Notes: a model not told the origin generated them from the sequence alone. A stretch of DNA of 64,000 nucleotides from Acidobacteriota bacterium (GCA_040005235.1 JBDTZG010000025.1:1-64000), one strand, 5' to 3'; numbered from the stretch's first letter, positions 1 to 64,000 are shown. Made by a program: numbers and translations.

Positions 1-52
1 ATTTTACCAGAGCCTTGCGCCGGTTGGGCGGACTTTCACCACGGGCTGCTAG
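1..52 (-). mobile_element. Probable terminal end of an insertion sequence inserted at CTAG in the 3' end of the first propeller gene
   Basis: Similarity of the gene to its paralog stops after VNLDLP at CTAG (49-52). The minus strand then reads CAGCCCGTGGTGAAAGTCC...TGGTAAAAT, which resembles IS5/IS1182-type ends as I recall them and includes an inward extended -10. The transposase would lie outside the window. Confidence 0.4.
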
Positions 53-1948
53 GGGCAGGTCGAGGTTGACAGCTTTCCAATCCTGACCCCGCTCCAGGCG
101 GAAGACCCCTTGGCCGGCGAGGCCGGCGTAGAGAGCCCCTGCGCGGTCGAGGACCAGGGTGGTGATTTCCGGGTTGAGGAGCGGCGTCGACCCGAGCGGC
201 AGACCGGTGGCGATCCGTTGGAAGGATCGTCCTCCGTTGGTGCTGCGAAAAACGCCGCGGTCGCGGGTTCCGACGTAGACCGCCTGGGTTCTCGGGTCAA
301 AGACGACGGACTTCGGGAGGGCATGAACGCCGAGAGGATCGAGGTTCGGCAGAGTCGTCCAGGTCTCTCCGCCATCGGTCGTCTTGTCGAGTCCGGCACT
401 GGTCACCCGGTAGCCGAGATCGGGATGGGCCGGATCGAACGTCAGGTCGTACAGGTATTGGTACGAAAGGATTTCGGTCCAGGTGACCCCGCCGTCGACG
501 CTCTTACAGGCGAAACCGATCGCTTCTGAGCCGCTGCCGGCCTCCAATCCGACGTAGAGCACGTTCGGGCGAACCGGATCGACGCGGAAAAAGAAAACCT
601 TGTCGTACGGAATGTACGCCAGCGTCTGCCAGTTGGCGCCCTGATCTTCGCTCACCGCGACCCCGTTCGTGCCCAAGGCATACACCCGACCGGGATGATG
701 CGGATCGGCTGCGAGATACGGTGCCTCGTAACCGGGGGTGCGCGGCAGGCGCTGCCAGAAGTCGTCCCCGCGTTCGATTCGATAGACGCCGTCGGCAAAC
801 GAGGCGAGGACGCTCCTCTGGGGGTTTGAGAGGACAGCCAGACTTAAGGCTCGGCGGGCGACGAGCCCACGGCTCGCGGCGGCCCATGTAGTGCCGGCGT
901 CCGGCGAGCGCCAGATCCCGCGCGATCCGGCGCCAATCACGGCTTCGGGGACCGACCCACCCGGCAGCAGGGCGAGGCTCGCGACCGAGTCGCCCGGCGA
1001 GCTCTGGTCGGTGGTGGCCACCTCCGGCGGCGACCAGTGGGCGCCGTCGGCCGAAGAGTAAACGCCGGTGGCGGTCGCGGCGTAGATCGAGCCCGAGGGG
1101 GAGAACGCGAAATCATTGGCGGGTAGCGTCTCCAGCTGGGCGGCGAGAGTCCAGGTGGCGGCGCCGTCGGTCGAACGGTACAGCGCGCCGTTCCAGCGGG
1201 CGTAGAGCGCACCCGCGCGGAAAAACAGCCGATCCGGTGAGTTGGGCGTATCCGTCACCGGCCCGCCGGTGCTCGGCGTCGGGAGCCAGGTGAGCCCTCC
1301 GTCAGTGCTGCGATAGATCGTGCCGTCGAGGCCCGTGGGCGCTTTCGTCGCGGCGTACCAGACGGCGGGCGCCGCCGGATTGCGGGCGATCGCTCGAAGG
1401 GCGAGGTCGGCGAGCGCCCAGGAATCCCAAGTCGAGCCGCCGTCCACGGAACGGAAAATCCCGCCGTCGGTCGCGGCAAACACCGCCCGCGGAGTGGTCG
1501 CGTCGTAGAGAAGGTCGAGGGTCTCCAGCGGCAGGCGGATCGGGCTCCTCGGCGACCTGGCAGCCGGTACAAAGGACGTGCCGCCATTCTCGCTTCGCCA
1601 GATCTGGAAGTTCGAGTTGCCGCTGTAAACATCGGCGAGAACGACCTCCGGATGCTTCGGATCGACCGCGAGATGCCGCACGGAGTGACTTTGGAACTCG
1701 CGGCCGATCGGCTGCCACGAAAGCCCGCCGTCGCTGCTGCGGAAGGCGCCGGCCGGATCGGTGGCGGCATACAAACGTTCTTTCTGGGAGCCGGCCTGGA
1801 CGAGCTGGGAAACGACGCCCCCGACCGGTCCGAACGGCGTCCATCGTTCAACGCCGAAGGTGGGGGAGGCAAGACCTGCGGCGAGGGCTACGGGCAAGAG
1901 GGCAAAAGCGAACGGTCGGAATCCGGGAACCATCCTCGAATCGAGCAT
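1..1948 (-). CDS. Secreted BNR/Asp-box beta-propeller protein, paralog 1 (runs off the window edge; 3' end probably disrupted)
   Basis: Not in the ORF track because it has no stop in the window. Hand translation: MLDSRMVPGFRPFAFALLPVALAAGLASPTFGVERWTPFGPVGG...FRSSDGGLSW. AAGGAG RBS before ATG 1948; repeated SxDGGxxW boxes; collinear with 2074..4053. Confidence 0.85.
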   Translation of the reverse strand, partial: MLDSRMVPGFRPFAFALLPVALAAGLASPTFGVERWTPFGPVGGVVSQLVQAGSQKERLYAATDPAGAFRSSDGGLSWQPIGREFQSHSVRHLAVDPKHPEVVLADVYSGNSNFQIWRSENGGTSFVPAARSPRSPIRLPLETLDLLYDATTPRAVFAATDGGIFRSVDGGSTWDSWALADLALRAIARNPAAPAVWYAATKAPTGLDGTIYRSTDGGLTWLPTPSTGGPVTDTPNSPDRLFFRAGALYARWNGALYRSTDGAATWTLAAQLETLPANDFAFSPSGSIYAATATGVYSSADGAHWSPPEVATTDQSSPGDSVASLALLPGGSVPEAVIGAGSRGIWRSPDAGTTWAAASRGLVARRALSLAVLSNPQRSVLASFADGVYRIERGDDFWQRLPRTPGYEAPYLAADPHHPGRVYALGTNGVAVSEDQGANWQTLAYIPYDKVFFFRVDPVRPNVLYVGLEAGSGSEAIGFACKSVDGGVTWTEILSYQYLYDLTFDPAHPDLGYRVTSAGLDKTTDGGETWTTLPNLDPLGVHALPKSVVFDPRTQAVYVGTRDRGVFRSTNGGRSFQRIATGLPLGSTPLLNPEITTLVLDRAGALYAGLAGQGVFRLERGQDWKAVNLDLPLAARGESPPNRRKALVK

Positions 1949-2073
1949 CGAAAATCTCCTTTGAGTATTTTGGGGCCGAAAAAAATCCTAACCGGCTTGT
2001 GGCGGCGGCCGTGAGGGCCTTCAACCCGCCGCCGGTCCGGTGGTCCCAAAGGACCTCTAAGGAGATCTACGAG

Positions 2074-4053
2074 CTAAAGGTTTTCCAAGCGCCAGACGCT
2101 CGCCCCGAGCGTTCCGGTGTAAAGCCGGCCAGGGATCTCCGGGTCGGCGACCAGCGTGCCGGCGAACGTCTCGACGGGCAGATCGAGATTGACCGCCGTC
2201 CATCCCTGCCCGGGCTCGAGACGGAAGACGCCGGCGTAGAACAATCCCGCGTAGACGTCCCCCGCGGCGTCTTGGACCAGGGACGAAACGCTGGGGTTCG
2301 CCGGCGCGCGCGGCAGGCCGGCGACGACGCGGCGGAACGTCCGACCGGAATCGGTGCTGCGGAAGATGCCGCGCTCTTCCGTTCCGACATACAGCGCACG
2401 GGATCGGGAATCGATCAAGATCGAGGAGGGGAACGAACCGAGCAACTGGTCTCTGAGGTTCGGCAGCTGCGCCCAGGTAGCGCCGCCGTCGGAGGTCTTG
2501 TAGACGTTGCCTTGGGTCATGAGAAATCCAAGATTTGGGTCAGCCGAATCGAAGACCACGTCGAGCAGCTCTTCGAACGAGAGGAATTCGGTCCAGGTGG
2601 CGCCGCCATCCACGCTGCGATAGCCGAAAGGGTTTTCCGACGAGGCTTGGCCGTGGGTGACACCCGCGTAGAGGACGTCCGGATGGACCGGGTCAACCTT
2701 GAACATCGTGATGTTGTTGTGCCCCAGCTCGCCGGCCTGTCGCCAGCTGTTGCCGCGATCCTCGCTTAAGTCGACAGAGCTCTCGCCCAAGGCGTAGATC
2801 CTGCCGGGATGGTGTGGATCGGCGGCCACGAAGGGAAACGACTCGAAGCCGGCGTGGCGAGGCAGCCGCTGCCACTTGTCGCCCGCGCGGTCGATCCTGT
2901 AGAGGTCATCCTCAAAGCTGCCGATCACCGTCCCTTGCGGGTTCGGAATCACGGTGAGGCGATAGGCGTCGTGCGCCGCCATGCCGCGGCTCGAAGGGTT
3001 CCATCTGCCGCCGCGGTCGGTGGAGCGCCAGACGCCGCGCCGGCCGGTGGCGATCACCGTCTCGCCCGCTCCCGCCCCCTCCGGAAGGAACGCGAGCTGG
3101 CTGGTCGCGTCCTTCGGCGAGGCCCGGTCGATCGAGGTCACGATAGGCGGTGACCAATGCGTGCCGTCGGTCGAGGAATAGACCCCGGCGTCGGTCGCGG
3201 CGTAGATCGAGCCCGAAGGAGAGAACTGAAGCTCCGCGGCGTAAACGTTCGGCAGGCTCGCGGCCGAGCTCCAGGTCGAGGCGCCGTCGGTCGAACGATA
3301 GAGAGCGCCGCCCCACTGCGCGTAGAGGGCGCTCGCGCGGAGGAACAGGCGCCGGGGCGGATCGTAGAAACTTGGACCGCCGACGCTCGGCGTCTCCCGC
3401 CAGGTTGCGCCGTCGTCGTCGCTCCGTAGGATCGCGCCGTGATCATCGCGAAGGTCGCGGCCCGCCACGAACCAGGTCCGGTTGTCCTGGGCGAGGGTGA
3501 ACGCGGCCACGTTCGGCAGTGCCCAGGAATCCCAGGCTGAGCCGCCGTCCAGGCTGCGGAAGATTCCATGGTTGGTCGCGGCGTATACCGTTTGCGACGA
3601 GTTCGAAGAGAAGGCGAAATCGTGGGGGAACAAGAGGAAGCGCCCGTTCTTGGGGGGCTGGGCCGCCGGGACCCAGGTGGCGCCGCCATCTCTGCTGCGC
3701 CACAGAGGGCGTTGTGGAGAACCGTAGGTGGTGGCGAGGACGAGGTCCGGATCGCTCGGTGCAACAGCCAGGGACAGAACGGTCGATCCTTCTAGGCCTA
3801 GCCGGGCCGGCTGCCACGAAAGCCCGCCGTCGCGGCTGCGATAGACGCCGAATCGCTCGGTGGCGGCATACAGTCGCTCCGGTTCCGAAGGCGCTTGGGC
3901 GAGCAGGCGGATCGTCCCGCCGACGGGACCCAAAGGGACCCAATGCTCCGCGGCACCGGCGCCCTCGGCGGCGCCGATCCCGAGCGCCAGGGTGAGCGGC
4001 AACAGCGCGGAGACCCGCGATCGGAAACGTCGATTGACCCCCGAATCAGACAT
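2074..4053 (-). CDS. Secreted BNR/Asp-box (sialidase/VPS10-like) beta-propeller protein, paralog 2, intact
   Basis: 661-aa ORF with a signal peptide and many RSxDGGxTW Asp-boxes. Confidence 0.9.
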   Translation of the reverse strand: MSDSGVNRRFRSRVSALLPLTLALGIGAAEGAGAAEHWVPLGPVGGTIRLLAQAPSEPERLYAATERFGVYRSRDGGLSWQPARLGLEGSTVLSLAVAPSDPDLVLATTYGSPQRPLWRSRDGGATWVPAAQPPKNGRFLLFPHDFAFSSNSSQTVYAATNHGIFRSLDGGSAWDSWALPNVAAFTLAQDNRTWFVAGRDLRDDHGAILRSDDDGATWRETPSVGGPSFYDPPRRLFLRASALYAQWGGALYRSTDGASTWSSAASLPNVYAAELQFSPSGSIYAATDAGVYSSTDGTHWSPPIVTSIDRASPKDATSQLAFLPEGAGAGETVIATGRRGVWRSTDRGGRWNPSSRGMAAHDAYRLTVIPNPQGTVIGSFEDDLYRIDRAGDKWQRLPRHAGFESFPFVAADPHHPGRIYALGESSVDLSEDRGNSWRQAGELGHNNITMFKVDPVHPDVLYAGVTHGQASSENPFGYRSVDGGATWTEFLSFEELLDVVFDSADPNLGFLMTQGNVYKTSDGGATWAQLPNLRDQLLGSFPSSILIDSRSRALYVGTEERGIFRSTDSGRTFRRVVAGLPRAPANPSVSSLVQDAAGDVYAGLFYAGVFRLEPGQGWTAVNLDLPVETFAGTLVADPEIPGRLYTGTLGASVWRLENL

Positions 4054-4093
4054 CGTCAAGCCCTCTCAGGTTCTTGAGACTCAAAACGGCTCA

Positions 4094-5682
4094 TCAGCGA
4101 TTTTCCAGCCGCTGCACGCTCGAACCGAGCGACCCCGCGTAGAGCAGCCCCGGGACCGCCGGATCGGCGACCAGATTTTGACCGGGGAACGTGTCGAGCG
4201 GCAGGCCGCTGTTGATCCGGCGGAACGAGCGGCCGGAGCCGGTGCTGCGGAAGACGCCCAAGGATTCGGTTCCGACGTAGAGAGCGCGGGTTTTCGGATC
4301 GAAGAGCACCGACGATGCATTGGCGCCCAAGAGCTGGGTCGCGATCCCCGGCACGTGTCGTCCAGTGATCGCCGCCATCCGTCGTCTTGTCGAGACCGGA
4401 GAACGTCGCCCGGTACCCCACCTGGGGAAGCACCGGATCGAAGGTGAAATCCGCCAGGAAGTCGACGTCGGAAAGCTCGCTCCAGGTGGCGCCGCCAACT
4501 GTCGCCTTCTCGGTCGATGCGAAAAAGGCCCTCATCGAAGCTTCCGAGAACGGTGCCTTGGGAATCCGGCAGAACGGTCAGGTCGAGGACGTCATGAACG
4601 GCGATCCCGCGGCTCGCGGGGCGCCAGGTCGCGCCCCGGTCGGCCGAGCGCCAGAACCCGCGCCGGCCCCCGGCGATCACCACCTCGCTGCCCGGGCGCG
4701 GGCCCCCCGAGACGACGGCCAGGTGAGAGAGCCCGTCGCGCGGGGAGGCCTGATCGACCGAGGTCACCTCCGGCGGCGACCAATGCGCGCCGTCGGCAGA
4801 GGAATAGACCCCCGTCTCGGTCGCCGCGTAGAACGTGCCCGAAGGGGCGATGGCGAAATCGAGCGCGGAAAGGTTCGGTAGCCGAGCGGCCAGGCTCCAG
4901 GTGATGGCGCCGTCGGAGGAGGAATAAAGCGCGTGGCTCCATTGCGCGTAAAGCACACCCGCGCCAAAGAAAAGCCGCTCCGGCAGCTCCGCAAAGCCGG
5001 GACCGCCGACGCTCGGCGTCTCCCGCCAAGTGAGGCCAGAGTCGTCGCTGCGATAGATCGCGCCGTGAAAATCGCCGAGGTCGTTGCCGGCCGCGAAGAA
5101 GGTCGCGGGCGTCTGCGCCGGTTGCGCGAGGGCGCCCGTTGGAATGTTTTGCAGCGCCCAGGAATCCCAGGTCGAACCGCCGTCCAGACTGCGGAAGATT
5201 CCATTCTCGGTCGAGGCGTACACCGTTCGCGGTTCGCCGGAAGCGAACAGAAAATCGGCGATGGGGAGGGAGAAGACGGGGCTCGCGGGCGGTCTTGCCG
5301 CCGGGCTCCAGGTCGTGCCGCCATCCTCGCTGTGCCAGACCTGGTCGAAGGGAGTACCGCCGTAGGTGGTGGCGAGCAGGGTGTCAGGATCGCGCGGAGC
5401 GACCGCGAGCTTCAACAGGTATCCCTCGGGGAGGCCGGCGCGGATCGACTGCCACGATCTCCCGCCGTCGCGGCTCGCAAAGAGGCCGACCCGCTCGGTG
5501 GCCGCATACAGTCGGGAGGGGTCCGAGGGTCTCTGGGCGAGCTGGCGCGCCATGCCGCCGATGGGGCCCAGGGGAACCCAACGCTCCGCGGCACCTGCGG
5601 GAAGTGAAATGCCCAGCGTGACGAGCGCGAGAACGGCGCGCCCGAGCCAGCTGAAGCTGGAAGGTGGGCTTGGGTTCGGCAT
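4094..5682 (-). pseudogene. BNR beta-propeller paralog 3, internally deleted and frameshifted
   Basis: N-terminal ~390 aa is collinear with paralog 2. The C-terminal parts sit in two other frames (GGATWSELSDVDF... in 4056..4535; PGIATQLLG...SVQRLENR in 4094..4498). Confidence 0.85.
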
Positions 5683-5822
5683 GGCAAGTCTCCTGAGCTG
5701 TTTCGGAACGCTCAAAGATCTTAATCTTCTCTGGAGAACGTGCGTGAGGCCGCCCGGCCCACCATTGGGTGCGGCCGTCCCGTCGTGCCGTTCTTCGCCA
5801 CCAGGCGACGCCGGGAGTCGTT

Positions 5823-6779
5823 TCAGCCGAGCGCCTGGACCACGCGCTCTTTGGCCGCGTTGCTGCCGGAGAGCAGCAAGCCGATTCTGCCGCCGCGCAG
5901 ATGCTCGTAACGCAGCAGGGCGGCGAGGCCGGCCGCGGCGGAGGGCTCCAGAATCACCCGCAGGTGCTCGATCAGCAATCCCATCGCGGCGAGGATCTCG
6001 TCGTCCGAGACGACCACCGCGCCTTTTGCGTCCCGGCGGATGATCTCGAAATTGAGCGCCCCCGGTTTCGGAGCGGAGAGGCCGTCGGCGATCGTCTGGA
6101 TTTTCTCGGGTGCGGTGGGGGTGCCCGCTTCGAGCGAACGGATCAGCCCGTCCGCTCCTTCGGGCTGGACGCCCCAGACGTCGGTCGCGGGAGAGAGACC
6201 TTTGGCGGCGAGCAGCGCGCCGCCGAGCAGGCCGCCGCCGGAAGTCGGCACGATCAACCGGTCGAGCGGCGGCACCTCTTCGAGCAGCTCCCAGGTGGCG
6301 GTGCCCGCTCCGGCGATCACCTTCTCGTCGTCGAACGGATGGATCAAAGTAAACCCGTGCGCCTCGCGCAGCGCCGCGAGCCGGGCGAACGCCAACGTCG
6401 CGTTCGTGATCCCCTCCTTGTCGATCCGCGCACCCATCGCGGCCACCGCGGCGAGCTTGGCCGGCACCGCGTTTTCGGGCATCACGACCGTAAGGTCTGC
6501 CCCCGCCTCACGCGCGGCCCAAGCGGCGCCCAACGCGGCGTTGCCGGCCGAGACGGTGATCAATCCGGCGTCCAGCTCCGCGGGCAAGAGAGAAAGGATT
6601 TTGTTCGACGCTCCCCGGACTTTGTACGAGCCGGTCAACTGCAGGCTCTCGGCCTTGAAGTACAGCTCGGAGCCGGTCAAGGCATCGAGAATCGAGGACC
6701 GGAGCACGGGGGTCCGCAGCACTCGGCCGGTGAGTGTGCGGCGGGCGGCGAAAACGTCGGCGAAAGTCGGGAGGTTCAC
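5823..6779 (-). CDS. PLP-dependent threonine/serine dehydratase (fold type II, no ACT domain)
   Basis: FKAESLQLTGSYKVRG PLP lysine, SAGN, PTSGGGL, EPSAAAGLA, LSGSN. GTG start chosen 7 nt after TATGCT. Confidence 0.88.
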   Translation of the reverse strand: MNLPTFADVFAARRTLTGRVLRTPVLRSSILDALTGSELYFKAESLQLTGSYKVRGASNKILSLLPAELDAGLITVSAGNAALGAAWAAREAGADLTVVMPENAVPAKLAAVAAMGARIDKEGITNATLAFARLAALREAHGFTLIHPFDDEKVIAGAGTATWELLEEVPPLDRLIVPTSGGGLLGGALLAAKGLSPATDVWGVQPEGADGLIRSLEAGTPTAPEKIQTIADGLSAPKPGALNFEIIRRDAKGAVVVSDDEILAAMGLLIEHLRVILEPSAAAGLAALLRYEHLRGGRIGLLLSGSNAAKERVVQALG

Positions 6780-6950
6780 GGAGGGGAGCATATGCGACGG
6801 GGAGCGGCGTGGGCGTTCACGCTTTGCTAAACTCTCAAGAATTGGATTCGGTCTGCTGGTGGACATCGATCCTTCCAAGGGCGCAGCAACGCTTGAACCT
6901 GCCACCGTGTCTAAAGAGCTTTGATGATCCGACTTTTAAGGAGAGCACGC

Positions 6951-8990
6951 ATGCGTCATGCCGTCCTGGGGTCGATGCTCGCCGCCCTGGCCGCCCTTCC
7001 CGCTGCGGCGTTCACGCCGTACCGGGTGGCGGACATCGATCCGGTGGCAACGGGCTCCGGTTCGCCGGGACGCACAGCCTCCGCACCCGGGACGGCCTGC
7101 CGCTGTCGACCCCTGGCCCCTTCGTCGCGTTCAACGGCGTTTTGATCTGCGCCACCCACAGCGGCCTTTGGCGCACCGTTTCGTCTACCTGAGCGCTTCG
7201 GATTCCGCGGGCCGCCTTGAACTCTGGCGCACCAACGGACGCCCCCAGGGAACCGTGCGATTGACCGACACAGGAGAAATTTTCGGCCTGTTCCAGCTCG
7301 GGACCTTCGACGTCGCGAAGGCGGGAGATTCCCTGCTGTTCACCGGGTTTGATTCCTTGCACGGCTGGGAGCCGTGGCGTAGCGACGGCTCACAGGCCGG
7401 AACGCGACGGCTCGTCGATCTCCCCGATCCCGATTTCGGCGGATCGATTCCCCGGCGCTTCATGAAGGCCGGTTCACGAAGCTTCTTTTTCGCCGACGAC
7501 GCAACCCACGGCTACGAGCTCTGGTCGAGCGACGGTACCTCCGAGGGTACGCATCTCGTCCGCGAGCTGATCGACGGTCCGGAGCCTGCGGCGGCTCCGC
7601 AGGTGCCGGCCTCGGCCGAGGCCGACGGCCGCCTGGTGTTAGTGCGTAATAGCGGCTTCGGCGATGAGCTGTGGGGAAGCGACGGCACGGCGGACGGCAC
7701 CGTGCCATTGCTCGACGAGCGGGTGGTTCCCGGACAGGTTCTCTACGCGCTGGGCCAGCGAGTCTTTTTTCTCGCGCGAGACGAAGAGCACGGATTCGAG
7801 CCTTGGGTGACCGACGGCACCAAGAGCGGTACCCATCTGCTCGCGGACACCGTCCCGGGGCCGGATTCGAGCAGCGGAGAGGAGGTACGGTGCGCCTGAC
7901 CGACGTCGCCGAGCCGCCGGGAGTGTTCACCTTCGGCACCTTCGACGTCGCCCCGGTGGGTAATTCCCTTTTGTTTGGAGGGTTCGATTCCCAGCACGCG
8001 CGGGAGCCGTGGCGCACCGACGGTTCGCGCGCCGGAACTCGCTTGCTGGTCGACATCCAAGATCCGGATTTCGGCGGCTCGAACCCCGGGTTCTTCATGA
8101 AGGCGGCCGGAAAAAGTTTCTTCTTCGCCGACGATGGAACCCACGGCTTCGAGCTGTGGACCAGCGATGGCACGACCGGTGGAACGCGGCGCGTCCGCGA
8201 GCTGGAGGAGGGGCCGGAGCCGATCGTAAAGCGTCACATATTCGCTTCCGCCGAAGCGAACGGCCGGATCGTGTTCGTCCGGGCCGGCCCCTCGCAATCC
8301 GAAACCCCGGAGCTGTGGGGGAGCGACGGCACAGCGGGAGGTACCGTGCGATTGCTCGGCGAGGGAATCGTTCCCGGCGAGATTCTCCATGTCGTCGGAA
8401 GCCGAGTTTTCTTCTTGGCGACCGACGAGGAGCACGGCTCCGAGCCCTGGACGACCGACGGCCCGACGAACGGCACCCGACTTCTGGCCGACACCGTTCC
8501 CGGCCCAGATTCCGCGGGCCAGGGGATGTTCTCTCCGTTCTCGACGCTCGGCGGGCGCCTGCTGTTTGAGAGCGTCGGTTTCCCGTTCGCCTCCGAGCTC
8601 TGGGTTTCCGATGGAACCCCCGCGGGCACCGTTCCGCTCGCCGATCTCTACCCCTTCCTGGTCGAGCCGCTCGCCAAGCTGTCGGGCAATCTCGTCGATC
8701 TCGGCGGCAAGGCCTATTTCGCCCGCGAGAACGTCGGCTCGGACCCGTCCAAGCTTTGGGTGACCAATTTCACCGCCGCGGGAACGTGGGAGATCGGCGC
8801 GGTGAGCGACGAGACCTCTTTCACCACCTTCCGCCTGTTTGTCGCGGGTCCCCGGATCTTCGTCTATGGCCATTCGGAGGAGGGCGGGTACGGCCTTTGG
8901 GCGACCGACGGCCGGCAAGGCGGCGGTCGGCTCCTCGGAAGGTACTTTCTCGATCTCAACTTCGACAAGGCGCAGCAAAACTCCGATTCG
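6951..8990 (+). pseudogene. Mosaic remnants of at least two ELWxxDGT-repeat secreted proteins
   Basis: RBS plus signal peptide MRHAVLGSML...FTPYRVADI, then ELW/EPW-xx-DG repeats in two further frames (6958..7899 and 7671..9584), ending abruptly near 8950. Confidence 0.8.
7249..8515 (+). repeat. Diverged tandem duplication of a ~630-bp ELWxxDGT segment
   Basis: GTVRLTD...GTFDVA...DPDFGGS...FFFADD...LLADTVPGPDS occurs at ~7249-7869 and ~7884-8513. Confidence 0.85.
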
Positions 8991-9006
8991 TCCTACACTC
9001 CGGCTC

Positions 9007-11757
9007 ATGTCCCCGATGCAACTCCTGAGGAGTCCCCGCATGCGTTTCGTCCTCCTGGTTCTTTCGATCGCCCTCTTCGTGGCCGTTCCCGGCCTGGCGA
9101 TCTCGCCGTATCTCGTCCGCGACATCTCGCGGGTTCACCAGCCGCTCGACTCCAGCCCCGAGTCTTTCTTGTCGCTGGGGCCTCTGGCTCTCTTCTGCGC
9201 GGATTCAGTGGGCGATCTCTGGGCGAGCGACGGCACCGCCGCGGGGACGCGGGTGATCCAGCCCGGGCTGATCGGGCGACCGTTCGCCTTGGCGGGCGAC
9301 ACCGGTTATTTCCAGTCGACCCTGAACGGCAATCCATTCGCCCTCTGGTCGAGCCAAGGAACGGCGGCCACCACTCAGTTTCTCGGCGAGTTTTCCGTCC
9401 TGCGGCTGCCGGGGACCCAGGTGGTCTCGGTTCCGGGAAGCCGGACGATTTATTTCACGGCGCGCGAAAGCGTTCACGGTGGCGAGCTGTGGACCAGCGA
9501 CGGCACGCTGGCCGGAACCCATCTGGTGATCGACCTGCGGCTGGGGGACCGAGGCAGCGAGGTGGCAGAGCTGACCTGGTTTAAAGGGCGGCTCTACTTT
9601 ACCGGCGACGACGGACGGGGATTCGGGCTCTGGTCGACCGACGGTACGGCCGGCGGCACCCGCCGCATCCGGGCGTTTACCGCCTCCTCGATCTTCGGTG
9701 CGTTCTTTCTCCGTGCGCTGCCGAACCGGTTGGTCTATTTCGGGCCGGAGCGAAACCGCGGCTACGAGCTCTGGGCCTCCGACGGTACGGCGGCCGGCAC
9801 CGTCCCCCTGCCCGAGATCGCCGCGGGCAACCGTGGTGCCCAGATGCGCGACGCGATCGTGGTCGGCAATCGCTATTACACGATCGCGAGCGACGGTCGA
9901 ACCGGCTACGAGCTGTGGACCACGGACGGCACGCCGGGCGGCACCCGCAGCCTCACGCGGCTCGCCCCGGCCGATTCGCTCGACACCGGGTTCTTTCCCT
10001 ATCAACTGCCGAACCGGCTGGTCTTCTTCGCCAACGACGGTTCGAAAGGCAGGGAGCCGTGGGTGAGCGACGGCACGCCGAGCGGCACCAAGATTCTCGC
10101 CGATCTCTGCCCGGGTTCCTGTTCGAGCAACGCGGGGTCCCTTCCCAGTCCGGCCAACCGCCTATTGCTCAGCGCGGACACTCCTGGGGCGGGAGTCGAG
10201 CTCTGGACGATCGACGGCACCCCGGCGGGAACCCGCTTGCTCAAGGACATCTGTCCGGGCACCTGCTCGCCGAACTATTACGGTTTCCACCAGCTCGGAG
10301 GGCGAATTCTCTTCGCGGCCTCCGAGCCGACGCATGGCGAGGAGCTGTGGTCGACCGACGGTACCCCGGCGGGTACCGCGCGCGTCTCGAACTTGCCCGA
10401 CCCGATGCCGTTCGGCAGCTTTTTCCCCGGAGCGGTCGCCGGGGGCAACCTTCTGTTTCCCGGTCACGATCCGGTGCATGGCCGCGAGCTTTGGGCGACC
10501 CGCGGCCGGCTCGGTACCACCCGCCGGGTCGCCGACCTGGAGCCGGGCGAGAACGAATTTTCCGGCTCGTTTCCGAACGCGCTGACCTCCGCCGGATCGC
10601 GGGCCTATTTCTTCGCCAACGACGGCATCGAGGGCTACGAGCTCTGGTCGAGCGACGGAACCGAAGCGGGGACGCGGATCGCTTCCCATTTTGTTCGCGG
10701 CGCTGGGCCGGACTTTCCGCCGGGCAACATTCGCGCCGTCGGCGAGGACGGGCGCCTCTTCTTCGCCGCTCGATTCGAAACGACGGGAGAAGGGCTTTGG
10801 ATCGCCGACGGAAATCCCGACGGGATCATCCCCCTGGATCTCCCGGCGGAGCAGCGCGTCCTGGAGTTGAAGATCGTCGCCGGGCGCCTCTATTTCGCCG
10901 CCTCCGATTCGACGCTCGGCTCGACGACGCTCTGGCAGACCGACTGGACCGGGGCTCCGCGGGCGGAGGTCGCCACGAGCGTCGCGCTTTCCTGGCTGCA
11001 CGAATTCGGGAACGGGCTGCTGTTCGCCCGGGTAGGCACTCCGGAGGAAAGCGGACTCTGGATTGACGATGGGACCTCGGGAGGTGCCCGGCGCCTCGCC
11101 GAGGTGACGCCTGAAAGCGAGCCCACGCCGTACGCCGGGAAACTCTGGTTTTATGGCCGCACTCCGGAAGGCGAGCAGGGAGTCTGGGCGACCGATGGCA
11201 CCGAGACGGGGACGACCCAAACGCTGGACGTTAAGCCGGCGCCCGGTGGTTTTCCGGCTCCGTTCCTGGCCGGAGGGACCTCGACCCTTTACCTGTTCGG
11301 CGCAAGAGCGAGCGGCGTGGGGCTTTACGCCTGCGAAGGTACGTTAGCAACGCTGCGCTTTCGGGGGCCGGTCGGACCCCTTTTAGGCATCCCGGGTCTC
11401 AAGGTTCCGTTGGTCCTCGGAGATCGCCTCTTCTTCGAGTCGGCGAGTCCGGACGACCCGTTCGAGCGAGAGCTCTGGTCGAGCGACGGCACCGTCGCCG
11501 GCACGGCCCCGCTGCGCGATTCGACCGGGGAAAAGGTTTTCTCGCCGGAGCACCTTCAGGTCTTCGCTGGAAAGATGGTGGGCTTCCACTTCGGATCCTG
11601 GTTCGTCTCCGACGGAACTCCGGCCGGCACCTCGAACTTCGACCAACCGGTACCAAATCTAGGGCCGTTCATGCCGCCCGCCCAGACCGCCGGACGCCTG
11701 TTCTTCCCCGCGAGAACCGTAGAGGCCGGCGTGGAGCTTTGGGCGTTAGAGCCGTAG
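9007..11757 (+). CDS. ELWxxDGT repeat protein (secreted), intact
   Basis: More than 10 (E)LWxxDGT repeats; signal peptide MRFVLLVLSIALF. Start is 9007 (leaderless geometry) or 9040 (GAGGAG RBS). Confidence 0.9.
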   Translation: MSPMQLLRSPRMRFVLLVLSIALFVAVPGLAISPYLVRDISRVHQPLDSSPESFLSLGPLALFCADSVGDLWASDGTAAGTRVIQPGLIGRPFALAGDTGYFQSTLNGNPFALWSSQGTAATTQFLGEFSVLRLPGTQVVSVPGSRTIYFTARESVHGGELWTSDGTLAGTHLVIDLRLGDRGSEVAELTWFKGRLYFTGDDGRGFGLWSTDGTAGGTRRIRAFTASSIFGAFFLRALPNRLVYFGPERNRGYELWASDGTAAGTVPLPEIAAGNRGAQMRDAIVVGNRYYTIASDGRTGYELWTTDGTPGGTRSLTRLAPADSLDTGFFPYQLPNRLVFFANDGSKGREPWVSDGTPSGTKILADLCPGSCSSNAGSLPSPANRLLLSADTPGAGVELWTIDGTPAGTRLLKDICPGTCSPNYYGFHQLGGRILFAASEPTHGEELWSTDGTPAGTARVSNLPDPMPFGSFFPGAVAGGNLLFPGHDPVHGRELWATRGRLGTTRRVADLEPGENEFSGSFPNALTSAGSRAYFFANDGIEGYELWSSDGTEAGTRIASHFVRGAGPDFPPGNIRAVGEDGRLFFAARFETTGEGLWIADGNPDGIIPLDLPAEQRVLELKIVAGRLYFAASDSTLGSTTLWQTDWTGAPRAEVATSVALSWLHEFGNGLLFARVGTPEESGLWIDDGTSGGARRLAEVTPESEPTPYAGKLWFYGRTPEGEQGVWATDGTETGTTQTLDVKPAPGGFPAPFLAGGTSTLYLFGARASGVGLYACEGTLATLRFRGPVGPLLGIPGLKVPLVLGDRLFFESASPDDPFERELWSSDGTVAGTAPLRDSTGEKVFSPEHLQVFAGKMVGFHFGSWFVSDGTPAGTSNFDQPVPNLGPFMPPAQTAGRLFFPARTVEAGVELWALEP

Positions 11758-11906
11758 GCCCATCAGGTCGCCGACGAGTTTTTCGTAGGGAGGAGGGGGA
11801 TTAGAAAGGATTACGCGCATCGGTGGCGGTGATGGTCGCATGGTTCTTTCCTCAGGTCGTACGGCAAAGCGTACGCTTGGGCGAGCTGCCGGTCAACGGG
11901 CGCGCC

Positions 11907-13547
11907 CTAGTCCCACCGATCGAGCTGGTACGAAGATCGGCCGGACTTCGATGTCACACGTATCAGAGCGTTGTGCCAATTGCCGCCCTTGCGAAGGTCA
12001 AGGCCGCAAGCGGTCGCTTCGTTTTGATCTGCGACGGTCGTGCTCTTGGCGAACGCTTCGAACGTCTTCCGAAAAGCATGGAATTCCGCGCGGAGTTGCT
12101 CGGGAAAGAAGCCGATTCCACCTGAAGTCTTCAGATCACGCGCGCCCTCCAGGAGGAAAATGACTCCCTGGCCCCAATGTGGACGCGGTACATCGAGTCC
12201 CCACATGGGAGGCAGCAGTGTCAAGGTCGTCACCCGGTAATAGGAATCCGGAGCGAGGTTGAAGTCGCGCGGAGGACTGCCATTCAAATACACATACCAG
12301 GAGACCGGATTGCGCCGCTCCTCGCGGTCCCACTGGAGAATCGGCGGAGCCGAAACGTTACTTGCCGTAGTGAGAGCGATGTAGGAGCGGTTCGCGGCCG
12401 GAACGTAAACCTCCATTTCAATCGCTTCGGGAAGCACGGTCCGCGCGAACTTCTCCCACGTGATCGTGACGGCAGGCGCTTCGACCGCCTGAGGTTCTTT
12501 CCGACCGCGAACGGCGGCCTTGAGCGATCCGAAAACTCCTGCCTCGCCGGCGACGTTTGACGGGAGCGCGGTGGGTGCTTCCGGCTGCCAAATCGCCTCC
12601 ACGTCTTCAAGCCGGGCGAACCGGCGATCGAGCGAGCCCGCGGCGGCGAGGGCCGCGACCGCTTTCTCCGCTTCCACGATTTGCCCCGCGGACGGCCCGG
12701 CGGTCGGCCGCATGTACTGCAAGGGATGCATCTTGGCGTCAAAGCGCTCCTTGATCTCCGCGAAGTCGAGGCCTCTGGCGAGGTCCTCGAGCAGCGTGCC
12801 GATCATCGCCGAACGGATGTGGGAAAAGCCCGCAGGGGCGGTCGCGACCGCGCGCCATACGAGGTTCTCTTTGCTTCGACCGTTGCGCGTCGCATCGCGT
12901 CGCTCGTGGAGTGCCAGGAACCACTCGGCAACACCGAGTACCTTCTCGGCGCGATAGAGGCTGTCCCCGGCCGCGAGAAGCTGGCGGGCATTGCGCGCGA
13001 CCTCCACGGAGAAGTCTTCGAGCGCGCGGCAGAGAGCGGCGTGGGCTTCTCGTTTTTCCGCCATCTCCTGGCGGGGCGTCCGCAACGCGTGGCGAAAGAT
13101 CATCGATTCTGGAGGCGATACCGCCAGGTGCTCCCAGGGCTCCGTGACAGGCGTTCCCCAAGTTGACAGATTCGAAAAGAAGACTCCGGTCGGGCGCGCT
13201 CGGTCTACAGCGTCAGCCAACCGGCCGGTGGCCTGAGCGAAGATGCCGGAGCTCTCCCCCCAAAGCGCCGAGGCGAGGTTGCCGTTCTCGTCGATCGTGG
13301 CAAGCGCACCGTAGCGGCTGACGAACGTCCGGCAGGCATAACAGGCGTATTCCTTCCGCTGTGCCTCCGGGATCGACTCGACGAAAAGGCTCCAGAGGTC
13401 GGAGATGTCGGTAGTGAACAGAGGAGCGCCTTCGCCGACCGCCGCCGCAAAACGCCGCCGCGCGGACTCCAAGAGCTGGACGTCGTCGTCTGTCGGGCGG
13501 GAGGGCGAGGGATCTCCCGTCGCGGTGAGTGTGTCGGTCACGAACAT
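11907..13547 (-). CDS. Hypothetical cytoplasmic protein (~546 aa) with an N-terminal YxCxxCRxF motif
   Basis: AAGGAG RBS before ATG 13547; long globular-looking ORF; no signal peptide. Confidence 0.8.
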   Translation of the reverse strand: MFVTDTLTATGDPSPSRPTDDDVQLLESARRRFAAAVGEGAPLFTTDISDLWSLFVESIPEAQRKEYACYACRTFVSRYGALATIDENGNLASALWGESSGIFAQATGRLADAVDRARPTGVFFSNLSTWGTPVTEPWEHLAVSPPESMIFRHALRTPRQEMAEKREAHAALCRALEDFSVEVARNARQLLAAGDSLYRAEKVLGVAEWFLALHERRDATRNGRSKENLVWRAVATAPAGFSHIRSAMIGTLLEDLARGLDFAEIKERFDAKMHPLQYMRPTAGPSAGQIVEAEKAVAALAAAGSLDRRFARLEDVEAIWQPEAPTALPSNVAGEAGVFGSLKAAVRGRKEPQAVEAPAVTITWEKFARTVLPEAIEMEVYVPAANRSYIALTTASNVSAPPILQWDREERRNPVSWYVYLNGSPPRDFNLAPDSYYRVTTLTLLPPMWGLDVPRPHWGQGVIFLLEGARDLKTSGGIGFFPEQLRAEFHAFRKTFEAFAKSTTVADQNEATACGLDLRKGGNWHNALIRVTSKSGRSSYQLDRWD

Positions 13548-13750
13548 TCTCCTTGCTGGGCCAGAAGCGCGCCGTATCGGTGCGCCGGAGCTTACAGGAG
13601 CGGGTGGTCCACCACCTCCCCCAGGAACCGCGGTTTGTCCCCGTCTTCGTGATTCCGTCGTCGCGACGGCCAAAGCCGGGCAGAAACAACGGCGGTGCCG
13701 ATTGCGTAACAGCGATCCAGAGCCGCTCGTCCGGCCGAGGAGGATTTCTG

Positions 13751-14659
13751 GTGCTTTCGATCCGCAATCTGTCGAAGACCTACGGCAACGGCGTGCGCGC
13801 CCTGGTCGACGTTTCGCTGGAAGTCCCCGCCGGCATGTTCGGCCTGCTGGGGCCGAACGGCGCGGGCAAGTCCACGTTGATGCGTACCCTCGCGACGCTC
13901 CAGGAGTCCGATTCCGGCTCGGTCCGGTTCGACGGGATCGACGTGCTGCGCGACAAACAGGCGCTGCGCCAGGTGCTCGGCTATCTGCCGCAGGATTTTG
14001 GGGTCTATCCGAAGATCAGCGCCGAGACGATGCTCGACCATTTCGCGGTGCTCAAGGGCCTTGCGAATGGCGGCGAGCGGCGCGCGGTGGTGAAAGCCTT
14101 GCTCGAACGGACGAACCTCTGGGCAGTCAAGGATCGCAAGCTCGGTACCTTCTCGGGCGGCATGCGGCAGCGGTTCGGTATTGCCCAGGCGCTGATCGGC
14201 GATCCGAAGCTGGTGATCGTCGACGAGCCGACCGCCGGGCTCGATCCGGAGGAGCGGAACCGCTTCTTGAACCTGCTCGCCGAAATCGGCGAAAACGTTG
14301 TGGTCATTCTCTCCACCCACATCGTCGAAGACGTCACCGACCTCTGTCCGCGCATGGCGATCCTGGCCGGCGGCGAGCTGCGGGTGGCCGGCGAGCCGCG
14401 CCAGGTGATCGCGGAGCTGGTCGGGCAGATTTGGCAAAAGACGGTGACGAGAGACGAGCTGGCCCGCTACGAGGCGGAGCACGAGGTGCTGTCGCGGCGC
14501 TTGGCCGCCGGCCGGACGGTGATTCACGTCTGGAGCGAGAGCGACCCGGGGGATGGTTTCGAAGGCGTGGCCCCCGATCTCGAAGACGTCTATTTCCACG
14601 CCCTGCGCCGCGCCGAACGCCGCGCCCAAAGCGGTGTCGAGCCGGCTCTTGCGGCCTAA
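13751..14659 (+). CDS. ABC transporter ATP-binding protein
   Basis: GPNGAGKST, FSGGMRQR, IVDEP, LSTH; GAGGAGG RBS. Confidence 0.95.
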   Translation: MLSIRNLSKTYGNGVRALVDVSLEVPAGMFGLLGPNGAGKSTLMRTLATLQESDSGSVRFDGIDVLRDKQALRQVLGYLPQDFGVYPKISAETMLDHFAVLKGLANGGERRAVVKALLERTNLWAVKDRKLGTFSGGMRQRFGIAQALIGDPKLVIVDEPTAGLDPEERNRFLNLLAEIGENVVVILSTHIVEDVTDLCPRMAILAGGELRVAGEPRQVIAELVGQIWQKTVTRDELARYEAEHEVLSRRLAAGRTVIHVWSESDPGDGFEGVAPDLEDVYFHALRRAERRAQSGVEPALAA

Positions 14660-14674
14660 TCTCCCGAGACGATC

Positions 14675-17600
14675 ATGTCCAAGAACTTCCGCGAGATCTT
14701 CCGTTTCGAGCTCTACCAGACCCTCCGGTCGCCGCTGTTTTGGGGCACCGGGCTGTTTTTCGCCACCATGACGTTCGGCGCCGTGACGTCCGATTCGATC
14801 ACCATCGGCGGCGGCATCGGCAACGTGCAGCGGAACGCTCCGTTCGTCATCCTCCAACTGCTTTCGGTGATGAGCGTAATCGGAGTCTTCGTCACCACCG
14901 CGTTCGTCGCGGGTGCCGCGCTGCGCGATTTCGAGCGCGGCACGCACGAGCTGTTCTTTTCGAAGCCGATGGCGAAACTCGATTACTTGGGCGGACGGTT
15001 CGCCGGTTCGCTGGTCGCCTCGACCGGCGTGATGGTGCTCTGTTCGCTCGGGATTCTGATCGGCAGCTTCATGCCCTGGCTCGACGCGGAGCGGATCGGG
15101 CCGACGCTCGCCGGGCCGTATCTGTTCGCGCTCGCCTTACTGGTGATCCCCAATCTGCTGCTCACCGGCGCGCTGTTCTTCGCGCTCGCCGCGGCGTCGC
15201 GCAGTTGGCTGGTCACCTACGTCGCCGTGGTGGTCTTTTTCGCCGGCTTCTTCATCGCGTCGTTGATGCTCGGAGACGTCGATCACCAGACGCTCGGCGC
15301 GCTGCTCGATCCGTTCGGCGCCTCGGCGATCAACCTCGCCACGCGCTATTGGACGGTCGCCGACAAGAACACCGCGTTGCCGCCGCTCTCCGGCATTCTG
15401 CTGTGGAATCGGCTGATCTGGACTGGCGTCGGGCTGGCCGTACTTTCGCTGAGCTTCGCCACCTTCCGCACCTCGGCGGGGGCGCCGACCTACGGCGCGT
15501 TGGGGCGGCAGATGCGCCGGCGGAAGAAGACCGAGGCGGGCGCCGTAGAGCCGCAAGTGCGTCTCGCGCCCGTCGCGGTGCCGGCGGCCTCGCGCGATTT
15601 TTCCTCGGGCCGGAACCGCTCGCTGTTTTTCCATGCGCTGCGCCGCGAAACCGTCGGGGTATGGAAGAGCATTCCGTTCGTGGTCATGCTCGCGTTCGGC
15701 ATGTTCAACCTGGCGGGCAGCTCCGTCGTGCGTTTCGAGCGCTTCGGCACGAAGGTCTATCCGGTGACCGCGTTGATGTTGGACAACATCCAGGGGAGCT
15801 TCGTCTTCCTGCTGGTGATCATCGTCACGCTCTACGCGGGCGAGCTGGTCTGGCGCGAGCGCGAGCTCAAAGTCGCGGAAGTGACCGACGCGCTGCCCGT
15901 GCCGAGCTGGGTGCCGCTGCTGTCAAAGATCGGTGCGCTGTGGATCGTGATCCTCACCTTTCTAACCGTCGGTGGCTTGACCGCGATCGGCATTCAACTT
16001 TCGCAAGCATACACCCACGTCGAGCCGAGCCTGTACGCCAAGGGGCTGGCGATCGATGCGGTGCGCTTTCTGCTCGCCGCGGTTCTCGCGGTGTTCTTCC
16101 AGGTGCTGTGCAATCAGAAATTCTTCGGCTATCTGGCGATGATCCTGTTCCTGATCAGCCAGACGGTGCTCGCGTCGCTCAACTTCGATCACCGGCTCTA
16201 TCGCTTCGCCGATGTGCCTTCGATGACCTATTCGGACATGAACGGCTACGGCCATTTCCTTCAGGGTTTCGCCTGGTTCAATCTCTATTGGGCCTGCTTC
16301 GCGCTCCTGCTGCTGGTGGGGGCCGTCCTGTTTTGGGTGCGGGGGAGCGAGAGCGTCTGGCGGCTTCGGGCGCGCGAGGCTAAGGCCCGCTTCCGCGGCC
16401 CCTGGCGCGCGCTCGCGGCGGCGGGTCTGGTGGCTTGGGTCGCGATCGGCGGATGGATCTTCTGGAACACCAACGTGTTGAACGCCTACGTGCCGACCGA
16501 TGAAAAGGAGCACCGCCAGGCGGAGTACGAAAAGCAGTACCGGAAGTACAAGGATCTCGTCGCCCCCCGGATCGTCGACGCCGAGGCGAACGTCGACATC
16601 TTTCCCGACGAGCGGCGGGTGGAGATCGCCGGCCGCTATGTCCTCAAGAACAAATCGAACCGGCCGGAGGATACGATCCACCTTCAGCTCGATCCGCAGG
16701 TGAAGGTCCGGCGACTGTCGCTCGATCCGAAGTGGCGAACCCATTTCGACGAGGTACAAGGCTATTCGATCTACAAGCTGCCGGTTCCCCTCGCGCCGGG
16801 CGCCACGATGGAACTTTCGTTCCAGCTGACGGCGGAGGAAAAGGGATTCGTCACGCAGGATTCCCAGACCTCGCTGGTCTACAACGGAACGTTCTTCAAC
16901 AACGGCCAGTTTTTCCCCGCGCTCGCCTACGACGAATCGCGCCAGCTCCAGGATCGCAACGACCGCCGGAAGTACGGCCTGCCGCCGGCCGTGCGGATGG
17001 CGAAGCTCGAAGACGCCAACGCCCGGCGCAACAACTACCTCTCCGGCGACGCCGACTGGATCGGGTTCCGCGCCACGGTTTCGACCAGCGCGGATCAGAT
17101 CGCGCTCGCGCCGGGGTATCTAAAGCGCGAGTGGAGGGAGGGGAACAGGCGCTACTTCCGCTACGAGATGGACCGGCCGATCCTCAATTTCTACTCGTTC
17201 CTCTCGGCGCGTTGGGCGGCCAAGAAAGACGTCTGGCACCCGGGGAAGGAGAACGTCGCGATCGAGATTTATTACGATCCGGCGCACGCCTACAACGTCG
17301 ATCGGATGATCGATTCGGCGAAGAAGTCGCTCGACTATTTCACCGCGAAGTTCTCTCCCTACCAGCACCACCAGGTGCGGATCCTCGAATTCCCGCGCTA
17401 CGCGAGCTTCGCGCAGTCGTTTCCGAACACCATTCCTTATTCGGAGAGCATCGGCTTCATCGCCGACCTTCGCGACCCGGAGAACATCGATTACGTTTTC
17501 TACGTCACGGCCCACGAGGTCGCCCACCAATGGTGGGGTCACCAGGTGATCGGCGGCGCGGTCCAGGGCGGGACGATGCTTTCCGAAAGCCTCGCGCAAT

Positions 17601-18319
17601 ACTCGGCGCTGATGGTGATGAAGAAGGAGTACGGCAAGGAAAAGATGCGGCGCTTCTTGAAGTACGAGCTCGACCAGTATCTCCAGGGGCGCGGCGGCGA
17701 GCTGATCGAGGAGATGCCCCTGATGCGGGTGGAAAACCAACCGTACATCCACTATCGCAAAGGAAGCCTGGTCTTCTACGCCCTCCAGGAAGCGATCGGC
17801 GAAGAGACGGTCGATCGAGCTCTCTCGCGCTATGTCGGAGAGGTGGCGTTCCAGGAGCCGCCCTATACCTACACGCCGGATCTGATCAAGATTCTGCGCG
17901 AGGTGACGCCTCCGGGAGATCAGGGTTTGATCACCGACCTGTTCGAGACGATCACGCTCTACGACCTGCGCGCGACGACCGCCACCTGGACGAAGCGGGC
18001 CGACGGAAAATATCTGGTGAAGCTCGCGGTCGATGCCAAAAAGCTGCACGCCGACGGCCGGGGAGTCGAGTCGCCGCTGGCGCTCGACGATTCGATCGAC
18101 ATCGGGGTCTTCGGCGAGAAGGAAGCGAAGACGAAGGGCGGAAAGAAGGAAGAGACGGTGCTCTATCTCGCGAAGCACCGGCTCACGCAACCGATCTCAA
18201 CGTTCGAGCTGGTGGTGGACGCCAAGCCCATCGAGGCGGGGATCGATCCGCTCAACAAGCTGGTCGATCGCACCTCGGACGACAACCGGATGAAGGTGAC
18301 GGCGGCCGGCACTTCCTAG
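14675..18319 (+). CDS. Double ABC-2 permease fused to a C-terminal M1-family aminopeptidase domain
   Basis: ~600 aa of TM helices in two halves, then VTAHEVAHQWWG (HExxH), LSESLAQY (third ligand) and YxKG. Confidence 0.9.
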   Translation: MSKNFREIFRFELYQTLRSPLFWGTGLFFATMTFGAVTSDSITIGGGIGNVQRNAPFVILQLLSVMSVIGVFVTTAFVAGAALRDFERGTHELFFSKPMAKLDYLGGRFAGSLVASTGVMVLCSLGILIGSFMPWLDAERIGPTLAGPYLFALALLVIPNLLLTGALFFALAAASRSWLVTYVAVVVFFAGFFIASLMLGDVDHQTLGALLDPFGASAINLATRYWTVADKNTALPPLSGILLWNRLIWTGVGLAVLSLSFATFRTSAGAPTYGALGRQMRRRKKTEAGAVEPQVRLAPVAVPAASRDFSSGRNRSLFFHALRRETVGVWKSIPFVVMLAFGMFNLAGSSVVRFERFGTKVYPVTALMLDNIQGSFVFLLVIIVTLYAGELVWRERELKVAEVTDALPVPSWVPLLSKIGALWIVILTFLTVGGLTAIGIQLSQAYTHVEPSLYAKGLAIDAVRFLLAAVLAVFFQVLCNQKFFGYLAMILFLISQTVLASLNFDHRLYRFADVPSMTYSDMNGYGHFLQGFAWFNLYWACFALLLLVGAVLFWVRGSESVWRLRAREAKARFRGPWRALAAAGLVAWVAIGGWIFWNTNVLNAYVPTDEKEHRQAEYEKQYRKYKDLVAPRIVDAEANVDIFPDERRVEIAGRYVLKNKSNRPEDTIHLQLDPQVKVRRLSLDPKWRTHFDEVQGYSIYKLPVPLAPGATMELSFQLTAEEKGFVTQDSQTSLVYNGTFFNNGQFFPALAYDESRQLQDRNDRRKYGLPPAVRMAKLEDANARRNNYLSGDADWIGFRATVSTSADQIALAPGYLKREWREGNRRYFRYEMDRPILNFYSFLSARWAAKKDVWHPGKENVAIEIYYDPAHAYNVDRMIDSAKKSLDYFTAKFSPYQHHQVRILEFPRYASFAQSFPNTIPYSESIGFIADLRDPENIDYVFYVTAHEVAHQWWGHQVIGGAVQGGTMLSESLAQYSALMVMKKEYGKEKMRRFLKYELDQYLQGRGGELIEEMPLMRVENQPYIHYRKGSLVFYALQEAIGEETVDRALSRYVGEVAFQEPPYTYTPDLIKILREVTPPGDQGLITDLFETITLYDLRATTATWTKRADGKYLVKLAVDAKKLHADGRGVESPLALDDSIDIGVFGEKEAKTKGGKKEETVLYLAKHRLTQPISTFELVVDAKPIEAGIDPLNKLVDRTSDDNRMKVTAAGTS

Positions 18320-18363
18320 ACGATCCGGCGTGCCTCTCGGGAGCGCACGCCGGAGACTCGACT

Positions 18364-20133
18364 TTAGACGAAGCCTTGCATCTTGACGTATAGGTCCACC
18401 CGCTTCTGACGAAGCTTGCCGGGCTGATATTTCACCAACCATTCCTCCGGCTTCTCTTTGAGGAAGAGGTTGCCGTCATCCGAGGGGTGGCCCCCATTCG
18501 TGGTCGCTTCGACCACGGAGCGGAAATAGTAATGGTTGAAGATCCGGTTGAACTCGGTGAAATAGATGTCGGCCACCCGAAGATCGCCGCGGATGACGAG
18601 CATGTTTTCGTCGTTCGATTTGGTCGAAGCGTCGCTGAAGTTCGCCGAGCCGGTGACCACGATCGGATCGGCGCCGAGCGGGTCTCGGAGGAGGAACTTC
18701 GAGTGGACGTAGCTTACGTGATGATTGAGCCCCAGCAGGCCGGCGTTCGTCTCTTTCGTCCACTGGTAGACGGGTTCGCGAAGAAACGAGCCCCACGCCT
18801 GGTAGGCGTTGTTCGAGGCGTTGATCGCGACGAACACTTCGGCGCTCTGGGGGTTCGGGACATCCTTTTTTTCGAGCAAGAGAAAGGTGATGGGGCTGGT
18901 GGCGTCGTGCGCCAGAAGTTTTTCCTTGAACTCCTTGTTGATCCCGAATGCGAGGGTGATGCAGGCAAGGTCCGCGGCCGTGTCGACCAGCGCGAAATAG
19001 GTATCGAGAATCGCGAGCTGGGAGCGGGGGCTGAACACGGGAGTCACCCCCGGTAGGACGCCTTCGACCGACGGCGGCACGAGACCGAGCGCCTCGACGG
19101 CGGCCAACAGCGCGGTGTTCTCGCGCCGCACGTCGGCGGTCGGCTCGCCTTTCTTTCCTCCCGGATCGGTGCTCAACAAGTGCCAATAGGCGTCGAATCT
19201 CACCGCGAGGTCGGGGTTGCGCACCCAATGCCCGACGTTGGTCTGGCCGTGGATGCCGCCGAGCGACAGGTTCGTCGATCCGGTCCAAACTTCGGTGGGC
19301 TTCCGCGTCTTGCCTTTTTCCAGCACCATGAACTTGTTGTGCTGAATATTGGACGCCCTTGCTTCGCGCCAGACGATGCGGTCTTCGGGAATCTTCGTCG
19401 CCGCGACCATCTTCTTGTTGTCCTCCCGCGGGAAGCTCGGGCTGTCGGCGGTTGCGTTGACCTTTCCGTCGAGAATCAGCCGCACGTCGACCCCGCGGTC
19501 GATCGCCTCCTTGAGCGCCAGGGCCACCGGCTCGTAGCGGAATTCGTAGAAGCAGCCGAGCAGCCCGTCGCCCTTTTTCGCCTGGTGGATGAACTTGAGG
19601 ATCGCGTCGTCGAGATCGCGGCTCAGCCAGTCGAGTGCCTCCTGGTCCTTCGGAGGAAGGAGCTGGTCGGGCGGCAGGTTCTGGAATTTCCGCGCGTACG
19701 CCTGGCTGCTCGCCACACCCCGGTTGAAGAAGACGTCGTGCTCCAGCTTGCCGAAAAGGGGCTCGGTCTTGACGTGGATCGGGATCGGCTTGGCGCTCCG
19801 GTCGAGGTTCTTGGGCTGGCCGCGCAGAGGGTAGAAGAAATATTCGTACCGCCGGCCGGGCTTGGCGGTGAAGTCGTCCCAGACTAGGCTTTGCACGGGA
19901 TGCTCGAAGGTGCTCACTTGGGTTTCTTCGTCCGGATGGGGGATGACCGAGGGGAACACCTTGAAGCCGGGCATGAAGTAGCGCTGTTTTTCTTTCGGGT
20001 CCAGGCGCTCGACCGCGAAACCCAGAAGACCTTTCCGTGCCGCCTCGCTCGCCTGGATCGCAAACGAGATCGTGTTGATCCCCGAGACCGCGAACACCTG
20101 AAACCCGCCATGCTTGGCCGATTTGAATCGCAC
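18364..20133 (-). CDS. Phospholipase D superfamily protein (two HKD motifs)
   Basis: HNKFMVLE...WTGSTN and HSKFLLRD...TGSANFS...NDEN; no signal peptide. Confidence 0.88.
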   Translation of the reverse strand: MRFKSAKHGGFQVFAVSGINTISFAIQASEAARKGLLGFAVERLDPKEKQRYFMPGFKVFPSVIPHPDEETQVSTFEHPVQSLVWDDFTAKPGRRYEYFFYPLRGQPKNLDRSAKPIPIHVKTEPLFGKLEHDVFFNRGVASSQAYARKFQNLPPDQLLPPKDQEALDWLSRDLDDAILKFIHQAKKGDGLLGCFYEFRYEPVALALKEAIDRGVDVRLILDGKVNATADSPSFPREDNKKMVAATKIPEDRIVWREARASNIQHNKFMVLEKGKTRKPTEVWTGSTNLSLGGIHGQTNVGHWVRNPDLAVRFDAYWHLLSTDPGGKKGEPTADVRRENTALLAAVEALGLVPPSVEGVLPGVTPVFSPRSQLAILDTYFALVDTAADLACITLAFGINKEFKEKLLAHDATSPITFLLLEKKDVPNPQSAEVFVAINASNNAYQAWGSFLREPVYQWTKETNAGLLGLNHHVSYVHSKFLLRDPLGADPIVVTGSANFSDASTKSNDENMLVIRGDLRVADIYFTEFNRIFNHYYFRSVVEATTNGGHPSDDGNLFLKEKPEEWLVKYQPGKLRQKRVDLYVKMQGFV

Positions 20134-20262
20134 AGTCCGCCCCCTTTCCTTACGTCGCGTCGTTCTCGACCGAAATTCAGTCTCTCGTAAAGGTCGCGAT
20201 CTAAGAGTAGGACTGCGCCTCGGCATCCGTCAAGCGGGCTGGCTCCGCGTAGAATCCCCTTC

Positions 20263-22965
20263 GTGGAGCTGCTTTCGACACACGTCGGCGCCGATTTCGA
20301 CGCTCTGGCCTCGGTGCTGGTCGCCCGGCGCCTGCACCCGAACGCCGAGATCTTCTTTCCCGGCTCGCGGGAGGCGTCGGTGCGCCGGCTGCTCGCTTCC
20401 GGGTCCGTAGAATTCGCCGAGCTGCGCCAGCGGCAGATCGATCCGGCGAAGATCGACAAGGTGATCCTCTGCGACGTCCGCCAGCGTGACCGGATCGGCA
20501 AGCTGGGGGAGTGGTTGGAGGAACGGCCGGAGATCGAAGTTTGGGCGTACGACCACCACGCGGACGGGGACCTGGAAATCTCCGGCGGCCGGGTCGATCC
20601 CGCTGTTGGCTCGACCTCGACGATCCTCGCCGAGCTGTTCGCCGAGCGGGATCTTGCGCCGACGGCGACTGAGGCGACGCTCCTCCTGCTCGGGATCTAC
20701 GAGGACACGGGGGCACTCACCTATGCCACGACCCATTCGCGCGACCTGGAGGCGGCGGCCCGGCTGCTGCGCCAGGGAGGAGACCTCGCGATCGTCCGCC
20801 GCTTTGCGAGCGCGGCGCTCGACCCGGAGCGGCTCGACCTTCTGCACCAGATCGCCCGCTCGCTCGAAGTCCACCGCATCCATGGCCACCGCGTCGGTTT
20901 GGCCGAGATTGATCTCCCGAACTATGTCGAAGAGCTGGCGCCGCTCGTTTCCAAAAGCCTCGATCTGTTCGGTCTGCCGACGATGTTCGTCCTGTTCGCC
21001 TTCGAGGAGCGCGTCCTGGTGGTCGGCCGGGGCGACGCGGCGGGAGTCGATCTTGGCCGGATTCTCGGCGGTTTGGGAGGGGGAGGGCACTCCACCGCGG
21101 CCTCCGTGCGCCTTCTCGGTTCGCTGGTCGAGGTGCGAGAAAGGCTGCTCCTAGAGCTGGAGCGGCGCCTTCCCCCGGCAGCCCGGGCGCGCGACCTGAT
21201 GGTGTCGGCAAGCGTGTCGCTCCATCCCGGCTCGACCATCGATCAAGCCAAGGAGAGGCTCCGGATCGGCGGCGTGAACGCCGCTCCGGTGCTCGACGGC
21301 GAGGGCCGGGCGATCGGCGCCGTTACCCGTCAACTGCTCGACGCGGCGCTCCAGCACGGGTTGGGGGACCGCTCGATCGAGACGGCGATGACGAAAGACC
21401 TCGCCTGGGTGCCCGCCGACGCGCCGGCCGACGACGTGGGGCGGCAGATGCTCGCGCTCCAGCCGCGCTTCGTTCTGGTGGGGGATGCGAGCGACGGACG
21501 ACCGCTGGGTCTCGTCACCCGCATGCAGCTGCTCCACTATCTGGGCGCGCGGCTCGATCTCGAAAACGAACCAGGAAGTCCGTCGGGCGCCGGGGGAGCG
21601 CTCCGCGTGGCAGGAGCGCGCGAGGGCCATCCCGAGCGGCACCGCGCCGCGCAGCGCGAAGCGGCGGAGCTGCTCTCCCGCTCGATCGACCCGGTCACCC
21701 GAGAAACCATCGATCGGATCGCCGCCGTCGCTCGCGCCGAGCAGACCCCCGTTTATCTGGTCGGCGGCTTCGTCCGCGACTTGGCTCTCGGCCAAGAGAA
21801 TCGCGATCTCGATCTGGTGGTCGAGGGAGACGGCCCGGCGTTCGCTCAAAGCTTGGGCCGCGCGCTTGATGCCCCCGTCCGAGTCCACGAGGCTTTCCTG
21901 ACCGCGGTGGTCCGGATGCCGGGTGGCGAGATCGATGTGGCGACCGCGCGCAGCGAGTTCTACCGTGCCCCGGCGGCGCTGCCCGAAGTGGCCAGCTCCG
22001 CCCTACGCCAAGATCTTTACCGCCGCGACTTCACGGTGAACACTCTGGCGATCCGGCTGGGGCCGGAAAGCGCTCCCGAGCTGATCGACCCCTTCGGCGG
22101 CCGGCGCGATCTGGAGGCCGGTGTCCTCCGCGTCCTTCACAGCCTTTCCTTCCTCGACGATCCCACCCGCGCGCTGCGAGCCGTCCGTCTGGAACGCCGG
22201 CTCGGCCTCCACCTCGTGCCCGAGACCGAGCGGCTGATCGGCATTGCGCTCAAAGAAGGGGCGTTCGACCGCCTCTCCGGAGCCCGCCTCCGCGCGGAGC
22301 TGGATCTCCTCCTCGCCGAACCGGCGATTGCGCTGCCCGGGCTCGAACGCCTCGCCGCATTGGGGGTCCTCGGAGCGATCGAGCCCCGGCTGGTTCACGA
22401 TCGAACCCTGGCCCCCGAAGCGGCAGCCCGCCTCCGCGCCGCCCTCGCCGCCTGGGATTGGTACCGCCTGGAAGGGCACGACGACCGGCCAGTCGATCTC
22501 GCCGAGCTGCTGGGCCTCGCGCTCAGCATCGATCTTCCCCTCGACGCCCGAAGACGCCTGGCCGATCGGCTGGCTCAGAACGGACCGATCCGCGCAAGGC
22601 GCCTCGGAGCGGCGGAGGTCGTCCAAGGCGCGCTCGGAGCACTCGAAGAAAACGCCCGTCCGAGTCACGTCTCGACCGCGCTTTCGAACCTTCCCGGCGA
22701 AGAGCTGTTGCTCGCTTTCGCCGCAACCGACGAAACCGGCCGCGCCTGGATTCGCCGCGACCTCGCCGAGCTGCACAACCTCGAACCCTCGATCCGCGGC
22801 GCCGACCTGATCGCGGCCGGAGTCCCAGAAGGCCCCGCCCTCGGCTCGGCGCTCCGGGCGGTCAAAAGCGCGTTGCAGGATGGAGAATTGGCGACCGGAT
22901 GGGAGACGGAAATGGCGTTCGCGTTGGGAACGATACCTGTAGCCACCGTGGAGGAGTCGCTGTGA
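20263..22965 (+). CDS. DHH-DHHA1-CBS-polyA polymerase family tRNA nucleotidyltransferase (A-adding type architecture)
   Basis: H..ADFDA, YDHH, GIYEDTG, GGGGH, CBS pair, LVGGFVRD, DLDLVVEG, DLYRRDFTVN, SFLDDPTR. Confidence 0.9.
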   Translation: MELLSTHVGADFDALASVLVARRLHPNAEIFFPGSREASVRRLLASGSVEFAELRQRQIDPAKIDKVILCDVRQRDRIGKLGEWLEERPEIEVWAYDHHADGDLEISGGRVDPAVGSTSTILAELFAERDLAPTATEATLLLLGIYEDTGALTYATTHSRDLEAAARLLRQGGDLAIVRRFASAALDPERLDLLHQIARSLEVHRIHGHRVGLAEIDLPNYVEELAPLVSKSLDLFGLPTMFVLFAFEERVLVVGRGDAAGVDLGRILGGLGGGGHSTAASVRLLGSLVEVRERLLLELERRLPPAARARDLMVSASVSLHPGSTIDQAKERLRIGGVNAAPVLDGEGRAIGAVTRQLLDAALQHGLGDRSIETAMTKDLAWVPADAPADDVGRQMLALQPRFVLVGDASDGRPLGLVTRMQLLHYLGARLDLENEPGSPSGAGGALRVAGAREGHPERHRAAQREAAELLSRSIDPVTRETIDRIAAVARAEQTPVYLVGGFVRDLALGQENRDLDLVVEGDGPAFAQSLGRALDAPVRVHEAFLTAVVRMPGGEIDVATARSEFYRAPAALPEVASSALRQDLYRRDFTVNTLAIRLGPESAPELIDPFGGRRDLEAGVLRVLHSLSFLDDPTRALRAVRLERRLGLHLVPETERLIGIALKEGAFDRLSGARLRAELDLLLAEPAIALPGLERLAALGVLGAIEPRLVHDRTLAPEAAARLRAALAAWDWYRLEGHDDRPVDLAELLGLALSIDLPLDARRRLADRLAQNGPIRARRLGAAEVVQGALGALEENARPSHVSTALSNLPGEELLLAFAATDETGRAWIRRDLAELHNLEPSIRGADLIAAGVPEGPALGSALRAVKSALQDGELATGWETEMAFALGTIPVATVEESL

Positions 22966-23735
22966 ACCGCCTTCACCCCTGGCCCCTCTTTCTGTTTTCC
23001 TTTCTGACGCTTTTGCCTTTTTCCGTCGTTCTGGCTCAATCCATCGAGCCCCAAGTTGCCGTTCCGGTCGAACCCATCCGCACGGAACCGGCGGACGCTC
23101 CCGCCCAAGCGACGGAACACGCCCCGGCCCCGATCGTCAACGGCGACCCGCGCGAAGTTCAAATCTTCCGTTACGACTGCGAAAGCGATCTCGAACGGCG
23201 CGAAGTCACCCTCTTCGCGAGCGGCACGGTCCGCCTTCGCTTAGGCCCTCCCGGCCACGAGCGAATGGGCCTCGCGGAGCTGGGTCCCGACGGCCTCGCC
23301 GGGGCGATCCATCGTCTCGAAGAAGAAGACCTCTCCCAAATCGGCGATCTACCGCAGACCCTTACCGGAGCTTGGATTCCCCACTGCGCCTTGCGCCTCG
23401 CGATCTCCGGCCGGCCGATCCAAGAGCTGCGCTTCGGCAAAGAAGACGCCCTGCCGCTCGCCCTATCGCGCGTCGTCGCGGTGACCGACAGCGTGGCCGC
23501 CGAAGTGACCCTGATCGAAGGGGACCAACGCCTGCCGGAAGGCTACGAGCCGGCGCGCTTCGATCGCCTCCGCCGCGCCGACGGCGTCCTGTTCGAAATC
23601 CAAAGCCTGACCGACGACGGCAAAGGGGTCGAGCTGCGAGCGGTCGACCAACCGCTCGCCATGTACATCGCGATAGATCAGCTGCGCCAACTGTTCGTCC
23701 AGCTCGAACCCCGCTTCGGAAGCCGCACCCCTTGA
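22962..23735 (+). CDS. Hypothetical exported protein
   Basis: GGAGGAG RBS, GTG overlapping the upstream stop, signal-like N-terminus, stop overlapping the rsmD start. Confidence 0.75.
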   Translation: MNRLHPWPLFLFSFLTLLPFSVVLAQSIEPQVAVPVEPIRTEPADAPAQATEHAPAPIVNGDPREVQIFRYDCESDLERREVTLFASGTVRLRLGPPGHERMGLAELGPDGLAGAIHRLEEEDLSQIGDLPQTLTGAWIPHCALRLAISGRPIQELRFGKEDALPLALSRVVAVTDSVAAEVTLIEGDQRLPEGYEPARFDRLRRADGVLFEIQSLTDDGKGVELRAVDQPLAMYIAIDQLRQLFVQLEPRFGSRTP

Positions 23736-24298
23736 AGCCGTCGCGCCCCTCGGGAGTCCGCCTCTCCGGAGGCGAATTCCGCGGCCGCGTCCTGGCGGTG
23801 CCGAAAGGAGCCCGCCCGAGCGAGGGCCGAGTCCGCGAAGCGCTCTTTTCCATCTGGGGCCAGCGCCTCGAAGGAGCCCGCCTCCTCGATCTGTTCGCCG
23901 GAAGCGGAGCGGTGGCGCTCGAAAGCATGGGGCGCGGAGCGATGAGTGCCGTGGCGGTCGAAGGAAACCCGCAGGCCCTGGAGACGATCGAAGCCAACGC
24001 CAACAAGCTCGGCAAAGGGCTGATCGAAATTCGCAATATGATTCTACCCGCCGGACTGGCGAGGCTGGCCGAAACCGGCGAGCGCTTCGATCTTGTGTTC
24101 GCCGATCCCCCGTACGCTTTCAACGCCTACACAGGATTGCTGGAGGGCATTGCGCCGCTGCTCGCCGAGGAAGGGGAGGTGGTGATCGAGCACTCGGCGA
24201 GAGTCCACCTCGCCACGGAAGCAGGGGGGCTCGTGCAGATCGAAGAGCGGCGGTATGGAGAGACCGCACTGTCGTTCTATCGAAGCGGAGCGGGATAG
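23732..24298 (+). CDS. rsmD: 16S rRNA (guanine966-N2)-methyltransferase
   Basis: RLSGGEFRGR, RPS..RVREALF, LDLFAGSG, FADPPY, RRYGET. Confidence 0.93.
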   Translation: MKPSRPSGVRLSGGEFRGRVLAVPKGARPSEGRVREALFSIWGQRLEGARLLDLFAGSGAVALESMGRGAMSAVAVEGNPQALETIEANANKLGKGLIEIRNMILPAGLARLAETGERFDLVFADPPYAFNAYTGLLEGIAPLLAEEGEVVIEHSARVHLATEAGGLVQIEERRYGETALSFYRSGAG

Positions 24299-24319
24299 CA
24301 ACTCGGCGAAGAGAGCTTC

Positions 24320-24402
24320 TCCCGGGAACGCCGAGCACCAGCTCGGCATCGCAGCGGCGACGGCGCAAAAACGGCCCAGCTGGTGCCCGGCAGCCCCGGG
24401 AA
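24320..24402. repeat. REP/REPIN-like palindromic element, copy A (degenerate)
   Basis: TCCCGGGAACGCCGAGCACCAGCTCGGC...GCCCAGCTGGTGCCCGGCAGCCCCGGGAA. Confidence 0.85.
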
Positions 24403-24461
24403 TGGTTCAAGATCCTTGACCTGTAAGGTATACAGTGAGCGCCGAGAGAGAGGAACCTCAA

Positions 24462-24749
24462 ATGCCCCGTGCAACGTCCCGTACCGCGCGAATTGAGGCA
24501 CGAATTGCCCCCGCGGAGCTCGCCGTGTTCCGGCGTGCCGCTGAAATTCAGGGCCGCACCCTCAGTGACTTTGTCATCGCCGCCGCTCGAGAGGCTGCGA
24601 ATCGGACGATTGAAGAGGCCCACCTCATCCGCCTATCGATCGAGGATCAGCAACGGTTCGTGGACCTGCTGCTCAATCCTCCCGCGATCGCTCCGGCTCT
24701 CAATCGCGCGAAGAGCGCCCACGCTCGGCTGTTTCGCGAAGCGCGGTGA
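24462..24749 (+). CDS. DUF1778 (TacA/AtaR-like) ribbon-helix-helix antitoxin
   Basis: RTARIEARI...RRAAEIQGRTLSDFVIAAAREAA..TIEE...IRLS..DQ..F...LLNPP. Confidence 0.9.
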   Translation: MPRATSRTARIEARIAPAELAVFRRAAEIQGRTLSDFVIAAAREAANRTIEEAHLIRLSIEDQQRFVDLLLNPPAIAPALNRAKSAHARLFREAR

Positions 24750-24845
24750 TCGCCCCGTATCTCATTGAGATCCTCAGCCCATCCCATGCAAGGGCCGAGT
24801 TCTCGAGCGGGGTAGAAGCTCTCGACCGCTATTTCCGAACCAACT
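24746..24845 (+). pseudogene. Truncated GNAT acetyltransferase toxin (N-terminal ~32 aa only)
   Basis: MIAPYLIEILSPSHARAEFSSGVEALDRYFRT fits the TacT/AtaT N-terminus (H.R..F.(C/S)G..LD.Y). Similarity then stops before REP copy B. Confidence 0.8.
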
Positions 24846-24892
24846 CATCCTGCCGCTCGCCAAGCTCGCTGCCCGCGAAGGATGAAGCGCAG

Positions 24893-24974
24893 TTCCCGGG
24901 AACGCCGAGCACCAGCTCGGCACCGCGGCGAGAGCGCAGAAAACTGCCGGGCTGGTGCTCGGCGTTCCCGGGAA
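24893..24974. repeat. REP/REPIN-like palindromic element, copy B
   Basis: 30-bp near-perfect inverted arms TTCCCGGGAACGCCGAGCACCAGCTCGGCA / TGCCGGGCTGGTGCTCGGCGTTCCCGGGAA. Confidence 0.9.
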
Positions 24975-24997
24975 CCGCAGAAGCGCGTTTCCGACCC

Positions 24998-26974
24998 CTA
25001 CCGATCCCGCCGGCCGGTGATCGTCAACTGCAACAACTCCTCCGCGGAAAGCTTTCCGTAGCGGCCGACCGCCTGGCGGACGAAATCGCCCGTCACGCCT
25101 TGAATTCGGAGTTGGACGAGCTCCTCCGCCGAAAGGCCTGGGTAGCCGGCGTTGGCCAGCTCGCGCACCCAAGGGGCGGAAACGCCTTGAATCTTCAGCT
25201 GCACCAGCTGGTCGGCGGTGAGGTCGCGATAGCCGGCAGCGGTGAGCCCGTTGGCCCATTCGGCGGAAACGCCTTGGATCTTGAGTTGTACGAGTTGATC
25301 CGACGAAAGGTCGCGATAGCCAGCGGTGTTGAGACCGCGGATCCAATTGGGCGAGACACCCTGAATCTTGAGCTGCACCAGCTGGTCGGCGGATAGATCT
25401 TTGATCCCGAGGCCGTCGAGGGCGCGAGCATAGTCGGCCGTCACGCCCTGAATTCGCATTTGCATCAGCTGGTCGAGCGTGGTGTCACGCAAGCCCAGCG
25501 ATTGAATCTCGCGGGCGAAGGTGACCGAGACGTCCTGCATTGCCAGCTCGATCTGTTGCTCCGGATCGACCTTGTAGCCGATGGCGGCCATCGCCTTGGG
25601 GTAGGCGGGATCGGGGGCGAAGGTGAAGCTTCCGGAACCTTTCGCTCCGTCGAAGCGTCCTTCGAACAGGAAGCTCCCCGCTTCGCGCCGCAGCTCGAAA
25701 TGCACGTCGGGGCCGGCGGTCAGCCCCACGAAATCTTTCGTCGGATAGGTCTCTCCAACATGCCAGCGGTGGCTGCCGCCGACCGATTCCCAGCTCATCG
25801 TGGATTCGAGATCGATCCGGTCGCCGTGGCGGTTCGCGGTCCAGCTGCCTCGGCGCGCGTTCGATGCCGCCACCTGGCTGGAACCTCCGGCGCCGTTGGA
25901 CGCTGCACGGACGCCACCGCCCCATTGGAGAGTCAATCCGAACGGCAGGATCGAGAGCGCGAGCAACCCGGCGATCCACGAACGCCCGGCCGGCCGGGGC
26001 GGCACTCCCGCCAGACGGCGGACGCGGTCGAGCAGAGAGCCGCCGTTGGCCGCCAGCACCCAGCGCGGCAGGGGAGCGCGCAGCCCTTCGAGATCGGCGA
26101 GCGCCCGGGCGTAGTTCAACGGGTTGCCGCAGAGGCCGACCGCGAGATCGTCGCAGCAGTGCTCCCGTTCGACGCGCACTTGGGTAGAGACCCACCAGAC
26201 CGCGGGATGGAAGAAGAGCAGCGTTTCGACCGCAGCCTGGAGCAGGTTCGCGAGCGCGTCGTTCCGCCGAACGTGGGCCAGCTCGTGCGCCAGCACCGCT
26301 TCGATCTGCCAAGGCGCCAAGCCGACCAGGGTGCTGGCCGGCACGAGGATCACCGGCCGTAGCCAGCCGATCACCACGGGCACCGAAACGGCGGCCGATT
26401 CCACCAGACCCACCGCGCGGGAGACGCCCAGAAGGCGGCCGAGCTCGGCCACCCGCGCCGCCAGCTCGGCGCTCACCGGCCGACCGGTCCCGGCCAGGCG
26501 TCGCACCTGCCGCCAGCCGCCGAGGTGGTAGATCGCGAGCAGGCCGACGCCGACGAACCAAAGGCCGAAAATCGAAGGGAGAGCCGGGGAGAGCGCGGCG
26601 CGGAAAGACGAGAGACGGAAAGCGGCCGCCGGGCTGGCCGCAGAAGCGGAAAGAGCGGAACCGGCGAGCGGGCCGACGTTCGCGGCGATCCCCTGCACCT
26701 GATTGAAGCCCGGCGATTCGATCGCGAGCCGCTCCGCCTGCTCCGTCGTCGCTGTGGCGGCGATTCGGATCGCGGTCACGACCGGTAGAAGCAACATAAC
26801 GAGCAGCGCGCCGACCGCGGTGACGTAGCGGGCGGAGGCCGAACGCGATCTCAATCCGTGCAAGGCCGCAGCGGCGACGAGCCCCACGAGCGCGCCCTGC
26901 CAGAGAAAATGCACCAGCGCCCAGGCGATCGCCTGAACCGTGGGGGTTGCTGCCAGCGTGGCGATTCCGTTCAT
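24998..26974 (-). CDS. BlaR1/MecR1-like M56 metallopeptidase with C-terminal 29-aa repeats
   Basis: HFLWQG, P.VIGWLRPVILVP, LAHELAHVRR, FFHPAVWW, EREHCCDD. Confidence 0.93.
   Translation of the reverse strand: MNGIATLAATPTVQAIAWALVHFLWQGALVGLVAAAALHGLRSRSASARYVTAVGALLVMLLLPVVTAIRIAATATTEQAERLAIESPGFNQVQGIAANVGPLAGSALSASAASPAAAFRLSSFRAALSPALPSIFGLWFVGVGLLAIYHLGGWRQVRRLAGTGRPVSAELAARVAELGRLLGVSRAVGLVESAAVSVPVVIGWLRPVILVPASTLVGLAPWQIEAVLAHELAHVRRNDALANLLQAAVETLLFFHPAVWWVSTQVRVEREHCCDDLAVGLCGNPLNYARALADLEGLRAPLPRWVLAANGGSLLDRVRRLAGVPPRPAGRSWIAGLLALSILPFGLTLQWGGGVRAASNGAGGSSQVAASNARRGSWTANRHGDRIDLESTMSWESVGGSHRWHVGETYPTKDFVGLTAGPDVHFELRREAGSFLFEGRFDGAKGSGSFTFAPDPAYPKAMAAIGYKVDPEQQIELAMQDVSVTFAREIQSLGLRDTTLDQLMQMRIQGVTADYARALDGLGIKDLSADQLVQLKIQGVSPNWIRGLNTAGYRDLSSDQLVQLKIQGVSAEWANGLTAAGYRDLTADQLVQLKIQGVSAPWVRELANAGYPGLSAEELVQLRIQGVTGDFVRQAVGRYGKLSAEELLQLTITGRRDR
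25010..25570 (-). repeat. 87-bp coding tandem repeat (~6.5 copies of DQLVQLKIQGVSxxWxxxLxxAGYxDLS)
   Basis: Visible in the translation of the M56 C-terminus. Confidence 0.9.
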
Positions 26975-27354
26975 CGTGTATCCCCTTCGAGTCGGTCCAG
27001 CAACTCCCGAATTTCGGCCAGCTCCTCCGCCGACGACGGCCGAGAAGAAAGCGCTCTCAAGACGAGCCGGCTGGCCGAGCCGGCGAACGCGCGATCGAGC
27101 AGATCCCCCACCAGTTGGCTCTGCGTCTGCTCTTCCTTGAGCCGCGGGGTGTAGAGGTGCGCCCGCTGCGCTTCGTCGCGGGTCACCAACCCCTTGTCGG
27201 TCATGATCTGCAGCTGCTTGAGCGTCGTGGTGTAGCCGGTGGGCGACAGCGAAGAAAGCTCGTCGTTCACCTCTTTGACCGTGCTCGCGCCGCGGCGCCA
27301 GAGCACTCGCAGGATCGCCAGCTCGGCATCGGTAGGACGGGGGATCTCGGCCAT
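26971..27354 (-). CDS. BlaI/MecI/CopY family repressor
   Basis: PTDAELAILRVLW...TVKEV...YTTTLKQLQIMTDKGLV...FAGSASRLV. Confidence 0.95.
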   Translation of the reverse strand: MAEIPRPTDAELAILRVLWRRGASTVKEVNDELSSLSPTGYTTTLKQLQIMTDKGLVTRDEAQRAHLYTPRLKEEQTQSQLVGDLLDRAFAGSASRLVLRALSSRPSSAEELAEIRELLDRLEGDTR

Positions 27355-27360
27355 GGAGAG

Positions 27361-27403
27361 ACGATATACGACGATCTTCGTACTGTCAACGAAGAGTTTC
27401 GTA
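27361..27403 (-). promoter_or_regulatory. Sigma70-type promoter overlapped by two palindromic putative BlaI operators
   Basis: TTGACA-N17-TATCGT on the minus strand; palindromes TACGACGATCTTCGTA (27367-27382) and AACGAAGAGTTTCGTA (27388-27403). Confidence 0.75.
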
Positions 27404-27438
27404 CTTCGCCGGACCGCGGGCGTTCTATACTCCCGTCC

Positions 27439-28446
27439 ATGTCCATCACACTCGGAATCTTCTTCGGCTTCTTTGCCTGGTTTGTCGTCCGTTACCTGCT
27501 GGCGGGGCTGTTCACCGTGGGGCAGAACGAGCGGGCGGTCAAGACCGTTCTCGGGCGCGCGCAGCGTTTGCCCGGACAGAGCACGTTGCAGGACCCGATC
27601 GCGCAGTCGCTGCGGCCGGACGAGCGGGAGCGGTACAACTATCCGCAGTTGCGGGTGATTCCGCCGGGCGGGCCGTATTTCCGCTGGCCGTGGGAGCGGG
27701 TGCATAAGGTGTCGATTGCCACCAGCACGCTCAACATGGCGTTCGACCCGGAAAATCCGAGCGCGAATGCGGGCGGCAAGACCCTGGAGGCGGTTACCAA
27801 GGACCAGCTCAACACGGGGCTTACGGGGCAGATCCGCTACCGGGTTTCGGAGCGAAACATGTATGCCTATTTCTTTGGGGTGAAGAATCCGATCGCCCAC
27901 ATCATGGGCTACTTCGTTTCGATCCTGCGCGAGCGGATCGCGAACTTCGAAGCGCCGCATCCCGCGCCGTTGGCTCCGGGAAGCTTGGCGCCGGAGAGCC
28001 AGCCGCCCGATTCGACCGAGGTCTCCGGGATCTCGATCAACGACTTGCGGAAAAACCTGCGCGATCTGAACGACCACATGGACCGCGAGTCGCAGTCCTC
28101 GGCGGCGCGCTACGGCATCACGCTCGACGCCTCGTTGATCACCGAGATCGATCCGCCGGCCGAGGTCGAATCGGCGCTCGCGGCGATCAACACCGCGCAC
28201 AACCACGTTTCGTCCGACATCAGCCTGGCGCACGCGGCGGCCGATCAGAAGATCGTCCAGTCCAAGCGGGCGGTCGAGATCGAGACGCTCAAAGCGCAGG
28301 GAGAGGTCGAGCCGCTCGCGCGTTTGGCCGAACAGCTGAACGACTTGAAGAGGCAGGGGCCGCACGCGCTCTCCGCCTATCTGCGCAACGTGCGCCTCGG
28401 CCTGTTCGGCAAGGCGCAGGACGCGTTCGTCGAGGTGAAGCGATGA
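27439..28446 (+). CDS. SPFH/band 7 domain membrane protein 1
   Basis: N-terminal TM, FTVGQNERAV, GGPYFRWPWERV, AVTKD, C-terminal Ala/Glu-rich helix. Confidence 0.85.
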   Translation: MSITLGIFFGFFAWFVVRYLLAGLFTVGQNERAVKTVLGRAQRLPGQSTLQDPIAQSLRPDERERYNYPQLRVIPPGGPYFRWPWERVHKVSIATSTLNMAFDPENPSANAGGKTLEAVTKDQLNTGLTGQIRYRVSERNMYAYFFGVKNPIAHIMGYFVSILRERIANFEAPHPAPLAPGSLAPESQPPDSTEVSGISINDLRKNLRDLNDHMDRESQSSAARYGITLDASLITEIDPPAEVESALAAINTAHNHVSSDISLAHAAADQKIVQSKRAVEIETLKAQGEVEPLARLAEQLNDLKRQGPHALSAYLRNVRLGLFGKAQDAFVEVKR

Positions 28447-29336
28447 ACTTCCTGCTAGCCGCGTTCATCACCTTCCTGGTCATGCTGTTCCTGGTGCCCG
28501 CCTTCTTGTTCTTGGTGCGCATTCTCGGGCTCTACGCCATCGTCTACGAGCGCACCTGCCGGGTCTACGTGCTGTTCGGCAAGGTGATCGGTATCCTCGA
28601 CGAACCGGGGCTGCACATCCTGCTCTTCAAGCTCGGACCGTCCGCCTTCCTGGTCAACTGGATGGGCCAGTGCCACGTGCTCGACATGCGGCTCGACCAG
28701 GACTATCTGCGGAGCCAGCCGGTGAACTCCGAAGAAGGTGCGCCGATGGGCATCGGCGTCTGGTACGAGATGTTCATCAGCGACCCGGTCGCCTACCTGT
28801 TCAAGAACACCGACCCGCGCGGTTCGCTCCGCGCCAACGTCAGCAACGCGACCGTTCGCTGCCTTTCCAACATGAAGCTCGCCGACATGCTGGAGACTCG
28901 CCATCAGATGAGCGCCACGGTGCGCTCGGAGGTCTCGGAAAAATCGCACGAGTGGGGATACAAGCTCGGCTCGATCTACATCCGCAAAGTGCATTTCCGC
29001 GACGGCGGCATGATCCGCCAGATCGAGGAGAAGGTGGTAAACCGCCTGCGCCAGGTCACTTCTGCGATCAAGCAGGACGGCGCGAATCAGGTGAGCATCA
29101 TCACCAGCACCGCAGAGCGCCAGGCGGCGATCGAATTCGCCAAAGCGAGCGCGATGCGGCCGCAGATCGTCGGCGCGGCGTTGAATTCGATCTCTGAGGA
29201 CCCTGAGATCGAAGCCGCGCTGTTCGAGATCCTGGAGACGCAGCGGATCGTCGAAGGAGCCGCAAGGGTGACACTGCTGCCCCAGGCGGGCGAGCTGCTC
29301 GCGAACCTGTTGGCCGGGGGCGCGAAGCGCGGGTGA
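28443..29336 (+). CDS. SPFH/band 7 domain membrane protein 2
   Basis: N-terminal TM, LFGKV..LDEPGLH, WGYKL; ATGA coupling to the upstream gene. Confidence 0.85.
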   Translation: MNFLLAAFITFLVMLFLVPAFLFLVRILGLYAIVYERTCRVYVLFGKVIGILDEPGLHILLFKLGPSAFLVNWMGQCHVLDMRLDQDYLRSQPVNSEEGAPMGIGVWYEMFISDPVAYLFKNTDPRGSLRANVSNATVRCLSNMKLADMLETRHQMSATVRSEVSEKSHEWGYKLGSIYIRKVHFRDGGMIRQIEEKVVNRLRQVTSAIKQDGANQVSIITSTAERQAAIEFAKASAMRPQIVGAALNSISEDPEIEAALFEILETQRIVEGAARVTLLPQAGELLANLLAGGAKRG

Positions 29337-32065
29337 CGAGAAGAGGTCCCACCCCGCCTGCCGGCGAGCGCCCGTGGTCTGTTTGCGACCACGCGCTGCT
29401 GGCTCTCTTCGCCGTCGCCCTCCCGGCCGCGGCGGAGTCGTCCTTTTCTGTCGAGCCGGTGGCCGACCTCGGTCTTTCGCCGACGGTCGCGCTTCATACT
29501 GTGCCGCACGGCGAGGTACGGATCGGCGACCGGGTCGTCTTCTTTGCCTCCGACGAGGTCTCCAGCACTGAGCTTTGGGCGACGGACGGAACGCAGGCCG
29601 GTACACGGCGGGTGTTGGATGTCTCGCCCTCAGGAGGAAATCCGGCGCTCGGCGGCGGGTTCGGCCTGGTGGCGGCGCGCGACCGGGCCTTCTTTGAGAC
29701 CGCCGATCCCCTGGCCGGAGGTCGCCTCTGGGTGACCGACGGCTCGCGAGAGGGGACAGTGCCGTTCTTTAACCTCGGTCTTTACGACGAGCTGGCCGGA
29801 CCTCCACCGGCGATCCAGACCGCGGTGCTCGGCCGCGATCTCCTTTTCGTGCGCGCAGGAGAAGGGGACGCCCCGGAACTCTGGCGTAGCAACGGCACGG
29901 CGGCCGGCACCCGGCGCCTGGCGTCACTCCCTGCGGATTCCTATTTCGGCGTCAAAGGGGTCGGGATGATCCCGGCGGTCGGCCGCGTCTATCTCAGTTT
30001 CCTCTCCACGGACCGCCGAGGGCAAGAGTTTTGGGTGAGCGACGGAACGGAGACGGGAACACTCCGGCTCGCCCGGTTTCCCTTCGCTGCCAACCCGAGC
30101 CCGCCGCCGCCTCTGGCCGTCGGGTCGCGGCTCTTTTTCGTCGGGTTCGACGCGGACCATGGTTTCGAGATGTGGACCTCGGATGGCACGTCGGAGGGGA
30201 CGAGGATTCTCCGTGACGTGGTCCCCGGGCGAAGGGGGCCGTTTTTCGGGTTGTTTCTGGCGGGACGACGAAATTTCTATTTCACCTTGAGCACCCAGGT
30301 CGCAAGGGAGCTCTGGCAGAGCGACGGCACCGAAGCGGGCACCCTCAAGCTGCCGACGTTCGACGGCTCCTTCGTGCAGCCGGAGGGCGAGGTGGAGGGC
30401 TCCCTCCTGTTCTTCGAGGCCGGGGGGTTCTGGCGCACGCGAAAGGGGGCGGCACCGAGGCCCCTGGCGCCGAAACTCGACGGATGCGGGGGGGAAGCGG
30501 CGGCGGTTCCCTTCGGCGGCAAGCTCTACCTCTTCGCCAAAGACGGTCAGAACAGCTGCCGGCTCTGGCGGACCGACGGAACCCCCGAGGGAACCCAGCT
30601 CGCGCCCGATCTCGGCGGGGACTTCAGGCTGCGCCCGCTCGGGAGCCGGCTGCTGCTCTTCTCCTCCGGCATCCCAGAGATAAGGGTCGTTGAAAACGAT
30701 CGCGTTTCGGCGCTCCGCCGCCCGCGGGCCGAGCTTCGATCGGGCGCTCCGTCAAACCTGGTGCCGTGGGCGGACGGTCTTGCCTTTGCGGCGACCGGCA
30801 TGGCGCGGCGCGCCATCTTCCGGTCGGACGGCACGGCGGCGGGGACTCTGCCGATCGCCTCGGGTCCGTTGTGGTCGCCGTACTACACCGAGCTGCCGCG
30901 CGACCTCATCCCGCTCGGCGAGAACCTCGTCTACTGGTCGCCGGGCGGAATCGAGTCCTCGAACGCCTCTCTCCCCGGGGCGAACCCGATCCATCTCGGC
31001 GAGCATCCCGTGGGCAGGTCGCTCGAAGGCCAAGCGCTTTTTTCTTATAGCGGGCGAGCCTTCTGGCTCACCCTTTCGAGCGGCGGCCACGATGTCGACC
31101 TGCATGGGACCGATGGCACGACGGCGGGGACGGGCCGGGTCGGTCGCTTATTTCCCGCGCCGGTCTCTCCGTTCGGCGGCGTGACCTACGTGCCCGACTT
31201 CTTCGTCGTGCGGACGGAAGGCTATCTCGCGTTCTTCTTTCCCTTCGATTCGAACGAAATCTGGACCACCGATGGCACGGCGGCTGGAACGCGCCGTCTC
31301 TTCGACCTGGATGAGGCCGACGACGAAACCGGCACGCGGTTTCTTCTCGAAGGCGTCCCTTTCGACGACGGGATGTTATTTACGACCTGGGGGCCGCAGT
31401 CGGGAATTCAATTCTGGCGAACCGACGATTCTCCGGCGGGCGTGAGCGCGATCGATCGGGTGACCACCATTTCCCCGCCGCATCGGCTGACCCGGGTGGG
31501 CTCCCTTGTCTATTTCACGGCCGACGGCCCCGGAGGGACGGAGCTCTGGGTGACCGACGGCACCCTCTTCGCGGTGCATCGGGTTCGGGACATCGTGCCC
31601 GGGCCGCAAGGCTCGTTTCCTCGGGATCTCACCGCCGTGGGGGACCGGTTGTTTTTTACCGCCGACGACGCAACGTCCGGTCGCGAGATCTGGTCGAGCG
31701 ATGGCACGACCGCGGGGACGGCGCGTGTGGCGGATCTCGCTCCCGGCCCCGAGGGTTCTTTTCCGCAGCGCCTCGCCGCGGTCTCGCTCGACGGTGCGCC
31801 TCCCTTTCTCGCCTTCGCGGCAAACGACGGCGTTCACGGCCTGGAGCCCTGGTTGGGGGAAGCGGACGCAACGGGCGTCCGGCTCCTGGCGGACGTGGCC
31901 CCCGGTCGCACCTCGTCGAGCCCGGGGGAATTCCTTGCCGTAGGCTCGCGGATCTTCTTCGCCGCGACGACCCGAAGCGCCGGGCGCGAGCTGTGGGTCG
32001 CAACGCTCGAAAAGGCTGGAGCTCCTCTGCTTTCCTGTGCCTACGAGAGCCTCCGGAGGCCTTGA
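29333..32065 (+). CDS. ELWxxDGT repeat protein
   Basis: Many ELWxxDGT repeats over 910 aa; exact start uncertain. Confidence 0.88.
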   Translation: MTRRGPTPPAGERPWSVCDHALLALFAVALPAAAESSFSVEPVADLGLSPTVALHTVPHGEVRIGDRVVFFASDEVSSTELWATDGTQAGTRRVLDVSPSGGNPALGGGFGLVAARDRAFFETADPLAGGRLWVTDGSREGTVPFFNLGLYDELAGPPPAIQTAVLGRDLLFVRAGEGDAPELWRSNGTAAGTRRLASLPADSYFGVKGVGMIPAVGRVYLSFLSTDRRGQEFWVSDGTETGTLRLARFPFAANPSPPPPLAVGSRLFFVGFDADHGFEMWTSDGTSEGTRILRDVVPGRRGPFFGLFLAGRRNFYFTLSTQVARELWQSDGTEAGTLKLPTFDGSFVQPEGEVEGSLLFFEAGGFWRTRKGAAPRPLAPKLDGCGGEAAAVPFGGKLYLFAKDGQNSCRLWRTDGTPEGTQLAPDLGGDFRLRPLGSRLLLFSSGIPEIRVVENDRVSALRRPRAELRSGAPSNLVPWADGLAFAATGMARRAIFRSDGTAAGTLPIASGPLWSPYYTELPRDLIPLGENLVYWSPGGIESSNASLPGANPIHLGEHPVGRSLEGQALFSYSGRAFWLTLSSGGHDVDLHGTDGTTAGTGRVGRLFPAPVSPFGGVTYVPDFFVVRTEGYLAFFFPFDSNEIWTTDGTAAGTRRLFDLDEADDETGTRFLLEGVPFDDGMLFTTWGPQSGIQFWRTDDSPAGVSAIDRVTTISPPHRLTRVGSLVYFTADGPGGTELWVTDGTLFAVHRVRDIVPGPQGSFPRDLTAVGDRLFFTADDATSGREIWSSDGTTAGTARVADLAPGPEGSFPQRLAAVSLDGAPPFLAFAANDGVHGLEPWLGEADATGVRLLADVAPGRTSSSPGEFLAVGSRIFFAATTRSAGRELWVATLEKAGAPLLSCAYESLRRP

Positions 32066-32086
32066 GTGAGCGGTGCGCTTTCGCGG

Positions 32087-32102
32087 TGGCACGCAGCCTG
32101 CA
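32087..32102 (+). promoter_or_regulatory. Sigma54 (-24/-12) promoter
   Basis: TGGCACGCAGCCTGCA against consensus TGGCACGNNNNTTGCW (one mismatch), ~120 bp upstream of 32225. Confidence 0.6.
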
Positions 32103-32224
32103 ATCACCGGAAAGCGGAACCGGTCGCCCAGAGACCGGTCATGAATCCCAACGAAGTACCGCGGCTCTCTCGATTGCACCCCTGAAGTACCCGCGAGCCG
32201 CGGTCGAAGGAAAGGAGACATGGC

Positions 32225-32626
32225 ATGCGTACCCACAACAACTTCCTGCTCGCTCTCGGCACCACGGCGCTTTTGGCGCTTCCCATTCAGGCGGCAAGTC
32301 CTGCCAATCCTCCGGCGAAGCCGATGAACGCCCCGATGGCGGCCAAGGCCGACGTAGAGACTTTTACCGGTTGGATCACCGATAACTGTGACGGAGTCCA
32401 CGGAGCGTCGACGGAGAATACGAAGGCGAAGGTCCAGGGCTGCAAGGAGCGTGGTGGTCGCGTGGTGTTCTACAACGTCGCCACCAAGAAGTTCTACGAC
32501 CTAGACAAGATCGACCTCGCGCTCGACAACGTGGGCCATCCGGTGACTGTGACCGGCGTCCGCGATTGGAACCTGATCAAGGTCGAGTCGATCGTCCCGC
32601 AGGACGGCGTTCAGAATCCCAGCTAA
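32225..32626 (+). CDS. Small secreted protein (GWITDxC...C motif)
   Basis: AAGGAG RBS, signal peptide, FTGWITDNCDG...GCKERGG...VTVTG. Confidence 0.8.
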   Translation: MRTHNNFLLALGTTALLALPIQAASPANPPAKPMNAPMAAKADVETFTGWITDNCDGVHGASTENTKAKVQGCKERGGRVVFYNVATKKFYDLDKIDLALDNVGHPVTVTGVRDWNLIKVESIVPQDGVQNPS

Positions 32627-32714
32627 CCCCTCCTAGCCGATTCGCTCGGCTATCGTGGAAGTCCCCGCGCGGTGCCATGTCGGCACCGCGCTTTCCGTTT
32701 AGGTGGGTCAAGCT

Positions 32715-33195
32715 TCAGCGACGGGCAGATGAGCGCAAACTGAGGAGCGCCGCGGTCGCCAGAAGGAGCGCGAGGGGGGCGAGCTCGGGTCCGCCGAGCG
32801 CCGGCACATCGAGGACTCCCACGCCCCGTTTCACCAGGTCGGTCGGGTTGAGTCCGGGGAGGATGCGCAGGCCGCGCACGGCGATCTGCGGTCCGGGTAC
32901 GTTCGGCCGGAGGTCCAGCGTGCAATTGCGGCCGATACCGCCGCACGCCCCGGAACCTTGCAGAGCGGGCGAGAATCCCGGTCCCGCTTCGAGAACGACC
33001 GATTGGGTCACCGTCACCGTCTCGACGAACGTCGCGTTGCTTAAAACGATCACCGTGCCGCCGGGAGTGCCCTGCGCCGCGAGCACCGCCCCCTGGATCG
33101 TCGGTTGATCGGTGGGGACGATTACGGTCGTGGCGAAAGAAGGAACGGCGAGAAGGAAGGCGCCGAAAACGACAGCATGACCTCGATGTGCCAGG
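32715..33195 (-). CDS. Short IPTL-CTERM-tagged surface protein, probably an internally deleted remnant
   Basis: Signal-like AVVFGAFLLAVPSFA, VPTDQPTIQGAV (beta-helix type N-terminus), C-terminal DVPALGGPELAPLALLLATAALLSLRSSARR; no clear ATG. Confidence 0.55.
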
Positions 33196-33351
33196 GGGAC
33201 CTCTTTGAAGGCAGCGCTCTCTCTGCTGCGATGGTATCGCAAGCGAGGTGGTATTCTGTCCGGAACTTTTCCACCGGTGGCGTTCTTCAATTCGTCGTCC
33301 TCCTCTGCGCGCCAAGGCGCGACGCGAGGCGGAGATTTTGGGAGGTCCGCG

Positions 33352-36300
33352 ATGCCGTCTCCTCGAGCCCTTGGGTCGTTGTTCTTACCGCTCTGGATCG
33401 CCTTCGCGGTGCCGGCGTTCGGGCCGGTATCGAAGGTTGGCGCGCAGCCGGCGGATTCCGGGGTGGACGAGTGCTCGGCGGCGCTGCCGCTGCCCAGCGC
33501 CTTTCCGTTCAACAAGTCGGAGTACGAGCGGATCTTTGGCCGCTTCTTGCGGGCGGAGTGCTACAAGAAGCTCGGCTGGCCGCATGACAAGCAGCTCCGT
33601 CCCACCGGTCCTACCGTAGCCGCTTTGGTCCCCGGGACCGATCCGCATATCCCCAAGTGGGTCCGGACGACGCTCGGCACCCACCAAACGGTCGTCATCT
33701 ACTACTCGCCCGACGTCTATCGTTGGATGTGCGAGAGGGACGCGGCGCACGAGAAGCAGTTCGTCGCCGAGTGCAAAAAGAGCTGCCCCACCTGCCGGCT
33801 CGACGGCAAAGAGCCTGCGCCGATTTCCGACGGCTCGATGATCTTGAAGCTGATGTACGGTGCCACCAACGCCACAGACCTGGAGAACCCGTCGATCCCC
33901 ACGGGCGAGGCGAACATTTTCGCCACCATGGTCAAGGATGCGAAGGCGTCCAAAGACGGCTGGTTCTGGGGCAACTGGGAACCGCCCATGCAGGCGACGG
34001 AACTTTCGCAGCTCGACTGGCCGCCGCCGGTGAACCTGCCCTACCCGTGGATGGGATTTGGCTTCTACTGCGTGAACTGCCACGCCTCGGCCAAATCCGA
34101 GTCCACGTTTTCGGACCTGAACAACGTGCTCGGCAACCCCGACACCTTCACCAAGTTTTACTTCCAGGACCAGCCGCCGATCGCGATGGCCGCGGGCCAC
34201 TCTCCGACAGAGAGTTTGGAGACGATCTCGGAGCACGAGAAGTTCGAGGTGGGGCAGGATCTCAAAGCCGTGGCCGGCTTGGTGCCGTGGAATAAGGTCC
34301 CCTGGCCAAACCCGAAGGTCAACCGGGTGAGCCAGCCCGGCACCGACTACTCCGCGGCGTTCCTCCAGACGTTCCAGGCGAAGCGGATCGTGCCGCCCGA
34401 TTCGAAAACAATCACCGACCTTTACATGCCGCCGGAAGTCTACGACCACCGGCTCTCCGGACCGGAGGGGCCGCCGCCGTTCTTGACCTCCGACCAGTGC
34501 GTCGGCTGCCACGCCGCGGGCTCGACCGGCATCCATTTCGACATGACGGTGCAGAAGCCCGATCAGCCGGCGTTCACCAACCTGGTGAACATCGCCGAGT
34601 ACGGCGAATGGCGCGGCTCGCCGATGGGGCTCGCCGGGCGCGATCCGATCTTCTTCTCGCAGCTCGAAACCGAGCAGGAGGCGCACCCTTCGCTCGCCAA
34701 ACTCGCGCCCGATATCTGCCTGCATTGCCACGGCGTGATGGGGCAGCGGCAGTTCTGCCTCGACCAGTTTCCGGACGACCCGAAGAAGGCGAACGAGGTC
34801 TGCAACAACAGCAACCTTCTGGGGCTGAACGAAAACTCGCAGCCGATCGTGCCGCGCCGTCTGTTCACCCGCGACCAGGTGAACGCGATTCCGTTCCGGG
34901 CGACGACCGACGATGAGAAAAAGAACGCGAAATTCGGCGGTCTGGCGCGCGACGGTGTTTCGTGCACCACCTGCCACCACATCGAGATCGACGAGAAGAC
35001 CCCCATCGGCCACACCTTCACGGGAGATTTTCGGACCGGCGCCAACGACGCCCTTCACGGGCCGTTCGACAAGCCGCAGCAGGTGCCGATGGATCACTCG
35101 TTGGGCGCCAAGCCGATCGAGTATCCGCTGGTGCGCTCATCGAAGGTCTGCGGCAGCTGCCACAGCGTCGTGCTGCCGGTATTCGACGGAGACAAGCCGT
35201 GGATTCGGCCGGGGACGAAGAAGCCCGAGATCATCATCGAGCAGGCGACTTACCCGGAGTGGGTATTCAGCGACTTCCGCGACGGCGGGCCGACCCCGAG
35301 GTCGTGCCAGAACTGCCACATGGCCTCGTCGTACCCGGGCCTCGGTTCGCCGCTAACGACCAAGATCGCCTCGATCCAAGAGGCGAGCAATATGCCGCAG
35401 ACAGAGGAACGGCTGCCGCTGTCGGACATCGACCTTCAGCCGCGGACTCCCTATGGGCGCCACACACTCGTGGGCTTGAACGTCTTCTTCAACCTGTTCG
35501 CCCAGCAGTTCCCGGATATCCTTGGCATCCGAATTCAAGACCCAATGCTAGGCGGCACGGGAATCGCCCCGCTCACGACCACCTACAACTCGATGATCCA
35601 ACAGGCGGACACGGGTACCGCGACCGCGTCGGTGACCGGAGTGAGAACCACGGCGGATTCGCTCGTCGCCGAAGTAAGGGTCGAGAACATGGCGGGGCAC
35701 AAATTCCCCTCGGGCGTCGGCTTCCGGCGCGCGTTCCTGACCTTCGAGGTGCTGGACGCTGCGGGCAAAGACCTCTGGGTCTCCGGCCGCACCACGGACA
35801 CGGGGGTTCTGGTTGGGCCGAACGGTGCGCCGATCGACGGCGAGCTCATGTGGGGCAACGACTGCACGCCGATCCCGGGGGACCAGCAAAAGATCCAGCC
35901 GCATTACCAGACCATCACGCGCCAGGATCAGGTCCAGATCTACCAAGAGCTAGTGCGCGACCCGCGCGGCCGGCTGACCACCAGTTTCCTCTCGCTCGCA
36001 AACGAATCGAAAGACAACCGGCTCCTGCCGCGCGGCTGGACGCCGAGCCTGGAGCTGGGCGAAAAAACCGGCCTGGGTAGCCCGAAGCTCTCCGTCGCGG
36101 ATTTGATCCACCGCATCCTGCCCGATCTGCCGGACGGCAAGGGCGGAACGGTGAACGACCCCTGGTACAAGCCGGTCTCCGAAGGAGGCAGAGGCGGGGG
36201 AGGGGACGAGCTGACCTACGCCGTGCCGCTTAAAGGATTGAAAGGCACGCCGGCCTCCGTGCGGGTGACCCTCTACTACCAGTCGATCCCGCCGTTCTAT

Positions 36301-36504
36301 CTCCAGGATCGGTTCTGTTCAACCCCCAACCGGCCGGACACCTCGCGCCTCTTCTTCCTCGCCGGCCACACCGACTTCACCGGCACCCGGGCGGAGGGGT
36401 GGAAGTTGTCGGTGGTGTCGTCTGGGAAGGTGGCTGTGGAGGCGAAAGTGGCGGGGGTGGAACGTCCGAAGGATGCGGTGCGGGCTGGGGGCGGGAAGAG
36501 GTAA
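33352..36504 (+). CDS. Multiheme c-type cytochrome (6 CxxCH) with an N-terminal cytochrome P460-like domain
   Basis: GGAGG RBS, signal peptide; CVNCH, CVGCH, CLHCH, CTTCH, CGSCH, CQNCH; DGSMILKLMY...MVKD....DGWFWG before the first heme. Confidence 0.88.
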   Translation: MPSPRALGSLFLPLWIAFAVPAFGPVSKVGAQPADSGVDECSAALPLPSAFPFNKSEYERIFGRFLRAECYKKLGWPHDKQLRPTGPTVAALVPGTDPHIPKWVRTTLGTHQTVVIYYSPDVYRWMCERDAAHEKQFVAECKKSCPTCRLDGKEPAPISDGSMILKLMYGATNATDLENPSIPTGEANIFATMVKDAKASKDGWFWGNWEPPMQATELSQLDWPPPVNLPYPWMGFGFYCVNCHASAKSESTFSDLNNVLGNPDTFTKFYFQDQPPIAMAAGHSPTESLETISEHEKFEVGQDLKAVAGLVPWNKVPWPNPKVNRVSQPGTDYSAAFLQTFQAKRIVPPDSKTITDLYMPPEVYDHRLSGPEGPPPFLTSDQCVGCHAAGSTGIHFDMTVQKPDQPAFTNLVNIAEYGEWRGSPMGLAGRDPIFFSQLETEQEAHPSLAKLAPDICLHCHGVMGQRQFCLDQFPDDPKKANEVCNNSNLLGLNENSQPIVPRRLFTRDQVNAIPFRATTDDEKKNAKFGGLARDGVSCTTCHHIEIDEKTPIGHTFTGDFRTGANDALHGPFDKPQQVPMDHSLGAKPIEYPLVRSSKVCGSCHSVVLPVFDGDKPWIRPGTKKPEIIIEQATYPEWVFSDFRDGGPTPRSCQNCHMASSYPGLGSPLTTKIASIQEASNMPQTEERLPLSDIDLQPRTPYGRHTLVGLNVFFNLFAQQFPDILGIRIQDPMLGGTGIAPLTTTYNSMIQQADTGTATASVTGVRTTADSLVAEVRVENMAGHKFPSGVGFRRAFLTFEVLDAAGKDLWVSGRTTDTGVLVGPNGAPIDGELMWGNDCTPIPGDQQKIQPHYQTITRQDQVQIYQELVRDPRGRLTTSFLSLANESKDNRLLPRGWTPSLELGEKTGLGSPKLSVADLIHRILPDLPDGKGGTVNDPWYKPVSEGGRGGGGDELTYAVPLKGLKGTPASVRVTLYYQSIPPFYLQDRFCSTPNRPDTSRLFFLAGHTDFTGTRAEGWKLSVVSSGKVAVEAKVAGVERPKDAVRAGGGKR

Positions 36505-36557
36505 GGCAGGCGCCGAGGCGCCACGGAGTCCAAAGCGGGCGTGCTATCTTGTGTGCC

Positions 36558-36800
36558 ATGAAAGCGGTCACCTTGCGCGCTCATTTCGACGGAGAGAGCC
36601 TCCGTTTGGACGAACCTTGCGAGCTGGACCGGGGCGCTCCTTTGACGGTCACCATCCGGCCCCAAAGCGAAGAGGCGGAGGAACGAGAGTCGTGGTTCCT
36701 TTTGGCGGCTTCCTCCCTCGCGAGAGCCTATGGGGAAGACGAGCCCGACTATTCCTTGGACCTGATCAAAGAGCCCAACCCTGACTATGAGGGAAGGTAA
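36558..36800 (+). CDS. Putative antitoxin (AF2212/DUF104-like N-terminus)
   Basis: LRAHFDGESLRLDEP...LTVTI, acidic tail LARAYGEDEPDY; overlaps the toxin start. Confidence 0.75.
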   Translation: MKAVTLRAHFDGESLRLDEPCELDRGAPLTVTIRPQSEEAEERESWFLLAASSLARAYGEDEPDYSLDLIKEPNPDYEGR

Positions 36801-37137
36801 CGTCGCGATCGCGGCCCTCCCTCAGGTCGATGGCGAGAAGAAAAACCGCCCTATCCTGCTCCTGCGGGAGATGCCTCGCCATCAGGACTTCCTCGTTTGC
36901 GGGATCAGCTCTCGGCTTCTAAGACGCATTCCCGGGTTCGACGAGCTGATCGTGCCTGCCGATGCTGATTTCCGCTCGAGCGGTCTCCTCTCCCCCTCGC
37001 TCTTCCGGCTCGATTTTCTCAATGTCCTTCATCGGACGAAGATCATCGGCTCCATCGGATCGGTCTCCACCGAACGCCACCGCCGGATCTTGAGCGCCCT
37101 GAGCAGCTATTTGCTCGGTGACCTTTCGATTCCTTAG
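36787..37137 (+). CDS. PemK/MazF family toxin
   Basis: EGNVAIAALPQVDGEKKNRPILLL...VCGISS...SGLLSPS.FR...IGSIG. Confidence 0.85.
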   Translation: MREGNVAIAALPQVDGEKKNRPILLLREMPRHQDFLVCGISSRLLRRIPGFDELIVPADADFRSSGLLSPSLFRLDFLNVLHRTKIIGSIGSVSTERHRRILSALSSYLLGDLSIP

Positions 37138-37147
37138 TCTGCCGGGC

Positions 37148-37216
37148 CCTTTGGACGCAGGGTTCCTTCCCCGAGGGAAGGGGAGGGTTGGAGCCGGGAG
37201 AAGGACAGGATGGGGG
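37148..37216. repeat. REP-like element, left (inverted partner of 37917-37950)
   Basis: CCTTTGGACGCAGGGTTCCTTCCCCGAGGGAAGGGG...AGGATGGGGG. Confidence 0.7.
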
Positions 37217-37274
37217 TCGCCGTGATCCCGCGCAAACCGCCCCGCCGCGCTACAATCGACGCTCAATCAAGCCC

Positions 37275-37985
37275 ATGGCGTCAAAGAAACCCCCGCTGAC
37301 CGGTTCGAAGCATCCACTACCGTTTGGGGCGCTCGGTCCCGAGCAGTTCGAGCGCCTCTGCCTCTGGCTTGTCAGGCGAGAGAAGTTCGAGCGAGTCGAA
37401 CACCTTGGCGAAGCGGGGAGTGAAGGCGGTCGCGATGTCGTGGGTTGGAAGGCGGAGCGCCGCTGGGTCTTCCAATGCAAGCGGGTTCGGGTGTTTTCCC
37501 TGTCGCACGCCAAAAAGGAGATCACAAAGCTCCGCGCACTGCCGCGAGATCAACAGCCCGATAATCTGGTGTTCGTGGTATCGCGAGCAGTTAGCGCCGA
37601 AACGCGCGAGGCCATCCGGACGCTGTGGGGCGACGAGGCGACCTGCCACTTCTGGAGCGGTAACGAGCTGGACGAGAGAGTGAAGTGCCATCCGGCTTTG
37701 GTCGCCGAGTTCTTCGAGCTTCCGCCGGACACCTCGCGGTTGGGCCGCCTGATCAGCCTTCCGTACGCTTCCCTCGGTGAGCTTTTCCAAGGCCGAGAAG
37801 AGGTGCTCGCCTCCCTCCACCAGAAGCTCACGGATGGAAAAAGCGGGAAGGCGACCGCCATCGCAGGAAAAGCCGTCCACGGTCTCGGTGGAGTGGGGAA
37901 GACTCGCCTCGCGATCCCCCTCCCCGGGGGAAGGAACCCTTCGCCAAAGGATTTCTTGGACTCGACCGGCTTCGAACACCGGTGA
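37275..37985 (+). pseudogene. Mrr-like restriction endonuclease domain plus NB-ARC/STAND NTPase truncated after Walker A
   Basis: FERLC...GSEGGRDV...FQCKR (PD-(D/E)xK-like), then LPY....FQGRE..L..L and VHGLGGVGKTRLA; family similarity lost at ~37913. Confidence 0.8.
37917..37950. repeat. REP-like element, right
   Basis: CCCCTCCCCGGGGGAAGGAACCCTTCGCCAAAGG; its reverse complement aligns with 37148-37183. Confidence 0.75.
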
Positions 37986-38019
37986 TCGCTCGCACGCAAG
38001 GCCGTCGCGGGCGTCCCGT

Positions 38020-38445
38020 CGTGCAAAGTTGAGCGCCGTTAGTACGAAGCAAACGCCGGCAACCGGTGCCCCGCGTCCGAGCACTGGTGCTCAGCGGCTG
38101 CGATGTGCAACATTGCGTCCGCTGTGTGCGTATCCGAGGCTCGCGCGGGGTGCTCGGCCGCTACGATGTGTTAGGCGGCGATGGGTTTGTACATTTGGGC
38201 CGCCCGGAAGCGCCTCCGAGAAGCGCCGCCGTCCTTCGTGGTTTCCGCGGACCGGTTCGCGGCGGTCTGTTTGTGCGTCCGCGAAGATATTTTGTGGGTC
38301 CCGACGAGATCCGACCAGCTCCCGCCGGCTGCGAAGCGGTGCCCGCGTGCAAGGCTGCACATCGAAACGTCAGCGCTGTACAACGAAGCTCTGCGGAACT
38401 GAGTCCGGCTCGTGGGGATGTACAGCCGTCTCGCCGCGCTGTACA
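38020..38445. repeat. Degenerate 21-bp-phased array of TGTACA-like hexamers
   Basis: Hexamers at 38020, 38041, 38104, 38125, 38167, 38188, 38272, 38293, 38356, 38377, 38419 and 38440; all offsets are multiples of 21. Confidence 0.75.
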
Positions 38446-38482
38446 TCCGGAAGCCTCCGAAGCGCCTCCCGCAGCCCGCGGA

Positions 38483-38603
38483 CTACCCCGTACACGGCAC
38501 GGAGAGGCAGGTGAGGCCTCCCTCCGCCTTCTGAAGCTCCGAGAGGTCGTTCGTTTGGACATCGCACCCGCGCCCGGCGAGGAGATCGCGGGTACGGGGG
38601 ATA
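38483..38603 (-). pseudogene. 3' fragment of a second dimethylarginine dimethylaminohydrolase gene
   Basis: IPRTRDLLAGRGCDVQTNDLSELQKAEGGLTCLSVP against FPRTRDLLARRGHEVVTIDVSELQKAEGSLTCLSVP in 39097..39867. Confidence 0.85.
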
Positions 38604-38657
38604 GACCGCGAGGAGACGGCGACTTCGAAAGGGCGAAGCCTGGCTACGGGCGCCGCC

Positions 38658-39044
38658 CTATTCGCCGGCCGGGGGCTCCCAGAGTTCCACCTTGTTGCCA
38701 TCCGGATCGATGACCCAGGCGAACTTGCCGTACTCCGACTCGTCGATCTTGTCGAGCACGTTGCAGCCTTCGGTCCTCAAGGCATCGACCAGCGCGTGCA
38801 GGTCCGCGACCCGGTAGTTGACCATGAAGGGGGCGGTGCTCGGAGCGAAATAGGTGCTGGTTGCGGGATTGACGTTCCAGACGGTCGTTCCCGCCGTCGG
38901 ATTTCCTTCCGAATCGGTCCAGCGAAACGACGCTCCGCCCCAATCCTGCACGTCGATACCGAGATGCTCCTTGTACCAGGCCCGGAGCGTGACGGGCTCA
39001 GGTGATTGGAAGAAGATGCCGCCGATACCCGTGACTCGCTTCAT
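38658..39044 (-). CDS. VOC/glyoxalase family protein
   Basis: MKRVTGIGGIFF...WY...LG...FMVNYRVADL...YGKFAWVIDPDGNKVELWEP. Confidence 0.92.
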   Translation of the reverse strand: MKRVTGIGGIFFQSPEPVTLRAWYKEHLGIDVQDWGGASFRWTDSEGNPTAGTTVWNVNPATSTYFAPSTAPFMVNYRVADLHALVDALRTEGCNVLDKIDESEYGKFAWVIDPDGNKVELWEPPAGE

Positions 39045-39096
39045 GTCGGTCTCCTGTTTGGATGGGGTGGAGGGTTCCCCGGTGCTCGATCCCGGC

Positions 39097-39867
39097 TCAA
39101 CCCTCGAAAGGTACGCTTAGACAGGTGAGGCTCCCTTCCGCCTTCTGAAGTTCCGAGACGTCGATTGTCACCACCTCGTGCCCGCGTCTGGCGAGTAAAT
39201 CTCGGGTGCGGGGAAAGCCCGCGGGGAGAAGGATCACTCCATCGACGGTGAGCGTATTCGCCGCCCAGGGCTCCTCCGCCGGTAGCGGGACGATTTCGAC
39301 TCCTTGGAGCGCGGAGATGTCCACCCAGGCGGGATTGGCGAGGAAGCAGTCGTTTCCTGCGTAGGTCACGCCGGTTTTGAGGTGCAGGCAGTCCGTGAGG
39401 CCGACCGGCACCACCAGGTAGCCGAACGGACGGAGAATCTCGGCCAGCGCTTCGTGCGCCGCGGCGTTCGTTCGGGCGGAGCGGCCGACGTAGAGCGTCT
39501 TGCCGACGAGCATCACGTCGCCCCCTTCGAGCCGGGCTTTGGGGGGGAGCTGGACCAGCGGCCGGTAGCGGCCGACCGCTTCGGCGACGCTTTCGACTTC
39601 GCCCTCTCGGCTTGCCGCTCCGGGCCGGCCGACGATCGCGATTTCGTCGAGAACGACGATCGGATCTTCGACGAAGACCGCGTCCGGTTGGTCGGGCAAT
39701 TCGGGCAGCCATTCGACGGTGAGCCCCGCTGCTTCGAGCGCTGTGGCGTAGGCACGGTGCTGCTCGGCGGCTTTCGGGAGATCGATTGGCTCCCGGTCGC
39801 GGAACGAGAGCTCGCAATGGGCGAGCGACCGGCTGACCGGACGGACTAGGCCTCGTGGAATCGCCAT
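39097..39867 (-). CDS. Dimethylarginine dimethylaminohydrolase (amidinotransferase family)
   Basis: PDAVFVED, LEGGDV, LHLKTG, KAEGSLTCLS catalytic Cys. Confidence 0.92.
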   Translation of the reverse strand: MAIPRGLVRPVSRSLAHCELSFRDREPIDLPKAAEQHRAYATALEAAGLTVEWLPELPDQPDAVFVEDPIVVLDEIAIVGRPGAASREGEVESVAEAVGRYRPLVQLPPKARLEGGDVMLVGKTLYVGRSARTNAAAHEALAEILRPFGYLVVPVGLTDCLHLKTGVTYAGNDCFLANPAWVDISALQGVEIVPLPAEEPWAANTLTVDGVILLPAGFPRTRDLLARRGHEVVTIDVSELQKAEGSLTCLSVPFEG

Positions 39868-39872
39868 AGGGT

Positions 39873-40535
39873 TCAACGGGCTTTCTTCCGGCCGCGCGGC
39901 AGGGAGGCGGAGCGCGGCGGTGCGGCGACGACGGGTTCGACCCGGTCGCCGCGCAGGTCGCCGAGGTAGAAGCCGGCCCAGAGGAGGAACGGCAGGCCGA
40001 GCTTGAACGGTAGGTCCATCAGGTGTTTCGAGAGACCGTAGACGTTCTGCGCGAACGAGCCGTAGTGGGCGGCGCTCCAGGGGCCGAGCCCCGTGGCGTA
40101 GGTGGATTTGACGATGAAGAAGACCAGCAGCACGTCGAAGAAGACGGTGATCCCGACCGCCCAGGCGAGGTTCTCCAGCCGGCGGCGCCAGGGGATGCCC
40201 GGAACGGCGAGAAACAGGGTGACCACGAGGATCAGGTGAAAATGGACATCGGTCAGCTGGAACCCATGCACCAGGCTTTTCGACGGTGGAAAGTCGCGCC
40301 GCTGGATGAAAGCCGACTGGCTGTCGCGCGGCAGCAGGTTCGTGGCGTCCGGGCTCTCGGTCCAGTGGAGGAGGGTCTGCGCGCCTCCGAGCAACAGGCG
40401 ATTGTAGAGGGGCGTCACGAGATACCAGACGACCGCGACCGGCACGATCAGGAGCAGCAGGTTCCGCACCAGACCGCGCATTCGCGGTGCGGACGGGGGG
40501 GAGACTTCGGCCTGCGGCTCGATCGGCTCTTTCAT
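39873..40535 (-). CDS. Exosortase-associated membrane protein
   Basis: Four TM segments; directly downstream of the exosortase; LFLAVPG..WRRR and LPFLLW. Confidence 0.7.
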   Translation of the reverse strand: MKEPIEPQAEVSPPSAPRMRGLVRNLLLLIVPVAVVWYLVTPLYNRLLLGGAQTLLHWTESPDATNLLPRDSQSAFIQRRDFPPSKSLVHGFQLTDVHFHLILVVTLFLAVPGIPWRRRLENLAWAVGITVFFDVLLVFFIVKSTYATGLGPWSAAHYGSFAQNVYGLSKHLMDLPFKLGLPFLLWAGFYLGDLRGDRVEPVVAAPPRSASLPRGRKKAR

Positions 40536-40564
40536 GGGTGGCGACGCTCGGAGGAGCGGGTTCC

Positions 40565-41125
40565 CTATGCCGCCGTCTCGGTCGCCGGAGCGGGCCGGGG
40601 CAATCGGTTTGCCCAATAGATCCAGAGCAGGACGCTCGCCAGAATCACGATGGTCTGCCAGATCACGGTGTGCGAGGCGTTGAAGATCTTGGGAAAGTAG
40701 ACGCCGGTCAAATAGAGGGCGACCACGCGGATCAGGTTGATCAATTGGATCGCCACGATGCCGAGCGCCAGGCCGGCGAATTTGGATTTCCAGGGGGCGG
40801 GGAAGGCGAGCACGGCGGCGAGGAAGATCAGCATCGCCTCCACCCCGTTGCAGCCGTTCTTGATGTTGACCGCGAAACGCGGCCCTTGAATCAGCGTGCC
40901 CTGCTGGTGGACCTTTTGCCCGAGCAAGTTGAGCGCCGCGGTGCTCGCCGAGGCGACCCCGCCGGTGAACGGCTCGATCACGTGGTCGTTTACCCAGTTG
41001 ACCGAGATCAGCGCGAAGCTTGCGCCCAGGATCAAGGCGAACAGGACGAGGAACTGGATCTCCCGCCGGTTGGTCCTGAAAAAGCGGCCGATCCCAGAGG
41101 TCGGCTCCGAGGCTGGTGTGGTCAT
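40565..41125 (-). CDS. xrtH: Exosortase H (IPTL-CTERM specific type)
   Basis: [14 protein letters not shown] (Cys), [15 protein letters not shown] (Arg), [10 protein letters not shown] (His). Confidence 0.85.
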
Positions 41126-41181
41126 TGGCTGGGCATCTCCGAGAAAGACGAGCCGGATCGCAGGTGAAGCGAGGATTGTAC

Positions 41182-41238
41182 CGCCAGAAGCCGGGCGCCA
41201 GAAGCCGTTTGACCTGCCGGCCCTCGGCGCCATATCCT
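41182..41238 (+). promoter_or_regulatory. pyr operon promoter with an upstream 12-bp direct repeat
   Basis: CGCCAGAAGCCG twice (41182, 41196), then TTGACC-N18-TATCCT. Confidence 0.55.
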
Positions 41239-41256
41239 CCGCCGGGTCCCGGACAC

Positions 41257-41816
41257 ATGCAGAGCAAGCTCACGCCGAAAGCGACGATCCTCGAAGCGCC
41301 CGAAATGGCGCGGATCGTCCGTCGGATGGCGGGGGAGATCGCCGAGCGCAATCGGGGGATCAAAGACCTCCTCCTGATCGGCATTCGCACCCGCGGCGTA
41401 CCGCTCGCCGAGGCGCTGGCCGCCGAGATCGGCCGGATGGAAGGGCATCCGGTGCCGATCGGCATCCTCGACATCACCCTCTACCGCGACGACCTTTCGA
41501 CCATCGGCCAGCACCCGCTGGTCAAAGAAACCCACCTGCCGCCGATCGACGGGGCGGTCGTCGTCCTCTGCGACGACGTCCTCTACACCGGGCGGACCGT
41601 GCGCGCCGCGCTCGATCACCTGGTCGATTACGGCCGGCCGCGCGCGGTGCAGCTCGCCGTGCTGATCGACCGCGGCCACCGCGAGCTGCCGATCCAGGCC
41701 GACTTCGTCGGCCGCACGGTCCACACCTCGGCCGAGGAATCGGTCGAGGTCCTGTTCCCCTCGACCGACGGCGGCGCCGAACAGGTCCGAATCCTTGAAC
41801 GGACGCCTGCCGCCTG

Positions 41817-41817
<1 letters not shown>
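41257..41817 (+). CDS. pyrR: PyrR pyrimidine regulatory protein / uracil phosphoribosyltransferase
   Basis: [49 protein letters not shown]. Confidence 0.97.
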
Positions 41818-42775
<958 letters not shown>

Positions 42776-42779
<4 letters not shown>

Positions 42780-44062
42780 GTTCGATATTGATTCACGGCG
42801 GCCGGCTGATCGATCCGAGCCAGGGGCTCGACGGACAATTCGACCTGCGGATCGAAGACGGAGTGGTGGCCGAGATCGCGGAGCGGATCGAGACCTCTGG
42901 GAATGGCACGGACACGATCGACGCGACCGGCCTGATCGTCTGCCCGGGTCTGATCGACATTCACGTCCACCTGCGCGAGCCGGGCTTCGAATACAAAGAG
43001 ACGGTCCAGACGGGCACCCGCGCGGCGGCGGCGGGAGGGTTCACCTCCGTCGCCTGCATGGCCAATACCGACCCGGTCCACGACAACCGCTCGGTCACCG
43101 GCCACATCATGAGCGAAGCGGCGCGCTGGGGCTACGCGCGGGTGTATCCGATCGGCGCGATCAGCAAAGGCTTGCTGGGCCAGGAGCTGGCGGAGATCGG
43201 CGAGATGGTCGGGGCCGGAGCGGTCGCGGTCTCGGACGACGGCAAACCGGTGATGAACGCCGAGCTGATGCGCCGCGCGCTGCTCTACGCCCAGCACTTC
43301 GGCATCCCGGTGATCCAGCATGCGGAAGACCTGAGTCTCTCCGGCAAGGGCGTGATGCACGAGGGGGAGTGGTCGACCCGTCTCGGCCTCGAAGGCATTC
43401 CCGGATCGGCCGAGGACGTGATGGTCGCAAGAGACCTGATCCTGCTCGACGACACGGGCGGCCGCTACCACGTCGCGCATCTGTCGACCGCGCGCAGCTT
43501 GGAGCTGGTTCGCCAGGCGAAGAAGAAGGGGATTCCGGTCACCTGCGAGGTCACGCCCCATCATCTGGTTCTGACCGACGAAGAGGTCGCACGCAGCTCT
43601 TTTTCGACCCAAACCAAAATGAAGCCGCCGCTGCGCTCCGAGGCGGACCGCCTGGCGCTGATCGAGGGCCTCCAAGACGGCACGGTCGACGCCATCGCCT
43701 CGGACCACGCGCCGCATCACGCGGACGAAAAAGACGTCGAATATAACTGTGCTCCGTTCGGCATCCTGGGGCTCGAAACCACGCTGCCGCTCTGCATGGA
43801 GCGCCTGGTCCACGCCGGGCTGATCTCGATGTCGCGCTTCATCGAGCTGCTGACGATCGGCCCGGCCCGCGCGCTGAACCTCCCAGTGGGCACGCTGGCC
43901 CCCGGCAAACCGGCCGACGTGACGATCTTCGACCCCGACCGCGAAGTGACCATCGATCCCGAAGCGTTTTGCAGCAAGGGGCGCAACACCCCGTTCGGCG
44001 GCTGGAAGCTGCGCGGCGCGGCGGTGGCTACGGTGGTGGGCGGTCGGCGGGTGGTGGTGTAG
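42776..44062 (+). CDS. pyrC: Dihydroorotase
   Basis: [31 protein letters not shown]. Confidence 0.97.
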
Positions 44063-44098
44063 GGGCGGCCCTGCCGTCCCCAGCGCCTTCGATTTGGG

Positions 44099-45670
44099 TC
44101 ATTCGATTCGCGGTAGGCGCACCTCGATCGTTGCTCCTCCCAACCGCCCCTCCGCCGCTCGGACGTTGCCGCCGTAGCCTTCGACGATCGCTCTAACGAT
44201 CGCCAGGCCCAGGCCGGCGTGGGGGCTTGCAGCGCGGCTTTCGGAGCGGGAAGTGAAAAACCTTTCGAACACGCGCTCGCGATCGGCGGCCGGAATGCCC
44301 GGTCCTTGATCGGAGATCTCGACGCCCACCTGGGTGTCGGTCGAGCGGAGGCGCAGCGCGATCCGGCCGTCAGGCGGCGAGAAACTCGCGGCGTTGTCGA
44401 GAAGGTTTTCGAACGCTTGGGCGAGCCGATCGGGGCTCGCGCGGGTCCAGAGTTTTTCTTCGGGAGCATCGAGCTCGAAACGGAGCGTGGGGTGGAGGAG
44501 CTTGAAGCCCTCGACGAGCTTTGTGACCAGATCGCGGAGTGCCACGCGCTCCGTCGGTTCGGCTTCCAACCGTGCGTCGATCGCGGTGATCTCGCCGACG
44601 CTTCCCAGCAGACGTTCGAGGCGGGAAATCTCGGCGAGGGCGAGATCGGAGAGGCGGCGGTGCTCTTCGGCCGTGCTTTCTCCGTCGAGCAGCTCGATCG
44701 CATTGCGAATCGCCGCGAGCGGATTTTTGAATTCGTGGGCCACGTCGGCGGCGAACGATTCGATGAAACCTAGGTGACCTTCGAGCCGTGCGGTGAGCGC
44801 TTCGAGCGCGCGGGCCAGCTCGCCGATCTCGTCCCGGCGTTTCAGGCCGCGAAAGCGGCCTCTTAAACGGCCTCGCCGGTCGACCAGGTCGGCGGCCTGG
44901 GCGGAGAGGCGTGCGAGCGGCCGGCTGATCGTGGTCGCGAATAGGAGCGAGAGGAGGAATGCGGCGCCGATCGAGGCGAGCAGGATTTCGAAGATCCGGA
45001 GGCGCACGGCGTAGAGCGAGCGGAGCACCCGAACGGTCGATTGGGTGACGACCACGGCGCCGATGATTTCGCCACTGCCGCCGATTCCCCGCACCGGGAT
45101 CGCGCTGTGGAGCGTGAGCGACCGCTGGCCGGGAGAGCGCTCAATACCGCCGCCGTAGCGGCCGGAAAGAGCGGCGGACAGCGCCGTCCGGAGGCCGCTA
45201 TCCCGCGGACCTCTCCGTGCGTTCCCTGCCGATTCGTCACGCGATTCGAGCAGGGGCTCGAAGAAGCGAAACAGCGCGGCGCCGAGCCGGTAGATTGGGT
45301 TGCGGCGCTCGGGCGAGGCGCGGGCCGCCTCGCTTCCCGGGTCGGACGAATAACTTCGACCGGCGTCGGGTGGCGGTGGTGGTGGAGTCCCTCGGCTTGA
45401 ATCCGCGAGCGGCAGGCCCGTCGCGCCATAGATCCGCAGGCGGCTTTCGGTCCGCGCTTCAAGCCGAGCGATCAGCGCCGCAGCGTCCTCGGCGGTCAAG
45501 GATTCGCGACCTCCGAGTGCCGCGGCGAGCAGGCGCCCCTGCTGGACCATTCCTTTCTCTTGTTGGGTGAGCAGCTCGCGCTCGTAGACGTCGAGGTAGA
45601 GCAATCCGGAGACCGGCAGGAAGACGAGCAGCAGGTTGAACAGCAGGAGCCGGGTCGAAAGGCGGAACAT
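44099..45670 (-). CDS. Sensor histidine kinase (ChvG/CreC-like, HAMP)
   Basis: Two TM segments, RRDEIGEL, AHEFKNPL, NLLDNA, DQGPG, GLGLAI. Confidence 0.93.
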   Translation of the reverse strand: MFRLSTRLLLFNLLLVFLPVSGLLYLDVYERELLTQQEKGMVQQGRLLAAALGGRESLTAEDAAALIARLEARTESRLRIYGATGLPLADSSRGTPPPPPPDAGRSYSSDPGSEAARASPERRNPIYRLGAALFRFFEPLLESRDESAGNARRGPRDSGLRTALSAALSGRYGGGIERSPGQRSLTLHSAIPVRGIGGSGEIIGAVVVTQSTVRVLRSLYAVRLRIFEILLASIGAAFLLSLLFATTISRPLARLSAQAADLVDRRGRLRGRFRGLKRRDEIGELARALEALTARLEGHLGFIESFAADVAHEFKNPLAAIRNAIELLDGESTAEEHRRLSDLALAEISRLERLLGSVGEITAIDARLEAEPTERVALRDLVTKLVEGFKLLHPTLRFELDAPEEKLWTRASPDRLAQAFENLLDNAASFSPPDGRIALRLRSTDTQVGVEISDQGPGIPAADRERVFERFFTSRSESRAASPHAGLGLAIVRAIVEGYGGNVRAAEGRLGGATIEVRLPRIE

Positions 45671-46383
45671 CACTCCGGCTCCCGCAGGCGATAGCCGAGG
45701 CCGTAGACGGTCTCGATCGCCTCGGCTCCGCCGGGATCGGCTTCGGCGAGTTTCTTCCTCAGGCGCTTGATGTGGCTGTCGATCGTCCGTTCGCTCACGT
45801 AAGCGTCGTACGGATAGCCGTCTTGCATCAGTTGGGCACGGGTCTTCACGTGACCGGGATGGCGGGCGAGCGCCTGAAGGAGGGTGAACTCGGTGACCGT
45901 GAGATCGAGCGAAGTGCCTGCCGAGCGGGCGCGGTAGCGCTTCGGATCGAGAGTGAGGGCACCCACGTGGAGCAGCAGCTCGGGCTCTTCGGGCTCTGCG
46001 GCGAGGGCGGCGCGGCGGAGCAGGACTTTCACTCGGGCGGCCAGCTCGCGGATCGAAAACGGTTTGCACAGATAGTCGTCGGCACCCAGCTCGAGCCCCA
46101 ACACCCGGTCGAACTCCTCGTCGCGCGAGGTGACGAATAGGATCGGCAGCCGCTCCGAGAGAGCGCGCAGGCGCCGGCAGAGCTCGCGACCGTCCAGTCC
46201 GGGGAGCAGAATGTCGAGGATCGCGAGATCGGGAAGTCCGCGTTCGAACGACTGCCAGGCGGCGAGGCCGTCGGCGTACGGCTCCACCCGGTAACCCTCG
46301 CGGGCGAGCGCCGTGCGCATCGTTTCGCGCACGCCCTCTTCGTCCTCGACTAGGGCGACCCGTGCTCCCGTCTGCGGCGTCAT
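45670..46383 (-). CDS. OmpR-family response regulator (ChvI/CreB-like)
   Basis: LVEDE, LDILLP, GADDYLCKPF, RTIDSHIKRLRKK, ETVYGLGY. Confidence 0.95.
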   Translation of the reverse strand: MTPQTGARVALVEDEEGVRETMRTALAREGYRVEPYADGLAAWQSFERGLPDLAILDILLPGLDGRELCRRLRALSERLPILFVTSRDEEFDRVLGLELGADDYLCKPFSIRELAARVKVLLRRAALAAEPEEPELLLHVGALTLDPKRYRARSAGTSLDLTVTEFTLLQALARHPGHVKTRAQLMQDGYPYDAYVSERTIDSHIKRLRKKLAEADPGGAEAIETVYGLGYRLREPE

Positions 46384-46556
46384 GGCGGGCACTTTAGCCC
46401 AGCGGCCGGAGGATTCGCCGCTCGCCACATTTCCGCCACGATCTTCCTTGCTCTCTCCTTGTCGCTGCCGCTCCCGCTCCCCGGCGATGCGATCGAATCG
46501 CTTTCGAACTTGGAGCCCGGCACTCCGCCGGGCTGAATTCTTGGGGAGATGAAGCG

Positions 46557-47975
46557 ATGTTCGAAACGGAAAGGCCGCGGAGGTGGCGCGACTCGAAGCT
46601 GTTGAAGGTTTTTGGGGTGAGCATCCTGGTTCTGCTGCTGTTGATTCCGCTCGGCATGGTCCACAGTTTGGTTCTCGAACGGCAACAGCGACAGCTGTCG
46701 GTCCAGCAGGAGGTCGCAGGGATCTGGGGCTCCACGCAAACGCTCGCCGGACCGGTGTTGTCGATTCCCTACGAATCACTCTGTCCTATGGAGGAAACGT
46801 CAAAGAACGGGACTCAGGTCTTCGTCCCGCGCCCGTGCGAAAAGCTCGCGAACTTCCTTCCCGAAACGCTCTCCGTCAAGGGTCCTATCTCTCCAGAGAT
46901 TCGCTCGCGCGGGATTTTCAACGTCGTGGTCTATCGGGCGGATCTGCGGCTCGAGGGAGCCTTCGCGGTGCCGAGCTTCGACGAGCTGGTGCGTGACTCG
47001 GCTGCCGATGCGGGACCGGTCAGCAAGGTCTATTGGTCGCGGGCGTCGTTGAGCCTCGGCATCCCCGACCTGCGCGGCATCCGGGGACGGATCGACCTCG
47101 ATTGGCAAGGCCGGCGGATACCGTTTGCCCCGGGCGTCGTCGATTCGGGCCTTTGGAGCGCGGGGCTCCGCGCGCCGCTCCGGCTTGGCGACGACGGCAA
47201 GTTGCCCGCCGTGGGGGAGCGGTTTCCGTTCTCTTTGAGCCTGAATCTTGCGGGTTCCGGCGGCCTGCGCCTGATGCCGTTCGGTCGCCAGACCCATATG
47301 GCGCTGCGTTCCTCGTGGCCCAGCCCGAGCTTCGTCGGTGCATTTCTGCCGGAAACGCGGGCGATCCGCAAGGATGGTTTTCAGGCGGCTTGGAACGTTT
47401 CATATTACGGCCGGAGCTTCCCGCAACATTGGACCTCGGGAGAGACCGCGGCCCTTTCGGAGACGATCAACGGGTCTTCCTTCGGAGTCGACTTCGTCCA
47501 GCCGGTCGACATCTATCAGCAGACCGAGCGGTCGGTGAAATATGGCGCGCTGTTTCTGGTGCTCACGTTCGTGACGTTCTTCCTCTTCGAGCTGTTTCAG
47601 CCGATCCGGGTCCATCCGGTCCAATATCTGATGGTGGGATCGGCGCTCTGCCTGTTCTACGTGCTGCTGCTGTCGATCGCGGAGCAGCTCTCTTTCGGGA
47701 GAGCGTATCTCGTGGCTGCGGGAGCGACGGTCGCCCTCTTGGGCGCCTACGCCGCCGCCGTATTGCGGAGCTTAAGAAGGGCCGCTGTTTTTGCCGGAGT
47801 GCTCGGCCTTCTCTATGCCTACTTGTATGTCCTTCTCCAGGCCGAGGACTACGCGCTGCTGCTCGGCTCGATCGGACTGTTCCTGATTCTTGCGCTGGTG
47901 ATGCTGATCACCCGGCGGGTGGATTGGTACGGATCGACGGCGGTGCCTGCTCAAGCCGCGGTCGCAGGGCCCTGA
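46557..47975 (+). CDS. creD: Cell envelope integrity inner membrane protein CreD
   Basis: LLLIPL, QTLAGPVL.IPY, WPSPSF.G.FLP, YQ..ERSVKYG.LF, HPVQYL.VG, TRRVDWY. Confidence 0.92.
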   Translation: MFETERPRRWRDSKLLKVFGVSILVLLLLIPLGMVHSLVLERQQRQLSVQQEVAGIWGSTQTLAGPVLSIPYESLCPMEETSKNGTQVFVPRPCEKLANFLPETLSVKGPISPEIRSRGIFNVVVYRADLRLEGAFAVPSFDELVRDSAADAGPVSKVYWSRASLSLGIPDLRGIRGRIDLDWQGRRIPFAPGVVDSGLWSAGLRAPLRLGDDGKLPAVGERFPFSLSLNLAGSGGLRLMPFGRQTHMALRSSWPSPSFVGAFLPETRAIRKDGFQAAWNVSYYGRSFPQHWTSGETAALSETINGSSFGVDFVQPVDIYQQTERSVKYGALFLVLTFVTFFLFELFQPIRVHPVQYLMVGSALCLFYVLLLSIAEQLSFGRAYLVAAGATVALLGAYAAAVLRSLRRAAVFAGVLGLLYAYLYVLLQAEDYALLLGSIGLFLILALVMLITRRVDWYGSTAVPAQAAVAGP

Positions 47976-48076
47976 CGAATCGAAACCGGACGGAGACGCG
48001 TAGAATGTTCTCCGTCCGGTCCTTCCTCCTAGGGGAACGCCGCCGGAGGTGCGATCTCGGGGAAGGAAAGGCGCTC

Positions 48077-48844
48077 ATGCTCGGCATCGACGATTGGCTG
48101 GTGGGACAACACGCATCGGGAACTATGGCGTTGCTGGTCGCGCTGCTGCTCGGCCTGCGGCATGCGACCGATCCGGATCACCTGACAGCGGTCTCGACGC
48201 TGGTCCTGTCCGACCGGCGGCAGGGCACCCGCCGCGCGAGCTGGCTCGGTCTTTCTTGGGGCCTTGGGCACGCGACGACGCTATTCGTCTTCGGCCTGCC
48301 GGTGATTCTCTTTCGCAGCTATCTTCCCGAGGCGGTCCAGGCGGGTGCCGAGATCGTGATCGGCATCGTGATCGTGGCTCTCGCGGTGCGGCTCCTGGTG
48401 CGCTGGCGCCGTGGCGCGTTTCATGCCCATCCGCACGAGCACGAAGGGCAATCGCACGCCCACCCCCACGCCCACGAGCTGCGCGCTGCGGAGGACCACG
48501 CTTCGAAGCAGGCCCACGGTCACCGGCATGCCGAGACCCTCGGCCGCTCGCCGCTCGCCGCATTCGGCATCGGCATGCTGCACGGCGTCGGGGGGTCGGC
48601 GGCGGTCGGGGTGCTGCTGGTCGGAGCCGTCGCCAGCCGCGGTGAAGGCGTTATCGCGCTGTTTCTTTTCGCCGCCGCCACGGCGGTCTCGATGGCGCTC
48701 GTCTCGTCGGCCTTCGGCTACGCCCTAGCGCGCGGGCCGCTCTCGCGGCTGCTTTTGCGCTGGGTGCCGATCTTCGGAGCGTCGGGGATTCTGTTCGGCC
48801 TCTGGTACGCGCTCGACGCTCTGCGCGGCCTCACCGCCGGCTAG
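48077..48844 (+). CDS. NiCoT/UreH-like nickel-cobalt permease
   Basis: GLRHATDPDH, WGLGH, His-rich loop, GMLHGVGGS. Confidence 0.85.
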   Translation: MLGIDDWLVGQHASGTMALLVALLLGLRHATDPDHLTAVSTLVLSDRRQGTRRASWLGLSWGLGHATTLFVFGLPVILFRSYLPEAVQAGAEIVIGIVIVALAVRLLVRWRRGAFHAHPHEHEGQSHAHPHAHELRAAEDHASKQAHGHRHAETLGRSPLAAFGIGMLHGVGGSAAVGVLLVGAVASRGEGVIALFLFAAATAVSMALVSSAFGYALARGPLSRLLLRWVPIFGASGILFGLWYALDALRGLTAG

Positions 48845-48855
48845 CCACAAGCCCT

Positions 48856-48892
48856 AAAAACAAACCGGCGCCCGAGGAGATCGGGGCGCCGG
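48856..48892 (-). terminator. Rho-independent terminator
   Basis: CCGGCGCCC/GGGCGCCGG stem followed on the minus strand by TTTGTTTTT. Confidence 0.75.
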
Positions 48893-48932
48893 GGAAGATC
48901 TTTTGGCGCTGGAAGCGCCCCTTCGGAGGAAT

Positions 48933-49298
48933 CTACTCGTCGCCCGATTCCGCCTGGCAATTGACCAGCTCTTTGCTGGTGATCGTCCAGGTTCCCTTGC
49001 CGCCGCAGATGTCGACCGCTTCCACGACGCACTCGTCGCCGTCTTCGTCGACCAGCTTGACGTCGTAGGTGTCGCACGGAATGTTGGTGAGCTTGAACGA
49101 CTCGCCCTTGCCGATGACGTTCTCGTCAAGCTGGTCCGCGCCCCATTTGTCGGTTTCAGAGGGCGCCAGGAAGAACTGGTGGATTTCCCACTCGCTCTGG
49201 TTTGCGACGGTCACGGTGGCACTGGCTGCGGAAGCGACGGTGGGAAGGGTGAAAGCGAGAGCGCACAAGGCGCCCACGAACAGCGCTGACTTCTTCAA
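48933..49298 (-). CDS. Small acidic secreted protein
   Basis: AAGGAG RBS, MKK signal peptide, WGADQL...CDTYDVKLVDEDGDEC. Confidence 0.85.
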   Translation of the reverse strand: MKKSALFVGALCALAFTLPTVASAASATVTVANQSEWEIHQFFLAPSETDKWGADQLDENVIGKGESFKLTNIPCDTYDVKLVDEDGDECVVEAVDICGGKGTWTITSKELVNCQAESGDE

Positions 49299-49359
49299 TG
49301 GATTCTCCTTTCAGGGTAGGACATGAGAATACCACGGCGGCGCGGTAGAATTCATCGCG

Positions 49360-52128
49360 ATGTGGCCTTCCCTCCGTAGTTTTTCCATCTCTTTTCTGCT
49401 TGCCGCCCCGGTCCTTTCGCAGGCCCAATCCGTACCCTCGGCCCATTTTGCCGTGCCCATCGACGTCGTCGATGGCAAAGGCCGTCCGGTCGAAGACCTA
49501 ACCCTCGGGGACCTGGAGCTGACGGTCGGCGGGGCTCCGCAGAGGACCGCGGACCTCGGCGCCCCCTCTAAGACTTCAACCTGGCGGATCGTGCTCTATT
49601 TCGACCGGGTGACGACCGGCACGCGCTCTCTGCGCGCCGCGGCCGATGCGCTGATCGAGCAGCTTCCGGCGCTGGTGGCGCTCGGCGAGGTCGAGCTGGT
49701 GGTGGCCGAGCCGGAACCGCGCGAGCTGGTTCCGCCGACCCGCGCGGTAGCGCCGCTCGAAGAGGCGCTCGCCCAGCTGTTCGTGACGGCCGAAGGGCGC
49801 GACGATCTACGCCAGGCCCGCGCCCGGTTCGCCGCTCGGGAACCGGCGCCGGGCGATCTTCCGGGGGCCGATGCCAAAGACGCTCTCGGCACCGAAGAGC
49901 GGATTGCGCTGCGTCAACAGGATCGTTGGCTGGAGCTTCTGGCCCGGCCGTCTGCGGAGCCGATCGAGGGGGCCGGGTTCTCTTCGAGCCGAAGACCGCG
50001 CGCGATCTTTTGGGTGAGCGATGGCTACGACGTCGATCCGGCGCCTGCTTACGGCGTTTTAAGAACGGGCGCACCGCCGCTCGACCGGGCTTCGCGGGCG
50101 ACGGCGGAAGCCGCCGCCGAGCTGGGATGGACCGTCTTCGCGCTCCGGCTCGGGGACGAGAAACTGCCCGACACCCGGCGCTGGGGGCTGGCGCCGATGC
50201 AAGGCGGCCTCGGCGGTCGCGTGAGCCTGCCGGTGCCGATTCGCCCGATCGAGCCGACCGTGCCGCTTCCTTCGCTCGCCGACCCGGAACGGTCGTTGCG
50301 CCGGATCGCCGAGGTAACCGGGGGAGGGTTTGCCGCGACCCGGGCGGAGGTGGGCGCCCTCGTCGCTTCGTTCGGCCGGCGCCGCCAGCTTTCGTGGGAC
50401 GGCCCGGTGCTGCCGGCCGGAGGCTCGGCGACGATCGAGGTGCGGGCGAAAAAAAGCGCAAGGATCGTCCGCGCCCCTTTCCGGATCGGAGCGGGAATAC
50501 CGGCCGAGGTGGCGGCGGCGCGCGGCAGAGCGTTGCTCGCGGGCGAGGATTTGGACGTCGAATTCGACCTGCGCGCCGAGGAGATCCCGGGGGTCCCCGC
50601 GGAAGTTTCCGCGACGCCCGGGACATCCTCCACCAGCGGGACGGCGACCCCGGCGCGGATCGAAGCGCGGATCGAGGCGGTCCCAGGTGCTCCGGCTCTT
50701 CGCTACACGCGGCTCGTCGATTTGTTCGCGGCGCCCGAAGCGCTCGCACCGCCGGTAAATGTGCCTCCCGCCGGGACTTCCGGCGAGGCTTCCGGCGTTC
50801 GGGTGGAGAGCTGGCCGCTGGCACCCGGCGACGCGGGGGGCGGCGTGCTGATCGTCGACGATCCGGCCACCGGCCTGTTGGGCGCCTCGTTGATCGAACG
50901 ATCGGAGATCCCGGGTGCGCCCACCCGAGAGGACATCGCCGAAGTCGACGCCACCGCGCCGGGAACCGGTGCGGCCCCGACCGCCCGGCGGCCGAAGAAC
51001 GGTCTCTCGGTCAGGATCCTCCGGCCGCTGCCGGGCAAGGCCGAAGGTCCGGTCGAGGTCGAAGCGGAGGTCCGCATGGCGCCCGACGCGCGGCTCGATC
51101 GAGTCGAGTTCTTCTGGAACGACGAGCTGGCGGCGACCGCCTATATAGCGCCGTTCAAGCGGGCGGTACCGGTTCCGCGGGGCGGTCCGGTGGGATTCCT
51201 ACGCGTCGCGGCGCGCTTGGCCGACGGCACCGTGGTCGACGACGCGGTGCTGATGAACGCGGGCGCCTCCGGAGAGCGGGTGGACGTCCGGCTGGTCGAG
51301 GTGCCGGTGGTGGTCACCGATCGTGCCGGCCACCCGGTGCGCGGCCTGGTGCGCGAGGATTTCCGGTTGAAGAGGAACGGTACCGCGCAGGAGATCGCGG
51401 GCTTCGCGGATGCCGGCGATTTGCCGCTCACCTTGGCGCTCGCGGTCGATTCCTCTGCCAGCATGTTCTTGAAATTGCCGCGGGTGGAGCGGGCGGCGCG
51501 CTCGCTGCTGACCTCTTCGCTCGCGTCGCGCGACCGCGCGCTGCTGATCGATTTCGACAGTACGCCGCGCCTGCTCGCGCGCCCGACCCGCGATTTTCTC
51601 GGCGTGGCCGAGGCGCTCTCTTCGCTCCACGCCGACGGCGGCACGGCGCTTTGGAGCGCGGTGACCTTCAGCCTCCGCGAGCTGGCGGGCGTCGCCGGCA
51701 GAAAGGCGCTGGTCGTCTATTCCGACGGCGTCGGCGAGGAGGACCCGACCTCATATGGCGACTGCCTGCGCGCGGCGCGTGCGAGCGGCATCCCGGTCTA
51801 TCTGATCCTTTCCTCCTCGATCTCGGCGCGGAAAGCCGGCTCGCTGCTGCGCGAGCCGTTGGGCGAAAAGCTGGAACGGCTGGCCCACGCGACCGGCGGC
51901 GACGCGATCTTTCTCGACGCGAGCCTGGGCGCCGATCCGGGGCCGACCGACGATCTGTCCTCGGTCTACCGCCGGATTCTGGCCGAGCTGCGCAGCCAAT
52001 ACGTGTTGACGTTTTATCCGCCGGAAGGTAGCAGCGAGGCTTGGCAGAACCTTTCGGTCGAGGTCAAGAAACCGGGCCTCTCGGCCCGCGCCTTGGAGGG
52101 GTACGTCCCGCGCCGGTCAGCGCAGTAA
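49360..52128 (+). CDS. Acidobacterial-type VWA protein (degenerate VWA, Ig-like domain, MIDAS VWA)
   Basis: Signal peptide; two V.VxD..G.PV..L...D modules; DSSASM, GGTALW, RKALVVYSDG, ELRSQYVL. Confidence 0.88.
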   Translation: MWPSLRSFSISFLLAAPVLSQAQSVPSAHFAVPIDVVDGKGRPVEDLTLGDLELTVGGAPQRTADLGAPSKTSTWRIVLYFDRVTTGTRSLRAAADALIEQLPALVALGEVELVVAEPEPRELVPPTRAVAPLEEALAQLFVTAEGRDDLRQARARFAAREPAPGDLPGADAKDALGTEERIALRQQDRWLELLARPSAEPIEGAGFSSSRRPRAIFWVSDGYDVDPAPAYGVLRTGAPPLDRASRATAEAAAELGWTVFALRLGDEKLPDTRRWGLAPMQGGLGGRVSLPVPIRPIEPTVPLPSLADPERSLRRIAEVTGGGFAATRAEVGALVASFGRRRQLSWDGPVLPAGGSATIEVRAKKSARIVRAPFRIGAGIPAEVAAARGRALLAGEDLDVEFDLRAEEIPGVPAEVSATPGTSSTSGTATPARIEARIEAVPGAPALRYTRLVDLFAAPEALAPPVNVPPAGTSGEASGVRVESWPLAPGDAGGGVLIVDDPATGLLGASLIERSEIPGAPTREDIAEVDATAPGTGAAPTARRPKNGLSVRILRPLPGKAEGPVEVEAEVRMAPDARLDRVEFFWNDELAATAYIAPFKRAVPVPRGGPVGFLRVAARLADGTVVDDAVLMNAGASGERVDVRLVEVPVVVTDRAGHPVRGLVREDFRLKRNGTAQEIAGFADAGDLPLTLALAVDSSASMFLKLPRVERAARSLLTSSLASRDRALLIDFDSTPRLLARPTRDFLGVAEALSSLHADGGTALWSAVTFSLRELAGVAGRKALVVYSDGVGEEDPTSYGDCLRAARASGIPVYLILSSSISARKAGSLLREPLGEKLERLAHATGGDAIFLDASLGADPGPTDDLSSVYRRILAELRSQYVLTFYPPEGSSEAWQNLSVEVKKPGLSARALEGYVPRRSAQ

Positions 52129-52140
52129 ATTAAGGTTGCG

Positions 52141-54174
52141 TCACCAGATCCAGCAGCGCTGTTCCGGCGGTCTCACCATCGCCGATCCGGCCTTGCAGGC
52201 GAAGGCTTGTTGGAACTCCGGCGCATTGGACAGCGGCCCGATCACCCGGTACTTGGCGGTCGGGTGCGCGTCCGTCTTCACCATTTGACGCTCCAGCTCC
52301 AAGCTCTCGGCGCCGCCGCGGAACTGGCCCCAGGCGAGGAAGAACTGCTGTTCGGGGGAAAAGCCGTCGATCTCCGGCAGCGGGTGGTCCTGCATCGATC
52401 GCCGAAGGGCGCGATACGCGATGCGCATGCCGGCTAGATCTCCGAGCGCCTCGCCGAGAACCTGCTTGCCTGCCAGGTGAACGCCGGGCTCGATCGCATA
52501 ACCGTCGTATTGATCGACGGTGCATTGGCCGATCCGTTCGAACGCGTCGAGGTCGGCCTTCGTCCACCAGTTGCCCGGATGCCCGGTCGAGTTGAATTCT
52601 CTGCCCAGTTCGTCGATCGCGTGCGTCAGGTCGTGTGCGATCCCGATGCCGATCGCGCCGTAGTTCACGGCGTCCGAAGCGGCGAGGTCGAACGCCGGCT
52701 CTTGCAGAAAGCCGGCCGGCAATCCCATCACGTTGAGCTGGATATCGATGTACGCACCGGGCGACGACGGCGGCAGTTGCCAGAAAGCGCGGCTTGTGTG
52801 CTGTCCCACGCGCTTGCGCTGGGCCTCGACGCCGAAGCGTCGAGCCGCGGCCACGTCGACCCAGAACGCGTCCCGCCGAATGACGAGCGCCGAGGTGTCG
52901 GTCCACGCGTCGGGATAGCCCACCATCACCTCGAAGGTGGCAATCTTCGCGAGGGCCTGCTGTTTGGCCGTGTCGGACATCCATTTCATCTCGCCGAGGT
53001 CGTCTTTCAAAACCGCGAGCAGGTTGGCGACCATCTCCTGGACCTTCGCCTTGGCCGCGGGAGGGAAGTAGCGCTCGGCGTACACGCGGCCGAGGGGCTC
53101 GCCGAGCAAGGCCTCCGTCAATTCGAGACAGGCCGTCGCGCGGGATTCACTCGCGACGGCTCCGGACTCATCGGCGAACGGCTTCGAGAGCCACGGTGCC
53201 GCGGAATCGAGCAGGTGCCAGGTCAGGTAGGCCTTCCACGTCTCCACCGGCGTTGCCTGAAGCTCTCGGTCCACTCGTTCGAGAAACGCCGGCTCTGCGA
53301 CGTTGACGTCGATCCGCGGGAGCGAGGCCTCGGCGAAGTAGGTTTTCCAGTCGAAATTCTTCGCGAGTTGCGAGAGCTGGGCGAAGGTGAATTTGTGCGC
53401 CGTCGCCGCAGGATCGGCGGCTGCATCGGGCGCCAGGCTGGCCTCGGCCAGGTGGGTTTCGAGCGCCAGGATCTCGTCTGCTGCCTTCTCCGCCGCCAGG
53501 GCCTTCATTCCAGAGAGGGCAAGAACCTTGGCCACGTGCGCCCGATATTTCGCGCGAACTTCCACAAATGGCCGCTCGGGCTTCAAGTAGTCGTCACGGC
53601 CGGGCAACCCCAGACCTCCGGCCGCGATGTTTGCGACGACGCTTTGGGGATCGTGGAAGTCGGAGGCGGCGGTGAACGAGAATGGGGAGGGGATGGCGAT
53701 CTCGTGCAGCCGGCGGATCATGCGCTGGACGCCTTGGGTATTCTGGACGCCGGCGATCTCGGCGAGCCATGGAGCGAGCGGGGCAACGCCCAAGGCGTCG
53801 ATCGCCGGCTCGTTCATGCACGCCGCGAAGGAGTCGCCGAGCTGCTGCTCGACGCTGCCACGGGGCCGATCCGCCTTCGCGGCCAGTTCTTCCAGAAGGG
53901 CCGTCAACTGCCGCCGGTTCGTCTCGCGCCCCGCCGTCCGTCGGCTCCAGCGCTGTTCCCCTTTCGGGATGGGGTTTTTCGCGCGCCACGAGCCGTTGGC
54001 GAACGCATAGAAGTCGGTGCACGGGTCCGCGGCACGATCCAGGTCGCCGACCTCGATGCCTTTCGGCGCGGATACCGGAGCGGCGGAGATCGGCGCGACT
54101 TCCGCGGCCCCTGCAATCCCTCCAAACACCGCGATCGTCGCGACGACGATCCACGCGTTGCGGGTGGTGCTCAT
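52141..54174 (-). CDS. M13 (neprilysin/PepO) family metallopeptidase with a variant active site
   Basis: DPCTDFYAFANG.W, GYPD.W, NYGAIG..IAHDLTHAID..G, GEALGDLAG, QFFL.WGQ, H....RV.GPLSN; RBS and signal peptide. Confidence 0.9.
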   Translation of the reverse strand: MSTTRNAWIVVATIAVFGGIAGAAEVAPISAAPVSAPKGIEVGDLDRAADPCTDFYAFANGSWRAKNPIPKGEQRWSRRTAGRETNRRQLTALLEELAAKADRPRGSVEQQLGDSFAACMNEPAIDALGVAPLAPWLAEIAGVQNTQGVQRMIRRLHEIAIPSPFSFTAASDFHDPQSVVANIAAGGLGLPGRDDYLKPERPFVEVRAKYRAHVAKVLALSGMKALAAEKAADEILALETHLAEASLAPDAAADPAATAHKFTFAQLSQLAKNFDWKTYFAEASLPRIDVNVAEPAFLERVDRELQATPVETWKAYLTWHLLDSAAPWLSKPFADESGAVASESRATACLELTEALLGEPLGRVYAERYFPPAAKAKVQEMVANLLAVLKDDLGEMKWMSDTAKQQALAKIATFEVMVGYPDAWTDTSALVIRRDAFWVDVAAARRFGVEAQRKRVGQHTSRAFWQLPPSSPGAYIDIQLNVMGLPAGFLQEPAFDLAASDAVNYGAIGIGIAHDLTHAIDELGREFNSTGHPGNWWTKADLDAFERIGQCTVDQYDGYAIEPGVHLAGKQVLGEALGDLAGMRIAYRALRRSMQDHPLPEIDGFSPEQQFFLAWGQFRGGAESLELERQMVKTDAHPTAKYRVIGPLSNAPEFQQAFACKAGSAMVRPPEQRCWIW

Positions 54175-54782
54175 GCCGCTCTCCTTAGAAGAGGAACCTG
54201 TAAAGCGGCGATCACCGCCGCGGTGTCGACGACCGTGGCGAACTCGCCATGAAGGTCCGCCAGAGCGATCGCGTGAATCTGCTCCGCCGGGTGCTCGACG
54301 CCATCGGGCCCGACGCGATCGAAGGTTGCCGTGGCATCGGAGACGACCCAGGTCGCAAATCCCAGGTTGCCGGCCATCCGCGCGGTGGTCGAGATGCAGT
54401 GATTCGTGGTGAGCCCGACGATCACCAGGCCGCGACACCCGGCGTGCCGCAGATCGTCCTCCAGCGACGTGCCGATGAAGGCGCTGTTGACCCGCTTTTC
54501 GATCACCGCCTCGCCCGCGACCGGAGCCGTCTCGGGTTTGAATTCATTGCCGCGCTGACCGGGCCGCAGCGGTGACCAGGGATCGGTGGAAATGTGCTTG
54601 ACGTGGATAACCGGCCGGCCGGCCGCGCGCCAAGCGCGCAGCAGCTCAAAAGCACGCGGCTCCAGAGACGGATTGTTGCGCCGGCCCCAGCGCGGCTCGT
54701 CGAAGCCGAGCTGAAGATCGACGACCAGAAGGGTGGTGCCCTGCGGTTGGTTGGAAAGCATGGGCTCACGGTACGGGTTCAT
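54171..54782 (-). CDS. Isochorismatase-like cysteine hydrolase
   Basis: LLVVDLQ, EKRVNSAFIGT, GLTTNHCISTT. Confidence 0.92.
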   Translation of the reverse strand: MNPYREPMLSNQPQGTTLLVVDLQLGFDEPRWGRRNNPSLEPRAFELLRAWRAAGRPVIHVKHISTDPWSPLRPGQRGNEFKPETAPVAGEAVIEKRVNSAFIGTSLEDDLRHAGCRGLVIVGLTTNHCISTTARMAGNLGFATWVVSDATATFDRVGPDGVEHPAEQIHAIALADLHGEFATVVDTAAVIAALQVPLLRRAA

Positions 54783-54841
54783 CGCCCGCTCACCCAAACG
54801 CCGATGCCGCCGATCGGTAATGCCGATGATAGGTTCGCGCG

Positions 54842-55849
54842 GTGAAGAGCGAGCTGGAGCTGCGGCATCTGCGCGTCTTTGCGGCTGTGGTGGAGGCCGG
54901 AACCCACGCCCGCGCGGCCCGAGCGCTCGGTCTGTCGCAATCGACGGTCTCCGAGACCCTCAGTTCTCTGGAGCGCACTCTGGGTGTCGAGCTGTTCCGC
55001 AAGTCGGGGAAGGGCGCATCGGCACTCTCGCCCTCCGGCGAAGTCCTGCTCGGGTACGCTCGCCGGATGTCCGCGCTGAGCAGCGAGCTGGTCGGGGCGA
55101 TCGCCGACGCGTCGCCCGGCGTCAAGGCAACGCTGGGGATTTCGGCCGTCGAGTCGATCGGCGCCTACGTGCTTCCCAACCGGCTGGCTGCCCTTCGCGC
55201 GCGCTGGCCTTCGGTGCGGGTGGAGGTGCAGACCGGCAGTTGCGGCGAGATCCGCGAGCGGGTTGCAGCGGGCGAGTGCGACCTCGGCCTGGTGCTCGAA
55301 CCGGAGAACGGTCCTGAGCCCGGCGCGTTCCTCGCGAAGGCACGCCTGCTGATTCTCGGTGCCCCTGGTCATCCGTTGGTGCGCGGCACGGCTGGGGTGG
55401 GCGGGGCGACCGGAGTGGGCGCGGTGGCCGCCGTGGACCTGCTTCGGCGCTGCGACTTCTACATGTGCGATGCGGGGGGTAACTACCATCAGACGCTGCG
55501 CCAGCACTTCGAGGCGGCCGGTGTACCAGCTCCCCGGATGCAGGCGATGGGCACCATCGAGGGAGTGAAGCGCGGAATTCTGACCGGCGGATCGGCGCTC
55601 GGCCTGTTGCCCGAGCACGCCGTCGAGTCGGAGCTGAGAGACAACGTGCTCGCCGAGGTGCGCGTGAATCCGGCATTGCCCTCCGTGGTGCTGCGAGCCG
55701 TGCTGGCGCCCGGCGCGCGCTCGCCGGTGGCGGACGACCTGATCGAGGCTTTGCGCGGCTCGCCGCAGAGCGGTCTGCTGCTCACGGCCGCCGCGGCCGC
55801 CGCGACGATCGAGGGCGAAACGGCCCGCACCCGGCCGCGCCCGCGATAA
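54842..55849 (+). CDS. LysR family transcriptional regulator
   Basis: LRHLRVF...AARALGLSQSTVS...LERTLGVELF; divergent from the hydrolase. Confidence 0.92.
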   Translation: MKSELELRHLRVFAAVVEAGTHARAARALGLSQSTVSETLSSLERTLGVELFRKSGKGASALSPSGEVLLGYARRMSALSSELVGAIADASPGVKATLGISAVESIGAYVLPNRLAALRARWPSVRVEVQTGSCGEIRERVAAGECDLGLVLEPENGPEPGAFLAKARLLILGAPGHPLVRGTAGVGGATGVGAVAAVDLLRRCDFYMCDAGGNYHQTLRQHFEAAGVPAPRMQAMGTIEGVKRGILTGGSALGLLPEHAVESELRDNVLAEVRVNPALPSVVLRAVLAPGARSPVADDLIEALRGSPQSGLLLTAAAAAATIEGETARTRPRPR

Positions 55850-55959
55850 CTTGCGGCCGGCTCCGCCGATTTGCCACAATGCGGTTTCGAGCGCGAGATG
55901 TTTCTCCCGCGCCTCCAGCTCTCCCGGGTCTTCAATCCTCCGGAAAACGAGGGAACCCC

Positions 55960-57078
55960 ATGTCCGAAAAGATCCAGTTCTTCCTGCCCGGCCCGACCTA
56001 CGTCCTCGACGCGGTCCGGCAGGCGATGACCCAGCCGATGGTCGGCCATCGTTCCGCGGGCTTCAAGACGTTCTACGTCAATCTTTCGGCGAAGCTGCCG
56101 AAGTTGCTCCGCACCGCGGGCGACGTGATGGTCGCCTCCGGCAGCTCGACGCTGGTGATGGAGGCGGCGGTCGTCTCGTGCGTTGCCACCTCGGTGCTCA
56201 ACCTGACCTGCGGCGCGTTTTCCGAGCGCTGGCACAAAATCAGTAAATCGGTCGGCAAAGACGCCGACAAGCTCGCGTTCCCCTGGGGCCAGCCGGTCGA
56301 TCCGGATCTCGTCAAGAAGGCGCTCGAACGGAAGCGCTACGACGCGATCACGGTCGTCCACAACGAGACCTCGACCGGCGTGATGAGCCCGATCGCCGAG
56401 ATCGCCAAGGTCGTTCGCGAGTCGAGCGACGCCCTGGTGATCGTAGATGCGGTTTCCTCGCTGGGCGGCGCGCCAGTCGAAACCGACGCCTGGGGGATCG
56501 ATATCTCGCTGGCCGGAACCCAGAAGGCGATCGCGGTGCCGCCCGGTCTCACCGTCTTTACGCTCTCCGACCGCGCCGCCGAACAGGCGGCCAAAGTGCC
56601 GTTCCGCGGGTTCTACACCGACCTGCTCAACTATCGCGACAAGCACCGCGAGGGGGGCTTCATCACCACCCCCGCGATCCCGTTGCTCTATGCCCTCGAC
56701 CGCCAGATGGACGTGATTCTCGAAGAGGGGATGGAGGCGCGCTGGGAGCGCCACGCGCAGCTGCAAAAGCAGACCGCCGATTGGGCGGCGGCGCGCGGCA
56801 TCGCCTACGCCTCGGCCGAGGGGTGCCGCTCGCACACCGTGAGCTGCTTTCTTGCGCCCGATGGGCTCGATCCGCAGGCGCTGGTCAAAGCGCTCACTGC
56901 GCGGGGAACGACGATCGGCGGCGGCTACGGCGATTGGAAGCCGACGACTTTCCGAATCGGCCACATGGGCGAAGTGCGCGAGACCGATCTGACCGCACTT
57001 CTGGCTCAAATCGACGAAGAGATGGCACGGCTCATGGCTCCGCTGGCTCCAATGACTCCCGCCGCGGTCGGAGCTTAA
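55960..57078 (+). CDS. Class V aminotransferase (serine-pyruvate / phosphoserine aminotransferase-like)
   Basis: PGPT, HNETSTG, VDAVSS, GTQKA (PLP Lys), FRIGHMG. Confidence 0.92.
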   Translation: MSEKIQFFLPGPTYVLDAVRQAMTQPMVGHRSAGFKTFYVNLSAKLPKLLRTAGDVMVASGSSTLVMEAAVVSCVATSVLNLTCGAFSERWHKISKSVGKDADKLAFPWGQPVDPDLVKKALERKRYDAITVVHNETSTGVMSPIAEIAKVVRESSDALVIVDAVSSLGGAPVETDAWGIDISLAGTQKAIAVPPGLTVFTLSDRAAEQAAKVPFRGFYTDLLNYRDKHREGGFITTPAIPLLYALDRQMDVILEEGMEARWERHAQLQKQTADWAAARGIAYASAEGCRSHTVSCFLAPDGLDPQALVKALTARGTTIGGGYGDWKPTTFRIGHMGEVRETDLTALLAQIDEEMARLMAPLAPMTPAAVGA

Positions 57079-57085
57079 AGTCCAG

Positions 57086-59122
57086 ATGCCGAAGATCCTG
57101 ATTGCCGACCAGCTCGATCCGTACGGTCTCGACCTCCTCGCCAAGGCGGGCGCGGAGATCCGCGTGGTCCGAGACGACGAGCGCGGCCGGCTGGCCGAGC
57201 TGATCGCCGACGTCGACGCGCTGGTCGTCCGGAGCGCCACCAAGGTCACCGCGGATCTCCTGCGCGCGGGTAAGAAACTCAAGGTGGTCGGCCGGGCGGG
57301 CGTGGGCGTCGACAACGTGGACGTTCCCGCGGCGACCGAGCTGGGCATCCAGGTGGTGAACGCACCGACCGCGAACCTCACCTCGGCGACCGAGCACAGC
57401 CTGGCGCTGCTGCTCGCGCTCGCCCGGCAGATTCCGGCGGCGGACGCCTCGATGAAGCGGGGGGAGTGGGACCGGAAGACCTTCCTCGGTGTCGAGCTGG
57501 AAGGGAAGACCTTAGGCGTCGTCGGCTTCGGCCGGATCGGCCAGAAAGTGGCGGAGCGGGCCAAGGCGTTCGGAATGAAGATCATCGCCTCCGATCCGTT
57601 CCCCAACGCGGACGCCGCCCGGCGGTTGGGGGTCGAGCTGGTGTCGATGGACGAGCTGATTGCCCGAGCAGACGCCTTGACGCTCCACACCCCGTTCACC
57701 GCGGAAACCAGGAACGTCATCTCGCGCGAGCGGATCTTCGCCATGAAGCCGGGGGCGCTGTTGGTCAACTGCGCTCGCGGCGGCCTGATCGACGAGGAGG
57801 CGCTGCTCGAAGCGCTCGACGCCGGGCGGATTTGCGGCGCGGCATTCGACGTCTACATCGAAGAGCCGCCCAAAGATCGGCGGCTGGCTCACCATCCCAA
57901 AGTGGTCGCCACCCCGCACATCGGCGCCCAGACCAGCGAAGCGCAAAAGCGGATCTCGGAGGAGACCGCCCAAAGGCTGCTCGCGGTGCTCGGAATGTCA
58001 ATGCCCGCGGCGGCCGTGGCCGCGGGGGTTCCCTCGGACGGTGCCAAGAGAGTCCGGGTCGGAGTGATCTTCGGCGGCCGGAGCGTCGAACATCAGGTCT
58101 CGCTCCGCTCCGCGCGCACGGTGTTGCAGGGCCTCGAAGCAGCCGGGTACGAACCGGTGCCGCTGGCGGTCGCCGAGGACGGCTGCTGGCTGTCGCCGGA
58201 GGAATCGGCGGCGATCCTCAAGAGCGACGCGGCGGCCGTGCCAAAGGTCGGCAAACCGGTCGCATCCACCTTGGGCGCTCTCACCGGCGCGAGGGTCGAG
58301 GCGCTCTTTCCGATCGTCCACGGCACCTGGGGAGAAGACGGCACGCTCCAGGGCCTGTGCGAGATGCTCGACCTGCCCTACGTCGGTCCGGGGGTCGCGA
58401 CCAGCGCGCTCGCGATGGACAAGCTGCTCGCCAAGCGCCAACTGCGCGCGGCGGGCGTGCCGGTGGTGGACGACGAGCCGGTCACGCGCGCCGGATTCGA
58501 AAGCGACCCCGGCGATATCCTCCGCCGCGCCGCGCGCTTTGCCTATCCGCTGTTCGTCAAGCCGAGCGTCGGCGGATCGAGCGTCGGCGTGGCGAAAGTC
58601 GACCGGCCCGAGGATCTGGCCGAAGCCGTGGCGTTCGCGCTGCGGTTCGACGAAAGCGTCCTGGTCGAGCGCGGGGTCGCCGGGCGCGAGCTGGAATGCG
58701 CGGTCTTGGGGGGAGCCGGTCGGCTCGAAGCCTCGGCGGTGGGGGAGATCGTCCCCGGCAACGCGTTTTACGACTACGCGGACAAGTACCTGCAAGACAC
58801 CGCGCGCCTGATCGCGCCGGCCGAGATTCCGAAGGAGATCGAAGACCGCCTCCGCGCGCTGGCGGTCGCCGCCTTCGGAGCGCTCGGCGGCTCGGGGATG
58901 GCGCGGGTCGATTTCTTCCTCGAAGGCGAGAATCTCTACGTCAACGAGATCAACACCCTTCCCGGCTTCACCAGCATCTCGATGTACCCCCGCCTCTGGG
59001 GACTCTCGGGCCTCACGTTGCCGCAGCTCGTCGGCCGCCTGGTGGAGATCTCGATCGAACGCCATGCCGAGCGCCACCGGCTGGACGCCGGAATCAAGCA
59101 GTTCCTCTCCGAACTGGCTTGA
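57086..59122 (+). CDS. Fusion: SerA-like D-2-hydroxyacid dehydrogenase plus D-alanine-D-alanine ligase
   Basis: aa 1-303: VRSATKV, GRAGVGVDNVD, GFGRIG, NCARG, DVY.EEP, TPHIGAQT. aa ~320-678: GGRSVEH, HGTWGEDG, VKP...GSS.G, FYDYADKY, RVDF, NEINTLPG. No stop between them. Confidence 0.92.
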   Translation: MPKILIADQLDPYGLDLLAKAGAEIRVVRDDERGRLAELIADVDALVVRSATKVTADLLRAGKKLKVVGRAGVGVDNVDVPAATELGIQVVNAPTANLTSATEHSLALLLALARQIPAADASMKRGEWDRKTFLGVELEGKTLGVVGFGRIGQKVAERAKAFGMKIIASDPFPNADAARRLGVELVSMDELIARADALTLHTPFTAETRNVISRERIFAMKPGALLVNCARGGLIDEEALLEALDAGRICGAAFDVYIEEPPKDRRLAHHPKVVATPHIGAQTSEAQKRISEETAQRLLAVLGMSMPAAAVAAGVPSDGAKRVRVGVIFGGRSVEHQVSLRSARTVLQGLEAAGYEPVPLAVAEDGCWLSPEESAAILKSDAAAVPKVGKPVASTLGALTGARVEALFPIVHGTWGEDGTLQGLCEMLDLPYVGPGVATSALAMDKLLAKRQLRAAGVPVVDDEPVTRAGFESDPGDILRRAARFAYPLFVKPSVGGSSVGVAKVDRPEDLAEAVAFALRFDESVLVERGVAGRELECAVLGGAGRLEASAVGEIVPGNAFYDYADKYLQDTARLIAPAEIPKEIEDRLRALAVAAFGALGGSGMARVDFFLEGENLYVNEINTLPGFTSISMYPRLWGLSGLTLPQLVGRLVEISIERHAERHRLDAGIKQFLSELA

Positions 59123-59140
59123 AACCCTTAGGATTGCGCC

Positions 59141-60034
59141 GTGCATTTCGCCCATTTCTCCGACCTGGTCCTCGCCCGCGCCCGCCAAGCCTCCCCGCTC
59201 GTCCTCGGGTTAGATCCCGATTTCGCCTTGATGCCGCCGGAGCTCCGGCCGGCCGAGGGCGCGGGCGGCGAGGAGATCGTGCGCCGCCTCGTCGCGTTTA
59301 CCGAGCAGGTTCTCGAAGCGGCGGCGCCGTTTTGCTGCGCGGCCAAGCCCCAGAGCGCATTTTTTGAGCAGCACGGGAGCGCAGGCGTCGCGGCGCTCGC
59401 CCGGTGCCTGGCGAAGATCCGCGCCGCGGGGCTGCCGATTCTGCTCGACGTCAAACGGGGCGACATCGGCTCGACCGCCACGGCGTACGCCCGCGCGTAT
59501 CTTGGCGAAACGGATCTTGCCGCCGATGCGATCACGGTGAATCCGTTTCTGGGTGGCGACTCCCTCGCGCCGTTTTTCACCGCGTCGAAAAGCTCCGGCA
59601 AGGGAGTCTTCGTGCTGGTGAAGACCTCGAACCCCGGCTCGCGCGACCTGATGGATCTGGAGATCGCCGAAGGCACCGTCTCCGCGCGCCTCGCGCGACA
59701 GGTGGAGGAGGAGGCGGCCAAGTCGATAGGCGAAAGCGGCTACGGCCTGGTGGGCGCCGTCGTCGGCTCGACTTATCCCGCCCAGGCGGCGGCGCTGCGC
59801 CAATTGATGCCCCACGCGCCGATTTTGGTACCCGGTCTGGGGGCGCAGGGCGGTTCGCTCGATGCGGTTCGCGCGGTTGCGGACGCCAAAGGCGGGGGAG
59901 TGCTGGTGCCCGTCTCGCGCGGACTCACCTACCCGGGCGTCGAAGAGATCGCGGCGGCGGGCGGGTACGTTGCCGCAGTGCGGGCGAACGCCGAGCGCTA
60001 TGCTGCCGAGTTGAACGGGGCGCTCGCTGCTTAG
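59141..60034 (+). CDS. pyrF: Orotidine-5'-phosphate decarboxylase (type 2)
   Basis: LGLDP, KPQSAFFE, LDVKRGDIGST, KTSNPGS, LVPGLGAQG, SRG. Confidence 0.96.
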   Translation: MHFAHFSDLVLARARQASPLVLGLDPDFALMPPELRPAEGAGGEEIVRRLVAFTEQVLEAAAPFCCAAKPQSAFFEQHGSAGVAALARCLAKIRAAGLPILLDVKRGDIGSTATAYARAYLGETDLAADAITVNPFLGGDSLAPFFTASKSSGKGVFVLVKTSNPGSRDLMDLEIAEGTVSARLARQVEEEAAKSIGESGYGLVGAVVGSTYPAQAAALRQLMPHAPILVPGLGAQGGSLDAVRAVADAKGGGVLVPVSRGLTYPGVEEIAAAGGYVAAVRANAERYAAELNGALAA

Positions 60035-60627
60035 GCGAGGCGGGTCGAAAGCGCCTCGTACTCCTCCGCCGTATCCACGTCCGACACCGCCCCTGCGTCG
60101 TCCACCGCGATCGTGATTGTCCGCGCGGCGAACCGCTCGCGGAGCTGTTTCAAACCGATCGACGGATCGAGCGTCGGGATCTCCGCCACCGCCTCCGGAG
60201 CGATAGCGAGCGGGTGGCCGTTTTGGCCCCGATAGGTAGGCCAAGCGAGCGCGCTACCCGAAGCGTCGAGAGAGGCGAGCGTCGCGCGGATCGTTTCCGC
60301 CTGGAGTGCCGGCAGGTCGGCGGGGGAGATCAGCAGCGGCTCGCGCCAACCTTCCGGGCCGCCCACCGCCGCGAGGCCGGTTACGATCGACGAGAGCATC
60401 CCCCGTTCGGGATCGGGGTTGATCGCGAGGATCAGCCCGGACCGGCGCACCCAATCCTGAAGCGGCAGATCGGCGGGGGAGGCAACGACGACGATCCGTT
60501 CCACCCCTGCGGCTCGGAAGCTCGCGACCAGCGAGCCGATCACCGTGCTGGCTCCAAACGGAAGCAGCAGTTTCGGCTGGCCCATCCGGCGGGAGGCTCC
60601 GGCTGCGGGGAGGAGGGCGATCGCCAT
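60031..60627 (-). CDS. MocA/MobA-like nucleotidyltransferase
   Basis: PAAGASRRMGQPKLLLP, GMLSSI, PADLP, GHP, DVDTAEEY. Confidence 0.9.
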   Translation of the reverse strand: MAIALLPAAGASRRMGQPKLLLPFGASTVIGSLVASFRAAGVERIVVVASPADLPLQDWVRRSGLILAINPDPERGMLSSIVTGLAAVGGPEGWREPLLISPADLPALQAETIRATLASLDASGSALAWPTYRGQNGHPLAIAPEAVAEIPTLDPSIGLKQLRERFAARTITIAVDDAGAVSDVDTAEEYEALSTRLA

Positions 60628-60657
60628 GTTGGAGAGTCTACGGCGAGAAGAGATACG

Positions 60658-60693
60658 GCCCGCCTCTCCGGTCGTAGTGCCGGAGAGGCGGGC
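60658..60693 (-). terminator. Stem-loop downstream of the TonB receptor gene
   Basis: 14-bp perfect stem GCCCGCCTCTCCGG/CCGGAGAGGCGGGC; weak U-tract. Confidence 0.6.
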
Positions 60694-60704
60694 GGGGGGA
60701 GCCG

Positions 60705-63182
60705 CTACTTCTTGTACGTCAAGCTCAGCAGCGAGCGCCGGGCGATCAGGTCGCCGCCGAAGGACTGGTAGGCCTCTTCGTCGAACAGGTTCGAGACCGA
60801 GAGGCCGAGCGTGAGGGTGGCGGAGAGGTCGTAGTTGGCGTTCACGTCGACCGAGGTGTAGGCCTTCACGTCGCCCTGGAAGGGGCCGGTGACCCAGCGG
60901 AACTTGTCGGTGAAGCGGAAGCTCGTCTCCGCGTTCCAGCGGTCGGCGAGGTAGCCGAGGCCTAAGGCTCCTTTGTTTTTCGGGCTGTTCGGCAACAGCA
61001 GGCGGTCGAGGCCCGGCTGGCTGTTCTGGATGTCGAAGTCGAACCAGGAGTAGGCGGCGTTGACGTTCCAGTGGCTGTTGACCGACCAGTTGAGACCGAG
61101 GTCGACGCCTTGGGTGTCGACGGCGCCGAAGTTGGTGTAGGAGACCGCGCCCAGGATCGGCGTGCCGTCGAGGTTGTTGCTGAGGACGAAGAAGTTGTTG
61201 CCGAGCGCGGCCCGGAGGCGGCTGAGCAGCAGCGCAGCCACCGGAGCCGGGAGCCCGGCGGGCGCCTGGTAGAGGCCGAAGTTGGGGTTCAGCCGGCCGA
61301 GCGGCGTGCCGAAGTTCGGCAGCAGGTCGGTGATGAAGTTCTCATTCTTGCTCTTGTAGTACTCGGCCGTGAGCACCGCCTGGTTGCCCAGGATGCCGGT
61401 GTAGCCGAGCTCATAGGTCTTCACCTCTTCGAGGCTGAGATCCTTGTTGCCGAGCGCGAGCACCCGCGTGTTCGCCGTGGCCACGTTGTTGTCCGGATCG
61501 AAGCCGCAGGAGACGCCGGCCGAGCGGCAGATCGCCTCGAACGGCGACAGGTTGATCGGCGCCGCCACGTCGGCCTGGAGGAAGAACTCCGAGTAGTTGG
61601 CGACCTGGAAGCCCTCGTTGTACGAGGCGCGGAGCGTATGGTTCGGGCGCACCGCCCAGACCAGCGAGCCCTTCGGCGAGAAACGCGCCTTGTGCAGGTC
61701 GCTGTCGTCGTAGCGGCCGGCGACCACCAGCTTCAGAGCGTCGGTCAAGTTCCAATCGACCTGGCCGTAGCCGGCGTACGATTTCGCGCTGACCGGGTTG
61801 AAGATCAGCGTCTGGCGCCCGGTGCGCGGGTCGCGGCTGTCGATGTTCTCGTCCTGGTAGCTGCCGCCGAGGACGATGCGCGCCTTGTCGTTGGCGACGC
61901 CCCAGTAGGTCTGCCCTTCGAGGTTGAAGTTGTCGTCGTCGAGCGAGACGTTGTTGCCGGCGGAAAGGGCGGTCTGCCGCTCGGCGTTCCTCTTGTTGTA
62001 GGAGGTGAGGAAGTTGAAATGGTCGCGCGAGTAGTCGAGCCGCGCGAAATCGCGCTTGACGTCGACCAGCTGGACGCGGCCGATGCCGGTCTGGAACACC
62101 GGTCCCGAGATGTCGGCGCGGCCGATCTCGGCGGTCAAGAGCGCTCCGCCCCCCTCGAAATAGCGGTCGATTCTTGCCTCGCCGAACTTGATGTCGTCAT
62201 CGTCTTCGGGGTTCAACTTCACCCGCTCCTGCGGCAGGCAGTCGGTCTGGGCCGAGGTGGTGCAGGGCCGCGAGTACTCGGCCTTGCCGTTTCGCGAGAC
62301 GGTGAAGTCGCCGCTCTGGCGCAGGCCGGCGAGAACCTTGAAGTAGGTCGCGTCGTTGATCGCCCCGGCGTAGCGGCCGTCGAGGTTCAGGGTGGAGAGC
62401 TCCCCGCCGGTCGCGCGCAGCAGCAGTCCGCGGCTGTCCTTCGGCCGGCGGGTGATCAGGTTGAGCACGCCCGAGGAGGCGTTGGCGCCATAGAGCGCGG
62501 CGGAGGGGCCGCGCACCAGCTCGGCCTGCGCCAGGTCGTCGAGCGGGAAGGAAACCGCCGCCCACTCCTGCGCGCCGAGGAACGGCACCGACGGATCACG
62601 GCCGTCGATCAGGGTCGCGACGCGCCGGTTGAGCGAGCTGTTGAAGCCGCGGGTGTTGAAGTTGAAGTCGTAGACGCCACTCTGCGTGACTTCCGCGCCC
62701 GGGGTGAATTCGAGCAGCTTCGGCAGCTGGGCGTGGGTCGCTTCGCGGGCGATCTGCTCTTCCGAGACGATGGTCACCGCGGCGGGCGCCTCGGTGATCT
62801 TCTCGTTCTGCCGCGAGGCGGAAAAGACGGTGATCGTGTCGACGAACGAGACGTCCCAGTCGACGCTCTTGTCTACCGTCTTGGTCTTTCCCGCGGCGAC
62901 CTCGACGCCCGAGGCGCTGTCGGTCGAATCGCCCGCGGTAAAGCTCAGCTCATAGCTGCCGGCCGGCACGCTGGAGAAGGAGTAGCGGCCGTTGGAGTCG
63001 GTGAGCGTCGCCTGCGAGGTCGACTGGATCACCACGGTGACCCCGCCGATGCCCGTGCCGTCCTTACGGGTCAGGCGCCCTTCGATTCGCCCATTGCCTT
63101 GTGCGAGAAGGGCCTGGGTGCAGAGCCCGGCGATGAAGGCGAACAGCAACGCGGTGAGCGAACGTCTCGATAGGTAGATCAT
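60705..63182 (-). CDS. TonB-dependent receptor with an N-terminal carboxypeptidase-regulatory-like domain
   Basis: Signal peptide, TDSNGRY, ITVFSASR, LIDGR, ELVRGPSAALYGANA..GVLN, NLFD. Confidence 0.93.
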   Translation of the reverse strand: MIYLSRRSLTALLFAFIAGLCTQALLAQGNGRIEGRLTRKDGTGIGGVTVVIQSTSQATLTDSNGRYSFSSVPAGSYELSFTAGDSTDSASGVEVAAGKTKTVDKSVDWDVSFVDTITVFSASRQNEKITEAPAAVTIVSEEQIAREATHAQLPKLLEFTPGAEVTQSGVYDFNFNTRGFNSSLNRRVATLIDGRDPSVPFLGAQEWAAVSFPLDDLAQAELVRGPSAALYGANASSGVLNLITRRPKDSRGLLLRATGGELSTLNLDGRYAGAINDATYFKVLAGLRQSGDFTVSRNGKAEYSRPCTTSAQTDCLPQERVKLNPEDDDDIKFGEARIDRYFEGGGALLTAEIGRADISGPVFQTGIGRVQLVDVKRDFARLDYSRDHFNFLTSYNKRNAERQTALSAGNNVSLDDDNFNLEGQTYWGVANDKARIVLGGSYQDENIDSRDPRTGRQTLIFNPVSAKSYAGYGQVDWNLTDALKLVVAGRYDDSDLHKARFSPKGSLVWAVRPNHTLRASYNEGFQVANYSEFFLQADVAAPINLSPFEAICRSAGVSCGFDPDNNVATANTRVLALGNKDLSLEEVKTYELGYTGILGNQAVLTAEYYKSKNENFITDLLPNFGTPLGRLNPNFGLYQAPAGLPAPVAALLLSRLRAALGNNFFVLSNNLDGTPILGAVSYTNFGAVDTQGVDLGLNWSVNSHWNVNAAYSWFDFDIQNSQPGLDRLLLPNSPKNKGALGLGYLADRWNAETSFRFTDKFRWVTGPFQGDVKAYTSVDVNANYDLSATLTLGLSVSNLFDEEAYQSFGGDLIARRSLLSLTYKK

Positions 63183-63443
63183 CTGTCGATTCCCCTTGAA
63201 GATATGGATCGAGCCTGCGGCCACGTGGGAGGCCGCCGCTAGATCCGAATCCGACTCTAAAGCCCGAGAGCTGGCCTGCAATGGTAGCGCGGCCAGGGCC
63301 GGCGTCAAGGGGCGGTGCGGAGAGGTCGGCGTCCGACCGACCTTTCCCTCGTGCGCGCTCCCTCCGCCGGGGGCGGTTTGACGAAACCGCTTACAGCGTT
63401 CAAAGTTCCGCCCGATTTCGTTCAAGAAGAGGAGATCGGGAAC

Positions 63444-64000
63444 ATGTCGGGAGATTCTCCGCGGCTGGCGGCTGGGCGCAAGCGAGCGCTTTTTCGGATC
63501 CTGCCTGCGGCCCTTGCCGGTCTGCTCGGTTCGGGGTTGGCATGCTCTGGAAATTTAGCGCGGAGCGCACCGGCCGGCCGGCGGGCGGCGGCCGTCAATT
63601 GCGCCGAGGGGGCGGGACTCGCCGTCGTGCCGCTGCCGTTACCCCACGGTTGGCGCCGTTCGCGGTTGACGCGAGACTACGTGCGCGGGCGGTATGACGC
63701 CCAAGCGACGTCGCTACGTTTCGTGCCCAGGATGATCGTCCTGCACTGGACCGAGCTGCCCGACCTCGCGGCGCTCTGGAACGCGTTCCGTCCCGCGACG
63801 ATTCCGCCCTCGCGCCCGGAGCTGTTGTCCGCGGGGCGCGTCAACGTCGCGTCTCAGTTCGTGGTCGATCGCGACGGCGCGATCTACCGGCTGCTGCCCG
63901 AGACCGCGATCGCCCGCCACACGATCGGCCTCAACCGAGCGGCGATCGGGATCGAAAACGTCGGCGGCAGCGAGGCGCCGCTGACCGAATGCCAGGTGCG
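63444..64000 (+). CDS. Lipoprotein N-acetylmuramoyl-L-alanine amidase (Amidase_2), partial
   Basis: Hand translation: GAGGAG RBS, ...LAGLLGSGLAC lipobox, PRMIVLHWT, VASQFVVDRDG.IYRL, ARHTIGLN..AIGIEN; runs off the window. Confidence 0.88.
   Translation, partial: MSGDSPRLAAGRKRALFRILPAALAGLLGSGLACSGNLARSAPAGRRAAAVNCAEGAGLAVVPLPLPHGWRRSRLTRDYVRGRYDAQATSLRFVPRMIVLHWTELPDLAALWNAFRPATIPPSRPELLSAGRVNVASQFVVDRDGAIYRLLPETAIARHTIGLNRAAIGIENVGGSEAPLTECQV

Follow-up and report, generated by a model that had tools for sequence, protein, structure and literature searches.

A SerA catalytic unit joined in frame to a complete D-alanine–D-alanine ligase in an Acidobacteriota bacterium

Why should a D-2-hydroxyacid dehydrogenase and a Ddl-type ligase be joined in one polypeptide chain? 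In the 64,000-nucleotide stretch of Acidobacteriota DNA analysed here (the window), the plus strand is open for 678 codons at 57086–59122, and this frame holds the catalytic unit of a phosphoglycerate dehydrogenase (SerA), a short linker and a complete D-alanine–D-alanine ligase (Ddl). An earlier note on this DNA read the pairing as possibly a channelled route of the VanH/VanA kind, leading to an unusual peptidoglycan terminus, for instance D-Ala-D-glycerate, and added the caveat that a neutral housekeeping fusion was plausible. Its anatomy stands, and its caveat was right; its headline is not supported. We consider it probable, with some confidence, that the protein is a bifunctional housekeeping enzyme created by one in-frame deletion in an aminotransferase-serA-ddl-pyrF operon, and that its two halves act independently, the SerA half without regulation.

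The Pfam scan agrees with the proposed layout of a full dehydrogenase without regulatory domains joined to a full ligase. Residues 4–308 carry the 2-Hacid_dh substrate-binding and NAD-binding domains (PF00389, 115 bits, and PF02826, 217 bits; E values of 1.6e-64 and 2.2e-33 for the pair), and residues 324–654 carry Dala_Dala_lig_N (PF01820, 97 bits, E 1.3e-27) and Dala_Dala_lig_C (PF07478, 212 bits, E 8.4e-63). Neither ASB (PF19304) nor ACT (PF01842) had a Pfam match in the ORF. The SerA catalytic unit, residues 1–311, occupies 57086–58018 on the plus strand, as delimited by Pfam, TIGR01327 and DNA homology to the serA of the related locus L006, and it ends at ...MPAAAV, where the ASB linker formerly began. 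It is followed by a 39-nt linker, AAGVPSDGAKRV, at 58019–58057 (+), and then by the DdlA-like ATP-grasp ligase at 58058–59122 (+), which runs complete from ...RVGVIFGG to the stop according to Pfam and NCBIfam. The linker peptide quoted in the note, GMSMPAAAVAAGVPSD, is present in the translation. The fusion begins with an ATG at 57086, and the TAA of the upstream aminotransferase ends at 57078, which leaves the reported gap of 7 nt. The location outside a mur/fts cluster also agrees with our scan, Pfam finding no Mur ligase or Fts family among the 41 window ORFs scanned, and a tblastn search of the 64 kb gave neither another ddl nor another serA.

An artefact of assembly is excluded, since five other protein clusters, drawn from separate assemblies and 83–96% identical, share the architecture, with other linkers and all in frame. 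Two of them, L001 and L002, were read at the DNA level, and none of the six fused sequences contains a stop or a frameshift. The linker varies among the six proteins in both sequence and length. In an AlphaFold2 model of the whole protein (alignment A5, mean pLDDT 74.8) the Ddl half is above 90 and the linker at 37–38, a value which is weakly informative because the dehydrogenase half, poorly modelled, was covered by just 6 rows. By eye, the 39-nt linker is weakly like the first codons of the L006 ASB linker.

The origin of the fusion can be followed in its relatives, for which 78 loci were compared with the window. In 16 Thermoanaerobaculia loci (L003–L012, L014–L017, L019 and L043) an aminotransferase gene, a full-length type I serA with ASB and ACT, and ddl follow one another on one strand; separate genes in relatives were what the note itself had named as speaking against a channelled route. 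The ddl start of the split relatives, MARVG, lies 17–25 nt past the serA stop. Compared with these 16 loci, ASB and ACT are absent only from the window, L001 and L002, and tblastn with the ASB/ACT part of P0008 found none in any frame of these three stretches at E<=1e-10. In the global DNA alignment, homology between the window and L006 extends to 58018 and resumes at 58058, so that 671 nt of L006 are replaced by the 39 nt of the linker. Lost in this way are ASB and ACT, the stop codon of serA, the spacer and the start of ddl. One deletion stripped a type I phosphoglycerate dehydrogenase of ASB and ACT and, because it also took the stop codon, the 17–25 nt spacer and the start codon of ddl, the SerA unit now reads into Ddl by way of a short, flexible linker.

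All six fused sequences fall into one clade (support 98/98), sister to the split L006 and nested among the split forms, in a tree of 20 rows built on the concatenated dehydrogenase and Ddl parts, and this tree needs 1 change of state. A quick tree of the dehydrogenase only places L002 apart from the window and L001 and needs 2 changes, 1 being compatible with its starred branches. The fusion arose once, by deletion within the gene pair. The serA-ddl adjacency itself is an old one, being conserved in loci as divergent as L043 (57% identity), and in Thermoanaerobaculia it could conceivably represent a so far unrecognised link between serine supply and the synthesis of wall precursors.

The dehydrogenase half resembles SerA much more than VanH. 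Its catalytic unit shares 91% identity with the full-length SerA found in the sister L006, as compared to 31% with VanH over 271 residues (131 bits), and the nearest structures, at about 292 bits, are the catalytic units of 1YGY and human PHGDH. The score against the phosphoglycerate dehydrogenase model TIGR01327, a curated equivalog, stays below the cut-off (420 vs 454 bits), because the ASB/ACT part is absent and only model positions 1–313 of 525 exist in the protein; the next best model, glyoxylate reductase, reaches 253 against a cut-off of 455. In alignment A4 (56 sequences) R49, G147, G149, G152, D170, R231, E260 and H278 are invariant, so that the GxGxxG motif, the NAD-binding Asp and the catalytic Arg/Glu/His triad are all kept, and S50 is nearly invariant. 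R130 is present within ...GEWDRK..., and the retention of phosphoglycerate-type basic residues described in the note is thereby borne out, as is the intact triad. Human Arg54, Ser55, Arg135, Arg236 and His283 have kept counterparts when residue numbers are shifted uniformly by 5, a mapping by inferred offset and not by structure. In the available text of PMC8081924, Arg54/Ser55 and Arg135' have roles in anchoring the substrate, and the R236 and H283 mutants, corresponding to R231 and H278, are inactive. On sequence comparison, the dehydrogenase half is an orthologue of full-length type I SerA.

The ligase half in turn looks like an ordinary Ddl. It passes the cut-offs of the NCBIfam Ddl subfamily models (NF002528, 382 vs 262; TIGR01205, 316 vs 246) and falls below those of the equivalog-level models (NF002525, 340 vs 457; NF002526, 314 vs 449), and its best solved relatives are DdlA structures (PDB 7U56, 3Q1K and 3R5F, about 288–292 bits). 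The residues E335, S498/S499, K567, Y568, R607, D609, E621 and N623, assigned to the active site by comparison with E. coli DdlB, are invariant in alignment A5 (54 sequences). The omega loop FYDYADKY, with the Tyr of dipeptide ligases noted before, has FYDYEAKY as its counterpart in E. coli DdlB and shares its Lys-Tyr; the VanA loop, IFRIHQEVEPEKGSEN, is different and 4 residues longer. An Arg at the position after the conserved Ser of ...TSIS-M marks the Ser and Lac ligases; the fusion has Met, E. coli DdlB has Leu and VanA has Arg. All models for other ligase products remain well below their cut-offs, namely D-Ala-D-Lac (NF000206, 226 vs 550), the VanA/B/D/I/O variants (184–207 vs 650–750) and D-Ala-D-Ser (NF000207, 234 vs 520; VanG, 256 vs 495; VanC, 194 vs 650).

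These data bear directly on the idea that the protein is a VanH/VanA-like module, in which a 2-keto acid such as hydroxypyruvate or pyruvate is reduced and the D-2-hydroxy acid is ligated to D-Ala, giving a depsipeptide or another unusual terminus. The single chain of a D-2-hydroxyacid dehydrogenase and a Ddl-type ligase invites such a view, as does the class V aminotransferase family, which includes serine-pyruvate and serine-glyoxylate aminotransferases, and the dehydrogenase half has changed faster after the fusion (see below). The likeness to VanH + VanA of the Tn1546 type, e.g. on the E. faecium plasmid NZ_CP059742.1, is that a D-2-hydroxyacid dehydrogenase gene immediately precedes one for a Ddl-family ligase; VanH and VanA are however separate proteins, the ligase half is only 35% identical to VanA, and the omega loop is another one. 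Against the module also stand the close relationship to the sister SerA, the kept substrate-binding residues, the low scores for D-Ala-D-Lac and D-Ala-D-Ser ligases and the birth of the fusion from a deletion in a housekeeping operon, and Pfam found no VanX/VanY-type peptidase among the 41 window ORFs scanned. We therefore regard the module as very improbable. The fusion points to neither a new peptidoglycan chemistry nor a resistance mechanism, and a suitable annotation would be bifunctional SerA (catalytic unit)/Ddl and not VanH/VanA-like.

The gene upstream of the fusion, at 55960–57078 (+), encodes a class V aminotransferase (Aminotran_5, 88.9 bits), which probably serves as the phosphoserine aminotransferase in serine synthesis. 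Its longest ORF is 55879–57078 (+) and 55960 is an internal ATG (Met28), which is a reasonable start since more distant relatives align from query residues 23–31. All NCBIfam matches of this protein are below cut-off, the best being BhcA (217 vs 650), with serC_3 at 82 vs 402, and its nearest solved structures are class V aminotransferases of the serine/alanine-glyoxylate type. Class V aminotransferases that act as phosphoserine aminotransferases have reportedly been described. In 42 of the 45 ingroup rows the gene precedes serA; the pairing is thus the norm in this bacterial class and not special to the fusion.

The most likely situation is that each half still does its ordinary job independently. 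The N-terminal half would, by its predicted activity, oxidise 3-phosphoglycerate and so act with the upstream aminotransferase in making serine, and the C-terminal half is predicted to make D-Ala-D-Ala for peptidoglycan. A phosphoglycerate dehydrogenase without ACT is expected to be type III-like, and the SerA half would then have lost both the feedback by L-serine and the tetramer that is mediated by ASB/ACT. By this analogy the SerA half has most likely been freed of serine feedback control.

The regulatory tail is dispensable in the SerA of Thermoanaerobaculia. At 12 other loci a stand-alone short SerA of 301–324 aa is found beside the aminotransferase, most of them ending just past ...PAAAVN, which is the same domain boundary as that of the SerA half of the fusion. 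The short forms occupy at least two separate places on the dehydrogenase tree, with 4 changes on the best tree. According to the available text of PMC6300728, type III enzymes lack ACT, are not regulated by serine and are dimers, and residues 1–307 of human PHGDH retain about 75% of the activity in the accessible part of PMC8081924.

Among the split genomes open to checking, each of the three closest has a second full-length SerA paralogue with ASB and ACT, 61–67% identical, namely L042, L044 and L038 in the metagenome-assembled genomes of L006, L005 and L007, respectively. The clusters closest to the L042 paralogue (paralogue B) are P0273 (91%), P0274 (89%) and P0275 (83%), none of which is tied to a genome of the fused clade, and the paralogue-B locus is absent from the stretches of the window, L001 and L002. 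In L042 and L044 this locus has the order PALP, serA-B, DUF3326. The PALP gene of the window at 5823–6905 is not an orthologue of the PALP gene beside paralogue B.

The second paralogues in the split genomes raise the thought that the dehydrogenase half is left over and decaying, with a full-length SerA doing the work and only the Ddl half being needed. The pairwise dN/dS values for the dehydrogenase and Ddl parts are 0.078 and 0.085 between the window and L001, 0.18 and 0.12 between the window and L002, and 0.18 and 0.10 between L001 and L002, and both halves are under purifying selection. On the fused branches the dN/dS of the dehydrogenase is raised, 0.12–0.25 as compared to 0.03–0.11 on the split sister, as decay would have it. 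The whole range for this half, 0.08–0.25, is nevertheless far below 1, its catalytic residues are all invariant and its reading frame is intact in all six sequences, and a remnant thus seems very unlikely.

The faster change is consistent. The dehydrogenase dN is higher on the fused side in 9 of 9 three-taxon comparisons, and in 200 of 200 bootstrap resamples of each, whereas the flanking aminotransferase lacks such a rise (branch dN/dS 0.07–0.12 vs 0.04–0.14). States specific to the fused proteins occur in 6 of 308 dehydrogenase columns, 2 of 353 Ddl columns and 1 of 361 aminotransferase columns, and three of the six in the dehydrogenase (288, 297 and 304) belong to the helix that immediately precedes the junction. 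The change could reflect a partial relaxation or an adaptation to a new role. Since the dehydrogenase half has sped up after the fusion, a description as unchanged housekeeping is perhaps too simple.

It is conceivable that the fusion was selected with its chemistry unchanged, either because the dimeric Ddl serves as a scaffold that replaces ASB/ACT, or because the two enzymes, co-expressed already before, are held at a fixed 1:1 ratio. The Ddl dimer would in the former case keep a feedback-insensitive SerA dimeric and active, and tied to D-Ala-D-Ala synthesis. The available text of PMC8081924 is in line with this, as the truncated catalytic unit of human PHGDH is active only as a dimer there and the regulatory domains stabilise this dimer by avidity. 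The raised dN/dS on the fused branches and its low value within the clade, the fused-specific columns near the junction, and the retention of the fusion in a clade reaching 83% identity would all suit an adaptive fusion. Relaxed constraint explains the faster change equally well, however, the linker, besides being short and variable, has a low confidence in the model, and a contact between the halves is conjecture. The 12 loci with a stand-alone short SerA, in which the partner domain is absent, imply that a truncated SerA persists without a scaffold in this class. We find such selection possible and rather unlikely, and prefer the reading of two independent halves.

The fusion can be placed among known enzymes. 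It has the same substrate-binding and NAD-binding domains as type I enzymes (M. tuberculosis SerA, 1YGY; human PHGDH), but it lacks ASB and ACT and the chain runs on into another enzyme; the sister gene of L006 encodes a 525-aa type I enzyme to which the high identity applies over the catalytic unit. Its SerA half has the domain content of type III enzymes such as that of Entamoeba histolytica, so far as PMC6300728 describes it in its available text, and would like them be free of L-serine feedback and dimerise via the catalytic unit. It is, however, derived recently from type I by deletion, does not belong to an old type III lineage and is joined to Ddl, and the stand-alone short SerA is a closer analogue. 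Compared with DdlA-type ligases and E. coli DdlB, the Ddl half is of full length with the same active-site residues and Lys-Tyr loop, but it lacks its own start codon and is translated as the second half of the 678-aa chain. The MurC-Ddl protein (NF011171) is likewise a natural fusion with Ddl placed C-terminal to the enzyme of a neighbouring gene; MurC shares the pathway of Ddl, whereas the partner here belongs to serine biosynthesis. The NF011171 model matches by its Ddl part only (positions 450–798, 202 vs 1015), with no match of the MurC domain. A bifunctional MurC-Ddl is reportedly named in papers on Chlamydia.

The locus offers a clean and datable case of how a multidomain enzyme is born, one deletion stripping the allosteric domains and welding the rest to the next gene product, with the split sister genomes preserving the state before. 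It also provides a natural experiment, both on the purpose that ASB and ACT serve in type I enzymes and on the ability of an unrelated dimeric partner to substitute for them.

The surroundings of the fusion are those of its relatives. A LysR-family regulator (54842–55849, +; Pfam HTH_1 and LysR_substrate) lies directly upstream of the aminotransferase and is conserved in L001 and L006, and pyrF, encoding OMP decarboxylase (59141–60034, +; Pfam OMPdecase), begins 18 nt downstream of the fusion and is probably in the same operon. It follows ddl in L001–L007. The M13 peptidase, LysR, pyrF, MobA-like and TonB receptor flanks are common to the window, L001 and L006. A promoter and terminator scan of 54400–60800 gave nothing above chance; the terminator-like sites number 4 as compared to 3.9 expected, and none of them falls in the gaps between these genes.

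Our literature search found no paper on a SerA/2-Hacid_dh-Ddl fusion and nothing on the peptidoglycan of Thermoanaerobaculia. A phmmer search with P0001 against 1.84 billion representatives gave no other dehydrogenase-Ddl fusion matching both halves among the best 150 matches (at least 288 bits), which is not proof of absence since the fused clade is hidden there under non-fused representatives. The architecture is rare, with five other protein clusters in 5.8 billion, and it comes from a single small group of bacteria of soil and water. The fusion has been kept in this group across a divergence down to 83% identity, a persistence that a purely neutral accident would not require.

The open reading frame at 57086-59122 on the plus strand of the window is open over 678 codons, and in Pfam its residues 4-308 match a D-2-hydroxyacid dehydrogenase (two domains) and residues 324-654 a D-Ala-D-Ala ligase (Ddl, two domains), with nothing further of substance. 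A class V aminotransferase ORF lies upstream and stops 7 nt before the ATG of the fusion. The LysR regulator, aminotransferase, fusion and pyrF are all on the plus strand, and the neighbours of this block, an M13 peptidase, a MobA-like transferase and a TonB-dependent receptor, are on the minus strand. No mur/fts gene was matched among the 41 window ORFs scanned, and tblastn found no second serA or ddl within the window. The observation in the earlier note was thus borne out in every detail that could be checked.

The architecture is real, rare and apparently undescribed; the literature searched gave no account of a fusion of this kind. When 5.8 billion protein clusters were searched from word seeds, with 8000 candidates scored, both domain sets were present in only five of the best 120 of 3422 matches (P0003-P0007, with 96, 89, 89, 88 and 83% identity to the fused protein). 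Each of the others among these 120 was either a stand-alone Ddl of about 375 aa or a full-length phosphoglycerate dehydrogenase (PGDH), about 525 aa long and with ASB and ACT domains. In an exhaustive phmmer search of 1.84 billion cluster representatives, none of the best 150 matches (to 288 bits) covered both halves. This limits further occurrences rather than excluding them, because the representative library masks fused forms that are clustered under a non-fused representative, as happened to members of the fusion's own clade.

The origin of the architecture is clear and ordinary. Scanning one genome for each species gave 78 loci, and these were searched by tblastn with four probes: the aminotransferase, each half of the fusion, and the ASB/ACT part of protein cluster P0008. 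The aminotransferase, a serA with ASB and ACT, and ddl are found in this order on one strand in sixteen of the loci, from Thermoanaerobaculia and allies (L003-L012, L014-L017, L019 and L043), and the adjacency of serA and ddl persists down to 57% identity (L043). Two loci, L001 and L002, match the window, with the same gene order and without ASB/ACT. The ddl of the split relatives starts with MARVG..., 17-25 nt past the serA stop. In a global DNA alignment the window gene is colinear with L006, a split form, up to 58018, in the codons for ...MPAAAV where the linker into ASB begins, and the colinearity resumes at 58058 with the codons for RVG...; between these positions 39 nt stand where L006 has 671 nt. 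That the window, L001 and L006 are the same locus follows from the flanking genes, which are common to all three.

In a careful maximum-likelihood tree of six fused and 14 split sequences (20 rows, with the dehydrogenase and Ddl halves concatenated), the fused ones make up a single clade (support 98/98), nested inside the split forms and with the split L006 as its sister (96/95), and one change of state is enough for the fused form. A quick tree of the dehydrogenase half only (49 rows, with L040, L046 and L052 left out as partial) does not resolve the long-branched L002; its three fused rows take two changes, and the starred branches allow one. All six fused proteins have one or two basic residues and one further residue directly before RVG, and their linkers vary in sequence and length with the frame kept in all. 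We read this as one deletion in the common ancestor of the fused clade.

Besides the fusion, the ASB/ACT tail was lost at least twice in Thermoanaerobaculia. Twelve other loci (L018, L021, L026-L028, L032-L034, L036, L037, L045 and L048) have a stand-alone SerA of 301-324 aa without ASB/ACT, adjoining a class V aminotransferase; their serA mostly lies at about 10001-10975, and no ddl was found within their stretches. Most of these proteins end directly past ...PAAAVN, at the domain boundary where the fusion has its junction. The short forms take four changes on the dehydrogenase tree, and at least two are forced by well-supported branches. The aminotransferase is broken over two or three reading frames in L018, L026 and L052 (region about 8800-10000), probably by assembly indel errors and not as pseudogenes, and the same errors, as a frameshift, may be behind the odd 301-aa SerA of L026. 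By domain content the short forms are type III in the classification of PMC6300728, where this type is described as dimeric and without feedback inhibition by L-serine.

It is likely that the fusion arose by an in-frame deletion of the kind that gave these short SerA, here extended over the serA stop codon and the intergenic spacer as far as the first ddl codons, with the frame kept by chance. The product would be a single polypeptide, still expressed from the original operon, with two catalytic modules that work independently: a SerA module probably without serine feedback and without a tetramer, and a Ddl module making D-Ala-D-Ala. The fusion is of interest as an evolutionary case and because type I PGDH has here been truncated by nature, as in an experiment. 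Residues 1-307 of human PHGDH are described as keeping about 75% of the activity, as a dimer only, and the regulatory domains as normally stabilising the dimer (PMC8081924). The main rival reading keeps the same chemistry, and holds that the fusion is favoured because dimeric Ddl lends stability to the SerA dimer or sets the stoichiometry; we regard this as rather unlikely.

The earlier note also suggested a VanH/VanA-like route to an unusual peptidoglycan terminus, for example D-Ala-D-glycerate, and this was not supported. The dehydrogenase half is 31% identical to VanH, as compared to 91% over the catalytic unit to the full-length SerA of L006, and among solved structures it comes nearest to human PHGDH and M. 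tuberculosis SerA (about 292 bits). The NCBIfam phosphoglycerate dehydrogenase model TIGR01327 gives 420 bits, but over model positions 1-313 of 525 only. Solved DdlA enzymes are closest to the ligase half (288-292 bits), with VanG (198 bits) and VanA (183-191 bits) well behind; the Ddl subfamily models NF002528 (382 vs 262) and TIGR01205 (316 vs 246) pass their cut-offs, and the curated D-Ala-D-Lac and D-Ala-D-Ser models score under about half of theirs. The omega loop, FYDYADKY, is like that of E. coli DdlB, FYDYEAKY, whereas that of VanA differs and is longer. With a SerA-like dehydrogenase and a DdlA/DdlB-type ligase, the analogy to VanH/VanA extends to gene order only. We give the depsipeptide idea next to no credence, and the fusion is not evidence of new cell-wall chemistry. 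In some archaea and cyanobacteria the phosphoserine aminotransferase is a class V enzyme, and from this, together with the constant pairing with serA (42 of the 45 ingroup rows), we infer that the aminotransferase here probably acts on phosphoserine in the serine pathway.

Within the fused clade, pairwise dN/dS of the dehydrogenase and Ddl halves was 0.078 and 0.085 between the window and L001, 0.18 and 0.12 between the window and L002, and 0.18 and 0.10 between L001 and L002. Split pairs among L003-L006 gave 0.05-0.13 and 0.07-0.13, and those with the more distant L007 up to 0.18 and 0.24. R49, the GxGxxG glycines, D170, R231, E260 and H278 of the dehydrogenase half are invariant (56-row alignment), as are E335, S498/S499, K567, Y568, R607, D609, E621 and N623 of the Ddl half (54 rows). 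Mapped by a constant offset, R231 and H278 would be R236 and H283 of human PHGDH, whose mutants are described as inactive, and R49/S50 and R130 would be R54/S55 and R135', described as substrate-binding (PMC8081924).

Three-taxon comparisons, in which L006 was the sister and one of L003, L004 and L005 the outgroup, showed quicker change of the dehydrogenase half on the fused branch: its dN/dS was 0.12-0.25 there as compared to 0.03-0.11 on the sister branch, and its dN was higher on the fused branch in all nine comparisons and in all 200 bootstraps of each. Ddl was intermediate (0.08-0.19 as compared to 0.03-0.17), and the adjoining aminotransferase gave 0.07-0.12 on the fused and 0.04-0.14 on the sister branch. 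Columns that set every fused sequence apart from each of the five close split sequences number 6 among 308 for the dehydrogenase half, 2 among 353 for Ddl and 1 among 361 for the aminotransferase. Of the six dehydrogenase columns, three (288, 297 and 304) are in the last helix before the junction. The dehydrogenase pattern fits a local adjustment to the lost ASB contact, or a mildly relaxed constraint, and is unlike decay; a decaying dehydrogenase half is a highly improbable explanation.

The closest split genomes each encode another full-length SerA, a paralogue with 61-67% identity to the dehydrogenase half of the fusion, at L042:4557-6143 (same MAG as L006), L044, about 9989-11575 (same MAG as L005), and L038:8586-10172 (same MAG as L007). 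It is preceded by a PALP-family gene in all three and followed by a DUF3326 gene in L042 and L044. A protein-cluster search with this paralogue gave three close clusters, none of them traced to a genome of the fused clade.

The G+C content of the window is 62-71%, and at 16001-20000 it falls to 0.615-0.618, as compared to 0.63-0.71 in the rest. Three long plus-strand ORFs, 8839-11757, 29333-32065 and 33205-36504 (972, 910 and 1099 aa), had no Pfam match at E<=1e-5; the second comes after two SPFH/Band 7 genes (26947-29336). A PemK/MazF-like toxin ORF (36787-37137, plus strand), for which no antitoxin was identified in the Pfam scan of the 41 window ORFs, is followed by an ORF with an Mrr_cat restriction endonuclease domain (37188-37985, plus strand). 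An ABC ATPase ORF (13529-14659) precedes a 1214-aa ORF at 14675-18319 (plus strand), which has an ABC-2 type transporter membrane domain (8-200) and a peptidase M1 domain (879-1076). In the 900-aa ORF at 20263-22965 (plus strand), a CBS domain (about 309-357) precedes the head domain of a poly(A) polymerase / CCA-adding enzyme (497-623).
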